DNA of 64,000 bases from Anaeramoeba ignava BMAN (Eukaryota > Protista > Anaeramoebae). The notes under the pieces are model-generated. The model saw only the letters and a program-made list of their open reading frames with translations, made no database searches and had not been told where the DNA came from. Numbering within the stretch: the stretch's first letter is position 1; each line of letters begins with the position of its first letter. The stretch spans positions 41,056 to 105,055 of the forward strand of contig JAPDFW010000002.1 in the NCBI GenBank assembly GCA_028826165.1, written 5' to 3'. A program made the translations under genes and the position numbers. Shown in pieces: positions 1-64,000 of this stretch.

Positions 1-797
1 TTCTACCGCATCTGGAGAAGGCAGGAATTGACAAAGCAACAGAAATGCTTCAGAAATTCTTAAAATATAATGGATACCTTGCAGATCATTTTAATCGAGT
101 AGCTGCAATTTGTGGAGATATTTCAAGAACACAAACAAAACTTGATTTCACTAACAATGAAAATAATGAAAATAATGAAAATAATGAAAATAATCAAAAT
201 AATCAAAATAATCAAAATAATGAAATTAATGAAGAAAACTCGAATACTCAAAAGAAAACAAGGTTCAAAAGATACAACACTTTGGAGGAAAAAAGCCAAG
301 AAAAGATGGAAAAAATGGAACAAAAAAATTTAAAAAGAAATCAATCAGAAGTTGCAAATAAGAAAACTCGTTCTTTGTCTCAACGTTTACTTGGAAGTAA
401 GAAAACCGTTTTGAAATCAAATCCTCAAGTCGAGAAGGAAATGCTCCAAATGTGGGAAACTAGTTCACGTGTTGCAATTTCTAAACAAGGAGTAATGGTT
501 CATCGAAATACTCAAGGTCTTGAATGGAAAAAACGTTTTGTTTGCTTGAAACTTAATATTATAGGCATTTTCAATAAGAAAAAAGACGAAAAACCGATTC
601 GAGTCATACAGATTAATTCATCTTCTTTGATTTCGGTTATTCCTTATTCTGAGTTTAAGAAAAAAAATCTTTTTCAAATTACAAGAAAAAATGAAGAAAT
701 AAATGCTGATTATTTTTCATGTTCTTCTTCTGATTTATGTAATGAATGGGTGAATAATTTGAAGGAAATTCGAACCAGTTTAACACGTGATTTTTAA
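1..797 (+). CDS. 3' part of a protein with a C-terminal PH domain (preceding helical segment possibly the end of a BAR-like domain); 5'-truncated by the window edge
   Basis: Frame is open from nt 3 (LPHLEKAGIDKATEM...). C-terminus has the PH pattern 'SKQGVMVHR..LEWKKRFVCLK..PIRVIQI..LFQITR..YFSCSSSDLCNEWVNNLKEI'. Confidence 0.75.
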   Translation, partial: LPHLEKAGIDKATEMLQKFLKYNGYLADHFNRVAAICGDISRTQTKLDFTNNENNENNENNENNQNNQNNQNNEINEENSNTQKKTRFKRYNTLEEKSQEKMEKMEQKNLKRNQSEVANKKTRSLSQRLLGSKKTVLKSNPQVEKEMLQMWETSSRVAISKQGVMVHRNTQGLEWKKRFVCLKLNIIGIFNKKKDEKPIRVIQINSSSLISVIPYSEFKKKNLFQITRKNEEINADYFSCSSSDLCNEWVNNLKEIRTSLTRDF

Positions 798-995
798 AGC
801 AAATTAAAATCAAGAACTAAATTAAAAAATAATTAAAAAATAATTAAAAAATAAAAACCAAAAATAAAAATAAATTGGGAATTATTTAGTTGATTTTTCT
901 TGAAGTAAAAAAAATAAGGAAACAAAAAATAATTGATAATTGATAATTGATAATTGAAAATTGAAAATTAAAAAATTAAAAAATTAAAAGAGAAA

Positions 996-3900
996 TTATT
1001 TATCATCAGATGATAAAGAAATAAGAGGTTGTTGACTTATTGTTGGAACAAGTTGATGAGTATTAGTGTTATTGTTATTATTATTGTTATTATTGTTGTT
1101 ATTGTTATTATTGTTTTCGTTTGTATTCTGATTATCATCATTGTCGTCAATAATAGGAGGAGGAAGAACAATTGTTTCGTCAATATCAAAATCTTTTAAA
1201 TCAGGAGGAGGAATGATATTTTCATCAAGTTCAATTTCATCATTCAAAGGAGGGATGTTTTTTAGGGTTGAAGGATCAATATCAATATTGTCATTATCTG
1301 AGTTATGATTTGAAGAAGTGTAAGAGGAAGTATCTGAAGATTCGTAATCTGAGTTTTCCTTCTTGTTTTTTCTGAAGATTTGTTTGAGTTTTGATTTGAA
1401 TTTTTTTTTAGTTGGAGGTTTTCCGTGTTTTTTAGAGTATTTTTCAAGAGAACGGAAAAGAACAGAAAGGGAACGTTTATCGAGAACGCGTGCGTCTTTG
1501 AGCCAGTAAAGAAGAGCATTTGAAGCGAAGGGAAGGATATCGTCCTGCCAAAGTATTTTACATTTTTGAGGATGAGAAAGGTTTTCTTGTTGTTTATCTT
1601 TATCTTTATCTTTTTCTTTTTCTTTTTCATTTTCATTATCATTATCTTTTTCATCATCTTTTTCATCATCTTTATCTTTTTCATCTCCTGTTAAAATATC
1701 CAGTTCAATTTCATCATTTTTATCTTTTTCATCTTTTTTATCATCTTCATCTTTTTCATCTTTTTCATCTTTTTTATCTTCATCTTTTTTATCTTCATCT
1801 TTTTGTTTTCATCTTCATCAAATGTATTGATTTTCCAATTATCCATATTTTCATCATTCAATTGATTCTGAGCAAAAGTAGAAATTGAATGAGAAATATT
1901 TGCGAATTTTTCACGATCTTCTTTTTCAGCATTAAGAAGCCAAGGAAAAATAGATTTAGGGACAGAATCATCTCTGAGGAAATGAAGAACCTCAGCAGTA
2001 TTCCAAACACGTTTACCAGCAACAGGAACAGAATTTGGGGAAACAAGACCCTGAGATTGGAGATGGTTCTGGAGCTCAGCAAGCTCTAAAGCGCGGTCTT
2101 TTGCAAGAGCACGCATGCGTTTGCGATCATAAAAAATAGCGAAAATGATAAGAATAACTGCGGAAAGAACAGCAAGAATCACAAATGAGGAAAGTAAACG
2201 TTCAGTGGGCTTGTTTGGAAACTCGCGGCCGTAGAATAAGGTGCCGCCAAGAAGAACAAGAACTCGGATAATCAGGATTACAAACTCAAGACGGTTGTGT
2301 CGGGCAATTTTGTAGGGTCGAGTGTAGAGTTGAAGAAGAAGAACTACAAAAAGTGCCATCTCAACAAATGCTGCTTGCATCATTGGATAGCGAGACATGA
2401 AGAGCGCAAAGATGATGAACAGAAATCGGCGCAGAAAGATCCAGGATTCCCAGAGATATACCTCATCGGCAAAACGACCTGCGATGAGACCGAATTCTTC
2501 GCGGAAGGAAATTCGTGATTTGAATCTTCGCATGATGTAGATTAATCCGAATGGGATTCCGAAAACATAGATCAGGAAGAAAATAACCCCAAAAGCTAAA
2601 ACAGCGCGATATTGCGAGCCGCTGCATGCGCGGAAGGGTTCTGGATCGAATACGGAGAAATCTCCCTCGTATCGTGTGCAATCCATGGAGCGCATGATCC
2701 ACAGGGAAAGTGGGATGTATAGAAATGTTAGTGAAAATGTGAATGCGTTCACGCTGTTTTTGGCGAGAATGTAGAGCTCTTCCATTCGTCGGAAGTGGAA
2801 TAATTTGCGCATTAATTTTAGCCATGCTCGACGAATTTTGCCGAATGTAGAAAATGTGGATGTGAGATCGAATACGTTGGGCCATTTGCGACGGAGTTTT
2901 TCGGCGCGTGGTTCGATGAAATATGCCCAAAGAGAAGCAAAGAAGTAGTATAAATAATAAGCAGCAGCGACAAAAAGAGGGAGGAAAAGAGCGACAACGA
3001 ATTTCTCAGTGAATCCCATGTGGTGGTTGTAGCATTCTGAGGCTAGGAGATCGATATTGAGACTGGAGATTGAGAGGAACTCGAAAAATCGCACGACAGA
3101 ATCAGACCAATTGAGCTCGAAGAAGCTAAGAAGGGCGGTTTCCTGAAGGAATCCGAAGAGGATTGTTAGCGGAGCGAGATAGAGCGGCGGAGGCGAGCCA
3201 AGAGAGGCCAGTTGATAGAACACCCAGCAAATAAAAACGAAGAAAAGAACAAATATCGCGATCCGCCATTTCGCGTTGGGTTCACATCCGTAACAAAAAC
3301 TACCAAGTCGATACGCATCATCGGAACACTCGCCGCACATTCTACCCTCGTAGTTGTCTGCGCAGTTACCGCCGCCTGTGCAAGCCTGACGGGGAACGCA
3401 CGGGAAAAAAAGAACCTCGTCTGCTGATCGGTTCCAATATCCGGCAGCGGAAAGGGGGATAATCATTCCGAGTTGAGAACAATCCCCCCCAATTGGACAT
3501 TCTTTGCAATCACCCACAACCCCATAATATCCGGGCTTGCATAAACACTGCGTAAGATTGACTGCGCCCTTGTCCGCTGTCCGTGTGGGGTCGGGACAGT
3601 CGATGCATGATGATTGGTTGCTGATCGGGTTGTATTGGGTCACTGGACACAGAGAACACTCGCTTGCCGCAAGTCCCGAATAGCTTCCTGGATCGCAGAT
3701 AAAACATGCGCGAGAGGCCACGGCTGAGGAATACGATCCTGGCTGGCAATCTGTGCAGACTTCCGCTGCAAATGTATCCGAAAATGTCCCTCTTCCGCAA
3801 TCCGTGCAGAATCTGCTTTGGTTGTTCTGGATCTTTCCTGGCGCACAACCCAATGCAGATATGAAGATCTGCGAGTCGTTGACTGTCACCTCAAACTCCT

Positions 3901-6900
3901 TGAAATAATCCTGATACGGCGTGTCTGTTGAATCGAGCTCCTTTTCATAATAATACGGATACGTGCTGTTTGCGCTTGTGTTCTGTCGCGGATTAGAGTA
4001 CGGATTATAATCCGCGCTTGTGGGTCCTTCATCAACAACAGTGCGCCAAAAACGTTCGCTGTAATCAAGATAGTTTGAGTTGTTGCTGTCTTGACTTGGC
4101 ACGTTGGAAACATTGGCAGTTATTGTGACCGAATCGGATCCGTTTTGGATTATCGAGAAATTCTGTCCAACTTCAGGAACAAAGGGATAAAGAATAACAA
4201 AATCAAGGAGACCATCTATTGCAACGGAACTGCCAGGTTTTGTGAAGTTGATTTTCTCAAAATGTGTTGAATCATAAACGCGCGAGCGCAACATTCCTTC
4301 AACGGTTTGCGAATAATTTCCCTGAACAGTCAGCGTTCCGAAATCCAAATATAACGGTGATGTCCAATCAACGCCTCCCCAGAGACACCCTCCATCGTTA
4401 ACAATATCTGCCTCAAGCACGCCAACACCTCGTACTGTTCCTTGATCCATCAGCATCCCTGTCAAAACCCTTAATATACCCCCATTTTCAATGAAAATAT
4501 ACGGGCTCCGATCGTAGTCGTGACTGCTTAAAATCGTGTCCGAGTGATCGTAGATGTACTTTGTCTCCAGCGAAAACACCTCAAGCTCTTGATCCTCCCC
4601 TATAATTATTTCCGCGCGTTTATCCGCATTGACCATGCTCGAATTAATTTGCAATTTATTCACCCGGTCAACAACCTCAATTGTCCCGAAATTAAAAAAT
4701 GCCACTTCGTCGTTTTGTTCTGTTGTATTTTCGAAACCGATGCCAGTTGATTCATCGCCGAATTCGAAGATTCCGTGGTTCAAAATGCTTCCTGAAAAGT
4801 TCCAAGAAATTCCCGAAATTGCGAATTCGCCGTGGATTGTGAGGAAACCCTTGTCGACAACCACAGCACCTTCTGGCTCTACATAAAGCGCACCTGAGAC
4901 GACGAATCCTTTGGCATTAGGATCCACTGAGATGTTTGGGAGCTGAGAAAAGAAGACAAGATGGGATCCGTTACCAACCGTAAAATTTCCTGTGTTTCCG
5001 CTGCAAATGTTCCCGCAAGGATGAGGTGTGGTTCCCTCGTTTTCTTCTGTTGTGTCAATTGTGAACATTGTTCCTGATGAGAGATACACTGTTGATTCCC
5101 ATCCCATTGTCAATCCGTTGGTGCCTGTCCAACTTCCTCTTCCATTCGGCTCGAGAAAAACCTTCATTGAATCAAGCCATCTTGCGTTTTGTGTGTAATT
5201 GAACGTGTCCGTTCCGTCTGTTAGTTCGATCAACTGTTTCACTCGTATTTCTGTGTATTCAAATTGCTTTCCGCTTATTTTCCCCTGTTTCCAGCTGAAA
5301 GTTTTGGCTATTTCCATTGTTCCGGGCATGATGTAGATGTTTCCTTTCTCAATTTCAAGTGATGTTATGTTCGTGTTGTTAAATGTTGGTTGCGCGTTTG
5401 CGTTTGTATTGTTTATGTTCACTTGTATTCCGTATGCTGCTTGGGATGTGAATGAATTGTTTTGGAAAAGAACATCTGTCATGTTGAAGTTGTTTGATTT
5501 CACGACAATAAGGCTTGGTGTTATTGGTCCTGTGTAGATGTTTTGGAATGTGCAATTCTCGAATACGATTGACTATTTTTGATTTTATAAATTTATATAT
5601 AAATTTATATTTAGATTTATATTTAGATTTATATTTAGATTTATATTTATATTTAGATTTAAATTTATATTTATATTTATATTTATATTTATATTTATAT
5701 TTATATTTATATTTATATTTATATTTATATTTATATTTATATTTATATTATATTTCATATTTTATATTATTTATATATTTATATTTATATATTTATATTT
5801 ATATTTATATTTATATTTATATTTATATTTATATTTATATTTATATTTATATTTATATTTATATTTATATTTATATTTATATTTATATTTATATTTATAT
5901 TTATATTTATATTTATATTTATATTTATATTTATATTTATATTTATATTTATATTTATATTTATATTTATATTTATATTTTATATTTTATATTTTATATT
6001 TATATTTATATTTATATTTATATTTATATTTATATTTATATTTATATTTATATTTATATTTATATTTATATTTATATTTTATTTATATTTATATTTATTT
6101 TTATTTATATTTATATTTATATTTATATTTATATTTATATTTATATTTATATTTATATTTATATTTATATTTTATATTTATATTTATATTTATATTAATA
6201 TTTATATTTTATATTTATATTTTTATATTTAATTTATATTTATATTTATATTTATATTTATATTTATATTTATATTTATATTTATATTTATATTTATATT
6301 TATATTTATATTTATATTTATATTTATATTTATATTTATATTTATATTTATATTTATATTTATATTTATATTTATATTTATATTTATATTTATATTTATT
6401 TTATATTTATATTTATATTTATATTTATATTTATATTTATATTTATATTTTTTATTTATTTATATTTTATGTTTATATTTTATATTTATATTTTTTATTT
6501 TTATTTATTTTATATTTTTATATTTATTTTTATATTTATATTTATATTTATATTTATATTTTATATTTATATTTATATTTATATTTATATTTATATTTAT
6601 ATTTATATTTATATTTATATTTATATTTATATTTATATTTATATTTATATTTATATTTATATTTATATTTATATTTTATTTATATTTATATTTATATTTA
6701 TATTTATATTTATATTTATATTTATATTTATATTTATATTTATATTTATATTTATATTTATATTTAATTGTATTTATATTTCTATTTATATTTATATTTA
6801 TATTTATATTTATATTTATATTTATATTTATATTTATATTTATATTTAGATTTTGATCTTGATCAAAAAATATTAATAAAAACATACATGAGTATCAAAA

Positions 6901-7364
6901 TCGGAAAGTTCAAGAAAAGAAACATTAGCAGTAGAATAAATCTGTTGAAAAAAAACATTCACGAAAGAGATCTGAATAGAGACATTAGCTTGTTCGAAAT
7001 TAGCCAAACGATTAACATTAACAATTTTCAAATTCTTAACAACAAAATTAATTTGAACCAAATCAAAAAGTTGATTTGTTGAATCACTTGGACATAAAGA
7101 AGCACCACAATCAAGAGTTAAAGTTGGTAAATCAACTGACTCTCTCCCTTTTAAAGTTAACTGAGTTGCATTTGTTGAGCCAAAATCTAAAGTTGTTGTC
7201 AAATGAAATCCAGGATATAGAACTATTGAATCCCCAGTAAATGCACTATCTATTGCTGCTTGTATTGATTGTCCTGGCATTATGTTGATTTCATTGCTAA
7301 ATACTTGACTGATAATTGTTAAAAAAATTAAAAATATTATCTTCTTGTAATAAAATTTGATCAT
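996..7364 (-). CDS. Large cell-surface multipass protein: signal peptide, beta-helix/autotransporter-passenger-like ectodomain, GCC2/GCC3-type (ephrin-receptor-like) Cys-rich repeats, ~9 TM helices, acidic tail
   Basis: Exon 1 7364-6888 ([23 protein letters not shown] signal peptide, then '[23 protein letters not shown]'). Intron 6887-5573 (GTATGT..TAG, phase 0). Exon 2 from 5572 (SIVFENCTF..) is in frame with the 1270-aa ORF. CxxGxY/F..CxxC repeats lie at ~3300-3860 and hydrophobic helices at ~2120-3260. A 1-nt shift at the T-run near 1800 restores DEK repeats and an open frame to TAA at 996-998. Confidence 0.8.
5573..6887 (-). repeat. 1315-nt intron filled with (ATAAAT)n hexamer microsatellite (sense strand)
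   Basis: GT..AG boundaries join flanking exons in frame; plus strand reads (ATTTAT)n from ~5640 to ~6848. Confidence 0.9.
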
Positions 7365-7756
7365 GAAATTGTAAAAAAAAAATAAATTGAAAATTGTTTT
7401 TTTTTTTGTTATTAATTATATTATTGTCAAAAAAAAAATTATGAGAAAAAAAAATGAAATGTTTTTTTTGTTTATTTAAAAAAAGATTGTTTGTTTTTTT
7501 TGTTTTGTTTGTTTGTTTTAAAAAAATTTTTTTTTAATTTTTTTTTTTTTTTTTGATTTTAAATAAAAAAAATAAGAAAGATGGTTATTTAGAAGATTTA
7601 ATTTTTGTTCTTTTTTTCTTCTTTGTTTTTTTTTTTTCTTCTTTTTTTTTAAATTGAAAAAGCAAAAAAATTTTTTTAATATTTTTTTTTTCATTTTTTT
7701 TTTTTTTTTTTTTTTTTTAAGAATAAAAATTATAAATCTAAAAATAAAAAATTTAA

Positions 7757-10700
7757 ATGAATCCAAAAAAACCAAGACCTTTACCAAAACTTCCCCCTTT
7801 ATCAAGCAATGAAAATCAAAATCAAAATCAAAATTTAAATCAAATTGAAAATCAAAATGAAAATCAAAATTTAAATCAAAATCAAAATCAAATTCAAAAT
7901 GAAAATCAAAATCAAATTGAAAATCAAAATGAAAATCAAAATGAAAATCAAAATGAAAATCAAAATCAAAATCAAAATCAAAATCAAAATCAAAATGAAA
8001 ATCAAAATCAAAATCAAAATCAAAATCAAAATCAAAATTTAAATCAAAATCAAAATCAAAATCAAAATCAAAATCAAAATCAAAATTGAAAATCAAAATC
8101 AAAATCAAAATCAAAATCAAAATGAAAATCAAAATCAAAATCAAAATCAAAATCAAAATCAAAATCAAAATCAAAATCAAAATCAAAATCAAAATCAAAA
8201 TCAAAATCAAAATCAAAATCAAAATCAAAATATAAATCAAAATATAAATCAAATTGAAAATATATCACCAAGAAGAAAAAGAAGAAATAAACCTAACCAT
8301 ACCTCAAGTATTTCATACAGATCCACTATACACCTTGGATCTTTCAAAATAAATCCAAACAATGCAGAAATAATAGAAAATCTAAATGAAATATCACCTT
8401 CTCATCAAAGAAAACAATTTTCTACAACTCAAGAAATTCTTAAATTAACAAAAGAAAAAAATAAAAAATTACCACCTAATCCAAAAAAAGGAAATAATCA
8501 ACCTTTTAACACTAATATTGAAATAAATCAACTTAATCATACAAAAATAAATAAATCAAAATCACAAACTGAAAAATTACTTAAAAGCAATTCGTTAGAA
8601 TTTCAGCAACCTAAATCAAATCTTGAAATTAGAAAAAATACATCAACAAGCATTAATTCAGTAGAAAATCATAAAATTAATTCTGATCTTCATCCTATTC
8701 ATTTTAAAGGAAAAATTTCACGTTCAATTCAAGAAGAACTTTTAATGGAAATGAAATCTTTAAGACAAAGTCAAAACGAAAATTTAAATGAAAATTTAAA
8801 TGAAATTGAAAAACAAATTGAAAAACAAATTAAAAATCAAATTAAAAGTAAAATTGAAAAACAAATTCAAAATTTAAATGTGAATCAAATTGAAAATGAA
8901 AATGAAAATCAAAATCAAATTGAAAATGAAAATCAAAATGAAAATGAAAATCAAATTGAAAATGAAAATGAAAATCAAAATCAAAATCAAAATCAAAATC
9001 AAATTGAAAATCAAAATCAAAATATAAATGAAAATGAAAATCAAAATCAAAATCAAAATCAAAATCAAATTTCAAAAATTCCAATTAAATTCCCTTCAAA
9101 AGTTCCAATTAAATTCCCTTCAAAAATTCCAATTAAATTCCCTTCAAAAATTCAATCTACTTCTTCTAATATTCCTAAATCTCGACCACCAAGACCAAAA
9201 GCACCACCACCAAAAATAATTAGAAAAGCACCAGTTCATAAAACTACAAATATCGCAAAACCAAAATTTCCAGCACCAAAAATAATAAATTCACCAAAAA
9301 ATTCAAATTCAATAAATACATTTCCAAAAAATCCATCCCCAAAAAATATAAATACAATAAATACAAATCCAATAAATATAAATCCAAAAAATACAAATCC
9401 AATAAATACAAATCCAAAAAATATAAATCCAAAAAATACAAATCCAATAAATATAAATCCAAAAAATACAAATCCAAAAAATAAAAATCCAAAAAATATA
9501 AATCCAATAAATCCAAATCCAATAAATATAAATCCAAAAAATACATCTCCAAGAAATCCAAATCCAAAAAATATAAATCCAAAAAACCCATATGTAAATG
9601 AACAATCAAAAATCGAACCCAAAAATCTTCAAACAAAATATCAAAGAAATAGAGCAATATCATTTACAGAAAGAATGAGAAAATTTCAAAACACTTCTCC
9701 AGAAATAAATAAACAATCAAGTGAAAATAGATTTCGCAGAAAAAATGAATTTGAACCACAAGGAAATGTGAGAAAATTAAAACAAGAACTACAATCAAAA
9801 CTCTTTGTATTTCCAACACAACCACAAAAAGAACAAATTCCAAAAGAAATTCCAAAAAAAATTCCAAAAGAAATTCCAAAAGAAAAAAAAGAAGAAAAAA
9901 TTCTTCGTTTTCAATCAAATCCTCAATATATTGATTCTTCATCAACTGAAATTGACCAAGAAAAACTTAAACCAAGTAAATCTCTTGAACATATTCAAAC
10001 AGAAAAAAATGAACCTTCTGTTGATGATCATAAAAAAACAGAGAAAAAAAGCAAAAATATTTTCTCAAAACTTAAATCTTCAAAAAATAAAGAAAACGAA
10101 AAGGAAAACGAAAAAAAACAAAAGCAAAAGCAAGAAAAGCAAAAGCAAAAGCAACAAAAACAAAAGGAAAAACAACAAAAACAACAAAAACAAAAACAAA
10201 CAAAGCAATCAAAACAACAGAAAAAGAAACAAGAAAAAGAAGAAAAGCAAAAACAAATCGAAAGACAAAAACAAGAAGAGCAACAGAAACAACAAGAAAA
10301 ACAAAGACAAGAAGAAGAAAGAGAAAAAATAGCAATGATGCTTAGAGAAAAATACGCTGAAATTCTTGCCCAAATTCGCGAAAGAACAAAAATTACAAAC
10401 CAACTCATTGAAAACGAAAAACTATTTTATAATCAACTCACAATTTTCCAACAAAAATTTATGAAACCCATTGAAAATTCAAATTCTCTTCAACCTTTTC
10501 AATTCGAAACATTATTCGGTAAAACAAACGAACTCATTGAACATTCCAATAAAATTTATCAAAAATTAATGCGAGCATTTAAACAAAGTTCAGATGTTGG
10601 TGATTGCTTCTTCGAATTTGACTACTATCTTTTTAGAGATGTTTCAGAAGCTTATGATGATTCTCTTTACACAATGCTTTTGGCAAAAAGTAACAATGAT

Positions 10701-13270
10701 AGCTTCAGAGAAATAATTGAAAAATGTGAAAAAGAAGCAGAAGGAAAGCAATTTACTGATTTTGTTATTCTTCCTTTGAAACACGTGAAAAATTATCATG
10801 ATTTAATTGAATCACTTTTATTTAACACTGATTTCGAAAGTGAAGATTATGCAAAATTATATCCCTTTTACGAAGGTCTTGAAATTATTATGGATAGCAA
10901 TCTTATAGCAAGAGTTTACAGATATGACAACCAGCACCAACTCATCCAGATTGAATCAAATATCGAAAATCTTGGTGATATTGAAATTGTTAATCCTTTC
11001 CGTTCATTATATAGTCAAGGCAATGCTAAGAAATATGTTTATCCTCATGCATCACTTTTTCTTCAGCAATATTATATGTTTAATGATATGATTGTACTTG
11101 CAAATTTGACAAAAAAAGTACAACTTAAATTTGATCAAAAAATTGAATATTCATCTGCAATTATTCGTGATATCTCTTTTAATGAAAAAAATACAACCAC
11201 AACCATAAAGAAAAATTTAAATGAAAATCAAAATTTAAATAAAAATCAAAATGAAAATCAAAATGAAAATCAAAACGAAATGAAAAATCAAAATGAAAAT
11301 CAAAATCAAAATGAAAATAAAAATCAAGACGAAATGGAAAATCAAAATGAAAATCAAAATGAAAATGAAAATCAAAATCAAAATGAAATTAAAAATGAAA
11401 ATGAAAATCAAAATGAAAATCAAAATGAAAATCAAAATGAAAATGAAAATGAAAATGAAAATGAAAACAAAATTGAAAACGAAAATCAAAATCAAATTGA
11501 AAAAGAAAATCAAATTGAAAAAGAAAATCAAATTGAAAAAGAAAATCAAATTGAAAATGAAAAAGAAAATCAAATTGAAAATAAAAATGAAAATAAAATT
11601 GAAAAAGAAAATCAAATTGAAAAAGAAAATCAAATTGAAAATGAAAAAGAAAATCAAATTGAAAAAGAAAATAAAAATGAAAAAGAAAATCAAATTGAAA
11701 ATGAAAAAGAAAATCAAATTGAAAATGAAAATAAAATTGAAAAAGAAAATAAAATTGAAAACGAAAATCAAATTGAAAATGAAAATAAAATTGAAAATCA
11801 AAATCAAAATCAAGATGAAATTGAAAATGAAGTTGAAAATGAAATTGACCAAGAATTAACAACAAAAATTGAGGAAATTAATAAATCAGATATTCAAACA
11901 TCAAAAATTGAAGATGGAATCATTCGTACAAATCAACCACAATTAGCAAATGCAATTGAAATATTTTCAGAAGATACAGAATCACGAGTTGTTTTATTAT
12001 TTCAAGATATTACAGAAAAAGAAATTTTCTTTTCTAATTTAACAGAAGTATTTTACGTAAGAGTTGAAAAAGGAATTGAACCACAATTTAACGAAGAAGA
12101 AATTGAAAAAGAAATCAACAAATCATCATCTATTGACATCCCAAAAGGAGAAATAACCAAAATTGAAAAAAGAGGACATATAATTACAGAATTATTTCAC
12201 ACAGAAGAAGAATATGTTCAAGATCTAATCACTATCCAAAAAATTTATATGAATGAAATGATCAAAAAGCAACTCATAACTCAACAAGAAGCTTCTCAAA
12301 TTTTTGGAAATATTGCAAATATTCAAAAAGTTAACTCAGATTTGGCTGAAATGCTAAAAAAGAATTTGGAAGCAATCGAAAATAAATATGAAAATCTTAA
12401 TGTAGGTTTAATTTTCTTTTCAATTGCAGAAAGACTCAAAGTTTATGGGAATTATGCATTGAATCAAAACTTATCGAATGAAACAATTTCCAAATGCTCA
12501 AAAAAAATTGAGTTTTTACAATATATTACTGATTGCCAAGAAAAACTTACAGAATGCAAGGGATTAGATTTACTCGATTTCTTGATAAAACCAATTCAAA
12601 GAATTTGCAAATATCCTTTGCTTTTTCGTGAAATATTGAGAAGTACAAGTCCAGATTATACTGATTATCAAGATCTTGCAAAAGCTTATGTTAAACTTGA
12701 AGAAGCTGCAGCTTATGTTAATACTATTAAAAAGCAAAGTGACACAAAAAAATTTCTAGAGGAAATTGCAAATAAAATTTTTGGAATTGAAAAACATTTA
12801 ATTCTTGCTTATCCAAACAGAAAAGTTATTCTTGAAGAAATTCCTATTAAAATTTTCCCTAAATCAAAAGGAATTAATGCATTTTTATGGATTTTCAATG
12901 ATATAATTGTTATTTCTAAGCTTCAAAAGAAAGATAAATATAAATTTATTGATTTTATTGAAATTGATCGAGCTTTGATAAAAGAACTTTTATCTTTAGG
13001 TATTTCATTTGAATAATTAATTTTAAATAATTAATATTTAATAATTAATTTTAATATTTTAATTTTAAATATTTGATTTAAATATTTGGATTTTAATATT
13101 TGATTTTGGATTTAGATTTCTCTTTCAAAATAATCGAATTTTCAGGTATTAAAGATATTACAATTCAATGCCGTGATAAAGAACAATATGAACAAATTAT
13201 AAATTCAATTAAATCTCAAATTATTCAACTTGCAAAAGAAAGATTTATTCAACAAAAAATAAAAAAATAA
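7757..13270 (+). CDS. Rho guanine nucleotide exchange factor with two tandem DH-PH modules and a long Pro/Asn/Gln-rich N-terminus
   Basis: DH1 'RTKITNQLIENEKLFYNQL..FVILPLKHVKNYHDLIESLL'; DH2 'RGHIITELFHTEEEYVQDL..LDFLIKPIQRICKYPLLFREILRST'; each is followed by a PH-like segment ('YYMFNDMIVL', 'LWIFNDIIVI'). One extra base at ~8084 links the 7757 ATG to the main frame. Intron 13000-13115; last exon 13116-13270. Confidence 0.85.
9330..9590 (+). repeat. Coding 15-nt repeat encoding (NPKNI/NPINT)-type pentapeptides in the RhoGEF
   Basis: AATCCAAAAAATA(C/T)A and AATCCAATAAATA(C/T)A units; preceded by three K(I/V)PIKFPS 24-nt repeats at ~9075-9150. Confidence 0.85.
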
Positions 13271-13492
13271 ATTTAATATTTTTTTCTTCTTATTTTTATA
13301 ATTTTTGAATTTAAGTGTGATCAATTTTTTCTTTAAAAGAAGAAAAGAAAGAATAAAAACAAATGAAAAACATTAAAAACTGACTAATTATTTTTTAAAG
13401 AAAAAAATTTTTTTTGTTCCATTATTTTTTAAATTCCATTTTTATTTTTTTTATTTTTTTTAATTTTTTTTAATTTTTTAAAAAAAAAAATA

Positions 13493-16400
13493 ATGTCACA
13501 AGTTGTTTTTCAATTATCAGAATTATTGGAAAAACAAAAAGATTTAGAAACAAATTATTTCAAAGAAAATGAAGCAATTCATAAGATATGGCAAGAATTT
13601 AAACCAGAATTTGAAGCAGTTAGTTTTCAAAATTATAAAAAAAAATAATTTTTTTTTCTTTTTTTTCCTTTTTTTCCTTTTTTTTTTTTTTTTTTGCTTT
13701 TTAATTTATAATCAAACAAAATAAAAATTTAAAACTTAGTTCGAAATTGTTCAACAAATGAAAAAATTTGCTCCTTTATTTATTGAAACTTATTTTGATT
13801 GGAGACCTATTGAAGAAAAAACTGGAATTTCTGATTTTGAATTATTACCTGATGATTTTAAATATCAACGTGAATTAAATCCAGAAGAAATTATTTCCGC
13901 TATTGAAAATCATTCAGCTCATCCTTTACAATTAATTAATTTTGTTATATCATATGATTGCTTTTCCTATTCTTTAATTTCTCGTAAATATTTGAAATTC
14001 AAAATTTAAAATCAAAATCAAAATCAAAATCAAAATCAAAATCAAAAACAAAAATCAAAATCAAAATCAAAATTTAAATCAAAAATCAAAATCCAAATCC
14101 AAATCCAAATCAAAATCAAAATCAAAATCAAAATCAAAATCCAAATCCAAATCCAAATTAAAATCCAAATCCAAATCCAAATCCAAATCAAAATCAAAAT
14201 TTAAATCCAAATCAAAATCAAAATCAAAATCAAAATCAAAATCAAAATCTAAATCTAAATCAAAATTAAAATTAAAATCAAAATCAAAATCAAAATCAAA
14301 ATCAAAATCAAAATGAAAATCAAAATCAAAATCAAAATCAAAATCAAAATCAAAATCCAAATCAAAACCAAAATCAAAATCAAAATCAAAATTTAAATCC
14401 AAATCCAAATCCAAATCAAAATCAAAATCAAAATTAAAATCAAAATCAAAATCCAAATTAAAATCAAAATCCAAATCCAAATTAAAATCCAAATCCAAAT
14501 CAAAACCAAAATTAAAATCTAAATCAAAATTAAAATCCAAATCCAAATTAAAATCAAAATCAAAATTAAAATCAAAATCAAAATCCAAATTAAAATCAAA
14601 ATCCAAATCCAAATTAAAATCCAAATCCAAATCAAAATCCAAATCAAAATCAAAATTTAAATCAAAATCAAAATCCAAATCAAAATCCAAATCCAAATTA
14701 AAATCAAAATCAAAATCAAAATCAAAATCCAAATCCAAATCCAAATCAAAATCAAAATTTAAATCCAAATCCAAATCAAAATCAAAATCAAAATCAAAAT
14801 CAAAATTAAAATCAAAATCAAAACAAAAATTAAAATTTAAATCAAAATTAAAATCAAAATTTAAATCAAAATTAAAATCAAAATCAAAATTAAAATCAAA
14901 ATCAAAATCCAAACAAAAATCAAAATCCAAATTAAAATCAAAATCAAAATCAAAATCAAAATCAAAATTAAAATCAAAATCAAAATCAAAATCAAAATTA
15001 AAATTAAAATTAAAATTAAAATCAAAATTAAAATTAAAATTCTAAATCAAAATTAAAATCCAAATTAAAATCAAAATCAAAATCAAAATCAAAATGAAAA
15101 TTAAAATCAAAATCAAAATGAAAATGAAAATCAAAATCAAAATTAAAATCAAAATCAAAATCAAAATCAAAATCAAAATCAAAATTAAAATTAAAATTAA
15201 AATTAAAATCAAAATTAAAATTAAAATTCTAAATCAAAATTAAAATCCAAATTAAAATCAAAATCAAAATCAAAATCAAAATCAAAATCCAAATCAAAAT
15301 CAAAATCAAAATCAAAATCAAAATCCAAATCCAAATTGAAAATCAAAATCAAAATCAAAATTAAAATCAAAATCAAAATCAAAATCAAAATTTAAATTTA
15401 AATTTAAATTAAAATCCAAATAAAAATCAAAATCAAAATGAAAATTAAAATCAAAATCAAATTCAAAAAAAAAAGATAAAGTGTCAAACTTTAAATTAGA
15501 TATTCTGAATGATATGAAAGAAAATGAAAATGAAAATGAAAATGAAAATGAAAATGAAAATGAAAAGGAAAAGGAAAATCAAAATGAAAATCAAAATGAA
15601 AATGAAAAGGAAAAGGAAAATCAAATTGAAAAGGAAAAGGAAAATGAAAATGAAAATCAAAATCAAAATCAAAATGAAAAGGAAATCAAAATTGAAATTG
15701 AAACAGATCCAAATTTATCCCAAGAATCAAATGAATCAATAAAAATGGAAAAAGAAAAAAAATTTCTCCAAAAAGCTATTCAAAAATATCCACAATTTAC
15801 TCTGAAAAAAACAAAAAATTCATTTGATATTTCAAAAGAAATTGATTTCAATTCACTTCGCTCTCTTCAAATGATATCAATTTTATCAAGATCAAAATAC
15901 AATAGATCTATTCTTCATTCATTCAATATTTTAGAAATATTGGTCTCTTATATAAAATTAATAACTCAAATAACCAATATAATTCAAATTCAAAGAGTAT
16001 TATTCTTTTCTTTCATTTAATTTCATTCTAAAAAAAAAAACAATCCTTATTAAAATCAATTTTTTCTTAAAGAAAAAAAAACCAGAACTTGCGGTTAATA
16101 ATCTTTTCATGGTTCAATTTATTCATACACAAATTTTGGATATTATTTCTAAATTTTTTAAAATGAATGAAGTTTTACCTCCTCGTGAATTCTTAGTTGA
16201 AGCAAAAAACCAAAAATTAATTGAATCATTATTAAGTAATTTGCTTTTATTTTCTTTTTTTATTTTGTTTTTTATTTGAATGATTGGAAATTAAATTATT
16301 TATTCTGTATTTAGATTGTTTTGAAGAAATGTTAAAACTCAAACAATCATTTCTTTTTACAAGAAAACAGTATGATCTATTATTAACTCATGTTGATATT

Positions 16401-19400
16401 TTGGAAAATTTGACAAATTTTGGGATTTATACAGAAGAAGATCAAGCAAATATTGTGAAATTACTAATTAATTTTTTTAAACAACCAAATTTATCACTTC
16501 CAAATCTTGGTATAAATCAAAATGAAAATGAAAATGAAAATCAAAATGAAAATCAAAATGAAAATCAAAATCAAAATGAAAATCAAAATCAAAATCAAAA
16601 TCAAAATCAAAATCAAAATCAAAATCAAAATCAAAATCAAAATCAAAATCAAAATCAAAATCAAAATCGAAATCAAAATCAAAATCAAAATCAAAATCAA
16701 AATCAAAATCAAAATCAAAATCAAAATCAAAATCAAAATGAAAATGAAAATCAAAATCAAAATCAAAATCAAAATCAAAATCAAAATCAAAATCAAAATC
16801 AAAATCAAAATCAAAATCAAAATGAAAATGAAAATGAAAAATCAAAAAAATGAAAATGAAAAAATGAAAAATCAAAAATGAAAAATGAAAATCAAAATGA
16901 AAATGAAAAATGAAAATCAAAATGAAAATCAAAATGAAAAATGAAAAATCAAAAAAAAAAATAAAAAAATCAAAATCAAAATGAAAATGAAAATGAAAAT
17001 CAAAATCAAAATCAAAATCAAAATCAAAATGAAAATGAAAATCAAAATCAAAATCAAAATCAAATGAAAATCAAAATCAAAATCAAAATCAAAATCAAAA
17101 TCAAAATCAAAATGAAAATCAAAATCAAAATCAAAATCAAAATGAAAATGAAAATCAAAATCAAAATGAAAATCAAAATGAAAATGAAAATCAAAATCAA
17201 AATCAATCAATTGTTATTTATGAAAAATCACTTTCTGATCTTTATAACACAAAATTCTTCAATTTTGAAATTGCTTCTCGAAAAACAATTAAATTAAATT
17301 CCACTTATTCGAATTTATCTCTTCAGGAAAACGGTTTGATTGATAAATTTACTTTAAATCACTTGGAATTTCAATTATTTGATATTAGTATGAATTTCCT
17401 CTTCAATTTGATCAAAGATTTGGGGATTGAGGAACTTATAGCTAATTGCAATATGATTCACAATATAAGAGAATTCACACTTTGGACTTTCATCAAATTA
17501 AACTCCTTTTTAACTTCGAAAAAAAAACAAAAAGAAACTGAAAATTCAATTCAAAACAATGATGATAATAATAATGATAATGATAATAACCAAAGTATAT
17601 TTTAATTACAGAAAATTGAATTTTTTCATTTATTAATAATTATTTTTTTGTTTTTTTGTATTTTTTTTTGTTTGTTTGATTTAAATTGATCCATTTTATT
17701 AGTTCAAACTCCAAAAGAAAATGACGATCCAAAAAACAAAATTTCTTTGGAAAACTTTGATTTCTCGAAATCACAAGAAATCTCTAGATTCATTAAAAAC
17801 ACATATTTTATTAACAAAGAACAACAAAACCGTTCTCAAAGAAAATATCCAAATGAACCCTATCTTGATCAACTATTCCAAAAATTCCGCTTATTTATAA
17901 ATACAGAATTCTCTCAAAAAATAAATCCTTTAAACAAATACATTCTCCAAAAATTAAAAAGTTTACGAATTGATGAAAAAAATACGGCAAATACCCAGAA
18001 GATATCAGAAAAACATAACGTCTCCTCGTTTCTTATTAGATTCTTTTACATTTTTGCTGAAATTTTTGTTGAATTTCAAAATGATCCTCCTTTAGTTACA
18101 AAAAGTCTTCACAAGCTCAAAAATGAATATCCTGCTCTTCAATTCTATATTTTACTTGAATTGGAAAAGGATTTCCAGCCTGATGACTGGAGATCCATTT
18201 ATCCTAAACAATTTTGGGAAGCTTTTCTTTCAGATTATTTTCTGTTCGATCCTCAAAAAATTACACAAAAAAACAACCCAAAACTCCTTTCATTCCGCAA
18301 ATCTTTATCAACATTACTGATGAAAATCTCTTCCTACTTGATTTTAAATAATCAAACCTCAGTTTATGATCTCAATACAATTGCAGAAAAGAATTCCAAT
18401 AATTTCAATATATTGTCGTTTTGGAGCAAAATCATGTCTTATATTTTCACTCAAAATTTAGTCAAAATCATCAACAAATTATCTAAAATGAATGGGTTTG
18501 AAACTTTCACAAATATTCTTTGTCATTTAGTTTCTTCATCTTCGGCCCAAGACACAAGATATCAAAAATTAATATCAAAAATTATGGGAATTTTCCATAT
18601 ATTCTTGTGTTATAAAAAAAATCATTTGCGTTTGTTCAATCATAAAACAACTTATGAAGTTTTATTATCTTGGATTTTACATCCACAAACACAAAAATTT
18701 TCCATTTATCATTTGTGTGAAATGTTGAAAAAAATCCCAGAAAATTATTATGAATTGAATATTTTACCTTTTATTAATGAAATTATTTCAGAAATCTTTT
18801 TACGCGAAAAATCAGTATTAGTAATTAAAAGATCTCAAATATTTGAAAATCAAAATGAAAATCAAAATGAAAATCAAAATGAAAATCAAAATGAAAATCA
18901 AATTCAAATTCAAAATGAAAATCAAAATGAAAATCAAAAAAATGATTTTTATGATGTGAAAGCAATTAAAATAATCCTGAATTTGTTCTCAACTGCAATT
19001 CAAAAAAATCGAAAACCTATTCAAAAAATATTTTTTGAAACAGAATTATTTATAAATCTATACAGTTTACTCGGTATCGAAAGAATAAAACAAAATTTAT
19101 TCATGGATATTCTAGGATTATTTTCTGATTTAATGTCCCAAAATCCAGAGAATGTGGAGAAATTTAAAAGAAATATTGGATTTGATGCTTTTTTAATTGC
19201 ACTTGAACAATTTCCAGAAAATGCTAATCCAAGAACAGTCTATCAAATTTTAATGAGAATGGTGATGAGAAAAGATCTTTCTACTGGAGATAACTATATC
19301 ATCGAAAATCCTGATTTTCTAAAACTAATTTTTTCTCTCATCTCAAAATCACCTGAACACGAAGTCATTTTTATTGAAATGATCGAAACATTCTACAAAA

Positions 19401-22400
19401 TATGCAAGCAATCCATTCAAAACACTCTTCAATGTTGTTATGGAGGAATAATCACTTTCTTGGTTGAACTTGCTCCCAAAATCAGAAATTTAAAAATTTT
19501 GGAAAAACTCATGTCGTTCATTTCTCTTTTGGGTTCGAATTGGATCACATCTTACGAACTCAAAATGATAATGAAATTGCTAGGAAAATCCCTGCAATAT
19601 TATAACAAAAAACTGGCTTATATTTATTCCAAAAATTTGGCTTATTTAATTTCTCAAAAACCAAATGGCGAATTGGATTTTTTTGATTTCTATTCAAAGA
19701 ATTCTTATATTCAACTCCCAGAAATGAAAAAGAAAGGATCAAGTGTTGGGCTCTCATTCTGTACTTGGATTAAATTTGATATCTTCTCACCTCGTTCTGA
19801 TACCAATCAAAAATACAAACCAAGAATTTTGGGTTTTGCAAATGATCAACTAGAAGGATTCGAATTGTATATCAACTTCAACCAAAATGAAAATTATTTA
19901 AATAAAAACCAAATCAAAAATAAAGCAAACATTGATATCATATTTACATTGAAAATATCTTTCAAAAACAAAAACCGTTACACTTATAATTTTATAGTGC
20001 CTGCCAATAACATTCAAGAAAATAAATGGAATTTTATTGCTCTAACTCAAAAATATGTGTGGTCAAGCGGAAAAAGAATATCCTTATTTATCAACGATAA
20101 ATTCAAGGAATCGATAGAAATCAAACTTCCAGAAATGCAAAAAAAATTATTCTCTCATATCATTATTGGCACACAAAATCCCCTTTTAACTAAAAAAACA
20201 GAAGTTATTAATGCTAAAAACAAAACATTTCGTGGTAAAATGGGCTCTATTTTTGTTTTCAAAAAGGCTCTATCAGAGAAACAAATTGCTTCAATTTATG
20301 TTCTTTATCCTTACTCTATTTCTGAGGAAATTAGACATAATCCTATTTCTCTTTCTGTTGATACCCTGTTTAAAAAATTGATGACAGAAAGCGTTTTTGT
20401 TTTGAAACCAAAAGATATTAATACCAAATTATCATTCAAAAAAAATCATCTTTTTGATCTGGAAAATGGACTTAAGTATAATGATATTTTTCCTTGTTGT
20501 TTATCACCAGCATCCACTCATCTATTATCTGTTGGAGGTTCTCATACTTTCATTTCTTTTTTTATTGAATTAAGTTATCATATGAACAAAATAAGAAATG
20601 AAATTGAAATTGAATTTGAAACTGAAACTGAAACAACGGAAACTGATAACCATGAAAATGATGAAAATGATGAAAATAATGAAAATAATGAAAATGATGA
20701 AAATAATGAGAATAATAATAACAATAACAATAACAATAACAATAATTCAATAGATTTACAAATTGAAATTGAAAATGAAATTGAAAATGAAAATCAAAAT
20801 GAAGATGAAAATCAAATTGAAAACCAAATTAAAAACCAAATTGAAAATCAAATGGAAATCGAAATGGAAATAGAAAAAGAAGATAACAAAGTTGATCCAA
20901 GCGTTTTTGAGAAATTATCCCAAATATTTGTGGTGGTTTTCCTCCAAAAAGAATTCCGCAAAGATATGAAAAAGAAACATGGATTCTCTCTTTTAAATAA
21001 CATATTCAGAAACACTTCATTTAAATTATTCGAAAATGAAATTTTTAATCTTGTTAAAACTTTACTTCTTCTAACCACAGATCGCAAAACTTTGGAAAGA
21101 CTTAAAATCGAATTTCTTCTTGATCTTAACATCTTTTATCATTTCAGCTTCAGGTTTCATAAAGCATTTATCCAAATTCTTTCAGAATACATTTATATAA
21201 ATCTTGAAAAAGAAGATTCAGAAACATCTCAACTCTCGTCTTCACAACCACCATCTATCAGTGCAGAAACACCAGAAATCGATAGAGAACCAATGACACC
21301 AAAAAAAGAGAAAAAGATTTCCAAAAAAAAGGTCAATACATCAATAAGAGAAATAATAAATGGGGGTGAGTTGATCAAAAAACAAAAGAAATCCTCTTTA
21401 TCGATTGAATTCTTTGATCTTTTGAATGTGTTATATTTTTACGATAATCTCCTGAATACTTTCATTTCTCCAAAAGAATCTGGAAATTCTAATAATGAAC
21501 AATCAAACAGGATTGAACTAAAAGCTGAGCAAATCCAAGAAATTGCAAATCAAATCCTAAAATTGATAGAAGATCAAATAATCAATGAAAAAGAGGAAAC
21601 AAGAAAAATTCAGTATTTCGAATCATTGATCTCGAGTTGCAATATTTTGAAAACCATATATTTCAAAGAAATTACCACAACCTCCATTTCAAATTTAGTT
21701 TTGCAAAATGCTCTTCTTAGAGATATTCTTTCGCAAATACCGAAAATTAGGGAGGTTGCTTTATATTTATTGGAAAAAACAAACAGTGTGATTGTCATGA
21801 ATAACATACTACAATTAATACTAATTCTTGAATCTCGTTATCCTCTACAAAACTCAGAATTATTCACTCAAGAAGAATCAACTAAATTCACAATGAACTA
21901 TTCTTTGATTATTAGCAACTTAATCTCAAGCAAAATTTTTGATAATAATACAACCAAATCAGTATATGAAATATTCCAAAATACATATTGCAAAAACCCA
22001 AAAGATATTCAAAGCATTTACTATTTGAATAGTCTTTGTGAAATGAGCGAAAAACAAAACGAAGAAATTTGTGTTGAAATATTTTCATCCTTTTTATCTT
22101 TATTGGATCCTAAAGAAAATGAATTGAATGCTGAAAACGCCAATATGATAAAAGAAAAACTTCTCAAAAATGAAAGTTGGCAGTTTTCTTTCTTGAGATT
22201 AATCTATCCCGAATTCATCTTAGAATTTTCCAAAATTGAAAATGAAAATGAAAATGAAAATGAAATTGAAAATGAAAATCAAAATGAAAATGAAAATGAA
22301 AATGAAAATGAAATTGAAAATCAAAATCAAAATCAAAATCAAATTGAAAATCAAAACCAAAATCAAAATCAAAATCAAAATCAAAATCAAAATCAAAATC

Positions 22401-25400
22401 AAATTGAAAATCAAAACCAAAATCAAAATGAAAATCAAAATCAAAATCAAAATCAAAACAAAAATGAAAAAAGTGAAAATTTTATAAATATTCGTTTAAG
22501 AATTATGAAAATTATTTTTGGAATTTTTCGACAAATTCATCTTTATTCTTTTGTGCAAAATCCAAAACTTTCATTCCAAAGAGAATTTGAAAGAATTTTA
22601 TTTTTTGTTGGTTTCTCATTCAAAAATAAGCCAGATCAAAGATTTATCCTTTTCAATTTATTATCAAATATTCTGGAAGATTTGACTTCTTGGATTGAAA
22701 ACTCGTTAATTGATCTAAACTCTGATTATTCTTTTTCCAAAAATTTAGTTTATCTCACAAATTTAATCTATTGTTTAGCTTTTGAGCAAAAATACAATTT
22801 TGATTTAGAACCTGATATTAATGATTTGAAGAAAGCAAAAAAAACAATTTCAACAAGTCTAAGCGTCTCAAAGATATCTCCTTATAATCGCAAAAAAGGT
22901 AGCTTGAAAATAATGAAACAATACAAAGATCGAGTATTTGAGTCTCAATATGACGAGATGCGCAACAAAGATAATGGAAATCCAATCAAAAGAGACACTC
23001 TATCCATTTTGGAGTTTAATACTGTGATCAGGTTACTAAAACTATTGAATCGTTTAGGAGTTTATTCGAACTTATTTATATTCAGAAACAAAGGAATAAC
23101 TCGAAGCTTTTATGAAATTATCTTGATTCTACTTGTAATTTATATAAAAAGATCAAACCCCGAAAACATGGAGTTGATCGCAGATTGCATAATCTCTCTC
23201 CATTCAAAAGTCTTTATCACAAATTCAGTACTATCTTCAAGTCTCTCTGATTTTAATTACATAACTTTTTGTTATCTGTTTAAGCATTACAGAAAACAAG
23301 AAACAACAAAAACAAATTATCTAACTAATTCAGGGAGATAATTGGGAAAGCATTAAACTCACGTCTACTCAAATCACAAGCGATGAAGATAAAGATGATG
23401 AGGATGATAATGATCAAAAACAAAACCAGACCAAAAATCTCACAAAATCACAAATAGTCGTTTCCGAGAGCAAAGATGTCATCATGGTAAAAACTATTTG
23501 GACAATGATGAATTTGCGATACGAATTCTTATCACGGATTTTGAATTTCAAAGGCAGAGAACAAATGTTCCCAAAATTCCAAGAAAAATCAAAACTATTC
23601 AAAATGATAATTCAAGAATTTCGACAAGTTATAAACGAAAAAAATTTCCGAAAAGCAACAAAGAACGCATTTTCCCAATACAATCAACAAATCAAAGCAA
23701 ATATCTTCCAAAGCACAAAAGATTTTTTGAGAAATCAAATCACTAATTCACATATCTTGAATAGTAATATGATCAAAAACATGGAATGGAACAAAAATAA
23801 AATCGAATTGGGAATCAAAATTATCGAAAAGCAATATGAAGAACCATTATTTAAAGATGAGAGAGAAAGATTGGAAAAAGAAAATTTCAATAAAAAACAA
23901 AGCTTAATAACATCTTTTCAGGATTTTAAACCAGTTATTGCTAAATCACTTTATGAACAATTAGAACCTTTATCCGTCTTGAAACAATACAAAAAACGTG
24001 GCAAAAAAAAAGAGAATGAAAATGAAATTGAAAATGAAAATGAAAATCAAATTGAAAATGAAAACAAAGAAGAAGAAAAAGAAGAATATCCTTCTTTCAT
24101 CTTCAAATTATCCACCAAAGAAGATATGATGAGACGAAGATTTATTCTTGATATTGAATGGTCTCAAGATATAAAACAAAACTTCTTCAAATCTCCCATT
24201 TCAGAAGATCCTAATTATATGTTTCTTGATCGAATTATCAGGAAAAGGATAATAAATTCAGAAGAAGATAAAAAATTCATTTTCAAACTCACAAAATTGC
24301 AATCCAATGAGAACTTATTTATGCCTTGTTTTTGGGTTTTCTTGGAAAATGAAAAACCACTATTGATTTTAATCCAAGAGAAATTCTTACTTTTCTTTCA
24401 ACCAAAATTCGAATTGAATCAAGATAAAGATAAATTAAATCAAATTTTAATTTTAATTCCCAAATTCAAATTAAGCCCAAATGAATTCTTTATTCTTCAT
24501 AATTTGTGGGAAATTTCAGACATTTCCAAAATTTTCACAAGAACATCACTTCACAAAAATAATTCACTTGAAATATTCTTCAGAAAATCGCATCCTCTTC
24601 TTCTTCGCTTTAATTCAGAAAATTCAAGAGATATTGTTTTAAATTTTTTACTGAGTCATAACCAACTGAGACTCAAAGAAAGATTTACTGATAAAATCAA
24701 TCTCAAGGAATGGAAATGGTTCAACAAATGGAGAAACAGAGAAATTAGTAACTTTGAATATTTGATGGAATTAAACACATTTGCTGGAAGAAGCTACAAT
24801 GATTTATCACAATACCCAGTGTTTCCGTGGATATTAACAGATTACACATCAGAAAAAATTGATTTATCAAATAAGGAAATATATCGTGATTTATCAAAAC
24901 CAATCGGAGCTTTAAATCCAGATTTACATCAAGCATATCAAAAAAATTATGAAACAGTCAAAAAGAAAAAGGAAATGAAACCATTTTTTTACGGAAAAAA
25001 TTACTCAAATCCAATGGTTGTGCTTTCTTTTCTCTACAGAATTGAACCCTTCACTTCTTTGTTTTTCAAAAAAGCAAGAAGAGTATCTAAATCAGTTTCT
25101 GTGAATTCTATTGCCAATACTTGGCAAAGTTGCTTTTCAAATCAAAATGATGTTCGAGAATTAACTCCCGAATTTTTTTATTTTCCCGAATTCCTTGAAA
25201 ATACGAATAGAATAACATCTTCATATCCCGAAAGAAACGGATCAAAAATCCCAGATGTTGAATTACCAAAATGGGCGAGAAATTCTCAAGATTTCATTCG
25301 TATTCATCGGGAAGCACTTGAATCTGAATATGTATCTGAACATCTTCATGAATGGATAGATTTGATATTCGGATATAAACAAAAAGGATCCGAAGCTAAA

Positions 25401-26606
25401 AAGGCCATGAATGTTTTTTATCCTTTAACATATGACAATCCTCATAATTTTTCAAAGCTTGACAAGCAACAGATCGAAATTACAGAATTGCAAATGCAAG
25501 TTCTTGGACAAATACCAAAACAACTATTCAAAAAACCTCATCCACAAAGATTGCCAATCGATAAAGCAGCAAATCCACTTTTGTGTATCCAATTAAAATA
25601 TTATCCGTGTGATTTAGATTTTCACACAACAACCATCGGCGAAACTTCAATCTTATTTGCGAAAGGTGTGGAGTTTGTTGAAAGTTTAGTTTTTTTGAAT
25701 AACTCAAGAAAGGTTTTCACATTCAGTTCAGAGCACGAAATGGGCGTTCATCAATTACTCGCTTTCAACTTAGTTTCTGATGAAAAAGTAAACAAACCAA
25801 CAAACAAAGTTGAGCTTTCAACAATTTATAAATTATCAGTAGATGCAAATTTTGGAATTGATACCACAAAATATTCACAATGTTTTGAAGTGCATGATTC
25901 AGCAAAATTTGCTTTTTGTTGCGGATTTTCAGATTCAACATTCATAATCATCAACATTGAAAATTCTCAAATTATTCAAAGTATTTGCGCAAATAAAGGA
26001 GTAGTCACTTGCATATCTTACATGAAAGGATATCTTGTCACAGGTTCGCAAGACGGATCTGTTTCTGTCTGGGAATCAAGAGATCCTGAGCATTTTAAAG
26101 ATGTTCCTCTTCGCGTTTTTCTTGAACATGAAGATGAAGTTACAAGTGTTGATTTAAATGTGGATTTGGATATTGTTGTCAGTGGTTCAAATAACGGAAA
26201 TATAATTGCTCATAGTTTATTCAAAGGAAAGCATCTATTTACTTTCCATGAAAAAGATAACTCTCCAATTTCTCTTTTGAAAATTTCAAGAAATGGTTAT
26301 ATTGTTGTTACTTATCAATCAAGTATGAAATTTTCTTTATTTACTATAAATGGAAGACTTATTCGTAGAATTCATTCTTTTCAGCCAATTTATTCCTTTT
26401 GTATCATGGATAATGCTCAGTTTATGTTTCTTGGTGGAAAAGGTTTTATCGAAATTAGAGAGGTTGAAAATTTAAGGTTGATTTCAAAAATTAATATTCA
26501 ACAACAAATTTTTTCTCTTTCTCTTCTTTTTGACCAAAAATATTTAATTGCTGGTTCTGCTAATGGAAGTTTATTTATTGGTCAAATTTTATATTCTCAT
26601 AATTGA
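13493..26606 (+). CDS. Giant BEACH-domain protein (ARM-like N-terminus, ConA-like domain, PH-BEACH, WD40); LYST/Lvs/neurobeachin superfamily
   Basis: BEACH motifs 'WRNREISNFEYLMELNTFAGRSYNDLSQYPVFPWIL', 'DVRELTPEFFYFPEFL', 'HREALESEYVSEHLHEWIDLIFGYKQKG', then WD40 'LVTGSQDGSVSVW'. ConA-like region ~19740-20310. In-frame GT-AG introns at 13619-13739, 13984-15475, 15997-16072, 16236-16314 and 17595-17702. Frameshifts in the NQ repeat (~16840-17200) and at ~23335. Confidence 0.88.
13984..15475 (+). repeat. 1492-nt intron filled with (AAAATC/AAATCC/AAAATT)n hexamers with higher-order duplications
   Basis: GTAAAT..AAAAG boundaries, phase 1, give C+AT (His) and rejoin the frame of ORF 15481. The block ending 'ctaaatcaaaattaaaatccaaatt' occurs at both ~15040 and ~15228. 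Confidence 0.85.
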
Positions 26607-26702
26607 ATTCAAAATTATTTTGTAACAAACAAAAAAGAAATTTCTTAATTTTTTGTTTTTATTTTTTCATTTTGATTTGATTCAAAATAAAAATTTTTAT
26701 TT

Positions 26703-26735
26703 TCATTTTTTTCATTTTTTCATTTTTTTCATTTT
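26703..26735 (+). promoter_or_regulatory. Four TCATTT Inr-like motifs upstream of NUP93
   Basis: TCATTT at 26703, 26712, 26720 and 26729; ATG at 26740. Confidence 0.5.
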
Positions 26736-26739
26736 AAAA

Positions 26740-29700
26740 ATGGATTTTCAAAATTTACTTCAAAAAGCTCAAAATTTAAATTCTTTTCAAGAAAAATCAA
26801 TTCCAAAATTACAAAAACCAATTAATCAAGTAAATGTTCAATCAAGAAAAGAACCAATAGAAATAGAAATAGAAATAGAAACAGAAAAAGAAAAAGAAAC
26901 AGAATCAAAAATTATAACAGAAAAACCTAAATTAAATTCAAATAAAGTTCGAAATTTTCTTTCTAAAGCTGGTTTTGAATCTGATAAATTTATTCGAGAA
27001 TTATCAAAATTTCAATCAAAAAATATTAATCAAGAATTTAATTTAGATCCAATTATTCAAACAAAATCAGATTTAAATGTGCATTTTAAAAATATTCACG
27101 AAACAATAATCCTCAAATCTATTGAAGAAACAATACAAAAAACAATCTCAAAATCAAGTGAATATTGTTTTCAAACTGCACAAGATGAATGGGAAAGCAG
27201 TAAAAATTCTATACTTGAAAAGGAATTAAAATTAAATCAAATGGATTATTTCCAAGATTCCATTCAAAATTCGCAATCAAAAGATGTGGAAATTTTATTA
27301 TATTCTCCTGATTCTAATTTATCAAATGAAATGAGCAATATTCCTCCAAATTTAAACAAAGATCCAAATTTTTAGTCAAGCAATTATCAATTTGAATTTT
27401 TATAGAAACAAAAAACAACCTTATGGAATTATAAATGTATTTCAATCAGCTCAAAATCAACTATCCGCACTTTCAGATTTAAGTGAAAAGAAAATAATTG
27501 AATTGAATGATATTTGGGAATTATTAGCTTGTATTATTTCAGAAAAAGATGTTAAAGATGGGATTTTCCAAAACAAAACTCTTCAAGAACAACATTATTT
27601 AATAGATTATCAAGAAAAAAACTCAAACATCTCAAAAACATTTATTAGAGGAGCACTTGATTTCTTAGAAAGTCAATACACAAAATTTATTCGAAATCAA
27701 ATTCAAAAAAATCCAAGAAAGGCTAAAGTTGGAGGAGTTCCTGGAATAATATCTTTAATTTATGGATTTTTAAACATTCAATTTAAAACAAGTGAAGATC
27801 ATTGGCCTTCAAATTTTGTTGATTTTGTTGATGGAATTCCTGTTTGGCCAATAATATATTATCTTCTTAGATGTGGAGAGTTGGAATCAATTCTTAAATT
27901 TTTAATTGATATCAAAGATGTTGCTTCAAATGATGTTGTTCAATTTCTTGTTTATTTCAAAGAATATATTGAAAATGATGGAATGTAAAAAATATTTAAA
28001 AAAAAATATAAATAAAAATATAATTAAAAATATTTAAAAAATATAAATAGACTTTCAGAATATTTATGGACAAGACTATTTCATCAATATAGAAATATTG
28101 TTCACACTTGTGATGATCCTTATAAACAAATTGTTTTTAATATTATTGGGAAATGTGATATACATTCAATGACATCAATTTTGAATTCTTTAGAAGATTA
28201 TATTTGGTTTATGGTATTAAAAAAAAATCATTTGAATTATTTAAAAGAATTCATAATTTTAATTTCATAATTTTATTATAGTTGTTAATGATACAAGATG
28301 ATAAAAGTAATAGAACTGCTTTAAATGAAATTTTTACACTTGAAAAATTACAAGAAAATATTCTTGAATATGGAGAAAAACATTTTAATCCAACAGGAAA
28401 AAAACCTCTTCAATTTTTTAGAATTCTTTTATTATCTCAATTATTTGAATGTGCTGTTGCTTATCTTATTCAATATAGTGAATATTATTATGAAGCAGTT
28501 CATTTTGCTATTGCTTTATATTATTATGGAATATTGAACTATCTTCCTATTCAAAAAAAGGAAATTGGATATAAAAATATTCAGCAAACCAAAACAAATC
28601 CAAAACAGAAAATCAAGAAATTATGGAATTTAATTCAAGTCTCAATAGATAATGATTTTCTTGTTTTAAATCAAGAAAAAAACATCATTTCTTTTATGTT
28701 TAGCCAAATGATCAAATCTTATATTCACAGATTTTATCCCAAAGAGGATCATCTCGATATTTCACTTAATTACTTAAACATAATCCGTGACAAACAAGAC
28801 TTATATTATGCAGTAAAAGATTTAGTATTGGAAACTCATCAAATTGATTATATTTTTGGGAAAGTTGATGATGATCAAGATAACCGAGAAGAAGGAATTG
28901 TGTTTCAAATTTTCCAAAATTTAGAAATGGAAGAAATTCAGGAAATGATGAAAATTACTGCTATTCAATTTGAAGAAAATGGATTATATGAAGAGGCTAT
29001 TCGCATTTATGATTTTGCCAATTTTAATCAAAAAGCAATTGATTTATTAAATCAAAGATTAAGTAGAATAATTGGTGGTGATTCAAAAGAAAATGAAAGT
29101 TTAATAGAACTTGCTCAATCAATTAGAATAAGATATCAATCATCTTCTATTCTTTGGAATAATGTTAATCCTGAATCTTCAGAAAATTTTGTTATTTTAT
29201 TATATCTTATTGATTTCTTTTATCTTTATTCTATTGGAGAATTTGGAGAAGCTCTTTCTGTAAAAAATTTTTTTAATTTTAATTTTCAATTATCCAAAAA
29301 ACAATAATTTTTATTCCATTTTCAAATTTAAAAAAAATCAAAAAAAATTTTTATATATAGATTATTGAAAATTTAAAATTAGTTCCTTTTGATTCTTCTC
29401 AAATGAATGAATGTATGATAAGATTTGCAAGTTTGGGTAATTCTATTAAGAAAATATTTAGTCAAATTCTTCTTGTTTCAATGACAATTCTTTTTAAAAT
29501 ATTTGAAAGTAATCAAATTGAATTTACAAATGATTTATTTGATGGAGGACAAATTAGAGTAAGAAAATTATATTTAAAAATTATATTTTAAATTAATTTT
29601 CTAATTTAATTTTTTAATTTTTTTAGTATTTAAATGAATTAAAATCTAAAGCTTCAAATTTAATGAAATTTTGTGGAATAATTCCACTTAGAATTCCAGA

Positions 29701-29746
29701 AAATATAAATTCTAAACTTGTTAAAATGAGTGTTATGATGAAATAG
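26740..29746 (+). CDS. NUP93: Nucleoporin Nup93/Nic96
   Basis: N-terminus MDFQNLLQKAQNL; 'ALDFLESQY', 'AKVGGVPG', 'VDGIPVWPIIYYLLRCG', 'DPYKQIVFNIIGKCD', 'EDYIWF', 'EAVHFAIALYYYGIL', C-terminal 'LMKFCGIIPLRIP..SKLVKM'. Introns 27985-28050, 28214-28281, 29260-29360, 29559-29626; one frameshift at ~27355-27375. Confidence 0.92.
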
Positions 29747-29784
29747 AAAAGAAACAATCCAAAAATCTAAAAAAATAAAATTTT

Positions 29785-29830
29785 TCATTTTTCATTTTTC
29801 ATTTTTCATTTTTCATTTTTCATTTTTTCA
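29785..29830 (+). promoter_or_regulatory. Six tandem TCATTT(TT) heptamers, Inr-like core promoter upstream of ATG18
   Basis: TCATTT at 29785, 29792, 29799, 29806, 29813 and 29820; ATG at 29841. Confidence 0.5.
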
Positions 29831-29840
29831 ATAATAAATA

Positions 29841-32365
29841 ATGCAAAACAAAAAACCAGAAATTCTTTATTTATCTTTTAATCAATCATTTGAACTTTTA
29901 AATTGTGGTTTATCAATAGGTTTTTCAATTTTAGATTGTAATCCTGTAAAAACTAGATTTCTTCATGGTAAAAAAAAACTAAACAATTTTTAATAATAAA
30001 ATTATAAATTAAAATTTAAATTTAAAAAAAAGAATTTAATTTTAAAATTACAAATGTTGAAATTATTAATCAATCAAATCATGTTTTTATTGTTGGAGAT
30101 AATCAAAATGATTCAGAACAAAAAAAGAAGGTTTTTTTTATAATTTATTCCTTTTTAAAAATTATTTATAAACTTATATAAAAAAAATTTTTTATATTAT
30201 AAAATGTAGTTTTTTTTATGGGATAATTATCAATTACAAAAATTATTTGAAGTTGATCATCCTGATCCAATTAAAAAAATTAAATATTTAAATAAATACT
30301 TTTTTGTTATGACAAGCAAAAAAGCTTTTTTATATTCTATTGAAGGAGCAAAATTAATAAAATCAGTTGAAACAATTGAAAATAAAAAAGGAATAATTTC
30401 TGCAGCAAGAAAACCTGATTCAATAATATTTGCAATTCCTGGAAATTCAAAAGGATATGTTAGAGTTTTTAATTTTTCCAAAGAATCTCCTTTTGAAACA
30501 CATTTCCAGTATAATTTTAAAAATAAAAATAATAAAAATAATAATAATAAAAATAAAAATAATAATAATAATAAAAATAATAATAATAATAATAAAAATA
30601 ATAAAAATAAAGAGCTCATAATCATGAAATTGAATCAATTGAATTAAATTATGAAGGAACTCTTGTTGCAACAGCTTCTTCAGAAGTAAATTTTTTAATT
30701 TACAATTTACAATTTCAAAATTAAAATAAAAATCAAAATAAAAATAAAAAGGGAACATTAATAAGAGTTTTTGAAACTTCAAAAGGAGAACAAATTTCTC
30801 AATTTAGAAGAGGAAGAAAACAATCACAAATTTATTGTTTAGCTTTTTCTTTAGATAATAAATATTTAATTTCAGTTTCTTCTTCAAAAACTCTTCATGT
30901 TTTTAAATTACCAACTAAAGAAGATAAACAAAAAAAAGGGTTTTTTTCCACAATCTAATTATAAATATAAATCTAAATATAAATATAATTATAAATATAA
31001 ATATAAATATAATTATAAATATAAATATAAATATAAATATAAATATAAATATAAATATAAATATAAATATAAATATAAATATAAATCTAAATCTAAATAT
31101 AAAAATAAATATAAATATAAATATAAATATAAATATAAATCTAAATATAAATATAAATATAAATCCAAACATAAATCTAAACATAAATATAAATATAAAT
31201 ATAAATATAAATATAAATATAAATATAAATATAAATATAAATATAAATATAAATATAAATATAAATATAAATATAAATATAAATATAAATATAAAATATA
31301 AATATAAAAAAATAAATATAAACATAAATATAAAATAAAAATATATAAAATAATAAATATAAATATAAATATATAAAATATAAATATAAATATAAATATT
31401 ATAAATATAAATATAAATATAAATATAAATATAAATATAAATATAAATATAAATATAAATATCAATATAAATATAAATATAAATATAAATATAAAATATA
31501 AATAAAATATATAAATATAAATATAAATATAAATATAAATATAAATATAAATATAAATATAAATATAAATATAAATATAAATATAAATATAAATATAAAT
31601 ATAAATATAAATATAAATATAAATATTATAAATATAATTATAAATATAATTATAAATATAAATATAAATATAAATATAAATATAAATATAAATATAAATA
31701 TAAATATAAATATAAATATAAATATAAATATAAATATAAATATAAATATAAATATAAATATAAATATAAATATAAATATAAATATAATTATAAATATAAA
31801 TATAAATATAAATATAAATATAAATATAAATATAAATCTAATTTCAATTATTTTATTGTTGTTTTTTTGTTTAAATTTAATTAGATTTTCTTTAAAATCT
31901 TTTTATGATATGAATTCAGAAAGAAGTTTTGTTTCTATAAAATTAGATACATCAAAATATTCTATTTGTGCATTTGATCCAAAAGATCAAGATATAATTA
32001 ATAGTAAAAATAATTTTTGAATTGAATATTTAATTTGTTTAATTTGTTTAATTTATTTAATTTATTTAATTTATTTAGTTGCTTGTATTAATGGAATTTT
32101 TACAAAATTTAGAATTGATTTTAAAGAAAAAACTTTAAAAAAAATTACTTCAATTAATTTTCTTCTTGATCAAAAATTTGAATTTAATGAAAAATTATTT
32201 GAAACAAAATCAAAATCAAAATCAAAATCTATTTCTATTTCTATTTCTAATTCAAATTCAAATTCTAAATCAAATTCTAATTCTAATTCTAAATCAAAAT
32301 CTAATTCTAATTCAAATTCTGATGCAAAATATTCTGATACTGATTCTGATTTTGATTTTATTTAA
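29841..32365 (+). CDS. ATG18: PROPPIN family WD40 phosphoinositide-binding autophagy protein (ATG18/WIPI/WDR45-like), 7 exons, largely missed by the ORF track
   Basis: Spliced product contains 'ILYLSFNQ', 'AIPGNSKGYVRV', 'QAHNHEIESIELNYEGTLVATASSE|GTLIRVF', the FRRG lipid-binding motif and 'SSSKTLHVFKL'. Introns 29968-30032, 30131-30209, 30509-30612, 30686-30751, 30940-31884 and 32004-32078 all keep the frame. Subfamily not resolved. Confidence 0.9.
30940..31884 (+). repeat. 945-nt intron filled with (ATAAAT)n hexamer microsatellite
   Basis: GTTTTT..TAG, phase 2 (GG+A, Gly); same sense-strand hexamer as intron 5573-6887. Confidence 0.85.
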
Positions 32366-32510
32366 AAAGTGGAAGAAAAATTGTTTTATTTCTTTTTGAT
32401 TTCTTTTTTTTTTATTTTGTTTTCTGGCAGATCTTATTTTTATTTTTATTTTTTTTTGATTAAATTTTTTCTTTTTATTTTTCTTTTTTTTTAAATAATA
32501 AATAATAAAA

Positions 32511-32957
32511 ATGAATTCTTTAAATCAAAATAATAAATCCACTTTTGAATCCACTTTTTCTCTTCTTGAAGAAATTAATTTTAAACAAAATGAAGAATTT
32601 GAAAAAACAAAAACAAATTTATTTTTAATTGAAAAAGAAATTATTTCTTTTGAAAAAAAATATTTAAAAAAGAAAGAAGAAAATGAAAAAAATTTAATTC
32701 AAATTTCCAAAATAAAAACTCAAATTCAAATTATTAATGAAATTGATTCAAAAATTAAAAAAGAAATTAAAGAAAATGAATTAAAAATTAAAGAATTAAA
32801 AAAAGAAAAATTAAAAATAAAAGAAGAAATTAATCAAATGAGGAAAAAATTTATAATTGAAGTTGAAGAAATGAATTTAGGAATTGAAAAGAAGTTAATT
32901 GAAAAAAAGAATTTAATTGAAAGAAAAATTAAATTGAAAGAAAAATTAAATTTTTAA
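32511..32957 (+). CDS. Small K/E-rich coiled-coil protein, function unknown (faint resemblance to CCDC172-like proteins)
   Basis: 148-aa intronless ORF with A-rich start context (AAAAATG) and heptad-like pattern; stop is 44 nt from the convergent TMEM62 stop. Confidence 0.6.
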   Translation: MNSLNQNNKSTFESTFSLLEEINFKQNEEFEKTKTNLFLIEKEIISFEKKYLKKKEENEKNLIQISKIKTQIQIINEIDSKIKKEIKENELKIKELKKEKLKIKEEINQMRKKFIIEVEEMNLGIEKKLIEKKNLIERKIKLKEKLNF

Positions 32958-33001
32958 ATTGAAATTTATAAATGAATTTGAATTTGAAATTTGAAATTTT
33001 G

Positions 33002-35122
33002 TTAATCAGATTTTGATTTAGAAAAATAAATTTTTAAAAGAGAACGAAAATCTAAAATTAAACACAATAAAGAGCTCCAAAATAAAGAAAAAGAAGTTAA
33101 AACACCAATAATCAAGTATCCTTGATAATAAACAAATGTAAAAATCATTAAAGACATAATTATTGAAAAGAACGAAACCAAAAGAAGAAAAAGACTAATC
33201 CATTTATACAATTTGTTTTTCTTTTGGATTAAATGATATAAACTAGCAAATGCTTGTGTATTAATTGATGGGAAATAAGCAAAAGATAAAAACACAAGAG
33301 CATGATAAGCAGGTAAAGAATAAGAAATAAAATGTGAATCAATATAACAACCCCATAAAAATGCAATTCCAAAATCTTCACCAATCATTTTGCCAATTGA
33401 AACAGGTCCAAATAAAAGGAAAATTCCTGACAAAAAATTGAAAATGAAATCTTTAAATGGAATTAATGAATATTTCCAGATATTGAAAATTAAATGATTA
33501 AAAGGAAGTAACAAATAAGATTTAAATGATGGTTTCTCGAAAATTGTTTGGCTCATTTTCTGATTAAATTTATCATAAATTTGTATTTTTTTCAAAATAA
33601 ACTTGACAATTTGAGGAACAAGTCCCAATCCCACAACAAAAAGAAAAAAGAAAAAAAGCAACAAACTCCAAATGAATTGATACAATTCAAGTTTTTGTGC
33701 AGCATTCCAATATGTTGGCTTTATTTGTTTAACTGTTCCATCAATTGAAAAAGAGTGAGATTTTTCTGCAATAATTTCGCCATTTGAATTTTTAACAACA
33801 ATATTTAAATTATGAAGTCCTTTATCACAACATAATTGAGGATCCCATTTAGTTACAAATAAAGGATGATTTTTTTCCACTTGTTTCATTTCTAAAGGAT
33901 TTTTTTTCCCATCGATATAACAAGAAACTGAGGCAACATTATCCCAATTATTAGGAAAAATCAAAACGCGAATATATTGACTTTTTTTGATTAAATTTAA
34001 TGGTTCATTATAAGTAATGAATCGAGCGTTTTTTGGGTTTGTAACAACTATAAGAGCTTTTTGTTTAGGTTTTTTCTCGTTTGATTTTTGAGATGTAATT
34101 GATTGTGAGCTAAAATCAATATCATTTATATCGAAATCTTCAAAACTGAAAACATCATTATCAATTGCAAAAATTCTAAAATTGCTTTTTTTTTTAAGAT
34201 CGCCAACTTCAAGTTCTAATGTTTCTTTTGAGTTTTGATTTTTAGAAAGTCTTGAATACATTCCTTTCTGGTGAATATGACCATTTAATAAAGCCAAAAT
34301 GGAGTATTTTGATGAGAGATGACGAATAGAATTATTCTGAGCATTTAATGGGAATTGTAAGAATTCTTTTGGGTAATATTGATGAAGAAAAGTTGGATGA
34401 TGCATGAAAAGAATTGTTTGATTAGCTTGAGTTTGATTCAAAAAACTTTCGAGTTTTTGCAACATAGATTCACTAACAAAGGAAAAAAAACCGATTGGGG
34501 AAGAAATATGAGGATAAGGATTGAAATCCAAAGAAATAAATTGATATTGACCGAAATCAAAAGAGAATAAAAACTGATTGACAGGATTTCTTTGTGTTTG
34601 ATTAAGATATTCAGTTAAAGAAGAATAACGATAATAGAAATTATTTGGATCGTATAAATCATATATTGCTGAACTATCATGATTTCCTCGAATATCCAAC
34701 CATTTTTGAGGAGATGATAAATTATATTTTTCAAGAATATTCTTATAAATTATCCATTCTTCAATGTTTTGTTGATTTTTATAACGTAGATTACTTGTAG
34801 ATTTTGCATCAGTTATATCTCCAGTGTGAATTACAAAAGAAGGGTTTATTTTGGGAATAAATTCTGAAACAAAATATTCAAATTTCTCAATTGTTTCTGG
34901 ATGAAATTTGTTTAAATGTGTGTCTGAAATGTGAATAAACCAAAATAATTTTTCTGTTTTATTATCAAATCCTGTTTCATTTTTTATATTTGATTTATAT
35001 TCTAAATTTTCTAAATCTATTTTTTTAATTGTTGTTAATGTTGGATATATAAATATTATAAGAAAAGTTATTGTAAAAGCAAAGCAAGAACAAAAATCTC
35101 TAAGAAATAAATAAACAACCAT
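33002..35122 (-). CDS. TMEM62: TMEM62-like calcineurin-type metallophosphoesterase with C-terminal transmembrane domain
   Basis: 'WFIHISDTHL', 'HTGDITD', 'WLDIRGNHD', 'FMHHP', 'LNGHIH', 'LELEVGD..FRIFAIDNDVFSF', 'VVTNPKNA', followed by ~6 TM helices; intronless. Confidence 0.88.
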   Translation of the reverse strand: MVVYLFLRDFCSCFAFTITFLIIFIYPTLTTIKKIDLENLEYKSNIKNETGFDNKTEKLFWFIHISDTHLNKFHPETIEKFEYFVSEFIPKINPSFVIHTGDITDAKSTSNLRYKNQQNIEEWIIYKNILEKYNLSSPQKWLDIRGNHDSSAIYDLYDPNNFYYRYSSLTEYLNQTQRNPVNQFLFSFDFGQYQFISLDFNPYPHISSPIGFFSFVSESMLQKLESFLNQTQANQTILFMHHPTFLHQYYPKEFLQFPLNAQNNSIRHLSSKYSILALLNGHIHQKGMYSRLSKNQNSKETLELEVGDLKKKSNFRIFAIDNDVFSFEDFDINDIDFSSQSITSQKSNEKKPKQKALIVVTNPKNARFITYNEPLNLIKKSQYIRVLIFPNNWDNVASVSCYIDGKKNPLEMKQVEKNHPLFVTKWDPQLCCDKGLHNLNIVVKNSNGEIIAEKSHSFSIDGTVKQIKPTYWNAAQKLELYQFIWSLLLFFFFLFVVGLGLVPQIVKFILKKIQIYDKFNQKMSQTIFEKPSFKSYLLLPFNHLIFNIWKYSLIPFKDFIFNFLSGIFLLFGPVSIGKMIGEDFGIAFLWGCYIDSHFISYSLPAYHALVFLSFAYFPSINTQAFASLYHLIQKKNKLYKWISLFLLLVSFFSIIMSLMIFTFVYYQGYLIIGVLTSFSLFWSSLLCLILDFRSLLKIYFSKSKSD

Positions 35123-35358
35123 TTTTTTTATATTTATTTTTATTATTAAATTTTAAATTAAAAAAAAATGAAAAATAAAAAAATTAAAAAAATTTTTTTT
35201 TAGTTCCAACTTTAATAAAATAAAAAAATTAAATTAAAATAAATAAAAATCATTTTTTTTCTTTTTTCTTTTAATTTCTTTTATTCTTTTTATTATTCTT
35301 TTTATTCAATTTTAACGGAAAAAAAAATATTTTTTTAAATAATAATAAAAAATAAAAA

Positions 35359-38300
35359 ATGACAGAAGTTTCAAGTGTTTTAAGTGTTAATCTAAATATA
35401 ATGTCTTATGTTACATTTATTGCTGTTGCTTTTGCTGCAATATTTCAATTTATTTATCTTATTTTTAGAATGTCACAAAGACATCCTAAATGTAAAAAAT
35501 TAAAATTATAATTAAAATTAAGAACAACAATTATAATCTAAATTAAAATTAAGAACAACAATTAATCTAAATTAAAATTAAGAACAACAATTAAAATTAA
35601 AATTAAAATTCATTTATAAAATTAAAATTAAAATTAAAATTAAAATTAAAATTAAAATTAAAATTAAAATTATAATTAAAATTAAGAACAACAATTATAA
35701 TCTAAATCAAAATTAAATTTAAAATTCATTTATAAAATTAAAATTAAAATTCAAATTAAAATTAAAATTAAAATTAAAATTAAAATTATAATCAAAATTA
35801 AAATTAAAATTAAAATTAAAATTAAAATTAAAATTAAAATTAAAATTAAAATTCAGAACAACAATTATAATCTAAATTAAAATTAAAATTAAAATTAAAA
35901 TTAAAATTAAAATTAAAATTAAAATTAAAATTAAAATTAAAATTAAAATTAAAATTAAAATTAAAATTAAAATTTAAATTAAAATTAAAATTAAGAACAA
36001 CAATTATAATCTAAATTAAAATTAAAATTAAAATTAAAATTAAAATTAAAATTAAAATTAAAATTAAAATTAAAATTAAAATTAAAATTAAAATTAAAAT
36101 TAAAATTAAAATTAAAATTAAAATTAAAATTAAAATTAAAATTAAAATTAAAATTAAATTAAAATTAAAATTAAAATTAAAATTAAAATTAAAATTAAAA
36201 TTAAAATTAAAATTAAAATTAAAATTAAAATTAAAATTAAAATTAAAATTAAAATTAAAATTAAAATTAAAATTAAAATTAAAATTATAATTAAAATTGA
36301 AATTAAAATTAAAATTAAAATTAAAATTATTAAAATTAAAATTTAAAATTTAAAATTTAAAATTAATATCAAAAAAGTATTGGCATTAAGTTTCCTTGCT
36401 TTGGGTTGGTATTATTGTTACTCTATGATATCTCTTGTTGTAAATTTTAAACCAAATGGAAAACTTGAAACAGCAATGAGAGGAAGTTTTGTTTTTGCAG
36501 CAGTTCTTATGGGATCAGGACCTTTTTTACTTTTAACACCAATAAAAACAGTTGTTTCAAACATTCAAAATATTGTCAAACAACAAGAAATTGGATCATC
36601 AAAAAATCAAATCAATCCTTTAAAATTTTTATTCTTCTTTTTGTGTTTAATTGGTTCTTTTTTTACAGAATACAGTTTAATAAGAACATTATTTTCAATA
36701 TTGGATGTAAATTGAAAAATTAAATCAGAAAACAAAAAGAAAAAAAATTTTAAATTGAAAAACAAAAATAAAAACAATTTTTTTTAATGATTTAATAATT
36801 TAGCTTGATATAAGATTTGCAATTGGAATTGTAGTTGGATTTGCTTTATTAGCAAGTGTTTTTTTACTTGCGTTTTTTTCAGTTTTAATTGAACAAGAAA
36901 TTGTTATTAAAGGAGTTAATATGATGGAAAGTTTAAGAAGAAGTATAATTATCAAAAGAAAAAACATAATGAATAGTAGAGTATATGCATGGTTTTACAT
37001 AATTTTATTCATCTGCGCAATAGTTGGCGTTGGTGTTTTGATTGGAATTGTGATCAAAAATGAAAATGATTTAATCAACGATAAAGATTCAAGCAAAAAA
37101 CCTACAGAATCATTATCTTATATGTTTTTTATTTGGAATTCATTAGTTACTGTTTGGATTGCATTTTTAATTTTTGGTGTTTTTATTCATCCAATCAAAA
37201 TCGAACTTGTGGAAACTGATATTGGATTGGTTTCTTTATCGGATATAAGATATTTTGCTGTTGCAAGATCTTTTGATAGGACTATTTTGCTTACATTTTC
37301 TAAAGCACCAAATGATTATTCAAAAAATGAAATTGAATCTCAAATTAAATATTTAGTTAAAAAATCCTCGATTGAAGATGGATATACAAACAAAATCAAT
37401 TTCTCTGATGGAGAAATATTCCAATTAAATGATCATAAATGCATGTTTTTTCTTGCTGTTCAATTTTATTATCAAGAAGATTTAGCCTTTTTATTCTTGA
37501 AAAAAATGAAAAAATATGTTGGTAATAAATATTATCATGAATTTGCAAATCCATTAAATGGAGAATTTGAGGAAATCAATAGTGGGTTTTATTTATATTC
37601 TTATGATTCTTGGTCTGAAGAATCAAAACCTTTTATTAATTTGATGGTTCAAACATTTGGTAATGAGGATTGTAGATATTTATTACTTGAAGAAGCAAAA
37701 AGAATTAAAAAAATGGAACAAGAATCACAAAATTGGAATTCAAATGAAATTCAAAAGGAAAATATTTCAAGAACACTTTCAACAATTAAATATCTAAATG
37801 ATGAAATTGGAACTCTTTTGTTGGATCGTTTATTATTTGAAGAATCACAATCACAATCAGAAATTGATATTGATTCAGAAAAAAAGAAAAAGAAAAAGAA
37901 AAAAGAAAACAAAGAAAATGAAAACAAAGAAAATGAAAACAAAGAAAATGAAAACAAAGAAAATGAAAACAAAGAAAATGAAAACAAAGAAAATGAAAAA
38001 AATTCAAATCAATTCATCTCTATAAAAGAAATGATAAAAAATGATATAAATAGTTACTATAAATTGATTAAGGAAAAGAAAATTTATCTTTCTTATAAAA
38101 AATATCCAGAAGTTGAAAACCCTATTTTTTTCATTCAAGGAAGAAATTCTGGATATGATCTTCCAATTCCAAAATTTGAAGTTATGACAGAAGAAGAAAT
38201 GAAAAAAACACAACATCCTTTCAAAATTCAAACCAAAAAGAAGTTTTTGAAATTACATTCAAAACAACAATGGATTCAAAAGGATATTTCAGAATTACTT

Positions 38301-41272
38301 CATTTGGATTCACCTGAAACAAAATCTGAAGCAAAAAGAAAATTATGGACAAATGATTCTTATCTTTTCAATAGTGAATATTCTTTGGATCGTTTCAATA
38401 CTCAAAAGGAAAAATCTAAATTTGTGAAAAGAGAATTTACAGAAATGTTTCCTGTTAAAGATAGTAAATTAGCTGGTGATGTTAAAATGGTTAAATCTTT
38501 TGTTGAAAAAATTGAAGATGAAATGGATTTAGGAAAAGGAAATGTATTTAAAATGAAGAAAAAAGCTGATGGATTAGAAATTAGTGATGATAGATTAACA
38601 ATTAAATCTACAAATATAAAAAACGATTTGAATCAAAATCGAAATCAAAATCAAAATCAAAATCAAAATCAAAATCAAAACGAAATGAAAATGAAAATCA
38701 AAATCAAAATCAAAATGAAAATCAAAATCAAAATCAAATTGAAAATCAAATTGAAAATCAATTACAAAATTTACTTCCTTTTTTTATACGTAATTATCAA
38801 GATATTTTTTCTACTTTTAATGGCAAATGCTTAATTTATTATGGAGAAAAAAATGAATATCCTGATGGATTAAAAGTTATAATGGAAAAACCAATTCCTT
38901 TATGGAATCAATTATATCTTCAAAATTTTGAATCTTTCTATTTCGAAATTAAAATTGCAAATACTGGAAAAATAAATAAAGCTAATATTGGAATAGGATT
39001 ATATGATGAATCTCAAGAAACATCAACATTTGAAGAATTACTTCAAAAAAATATTTGTATTATTGCAGATGAAGAACTTTATTTTCAACAAAATCCACAA
39101 GCATATAAAAAGAAAAAGTTAAAAGAAGAAAAAGAAAAAGAAAAAGAAAAAGAAGAAGATAAAGATAAAGATGAAGATGAACAAGAATTAAAATTGATAT
39201 CTTCAGATGAAAAAGATGAAAAAGATGAAAAAGATGAAAAAGATGAAAAAGATGAAAAAGATGAAAAAGATGAAAAAGATGAAAAAGATGAAAAAGATGA
39301 AAAAGATGAAAAAGATGAAAAAGATGAAAAAGATAAAAAAGATGAAAAGGATATTAAAAAAGATGATAAAGAAATAGAACCTCCTAATCCAAATTTAAGA
39401 GCAGATCCTTTGAAATTAACTATTGATTCTGATTCTGATTCTGATTGGGATATTCAACCTCAAAAACCTAAAATGAATCTTGGAAATAATGTTAAAATCC
39501 TCAAACCAATAAAATTGGGAAGATGTTTAGGATGTTTAATTTCAATTAAAACACAAAAAATTATATTTTATGTTAATTCTCAAATTGTTTTTTCAGTTCC
39601 TTTGAATTTTTCTCAAGATCAAATGAAAAAAATATTTCCAATGATTTGGTTTAAAACAGAAAGTACACTTGCAATTTATAAAATGGGATTTGGAGATTAT
39701 CATTCAGGACCAAAAACTTCAACAGATTTAATGTTCGAACATTTACTTGATGAAAATATTGAAATTAATGAAAATGAAAATGAAAATGAAAATAACAATA
39801 ATAACAATAATAATTTACAGTTAATTTCTTTAAATCAACCAAATATCAAACAAAATGAAAAATTAATTTTTTCTCTTCCTTCTGAAATTATTATACAAGA
39901 AAAACTCAATTTAAAAGTTAATGAATATTGGAGAAAAAAGAATCGAAGTCATTTCAATAGTAATTATTCAAATATTGTTTCAAATTTACCATTTATTGAA
40001 GGAATATGTATGTTTGAAGTGAAAATTATTAAATCAAAAATTCCTGTTGAAAAATTTTCATTTGGAATTGGGTTAGTTATTAAATCAGAATATGAAAAAT
40101 ATCACAAAGAATATTCAAGTTGTTGTTTAGGGAAAATTTTTGAAGATGAAGAAAAAACACAAAAATCATTGATTCCAAATTCATCATCAATTGGTTATTA
40201 TGGAAATACAGGAATGATTTTCAAAAATAACAGATCTTATGTTTATGGACCACAATTTTATGAAGGAGATACTATAAGTTGTTTTATTAATTTATCAACA
40301 GGAGTTATTGCATTTGCAAAAAATGGATTCTTTTTAGGAATTGCTAATAAATTTGAACCAAATCAAGTTGTTCTTCCAATAATTTCTTTTGGAACAGAAG
40401 GAATCACAGTAAAAGTTAATTTTGGAGCAAAAATGAGGAATTTTGAACCACAAAATCGATTGGAATTTATTGATCCAAAATCAGGATTTGAATATCCAAA
40501 TGCTTTTGGAAAAGATACTATTATCCCATTTGTTGATAATGATATTTTTGATGTTGTTTCTCAACACACACAAAAATATTTTGAATGTTTGACTTATATT
40601 ACTCCATTTACAATTTTAGAACAAAAGAAAGGAATGATTGAAATTGCAAAACTTATTAAAAGACTTAAATTGATCATGATTAAACAATTCATTTCAGATG
40701 AATCTTTATCAAAAAATGAACAATTAGAAGTTGATTTGCATGTGAGATTATCTTTGAATGAAATTCGGAAAACTTTTGTTTTAAAAGAAGGAGAATTTTT
40801 ATATAATTTCTCACAAAGAAAAAAACTAATAATTGATCCATGTTGTCTTAATTTTGAATTTGATCCTAAATTACAATCCAAAGTTGAAATTAGAATTATT
40901 CACATAATATTAATTTGCATTAATAGCTTTCGTTGGTTACGTTTTATTGAAGGATTTCGTGCTGCTGAGTTTTTGGAATCAAATATTTATAGTTTGGATC
41001 TTGAGAAAAAAGCAATTAATTCATTAGGAAAAAGTTCAGGTTTAACAAAAGAACAATTTGAAGAATTAAATTTATTTATTGATTCTTCTTTGGATTATTT
41101 TATGAAAATTCTTGAATTATTAAATTCTCATTCAATTTCTTCTCAAGCTATTTCTCATATTGTTGCTAAAAGTAATCCTTTATCTCAAGATGAAACTGAA
41201 GATATGGCACAAGAATATGTAAGAGATGATGGAGGTTTTCAAGATCCTTTTGCAAGTTTCAAAATAATGTAA
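35359..41272 (+). CDS. Seven-TM protein fused to a longin-like domain and two SPRY domains
   Basis: Exons 35359-35491, 36378-36706 and 36804-41272, with a frameshift in the NQ repeat at ~38685. Seven hydrophobic helices; longin-like 'IRYFAVARSFDRTILL..CMFFLAVQFYYQEDLAFLFLKKMK'; SPRY1 'YFEIKI..NIGIGL..LGCLIS..IIFYVN..IFPMI'; SPRY2 'SIGYYGNTG..YGPQFYEGDTISCFINL..FAKNGFFLGIA..PIISF..VKVNFG'. Confidence 0.75.
35492..36377 (+). repeat. 886-nt intron filled with (AAAATT)n plus six dispersed copies of an AGAACAACAATT(ATAATCT) unit
   Basis: GTAAAA..AAAAAG, phase 1 (T+TA, Leu). The unit occurs at ~35521, 35552, 35581, 35685, 35855 and 35994. Confidence 0.85.
39208..39349 (+). repeat. Coding 9-nt repeat (GATGAAAAA)n encoding (DEK)n inside the first SPRY domain
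   Basis: Visible directly in the DNA and in the ORF 38882 translation. Confidence 0.9.
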
Positions 41273-41390
41273 TTGGGATTTTTGATATTTTTTTTTTTAA
41301 TTCAATTTATTTTTCTTTCAAAAAAACAAAATTTTTTAATCAAAATCAAAAAAAAAAGCAAAAAGAAAATAATTAACAAAAAAAAAATTT

Positions 41391-41412
41391 TCATTTTCAT
41401 TTTTTTCATTTT
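41391..41412 (+). promoter_or_regulatory. Three TCATTT Inr-like motifs upstream of the ST7/TPR/RRM gene
   Basis: TCATTT at 41391, 41397 and 41406; ATG at 41431. Confidence 0.45.
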
Positions 41413-41430
41413 TTCCATTTTTTTTTTTTA

Positions 41431-44400
41431 ATGAATCAAAATAATAACCAAACTCAATCAAATCAACTTCAATTTCAAAATGAGAAATCACTTATTAAAA
41501 TTTCTCAAAATTTATTGAAACAAAAAGAAGAGGAAATTATTTCAAATGAAATTCAATCACAAGAAATTTATGAACAAGCAAAAAATGAAAAATCTTGGAT
41601 TAAAAAAAAAGAAAAATTAGAATTAAGTTTGAGATTGAATCCTAAAAATATTTCAGCTTTAGTTTTGTTTGCAAATGAATCAATTACACCAAATGAATAT
41701 TTAAGATATTTAAGTGAAGCCATTGAAATCCAAAAAAATAAACTAGGAACTCTTTTACAAAATGATTATGATCCAGTAGAAGATGATTTAGAAATGAATT
41801 ATTTTTTAAAATTACGATATGATTATGCATGGTGTAAAAACAAAATGAAATTTAAATATGAAATATAAAATTTAAATATAAATATAAAATTTAATTATAA
41901 AATTTAATTTAAAAATTTTTTTTTCATTAAAAATAAGGTTTGTGGAAAAACTTCAATGAAAATGAAAAAGCTTTAAAAGAATATTTTGAAATTTTACAAC
42001 TTTCAAGTTCTGATCCATTAGGAGTCAGATTTTGTATCATTTCAATACTTTTATCACTTAATCAATTAAATCAAGCTTCAGAATTTTTAAAACAATTTTC
42101 TGGAGATATTTCTACAACTTGGGAATATTCGTATGTCCTTTTAAAATTCTTAAAGACAAGAAAAAATTATAAAATTCAAAAGGATTTCTTTGTGCAATTA
42201 AGAAAAGAGAAACTTAATCAAATTAAATTTATTCACCAAAATCGTATGATATTTTCTTTTCAATTCCAAAAAAAGAAAAAAACAACATTTAAAAATATTA
42301 TTTTTTTTTCTTTATTTTTTAATAATCCAAAAAAAGAAAATCAAAAACAGGAAAAGAAAAGAAGAAAATCTCTTTTAAATTCCCAAAAAACAAATGAATC
42401 AAATGAAGCCAATCAAAATGATAATAATGATAATAATGATAATAATGATAATAATGATAATAATGATAATAATGATAATAATGATAATAATGATAATAAT
42501 GATAATAATGATAATTTTGATTATCAGGATGATTTTAATGCAAACAATCCAATTCAGAATTTGAATTTTAATCTTAATCTCGGTTTTGGATTTAATTCAT
42601 GTTTAAATCGCTCAATTAATTTTATAGATCAAAAAATTTCAGAAGAACAACGATTTACGAAACTCAAACTCAATTACAGATTGCGAAAAATATTCAAATT
42701 ATTGAAACAAATAATTGAATTCAATCCCGAAGTTCCTGTTTATCTTCTTGGAATCAAAAAGCTACCTGTCAATTTGCCATCAGTTAAAAATCAAGACCAA
42801 GAAAACGAAGCTATTCATTATGTTTGGAACAATTCCCATTTGTGGTTTAGATTGCCTGAGTTGATGAAGTTGCTATTTTTTGCATATAGAAATTATGAAG
42901 CAAGACTTTTCCAATTATCATCTTTTGAAAATTACAACGAATTCAATGAAAACGACCCGAGAATACAAGATATTTATCGGCAAATTATGTTCACAAATCA
43001 AGTCAAAAGGAAAAAGGGCAAAAAAGCCAATCTTCAAACAAACAGAAACATTTATTTAAAATCAATTTTTCCACCAGTTCTAGTAAATGCTTCTGAAATT
43101 GAAAAATATTTTCCCACAGAATTTACTCAGGAAGACTACAATCGAATAAATTCATTCGAGCTTCCCAAGCCAACACAAAAAATAGAAAAACGATCAGCAA
43201 AATTAACTAATTCAATTCTCTATCAAATGTTTTCAATTCAAGGTCCTTCATATTCTTTACTCTATCATCTCCCAAAACAAAGTCGAAGGTTATTCAAAAA
43301 TCATATTCTTAATTCCTTTTTCCAAAACAAGGATTTTCAGGAAATTGATGATCGCATTATCAGGGATTTAGATTCTCATGAGAGAAATCCAAGTCAAAGA
43401 AGATTTCCAAAAAAACGAATTTTGAATCAAAAAAAACACAAATTTCGAGCTTTACTAGCCAAAAAATTAAGGCACAAAAAAAGACTCTCACAAAAAGAGC
43501 GGATGTATTTACACAAAATGGCAGCTTTGAAAAAGAAAAAAGAACAACACTTTGTTGCTCCCCCTCTCACATTTGGGGCAGAATCTCCTGAAAAATTCAC
43601 CAGTTTTTGGCAAAATAATTTTCCGTTTCCAATATTTCAAATCAATCAGAATTCTCTTTCTTTCCAAAACCAATTACATCCACAAAAAGTGTTTTTGGAA
43701 GAAGAAAAATCTTTATACAATATTTTGAAAAGTGTTAACTATCAACAAGAATATAATAAAAATGAAAGAAATAATTTGGGTTATGAGAATGGTGAATTTT
43801 TCGATCAACAGTATTTGGGAATGGAGGAAAATTTGAATTCTCATAGTGGGAAAGTAAATAATGCTTATTATGATGATTATGACGATTTTAGTAATGGAAA
43901 TGATGAATATAATTTCTCTTATGATTTGGATCCGAAGTATCATTATGATTCCGATTACGATTACGATTATGATGACAGTTATGATAGACTGAATTATAAC
44001 AATGATACTTTTCATAATAATTATAACTACAATCACAATTATTATTATCATCATAGAGATCTTGATAACGATAGTGATAGTGATAGTGATTATGATGATA
44101 ATTCTCTTGATAATCATCAATATCATCAATATCGTCAATATAATCGTAATCATCAAGAATATGAAAATGAACATGAAGATACATTTTTGGATTTCGATGA
44201 TGATAATTATGATGATAATTATGATGATGATAATTATGATGATGATAATTATGATGATGATTATGATGAAGATGACGATTCTTCTATTATTGATGATTAC
44301 CAAGATGATTTGGAAGAACTTGAAAGAGAAAATGATGAAATTTTGGGTGAAAGATATTCTGAAGAATTACTTGATTCAAAATATTCCAATGTCCCAGAAG

Positions 44401-47400
44401 AAGCTCAAAAAATCATTCAATTTGAAATGAAAAAGAAAAGACAAGAAAAAGTATTTATGATAAATATAATGGAAAATTTTTAATTTAATTTAATTTAATT
44501 TAATTTAATTTAATTTAATTTAATTTAATTTAATTTAATTTTATTTTATTTTAGGAATTAAAAATCTCCAATGATTTGAAAAATGAAGGGAATTTGCATT
44601 TTCGTGAAGGAGATTGGGAAGGAGCAATTGCTTTATATGAACAAGCATTAAAACAAACTCCAAAATATGCATCTAAAGAATATTCAGTCATTTTATCAAA
44701 TCAAGCTGCTTGTTTTCTTCTCTTAAAACAATATGATAAAGTTATTGATTTTTGCACACGATCACTCGAATATTCTCTCAAGTATCCAAAATCTATTTTC
44801 AGAAGAGCATTCGCTTTTTGTGAAATTGAAAAAAACCTACTTGCTTACGAAGGTTCATTTCAAATCAATTTTTAGTTTTTTAATCAAAATCCAAAAATCC
44901 AAAATTTCATTTTATTATAAAAAATAACAACTTAACTTTTTTTTTTAATTTTGTATTAAAATAGATTTGAATGCAATTCGTTATGTGGATCCAAACAATA
45001 CAGAAGCAAGTGAACTTTTTAATCGAGTGCGCATGAAATTATATCAAGAAATCCAAAACAAATCCCAAAAATCTGGGAATTTAACAGAAATCCAAAAAGA
45101 CAAAGAAGAAGTAAGAAATGATTCAGAAAATACAAATGAGAGTCAAGAAAACGAAAATGATTTAAATCTAGAAAATGAATTTGAAAGCATTGATGAAAGA
45201 GATTTATGGGATTCCATTCCAATTACTCCTCAAACTATTTCTCAATTTCTAATACAACAATGTGAAAATCAAAATATTCAAAAAATTCTTTCAACAGACA
45301 TTATATTTATAGAAAATTATATCAATTTTTCTTGCAAGAAAAACTCAGCTAAACTTCTTAGTATTCTTCATTTCAAGAAAAATGAACAAGATTCAAAAGA
45401 AAAAAAATCACAATCACAATCACAAAAAAACACAAGAAAAAAAGGAAAAGGAAACGGAAATTCTCAACAAAAACAAAATTCAAACCAAATTACTTCAGAA
45501 AATATCCAAAAATTATTGATTAAATTTGCTCTTTTTGATAAAATTATTCTAGTTAATCAAGAAATCAACCAGAAAAATCAAAACTATAAACTCACAATTT
45601 CTCCAAATGAAATATCTACAAAAGAAAAAGCACTCGAATTTTTTAAAGAAATTTCACAATTTACAGACACTAATTGTGAAATACTTTTTGCAAATGGAAA
45701 AATCAATGATATAACCACCAAAAAAACTGACAATGGAAAAAACTCAACAATAAACAAAGAACAATTAAAAATCAAATTGGAACAAGTACAAGCAAGATTT
45801 GAAAGTTTAAATTCTGATCTTCAAGAATCATATATGCTTTTCTTAGTTTTCATCTCAAAATTTTTCATGATTCAATTAGAAAATGAATATAAATATTATT
45901 ATGCCAAAAAAGAGCATAATCACACATTTTCTTTTCAAAATATCATCTATGAAAAACAATACAAGAAAGAAATTTCAAAACTCGTAATTAATGCAAAGAA
46001 GTTAATAATTGATAAAAAAATCAAATTCCAAAAGAAAATTAATGATTATACTTTCAAAATTGAAAAAATTGAAAGAGATGAACAATTGAAAAAGTTTCAA
46101 GAAGAACAAAAAGAAAAACAAAGACTTGCTGAATTGGAAGCAGAAAAAAGAAGACTAGAAAAAATTGAAAATAAGAAACAAAAATTAAAGAGAAAAAAGC
46201 AGAGAAAAAGAAATAAACGAAACCAAAACCAAAACCAAAATCAAAATCAAAATCAAAATCAAAATCAAAACCAAAATGAAAATCAAAATCAAAAACAAAT
46301 TGAAAATGAAAATCAAAATCAAAATCAAAATCAAAATCAAAATCAAAATCAAAATCAAAATCAAAATCAAAATCAAAATCAAAATGAAAATCAAAATCAA
46401 TCAGAAAAAATTAAAAAAACAAAAAGTGAACCAGTAAAAAAACAAGAAAAATTTACAAAACAACACGAATAAAAATGAAGATCCCAAATAAAGAATTACA
46501 AAACAATCTTTTGAGTCAACTAACAAATGAAGAAGTTGATGAAATAACAGGATATTATGATTTAGATGAGAACTTTTGTCATAGCAAAACAATGTGGATT
46601 GGAGATGTTGGAGAAGAATTTACAGAAAAAAAACTTGAAAAATTATGTTCAAAATATGGAAAAATCAAGAGTGTGAAAGTAATTCAACATACACATTGTG
46701 CTTTTGTTAATTTCAATGATTTCAGGAATCTTGTTATTGCTTATAAGGATATAAAAGGAAAAACAATTAACGGAATGGTATTTAATACAATGAATATTGC
46801 AAAGCCACATGAAAGTGGAAATAAAACAAAAAAGCCTATTATGAGTGGAGAAACTGAAAAATTTTTGAATAAATTCCCACAAGGATCTGTTTTAATATTG
46901 AAAAATCTCCCTTTTCATGTTAATCCAAATACAATTAAATCTTTATTTAATAATTATAAAATTTGTTCCAATGGAATTTATATTATCAAATCAAAATTAA
47001 ATTCTTCTGCTCAATGTTTTGTTGCATTTATTAATCATTATGAAGCTATATCTGCATTGAAAAGTAAACAAAATTTCAGAATGAATTGGAGAAATGTTTA
47101 TGTTTCTCTTGTAAATAATCCTAATGAACAACAAAAGAATGTTTCAACTTCCCCAAAATTTAAAAAGAAACAAAATGAAATTAAAAAAGAAAAACAAATT
47201 CAAAAAGAAAAACAAATTAAAAAAGAAAAACAAATTCAAAAAGAAAAACAAATTAAGAAAGAAAAACAAATTAAAAAAGAAAAACAAATTAAGAAAGAAA
47301 AACAAATTAAGAAAGAAAATGAAATTAAAAAAGAAAAACAAATTCAAAAAGAAAATGAAATTAAGAAAGAAAATCTTTCTGGAACAAAGCAATTAATTAT

Positions 47401-48303
47401 TGATAGATTATCCAATTTAAAAAAATTACATTTCGAAGAAAGAAATCAAGAACCAAAAATTGGGGTATTTGAAAGAAATATATCGCCTATAAATCCCCAA
47501 TATCAAACAAGATATGGAAATACATTAAATCTTAATCCAAATCTTAATTCAAATCTTAATTCAAATCTTAATTCAAATCTTAATTCAAATCTTAATTCAA
47601 ATCTTAATTCAAATCTTAATTCAAATCTTCCTTTTAAATTCGAAAATGAAAAAAAAATACTTCCAAACTCTCCAAATTTTTCTCAATCCTTCCCAAATTT
47701 TCTTCCTGATGAAAAGAGGAATTTTCCACAACAAAAATCAAATCTTGAAATTTTCCAAAAAATACATCAAGAATCATTTAAAAATAATTCTGAAATGAAA
47801 AAAGAAGAAAAATCGAATATAAACATGAATCATTTTGGAAATACATTTGGAAATTCTTATAATATGAATCAACCAATTTTTCCAAATCAACCAATCAATA
47901 ATTCAGAACCAAATTTTTTAAAACCACAAATCACAACCAAAAATTCCAATTCAAATATTCAAGCACAAACAATTAATAACAATATTAATTTTTCATTCAA
48001 ATCACTTAATAATAATATTTACAATTTTATTAATTTTGATTCAATTAATTCTATTAAAGCAAGAAGTGAAAACAAAATACCCAATTTATCTCATTTAAAA
48101 CCACAAGAAAAAAAAACAACAACAAATAATTATTCATTAGAAAAATGATTGATTCCACAAATACAGAAGAAACAAAAGAAATTCAAAATAATTTTTTTGA
48201 TTATCCAATTATAAATTTTTCAAATATTGGGGATTTTTTTCAAAATCCAGATCAAGATCAAAATCAAAATCAAGATCAAAATCAAAATCAAAATCAAAAT
48301 TAA
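41431..48303 (+). CDS. Multidomain protein: ST7-like TPR-fold domain, D/Y/N/H-rich region, TPR triplet, coiled coil, two RRM domains
   Basis: ST7-like 'QEIYEQA..LRLNPKNISALVLFANE', 'DPLGVRF', 'NPEVPVYLLG..EAIHY'; TPR 'LKNEGNLHFREGDWEGAIALYEQAL..LSNQAACFL'; RRM1 'TMWIGDV..CAFVNF'; RRM2 'LILKNLPF..CFVAF'. Introns 41834-41937, 42244-42336, 44451-44554, 44853-44964. Frameshifts at ~46460 and ~48143 are assumed; the RRM part (46475 onward) could be a separate gene. Confidence 0.7.
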
Positions 48304-48552
48304 AATTAAAATTAAAATTAAAATTAAAATTAAAATTAAAATTAAAATTAAAATTAAAATCAAAATTAAAATTAAAATTAAAATTTAAATCAAAATCAAA
48401 ATTAAAATCAAAATCAAAATTAAAATTAAAATCAAAATCAAAATTAAAATTAAAATTAGAATTAAAATCAAAATCAAAATTAAAATTAAAATTAAAATTA
48501 AAATTAAATTTAAAATCAAAATCAAAATCAAAATTAAAATTAAAATTAAAAT
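48301..48552 (+). repeat. (TAAAAT/CAAAAT)n hexamer array beginning at the stop codon of the upstream gene
   Basis: The coding (CAAAAT)n NQ tail changes in register into (TAAAAT)n at 48301. Confidence 0.9.
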
Positions 48553-48560
48553 TCCAAAAA

Positions 48561-48583
48561 TCATTTTTCATTTTTTTCATTTT
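48561..48583 (+). promoter_or_regulatory. Three TCATTT Inr-like motifs upstream of RCC1-BTB
   Basis: TCATTT at 48561, 48568 and 48577; ATG at 48599. Confidence 0.45.
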
Positions 48584-48598
48584 TTTTCTTTTTCAAAA

Positions 48599-50368
48599 AT
48601 GAATGAAATTATATTTTTTGGAAGAAATCAAAATTCAAAACTTTTCAAAAATGAAACAGATAAAATAACAAAACCAATTCAATTTAAATTTGAAAATGAA
48701 AATGAAAATGAAAAACAAATTAAACAAATTTCATCAAGCTATTTATCAACAATTTTCCTTTTTAAAAATGGAAAAGAAATAGAATATTTAAGTGAAGAAA
48801 ATGATTCAAATCAAAATCCTGAAAAAATCCAAATTGAAGAAAATATTCAAAAAGTAACTGTTGGTGTTCGAAATGAAGCTATTTTAACAATAGAAGGAAA
48901 TGTATTTGCCAAAGGAAAAGATATTAATCCAAATAATTCAAATGAATTTATCAATATTTCATCATTAATTGAAGATACAGATGATAGAATAATTGAAGAT
49001 ATTGTTCCTGGAAGAAATTCAATTTATTTATTAACTTCAAATCAAAATGCTTATGGAATTGGTGATAATGAATATGGTCAACTTGGTTTTGATTATGAAA
49101 CACTTCCAAAAACAGAAAAACCAATTTTAATGATGAAAAATGTTTCTAAAATATTTTCAGGAAATTGTTCAAATCATGTTTTTCTTTTAAATTCAAATCA
49201 AGAATTATTTGGATGTGGCTATAATGATGATTGTCAACTTGGATTAGGAGAATCAAGAAGAAGAAAAGAAACAAAAATCCAAAAATTAACCCAAATCCAA
49301 AATATTCCAAAAGGTAAAATAATTGATATTAAATGTGGAAATATTCATTCAATAATGTTGATTGAAAATGAAAATCAAAATCCAAAAAGAAAACTTTATT
49401 CAACTGGAGATCATTTATCTAATGGACTTGGCAAAAATGGAAATGCTTATGAATTTACTGAAATCAAATTATTTTTATTTGAAAATGATAATATTCTTGA
49501 TTTTTCTGTTGGATGGTTTCATACTTTGATTTTAACTTCTAATTCAAAATTAATAGTATTTGGAGATAATTACTTTGGTGAATTAGGAACTGGAAATACA
49601 GAAGATAAACCAATTCCAATCCAAATTAAACTTCCTGAATTAAGATTTAATGAAAATATTTCTAATTATCATATTTCTTGTGGATCTTTCAATTCATTTC
49701 TTTATTATTCTTCTTTTCCTTTTTCCAATCTTGAAGAAGATTTGATAAAATTATTTAAAAGAAAAGAATTTTGTGATATTTCATTTAAAACCAAAAATGG
49801 AGAAATAATCAAAGCTCATAAATTAATATTGAAATATAGATTAAATCAAAATGAAAATCAAATTGAAAAACTTGAAGAAATTATTTCAACAAAATCAATT
49901 AAAGAATCAAATCAAATATTTGAAATGATTTATTCAAATAATTCCAAAATAAATCCAAAATTATATTCTGAAATTAAAGAAATTATAAATTTAAATGAAA
50001 AAATTGAAGAAACAATGAAAAGAATTTATTTAAATGAAAATGAAAAAGATTTTATTATTGAAAGAAAAGAAAAACAATATAAATTTCCTAAATTAATATT
50101 AATAATGAGAAGTGAATTATATCGAGGAATGTTTTTATCTGTAACTGAAGATAAATCTAACAAAGTTACAGATTATAGTGAATTAAGTAATAAATCATTT
50201 CAATTATTAGAATATTGGATTTATTCAAATCAAATTAAAGATGGAATTAAAATTACACAAGAAATTATTAATGAACTTAAAATTGGAATTGATTATTTTC
50301 AATTAAATCAAACAAATCCAAATTTATTTGATTTATTAATTAACAAAATTAATAATCAAAATCAATAA
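48599..50368 (+). CDS. RCC1-repeat / BTB-POZ domain protein
   Basis: RCC1 motifs 'GIGDNEYGQLG', 'GCGYNDDCQLG', 'IKCGNIHS', 'SVGWFHTLIL', 'FGDNYFGELGTG'; BTB 'FCDISF..IKAHKLILKYR' and 'KDFII..KLILIMRSELYRGMF..LLEYWIYS'; intronless. Confidence 0.88.
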   Translation: MNEIIFFGRNQNSKLFKNETDKITKPIQFKFENENENEKQIKQISSSYLSTIFLFKNGKEIEYLSEENDSNQNPEKIQIEENIQKVTVGVRNEAILTIEGNVFAKGKDINPNNSNEFINISSLIEDTDDRIIEDIVPGRNSIYLLTSNQNAYGIGDNEYGQLGFDYETLPKTEKPILMMKNVSKIFSGNCSNHVFLLNSNQELFGCGYNDDCQLGLGESRRRKETKIQKLTQIQNIPKGKIIDIKCGNIHSIMLIENENQNPKRKLYSTGDHLSNGLGKNGNAYEFTEIKLFLFENDNILDFSVGWFHTLILTSNSKLIVFGDNYFGELGTGNTEDKPIPIQIKLPELRFNENISNYHISCGSFNSFLYYSSFPFSNLEEDLIKLFKRKEFCDISFKTKNGEIIKAHKLILKYRLNQNENQIEKLEEIISTKSIKESNQIFEMIYSNNSKINPKLYSEIKEIINLNEKIEETMKRIYLNENEKDFIIERKEKQYKFPKLILIMRSELYRGMFLSVTEDKSNKVTDYSELSNKSFQLLEYWIYSNQIKDGIKITQEIINELKIGIDYFQLNQTNPNLFDLLINKINNQNQ

Positions 50369-51630
50369 AAAATAAGAATAGATTTAATTTAATATTTAAT
50401 TTATAAATTAATTTAAAAATGTAATTTAATATTTAATTCTATTATTAAAATAATAATTTAATGTTTTAGATTTAAATATTTTATTATTTAAATATTTAAC
50501 ATATAAATATAAAAAATAAGAATAGATTTAATTTAATATTTAATTAATAAATTAATTTAAAAATATAATTTAATATTTAATTCTATGTTTAAAATAATAA
50601 TTTATTGTTTTAGATTTAAATATTTTATTATTTAAATATTTAACATATAAATATAAAAATGAAAATAGATTTAATTTAATATTTAATTTATAAATTAATT
50701 TAAAAATATAATTTAATAATTAATTTTATGTTTAAAATATTAATTTAATGTTTTAGATTTAAATATTTTATTATTTAAATATTTAACATTTAAATATAAA
50801 AATAAGAATAGATTTAATTTAATATTTAATTTATAAATTAATTTAAAAATATAATTTAATATTTAATTTTTATTATTAAAATAATAATTTAATGTTTTAG
50901 ATTTAAATATTTTATTATTTAAATATTTAACATATAAATATAAAAATAAGAATAAGTTTAATTTAATATTTAATTATAAATTAATTTGAAAATATAATTT
51001 AATATTTAATTTTATTATTAAAATAATAATTTATTGTTTTAGATTTAAATATTCTATTATTTAATTATTTAAAATATAAATATAAAAATAAGAATAGATT
51101 TAATTTAATATTTAATTTATAAATTAATTTAAAAATATAATTTAATATTTAATTTTATGTTTAAAATAATAATTTATTGTTTTAGATCTAAATATTTTAT
51201 TATTTAAATATTTAACATATAAATATAAAAATAAGAATAGATTTAATTTAATATTTAATTAATAAATTAATTTAAAAATATAATTTAATATTTAATTTTA
51301 TTATTAAAATATTAATTTATTGTTTTAGATTTAAATATTTTATTATTTAAAAATATTTTGAAAATTGATTTTTGAAATTAAAATTTTATCTTTTTTTGAA
51401 TTAAATTGAATTAATATTAATTTGGAAATTTGTTTTAAAATTTAAATTTATTAATAATTTTTAAATTCCAAAAAAAATTAAATTAAAAATTAAATTAAAA
51501 TAATTTTCCTTTTTTTAATAAAAAATTAATAAAAAATAATAATAATTTATTAATAAATTAATTTAAAATAATAAATTAAAAAGAAAATTAAATTAATTAT
51601 TAATTTAAATTTATTCTTATTTTTATATTT
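50366..51630. mobile_element. Possible non-autonomous TIR (MITE/foldback-like) element whose left end is tandemly amplified
   Basis: Reverse complement of 51591-51630 matches 51221-51260 at 37/40 positions, and the array starts with this same motif. No clean TSD and no transposase. Confidence 0.3.
50369..51350. repeat. ~143-bp AT-rich minisatellite, about 7 copies
   Basis: The anchor AATAGAT (or a variant) recurs at 50377, 50521, 50664, 50807, 50951, 51093 and 51236 (spacing 142-144); 'GTTTTAGAT' occurs once per unit. Confidence 0.92.
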
Positions 51631-51741
51631 TTATTTATTTTCAAAATCCACTTTTTTATTTATTTTTTTATTTAAATTTTTTTTCATTTTTTCCTTTTTT
51701 TAAAACAAAAACAAAAACAAAAACAAAAACACAAAAACAAA

Positions 51742-53447
51742 ATGGATAATAATAATAATAATAATAACCAAATTGAAAATGCAAATCAAAATGAAAATCA
51801 AAATGAAAATGAAATGAAAAATTTAGAAAAAGTAACAAAAATTTAATTAAAAATTATTCAAACCTTTTAAATGGAAATTCATTTAAAGATTTTTCAATTT
51901 TTGTTGAGAATAAATCAAATCCTTTTGAAATTAAAGTTCATAAATCAATTTTATCTTCAAGATCTCCTTTTTAATGAATCATTAAGGCAAGAATCTCTTT
52001 CTATTTCTTTTAAATCAATTTAATAAAAAAGAAATGGAATCAATTTTGAGTTATATTTATTATGGAAATATTTCTTTTGAGAATCAAGAAAATCTTATCC
52101 AATTATTGAAATTTCAATTTATTTTAAATTAAATTTATTGAAAGAAATTATTCAAAAATTTCAAATTCAATTAATTATTCAAATTTTTTCCAATTTTTAT
52201 TCCAAAATCGAAATTTAAATTCAAATGAAATTGAAATAAAATGTTTTGAATTAATAAATCAAAATTTTTCCCAAATTCAAAATAATGAGAATTTATTCAA
52301 TTTAACTAAAGAAGAAATTATCAAATTTATTCAATTTAAACAAGAAAAAAAAGAAATTTTTCAATTTGATTTTTTTCAATTTTTAAATAATTGGATTAAA
52401 AAAAGAGTTAATTCATTAAAATTAAGGAAATATGAAAACAAAATGAATGCAAAGAAAAGATTATTTCATTCTTTTTTTTCATTATTTGATAAAGATTCAA
52501 TTTCAAAACAAGATTTTGATAAATTAAAACAATTTGATTTTTTTCTTCCAAATTCTTTTTTAATTCATTTTGAAAGAACTATTTTTGAAATTCAAGATAA
52601 AGAAAAGATAAAGAGAATCAAAGAAAAAGAAAAGGAAATTAAAAGAAGAGATAAAAGAATCAAATCATTTGAATCAGAAATTCGAAATTTGAAACAAGAA
52701 AATCAAAAGAAAGAAAAAGAAAATCAAAATCTCAAATCTGAAAATGAAAACCAAAAACAAGAAAATGAAAAGAAAGATAAGATTATCAAACAAAAAGATG
52801 AAGAAATTCAAAATATTAAATTATCATTTGAAAAAGAAATTGAAAAAGAAAATCAAAAAGAAGAATCAAAACAAAATCAAAAGAAATTGTTGAAGATTTT
52901 TTCAGATTCAGAAATTATTAAAGATATTGAATATGCTAAGAAATTACAAGAATGGATAAATGATAATGATTTTTTTTCTAAAATGAAAAAAGGATTTTCA
53001 GCAAAAAGAGATGGATTTTCTGGTCAAAATTGGCATAAAGCAGTTGATGGGAAAGGAAAAACATTAGTTATTATCAAAACAAAAGATAATTTTATTTTTG
53101 GAGGTTTTACTCAAGTTGGATTTAAATATGTTCAATCAGGTTATGAATACATTAATGATTCAAATGCATTTATTTTTTCATTAAGAAATGATAAAGGGGA
53201 TAGAATACCTGCAAAGTTTACAATTAAACAACCTCAATATGCAATTTATTCTAATTTAAGTTATGGTCCAACATTTGGTTATAATGATTTTTATTTAAAT
53301 TCTAATTTACAACCTGGTTATTCAAATTTTGGTAAATATTATAATCTACCTAATGGAATTACTTACCAATCAAATGAAGCTAGAAGTTATTTAGCTGGTT
53401 CTCCTGATAAATGGATTGTTGATGAAGTTGAAACTTATTTCATTTAA
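51742..53447 (+). pseudogene. BTB/POZ + coiled-coil + TLDc domain protein; 5' half broken by several frameshifts (pseudogene or poorly polished copy)
   Basis: Reading across shifts gives BTB 'FKDFSIFVEN..IKVHKSILSSRSPFF..ILSYIYYGNISF'. TLDc is intact: 'FSAKRDGFSGQNWHKAVDGKGKTLVIIKTKDNFIFGGFT..AFIFSL..YGPTFG..LAGS..VDEVETY'. Confidence 0.75.
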
Positions 53448-53920
53448 AAATTAATTAATAATAAGAAAATCAAACTTTTTTTTTTTTAATTTTTTTTTTC
53501 AAAATTTAATTCAATTTTAATTTACTTTTAATCAAATTAATTTCTTTAAAATAATAAATAAGAAACAAATTTAATTTTAAATAATTTAATTTTAATTTAA
53601 AATATTTATTAAAAATTTAATTAATAAAAAATAATCCAAAAAAAAAAATAATAAATTTTAAAAAATTGAATATTTTTAATATAATAAATAAAAATAAAAA
53701 TTGAAAATAGAAATTAATAATAATTAAATTTAAATTCATTAATTAAAATATTAAAATAAAAAAATCAAATAAAATTTATTATTAATTAATATTTAAATAT
53801 TAATAAATTATAATCAAAATCAAAAATAGAATAATTAGTAAATTATTTTTTTAGAAAGTTTATCTTATTCAATCATGTTAAATTCAATTTATTTAAAATT
53901 TTTTAATTTTTTAATTTTAT

Positions 53921-54250
53921 TTTTAATATATTTTATTATAATTAAAATTGAAATAATAAATAATCAAAAATATTAATTATAATAAATAAAAATATTATAT
54001 TAAATTAAAATTAAAATAAATTTAAATTAAATTATTATTAAATATTATTAAAATTAAATATTTATCTTTATTAAAATATTTATTCCACTTTTTAATATAT
54101 TTTATTATAATTAAAATTGGAATAATAAATAATCAAAAATATTAATATAATAAATAAAAATATTATATAAAATTAAAATAAAATAAATTTAAATAAATTA
54201 AATTAAATATTATTATTAAAAAATTAAATATTTATCTTTATTAAAATATT
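53921..54250. repeat. Two-copy ~169-bp AT-rich tandem duplication
   Basis: 'ttttaatatattttattataattaaaattg..tttatctttattaaaatatt' occurs at ~53921 and ~54090. Confidence 0.8.
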
Positions 54251-54320
54251 AAAATTAATTATTTTTATCTTTATATTAAAATAGAATTTTTAAAATTTTT
54301 CTTAATAAATTTTATTTTTA

Positions 54321-54774
54321 AATTAATAAAAAGATTTTATTAAATTTATTAAATTATTGGGAATAGTTTTATATTATTTTAAATAAAGAAATATTAATAA
54401 AATATATAAAATATAATTAATTTTAAATTTAATTATTTAATATTCTTTATTCCATTTTTGAAATAAATTAATAAAAAGATTTTATTAATTTTATTAAATT
54501 ATTGGGAATAATTTTATATTATTTTAAATAAAGAAATATTAATAAAATATATAAAATAGAATTAATTTTAAATTTAATTATTTAATATTCTTTATTCCAT
54601 TTTTGAAATAAATTAATTAAAAATTTTTAAATTTATTAAATTATTGAGAATTGTTTTATATTATTTTAAATAAATAAATATTAATAAAATATATAAAATA
54701 AAATTAATTTTAAATTTAGTTATTTAATATTCTTTATTCCATTTTTGAAATAAATTAATTAAAAGATTTTATTA
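54321..54774. repeat. ~145-bp minisatellite, 3 full copies plus the start of a 4th
   Basis: Units start at 54321, 54466, 54611 and 54753; each full unit contains 'ttattg(g/a)gaat' and 'tattctttattccatttttgaaata'. Confidence 0.9.
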
Positions 54775-55082
54775 TTGAAAGAAAAGAAAAACAATATAAA
54801 TTTCCTAAAATTAATATTAATAATAAGAAGTGAATTATATCGAGGAATGTTTTTATCTGTAACTGAAGATAAATCAAATAAAGTTACAGATTATAGTGAA
54901 TTAAGTAATAAATCATTTGAAATATTTGAATATTGGATTTATTCAAATCAAATTAAAGATGAAATTCAAATTACACAAGAAATAATTAATGAAATTCAAA
55001 TTGGAATTGATTATTTTCAATTAAATCAAACAAATCCAAATTTATTTGATTTATTAATTAAAAATTTAATAATCAAAATTAA
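54761..55082 (+). pseudogene. 5'-truncated copy of the last BTB domain of an RCC1-BTB paralogue
   Basis: Near-identical to 50044-50368 (e.g. RSELYRGMFLSVTEDKSNKVTDYSELSNKSF), with substitutions and indels; no start codon, no RCC1 part. Confidence 0.9.
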
Positions 55083-55199
55083 AATTAAAATTAAAAATTA
55101 AAAAAGAAGAAAAATTTTGTTTTATTATTTTTCCCTTTTTCTTGTTTTTAAATTTTTTTTTTTAAATTTTTTTTTTTTTCATTTTTTTTTTCACAAACA

Positions 55200-58100
55200 A
55201 TGCAACAAAAACAAAATACAATGCAACAAAAACAAAATACAATGCAACAAAAACAAATACAAATCTATTTTTATTTACATTTTGGTTCTCTTCAAACTAA
55301 TTCTGTTTCTGTTAAAATTAACAATCAAAATTTTATTCCTCTTGAACAAATCCATCCAAATAAAAATGTTTGGTATGCTTCTTTTAAAACTGAAATAAAT
55401 ATAGAACAAAATACGATCCAAATAAAATACTTTGAAAATCAAAAAGAAAAATTCTTGGAATTGAAAAAAAATTTTCAACTACATGAAAGAAAATTATTTA
55501 TATTTGAAATTACTCCAAGTAATGAATCTGTTTTATCAATAGGAAATGATTTACTTTTTTCGATAATATCAAAATTGATGAATATCCAAAAAAGAAGAAA
55601 AACAGAAAAAACGAAATATGAAAAAATAGAAGATATTTTTATCAATTTTTGGAAAGGAGTTAACTCTTTAAGTCAATATGAATTTTTCCAAAATCTCGAT
55701 TTACAAAAATCTAAAGGATTTTCTGTTATTGTGGATTATTTTTTCGAAGAATTAAAAAAAAAAGAAATATGGAAAAAACAAGAAATTCCGATTGAAATGC
55801 TATTTTTTGATATTTGCCTTACTAATTTCACTGAAAACTTTGATGATATTTTCATTAATAATTTACAAGCATTTCCTCAAAAAGTTGTTGAAATATTTCA
55901 AATTATTCAAAAAATATTTGCGATAGAAAAACAAGAATTAAAAGAAATTCGAGGAATTTTTCAAAATTATTTCAAAAGAAATCTTAAAAATTGTAAAGTT
56001 GAATATCTTTATTTATTTCCTTTATATTCAGACTTTTTAATACCTGAAGATTGGAACTTTTTCAAAATTTGAACCAAAACCAATTTTCCGAAAAATTTGA
56101 ATTTCTTATACATAATTATTCAATAAATCAAGGTTTCTTTTTTGATTTATTCAAGTTATTTGATTACAAAATATATTCAAGAGCAGAAGAATTAATTCTA
56201 ATTTTTTTCAAAAATTTAACAATTAAGAAAAAAGAATTATTAAAATATTTAATTCAAAATAATTTCAATTCATTAATATTAAACCTAATCAAAAATTTTG
56301 AATCACAAAATCTTCAAATCAAGTTGTGAATGTTTCATTACATTTTACCAAAGTTTTAAATCTATTCTTCAAAATCAAATTAAAAATCAAAATCAAAATC
56401 AAAATCAAAATCAAAATCAAAATCAAAATCAAAATCAAAATCAAAATCAAAATCAAAATCAAAATCAAAATCAAAATCAAAATCAAAATCAAAACCAAAA
56501 TCAAAATTATTTGAAAGAAATTGAAAAAGAAATTTGTGAAAATATCAATCAAAAATTTTTCCAAAATGAATCAAAATCAAAAATCTCAAAAATAATAACC
56601 GAATCACAAGTATTAAATTTAAACAATATTCCAAAATTTCTTTTTGAATTTATTTGGCAATTTACTGAACAAAATCAAAATCAAAATCAAAAGTTATTGG
56701 AATTAAATTCTTTAATTGGAGAAAAATTACCAACTAATTCTCAAAATTTCTTTCAATTCTTTAATTCACTTTCAGAAAAAGAACAAAATAATTGGATAAA
56801 TGTTTTCGTAACTATAAAAGAAAAAGAAAATGAAAAAATTTCAAAATTTGAATTTCTTAAATCAATTAAAAAATATCAAAAAGAAATTGAAAATTTTATT
56901 GAAAAATCAAAAAATTTAAATTTTTCTTATAAAGAACTTTCTGAAATTATTATTCAAAATTATGAAAATTCAAAAATTTGGGTTATATTCGAAAAACCAA
57001 ATTTACAAATTTTAAAAGAAGAACTTGAACAATTAAATCAACAAAAAAACTTCTTATCAAAAGAATTATATCCAATTTTAATTGAAGAAGATATTTTAAA
57101 AATTAAAGAAATATTGAATTTATTTGAAAGTGATAAATCAATTAATGAAATTAAAAAATCAATTCAAAATTTGAAAATTAAAGAAGAAATTATCCAAAAT
57201 TTTTATAAAATGAAACAAACTCAAATTTTTCAAAAGATTTATTGGAATGAATATCAACAATCATTAATAAATGAAAAAAAGAAAATTTCATTTGAAGATT
57301 TACAAAATAAAATTAAACAAATTCAAGATGATTTGATAAAAAAAACAAAATTAATTTCAAATCAAAAAATGAAAATTAAAGAATTTGAAAATTTATTCTT
57401 AAAAATAATTGAAAATGAAATTAAAATTAAAAAAGAATTATTAGAAAATGAAATTGAATTATTATTTGAAATTTCCAATATTCCTAAAGATAAAATTAAA
57501 CAAATTTGTTCTCCAATTTTAAAATATCAACAAGACAGAAAAAATTATTCCAAAATTCCTGATTGGTTTATTTTATTTGTTTCATTATTTAAATATGAAA
57601 ATGAATTTTATTCTAATTTTTTTAATCAAAATTGGAAAAATGAAAAAGAAATGAAAGATCTATCAAAAATTAATCAAATATTTCAAGAAATTTATAAATT
57701 TATTAAAAATACATTGAATAATAAGAAATATAATTTTGAATTACTTCCTCAATCAATTCAAATTTTACAAAAATTAGAAAATGATAAAGAATTTAAAGAG
57801 ATTTTTGATAAAATCAATAACAATAATTTAAAACAAACCAAAAAATATTTACAAAATTTAAGAGAAGAATTTAAAGAATATTTATATAATGAAAAACTTT
57901 TCAAATCATTTAATGATATATTTGAAATTATTATCAAAATTTATCAAAAAATAAATCCTTCACAAGAAAAATTAGAGAAAATTTTTAAAAAAATTGAAGA
58001 ATTAATTTTATTACAAAAACAAAAAGAAACTGAAGAAGAAAGAAATTTCACAAAACAAATTGACAATTTATTTTCCAGAATTTATCAATAATAACAATAA

Positions 58101-61100
58101 TAACAACAATAATATTCAATTTACTTTTTCAATTTTCTCAAAAGAACAAATATTTTCAATTATAAAAGAATTTCATTTTGAAAGCAAAAACAATAATTCA
58201 TTATCTCTTCTTAAATCATTTAAACCAAATTTAAAAAATGAAGAATTTGAAAATTTCAAAACTCAAATTTCTCAAATTAAAATTGATTCAAATTTTTTCA
58301 AAACATTTATTAATGAATTAGAAAAATTAATTCCTATCAAAAATTCAATCAAACAAAGAATAATCAAAATTGATGAAAATATTTTAAAAAAATCAAATTC
58401 TCAATTTAATCAAATTTTTGATAATCAAAATCAAAATCAAAATCAAAAATTTTTCTTTTATAAATTAGAAAAAGAAAAAGAAATTTATGAAATTGTTACC
58501 AGTTTATATTTAGGATATTGTAATCATTTCCCTTTAAAAGAAAATGTATTAATTTGTGATTCAATTTCAACAAAAAATGATATTAATAATTTCTTCAATA
58601 TTTATCAAATTTATAATGAAAAATATGAAAATATTCCAAAAAACAAATATTTATTTTCAATTCTTCATTCACATAAATTATCTCAAGAATGTTTACAAGT
58701 ATTAACTGAAAAAATTCAAAATATTTCTTTCACAATTCATTTTCCATTATTAATTTTCTTTTATGAAGAGAAAATTGGAAATTTTAGAATTGTTAACCAA
58801 TTTCCAAGATGTTTAATAACAAACAAAATCAAAATTCTTTCCAAAGAAAAAAATAACACAAATTTACAAAAAATATCACAAACTTTATCCAAAAATACAA
58901 TTATTTACTTCTAAAATTAGTGGAATGGGAAAAACTTATCAAATTCACAAAAAATTTAATGAAGAATATCAAAAAGAAAATTATCTATATTTCAATATCA
59001 TTTTATCAAAAGAAATATCAAATGATTTTATTAAAGATAAAGAAAAAGAAAAGAAATTTTTTCATATTGAATTACCTTTTTCACCTAAATTAGAAACTTT
59101 AGATTTTATTTGGGGATTTACAATGTGGAATTTATTTGAAAACAAAAGAGAAAAATCATCAAATTTCATTTTTGATTTTAATCAAGAAGATTTAAATAAT
59201 TGTTTTTTAGCTTTTGAAATTCCAAGTAATAGAAAAGAAAATTCAGAAAATGGATTAAATCATTTCCAATCATTAGAATATTTTCAAGAAAAAGAATGTC
59301 AAGTTAATTATGATGAATTTTCATTTATTAAATTTAAATTAAATCCAAATTTTATAATTGAAAAAATTGAAGATAAAAAATTGAAAAATGTTGCTAAATT
59401 AATTGAATTAAGTAATAACAATTTCAAACAATTCAAAAATATTCAAATTGAAAAAAGAAAAGAATTTATTAATCAAGAACCAAATAAAAAAGAATTCTTT
59501 AATTTAATTGAAAAGAAAATCTTACAAAAACTACCACATCAACCTTTAACTTTCAGAATAATATTTATTATTTGTTCAATTTTAAAATCCCAAATAATTT
59601 TATTACAAAATTGTCAATTTTTGGATTCAAATCAATTATTTAAAATAAGAACAGAAGAAGAAAAAGAAGAAATTTATGAAAAATTTATTTCACAATTATT
59701 TTCATTTTATTTAGATTCTATTGTTAATATTTCTTCACGTTATCTTAAATGGAGTACAAAAATAGAAAAATTAGAAACAAATGAATTTGAAGATTTCTCA
59801 AATTTATTAAAAGATAGAATTGATTGGAATCAAAAATTTTTCACTTTCCCAATCTTTTTAAATCAACTCAAAAACCAAGAACAACTTGAAATGATAATTA
59901 TAAGCAATAATCAAATCAAATCATTATTTAATCAAAAATTAGAAAATTTTTTAAACAATAATATATTGATTAAAATTTATGAAAATTTCCAAAATGATGA
60001 AGAGAAAATTGAAATTGAAAAAGAAATGATTTTGAAAATTCTCAATTCTTTTAATTCAAAACAAGATATAAAAGAATATCCAAAATTTCTCACTTCAAAT
60101 AACCTAATGAAATTAATCAATATTCATTATAGATTAATAGCAAAACTTCCAGTTATTTTTATTGAAGGAAATGATTATGAGAAAAACTTATTAATTCATT
60201 ATTTATTAGAAGAAATCTTAAAACAAAAATTAATAATTTTAAACATCAATTCTAAAACAAACAAAAAAGATATTGAACAAATTATTGAAAAAGCTGAAAA
60301 TATTATCAAAGAAAATCCAAATTCAAAAATTAATATTTTATTCAATGATTTCAATACAGGATCAAAAGAATGCATAATTTTATTAAAGAAAATTTTAATA
60401 GATCGATCTTTTGATTTATTAAATTTACCAAAACAAATCAATTTATTAGCTTCAATCAAATCATTTCAATCAAAACAATATTCTTCTCAAATCAAACCAA
60501 ATGAATCAAATGAATCAAATATAATTGAAGAAATAATTTCAAAACCTCAATTAATTCCTGATTCATTTTTTGAAGATATTTATGATTTTGGGAATTTAAA
60601 CAAAAAAGGAGAAAACAATTATATTTTATCAATGATTTACCAAAAATTTCCTCAATATTTAGTTAATATTGATAAAGAAAAAATTATTCCAATTATTTTA
60701 GAAACAATTAATTTTTCAAGAAATTATATTCAACAACAAAACAAAACAAATTATTCCATTCAATCATTACAAGATGTTTTCATATTTCTCAATATTTTCC
60801 AATGGTTAATTGAAAAAAAAATTTGCAAAAAATTAACTCAAGAAAAACAAGATAATCATGATTATATCTTACAAAGTATTCTATTATCTTTATTTGTTGT
60901 TTATGGATCATATTTTATTGGAGAAGAAAAAGATGATTTTTTATTAAATGTTGAAGAAAATTTAAAAAAAGATTCAGAAACAATAAAAATTAAAGAAATT
61001 ATTGATAAATTAACAAAAAGTTTAATTCAATCAATTCAATTTAATTTAACCAAAACAAATCTTTTCCAAAATCAAAATTTAAATGAAAATGGTTTATCAA

Positions 61101-64000
61101 TACTTATTTCATGTTTTACACAAATACCTTTATTAATAATTGGCAATTTAGGTAAATTAATAACAAAAATAATAACAAAATAATTATTAAATTAAATTAT
61201 TTTTATTTTATTTTTATTTAAAACAAAAATAGAAATTTCAAAAAAATCTTTTCAATTCATTTTCAATTCATTTTTATCTTCTCAAAATAAAAATCAAAAT
61301 GAAAATTTAATTTCAAAACAATGGAACCTTCCACAAATAAAACAATTCGAAATTCAATGTTCGCAAATATTTACACAAGAATATCTTCAAAATCAATTCC
61401 AAAACATCAAACAACAAGAAGAAGAAGAAGAACAACAACAACAACAACAACAAATTATTCCAATAATAATTTTAAAAGATTTCACAAATTTATCAAAAGA
61501 AAATTTAATTATGATTCATTCAAAAACCAAAAAAATTATGAATAAAATGATTTATAATTCAAATTCAAATCCAAAATTTACATTAATTTTATTAACAAAT
61601 ACAAATACAAATTTTGAAATTTCAGGATTAACTTCAAGAAATTTATTATTATTATCAAATTTAAATAAAAATGATTTAGAAATTGTAACAAAAGAAATTA
61701 CAAAAACATTCTCTAAAAAAATACGAAGAAATTATCCTAATATTTTTGTTGAATTATTTTCTAAAATTTATCAAAATCAAAATGAAATAATTTCAAAACA
61801 ATTTAAAACAATTCTTCAAGAAAATCAACCACCATTAAATTTTTATGGAATTAAAGATTATCAATATTTCCTTAATAATATTGGATTTTATTATGGAAAT
61901 ACACAAAAGAAAACACAAATTGTAGATATTTGTTATGAATCTCTTTTTAGAAATTTTGGAATTAAATCAAAAATATTAAATCAAATTTTGGAAAATAGTA
62001 AAATTGAAGGATTTGAAAAACTTCCAGAATTCAATTCATTTCAATTAATAGAAGAAAATATTCAAGAATTATCAAAAGAAAATGAAATTCAAACATATTC
62101 AGATTTTATAAAAACATCAAGACATTTAATGATATTTATTCCAGATATTTCAATTTTTTCAATAATTTTACAATATTTTTCCAGAAATTCAATCATTTTA
62201 TTTGATTCAAATTCATTAATAAAATCAGAATCACAAATAGAAAATGAAAATCAAGAAATTAATAAAATATTAGATATTATTGAAAAATGTATTTATGAAG
62301 GAAAAATGTTAATTCTTCTTGATTATCAAAAAATTTATCCATTATTAGATGATTTATTTAATCAAAATTATATTAAAGAAAATGAAAAATTTTATACAAC
62401 AATTATTTTTGAAAATGAAATAAAAAAAATTGAAATGAATCCAAATTTCAGATTAATAATTATAACAACAAAAGCAATTAAATATGAATTTAATCAACCT
62501 AATTTATTAAATCAATTTGAAAAACAATTAATTGATATTTCTTCTTTTAATATTCCAAAAGAATCAATATCCAAAATATCCAAAATATTCAATTCAATCA
62601 AGCAATTTACTGAAAACAAAATTAAAAAAGAAGATTTAATTATTGAATTTAATCAAAACTCATTTTCTTCACTTATTCTTAAATATCAAAATGAAAAAGA
62701 TCAAGAAGAAAAAATCAAAAAGAAAATTATTCAATTTTTTAAATTTGAAAAAATGATTGAAATTAAAGAATTATTATCAAAAAAACAAATTCAAAAAGTT
62801 AATCAAATCAAAGAAGAATATTTTTCATCTATTTACAATAATTTTGAAGAACTTTTAAATGAAGAAATTTTAAAAAATGAAGTGAAAAAATCAATAATTT
62901 TTACAAGAGGATATAAAAGAGAAATTGGAAAAATTGAAGAAAAATATTCAGAATATTCATTTAAAATTTTAGATTTACAAAACAAAGATAAAATTATCAA
63001 AAAAGAAAATGAAGAATTAATTTCCAATATTCCAAAAGAAAAAAATATTTTAATTATTCATTTTAAACAAAATCAAATTGAATTATTTTATCAAATTAAA
63101 ATTTTAATTGAACAAATAATTTCTCAAAACAATAATCAAAACAAAATAGAGAACTCTTATATTATATTATTTATTCATTTATCTTTCACTTCAAATTCTA
63201 AATCATTTCCTTTTTATTTTGAAAAAAATTGGGAACATTATTATATTGAAGAAATTGAAACATTATTTAATCTTAAAAATTTACCTCAAAATCTTTTAGA
63301 ATCATTTGATTATTTACAAAAAAACAAACAAATAGAAAAACTAATAATAGAAAATTTAGGAATAATTCTTTCAAAAGAAAAAGATTTAACAAATGAAAAT
63401 TTCAAAAAAGAAAAAGAATTAATTGAAAAAAACCTTTTTAAGAATGAAGAAATGAAAGAACAAATTTTCCAAAAAATTAGAAAAATGATTGAATTATCAA
63501 TTAAATCAAAACATGAAAATTTTAAATGGGAAATTTTTGATATTTTACAAAATTTCAAACAAAAGAAAAAGAAAAAGAAATTTATAAGTATTTTATTTGA
63601 TAAAGTTAAAGAAGATTTAATTGAAATTTTTGATATATTTTTCCAAAATATAAATCAAAATGAAAATTTAACAATTTTATTAAATTCAAAAGATGAAAAA
63701 ATGAAAGAAATTTGGAATAATATATTTCAACAATTTGAAATTCCTTGTTATTCAATTTACAAAACAAAAACAATTAAACAAAAATTCCCATTTTCATCAA
63801 TAATTTATTCAATAATTCAACAAAATGAAACAATTTCTCAACAAAACAAAATTATTCCATTTATTGATTCATCTTTCAATGATGAAATTATTCAAAAAAC
63901 ATTTTCAACAAAAAAACCAAATGAAATTATTCAAAAATATTTAAAAGATTTTATCAAATTGGTTCTTAATTCAGAACAAGAAAATATTTTCCAAAAATTA
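55200..64000 (+). CDS. RNF213/mysterin-like giant AAA+ protein (N-terminal stalk and AAA ring; runs off the window end); catalytic motifs degenerate
   Basis: Collinear RNF213-like motifs: 'ENVLICDSISTKNDI', 'FTSKISGMGKT', 'LTSNNLMKLINIHYRLIAKLPVI', 'IYDFGNL', 'SLQDV', 'NLNENGLSILISCFTQIPLLIIG', 'IQCSQ', 'FYGIKDY', 'RNFG', 'SRHLMI', 'CIYEGKMLILL..LDDLFNQNY', 'NPNFRLIII', 'LLNQFEKQ'. Intron 61152-61232; frameshifts at ~56060, ~56310, ~58070, ~58850. Confidence 0.8.

Follow-up and report, generated by a model that had tools for sequence, protein, structure and literature searches.

A seven-helix membrane protein with an internal SNARE-type longin domain in Anaeramoeba ignava, predicted to belong to an apparently undescribed family

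In the window analysed here, a 64,000-nucleotide stretch of AT-rich, eukaryotic DNA from Anaeramoeba ignava, one gene on the + strand (the strand of all features below unless noted) is predicted to encode a membrane domain of seven helices followed by a SNARE-type longin domain and SPRY domains. Judged from sequence, the protein belongs to a real and apparently undescribed family, whose membrane-plus-longin block is common to Anaeramoeba and the CRuMs. We give an about even chance to the reading that it serves trafficking compartments as a scaffold anchored in their membrane and, by prediction, does not itself drive fusion.

The gene consists of three exons. Exon 1 (35359–35491), which matches the A. 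flamelloides orthologue P0003 (KAJ6236226.1, 1488 aa) without gaps, carries the start codon, a short N-terminus and TM1. It is followed by an 886-nt GT..AG intron (35492–36377), exon 2 (36378–36706; TM2–TM4, the basic loop 3 and a conserved GPFxxLxP closing TM3), a 97-nt GT..AG intron (36707–36803) and exon 3 (36804–41272), which contains one frame break and ends with the stop codon. When 35359–35491, 36378–36706 and the sequence from 36804 onward are joined, the frame is open. The sequencing runs X3 and X4 come from two studies and neither is recorded as RNA; we read them as cDNA because their contigs skip the 97-nt intron exactly, while it is retained in X1. The joint between exons 1 and 2 is a predicted splice: the exon 1 donor is the only open in-frame donor pairing with the acceptor at 36377, 15 splice combinations are open, of which a single one uses both this acceptor and the 36707–36803 intron, and 36378 is where the match of the X4 contig begins, a contig that carries 164 extra letters upstream and extends through the longin to 37834. 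The open frame and the exact skipping of intron 2 bear out the three-exon model of the first-pass annotation. Nearly all of intron 1 consists of an AAAATT microsatellite in which AAGAACAACAATT units are scattered. At 37213, 36964 and 37489, other contigs match short membrane/longin stretches and then diverge, and a 2317-letter X3 contig matches two such short parts; these contigs are possibly derived from paralogues within the same genome.

The membrane part and the SPRY part, already proposed to belong together, are on sequence grounds a single gene. Both the membrane-plus-longin part (E 1.5e-55) and the SPRY2/C-terminal part (E 3e-64) have P0003 as their best match, and the alignment is collinear on either side of the frame break. 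The two proteins group together at 100/100 and are 38% identical over the first 500 residues. The break itself (38679–38683), where P0003 is continuous, amounts to one 5-nt unit within a 6-nt repeat and is likely an assembly error. A genuine break, leaving a truncated copy or a pseudogene, seems very improbable. It is true that the break is present in the window sequence, that reads are unplaceable across the repeat and that contigs end there. However, a single short unit of a tandem repeat is involved, X3 and X4 contigs cover both flanks, the 860 codons beyond the break stay open and match P0003 up to the last residues, and a BEACH gene of the same window is likewise split between overlapping frames. 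Reading through the break with X gives a window protein of 1643 residues.

Averaged over 11 full N-termini of the family, hydropathy peaks seven times. For P0003 residues 1–491, an AlphaFold model built from a 23-row alignment (mean pLDDT 80.6, pTM 0.61) shows seven long helices and then a short hairpin, which leads into the longin and a further long helix, so that the seven helices counted at first are recovered. The window protein's own single-sequence model is poor (pLDDT 48). TM5–TM7 and the basic loop 5 with its conserved Arg (36810–37190), placed by family hydropathy, loop charges and model helices, correspond to helices 157–182, 213–246 and 256–282 of the model. Since loops 3 and 5 are strongly basic in the same 11 N-termini, the N-terminus is predicted to lie outside and the tail in the cytosol. 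The membrane block is the best-conserved part of the protein (37–53 identical per 100 compared with P0003). Conservation extends to polar residues within the membrane, namely Arg in TM3 (9 of 12 rows), Gln in TM4 (16 of 18) and Asn/Asp in TM7 (15 of 20), with Ser at the TM4 Gln position in the window protein. A passive anchor would not need such residues, and they suit a sensor or a transporter just as well, which counts against the scaffold reading.

The domain might instead be a true sensor, which responds to a bound ligand or to conditions in the lumen by directly switching the longin, like a GPCR-bigram with a trafficking output, and the SNARE or actin modules of the paralogues would be switched likewise. 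The seven helices oriented N-out/C-in by charge, the conserved polar residues and the short TM7-hairpin-longin junction, nearly fixed in length across the family, argue for this, as do the 7TM-effector fusions known from protists according to the available part of PMC6033456. However, no GPCR Pfam family matches the window protein or any family member, and the membrane profile retrieves nothing better than an unrelated hit at E 0.17 among PDB sequences. NPxxY and CWxP are absent in 20 of 20 rows, a single stray ERY lies outside TM3, and the outer loops are very short and free of cysteine. These three motifs are class A features, which many GPCRs lack. We regard a sensor as rather unlikely, and the GPCR-like or ligand-sensing domain originally suggested finds no support in Pfam or PDB sequences. 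A transporter or channel of an undescribed fold, in which the longin and SPRY tail only sorts and regulates, would be consistent with the strong conservation of the membrane block and its polar positions in TM3, TM4 and TM7, but the variable cassettes of the paralogues are fusion, actin and GTPase modules, and no internal helix-group repeat was detected (seven of seven profile comparisons at probability under 1%); this makes it distinctly unlikely. The absence of a three-helix repeat (TM1–3 versus TM5–7, 0.2%) also rules out a SWEET/PQ-loop-like domain.

The longin domain (37240–37650) follows directly behind the seven helices, at about residue 300, and is of the SNARE type (VAMP7/Sec22-like). 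Sequence scores give VAMP7 at E 0.003 versus Sec22 at 0.13, which does not assign its origin to one or the other. Thus, the position and SNARE type given in the first-pass annotation stand, while the narrower VAMP7 label does not. Pfam Longin matches no family member, and this weighs against the scaffold reading, as does the fact that the confident model is that of P0003 and not of the window protein.

Behind the longin, where a SNARE motif would be expected, there is a long helix (37660–37840; 429–489 in the P0003 model), the opening residues of which align with the beginning of the SNARE motif in structures of VAMP7 and Ykt6. The helix had been described as SNARE-like and degenerate; the helix and its position are confirmed, but a SNARE signature is not, as it scores 0.3 bits against the family R-SNARE-motif profile, with 80 of 100 shuffles as good. 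The P0003 helix scores -0.2 bits against the same profile. Neither an R-SNARE motif with a zero-layer Arg nor a Pfam match was found after the window longin. The helix may descend from a SNARE motif whose signature is gone. It leads into a charged low-complexity linker and a segment without assignment (37840–38570), about 20–26 identical per 100 columns compared with P0003.

Of the two SPRY folds noted earlier, the second (SPRY2, 39960–40430) is clear, with a Pfam score of 50.2 bits, above the cut-off. The first (SPRY1, 38574–39690) is degenerate and partial, interrupted by an N/Q repeat as well as by a long insertion rich in D/E/K; its second half reaches 21.8 bits, under the cut-off, and its blocks 813–896 and 1053–1112 match P0003. 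SPRY2 is closest to RanBP10/9 (RanBP10 E 6e-10), in agreement with the RanBP9-like character first assigned to it. LisH and CTLH gave no Pfam match in the window protein. The family-specific C-terminal domain (40490–41200, about 240 aa), delimited by alignments, is probably helical and gave no Pfam or PDB sequence match. It carries a conserved Trp and a PLS/TxxEQ-type motif, the latter present in 8 of 16 long proteins scanned. This domain is alignable across the long members, Mantamonas and Rigifila included, with a weak pairwise signal outside P0003 (best E 0.003 in a small set).

The proposed search of protists for the layout yielded relatives in Anaeramoeba and CRuMs. Among 1.84 billion representatives there were 22 matches, 20 with the membrane and/or longin block; nine of those 20 come from two Anaeramoeba species and four from the CRuMs Diphylleia, Mantamonas and Rigifila. 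Three further records, all from these taxa, came from a profile search. This shared block contradicts the one-off gene capture in A. ignava that had been supposed. The members carry unrelated database names (Ran-binding protein, t-SNARE, diaphanous, A-type inclusion protein), and SPRY exceeds the Pfam cut-off in P0003, P0013, P0014, P0019 and P0026.

The region between longin and SPRY varies in content across the paralogues. Pfam Synaptobrevin is above the cut-off in P0004, P0012 and P0026, which supports the earlier derivation from an R-SNARE for the family, but no such match occurs in the window protein or P0003. P0004 has an R-SNARE motif followed by a syntaxin-like motif (547–604, 628–690), P0026 a weak Qb-like motif plus an R-SNARE motif (525–618), and P0012 one R-SNARE motif. 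P0004 and P0026 thus each combine two differing SNARE motifs in tandem in one multi-pass protein that has no C-terminal anchor. In P0006, residues 558–620 contain a WH2 and an acidic-Trp segment with a weak match to WAVE1; the VCA and Qb matches are weak in general. WH2 and/or acidic-Trp segments like those of Arp2/3-activating VCA occur in P0005, P0006, P0034, P0035 and P0036, several near polyproline runs. The Mantamonas transcript forms P0038, P0040 and P0041 have Ras motifs in the order G3-G4-G5-G1-G2 between longin and SPRY, which is the cpRAS pattern (PMC2430557, in the part available, where membrane, longin, SPRY and SNARE partners are unmentioned). P0037, P0039 and P0019 have both ends as in these forms, with half an R-SNARE motif instead of Ras. 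The permuted-Ras forms are known from transcript assemblies, and the two Mantamonas types could be alternative cassettes or assembly chimeras; pure chimerism of the permuted Ras is disfavoured because four Anaeramoeba paralogues retain a short Ras switch-like remnant.

In the scaffold that we favour, the protein would most likely sit on endosomes or phagosomes with its N-terminus outward and its tail toward the cytosol. Like its counterparts in VAMP7 and Sec22, the longin would offer coat adaptors or SNARE regulators a handle, and would sort the protein or keep partners at its membrane. The VAMP7 longin binds coats or SNARE regulators, according to the portions available of PMC3549491, PMC2648964 and PMC2878558. 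The SPRY domains would bring in further partners. In the paralogues, a variable cassette (R-SNARE, syntaxin-like, WH2/VCA-like or permuted Ras) stands between longin and SPRY. Because the paralogue SNARE motifs lie at least 250 residues past TM7 and have no C-terminal anchor, they would be expected to regulate fusion and not to drive it, more likely by competing in SNARE assembly or setting its timing than by merging membranes. The window copy would represent the family form without a SNARE motif and has no cassette at all, so its link to traffic depends on the longin. The likely origin of the family is a gene fusion that put a longin R-SNARE behind a membrane domain of seven helices, either before the split of the Anaeramoeba and CRuMs lineages or with later transfer.

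A different placement, as an early-secretory cargo receptor that cycles between ER and Golgi through COPII binding by a Sec22-derived longin, appears improbable, since the longin scores favour VAMP7, the paralogue R-SNARE motifs have Nyv1, VAMP7 and VAMP4 as best matches, and endosomes better suit the VCA-like modules. It is also conceivable, but unlikely, that the family forms an ancient, undescribed sensor class, in which the longin, derived from a SNARE, is gated by seven helices that belong to no known family, so that a signal at a compartment membrane controls fusion without G proteins. Paralogues would then swap R-SNARE, syntaxin-like, Arp2/3-activating and Ras outputs. Such a class would go back to early eukaryotes and persist in Anaeramoeba and the CRuMs, would be missing from those model lineages that were searched, and would have expanded in amoebae that keep symbionts inside membrane compartments.

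Comparison with known systems suggests that the window protein is an apparently undescribed variant among longin-domain trafficking proteins, differing from each type in at least one defining feature. It shares with the longin R-SNAREs (VAMP7, Sec22b, Ykt6) the longin fold and sequence and the helix behind the domain, and its paralogues keep the R-SNARE motif. In contrast, their longin is N-terminal, while that of the window protein is internal behind seven helices, with SPRY domains downstream and neither SNARE motif nor C-terminal anchor. Phytolongins likewise retain a SNARE-derived longin after loss of the motif, but occur in land plants, have the longin at the N-terminus and span the membrane once through a tail anchor (PMC2779197, in the part available). 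GPCR-bigrams, RpkA and 7TM-RGS proteins also combine a protist N-terminal seven-helix domain with a cytosolic effector; as far as the accessible text of PMC6033456 and PMC3206951 goes, however, they carry enzymes or RGS as effectors and a 7TM domain with a GPCR signature, and the words longin, SNARE and SPRY are absent from that text of the bigram review PMC6033456. RanBP9/10 of the CTLH complex have the closest relatives of SPRY2, and databases name P0003 after them, but the match is confined to SPRY, with no LisH-CTLH-CRA match at the sequence level, and RanBP9/10 are soluble. Tomosyn and amisyn are soluble proteins with an R-SNARE motif that lacks a C-terminal anchor, and are not known to contain a longin or a multi-pass domain. 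They resemble P0004, P0012 and P0026 in the anchorless motif, a likeness that does not apply to the SNARE-less window copy.

No description of the seven-helix, longin and SPRY architecture was found in the literature, searched mostly in open-access journals and at the level of abstracts and text passages, in line with the novelty first claimed. The term longin is unused in the available parts of the Anaeramoeba genome paper PMC11550330, the Mantamonas paper PMC10492846 and the GPCR survey PMC12716839. Longins are a core element of eukaryotic traffic, and in the accessible parts of the literature found they either form the N-terminal domain of SNAREs or belong to soluble coats and GEFs. One that sits behind several membrane passes and is common to a metamonad lineage and CRuMs would add a family to the early trafficking inventory. 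Query-based surveys would overlook it because neither the membrane domain nor the longin is recognised by Pfam and the database names are unrelated. The membrane and C-terminal domains are the two worth solving structurally, and several Anaeramoeba paralogues are, speculatively, candidates for symbiont-compartment traffic.

Head to head with the seven-helix gene lies a TMEM62-like gene (metallophosphoesterase plus Ig-like domain; 33002–35152, - strand). Other neighbours recognised by Pfam are a GC-richer ORF with an ephrin-receptor-like cysteine repeat (1691–5572, - strand) and, on the + strand, a tandem RhoGEF protein (8043–13016), Nup93 (27356–29307), an RRM protein (46430–48148), an RCC1-BTB protein (48389–50368) and a TLDc protein (52128–53447). 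The BEACH gene (17690–26606; ConA-like plus PH-BEACH-WD40) is split across two overlapping frames at about 23325–23341. More overlapping same-strand ORF pairs lie near 27360, 46450, 58050 and 58870 and may be further frame errors or short introns.
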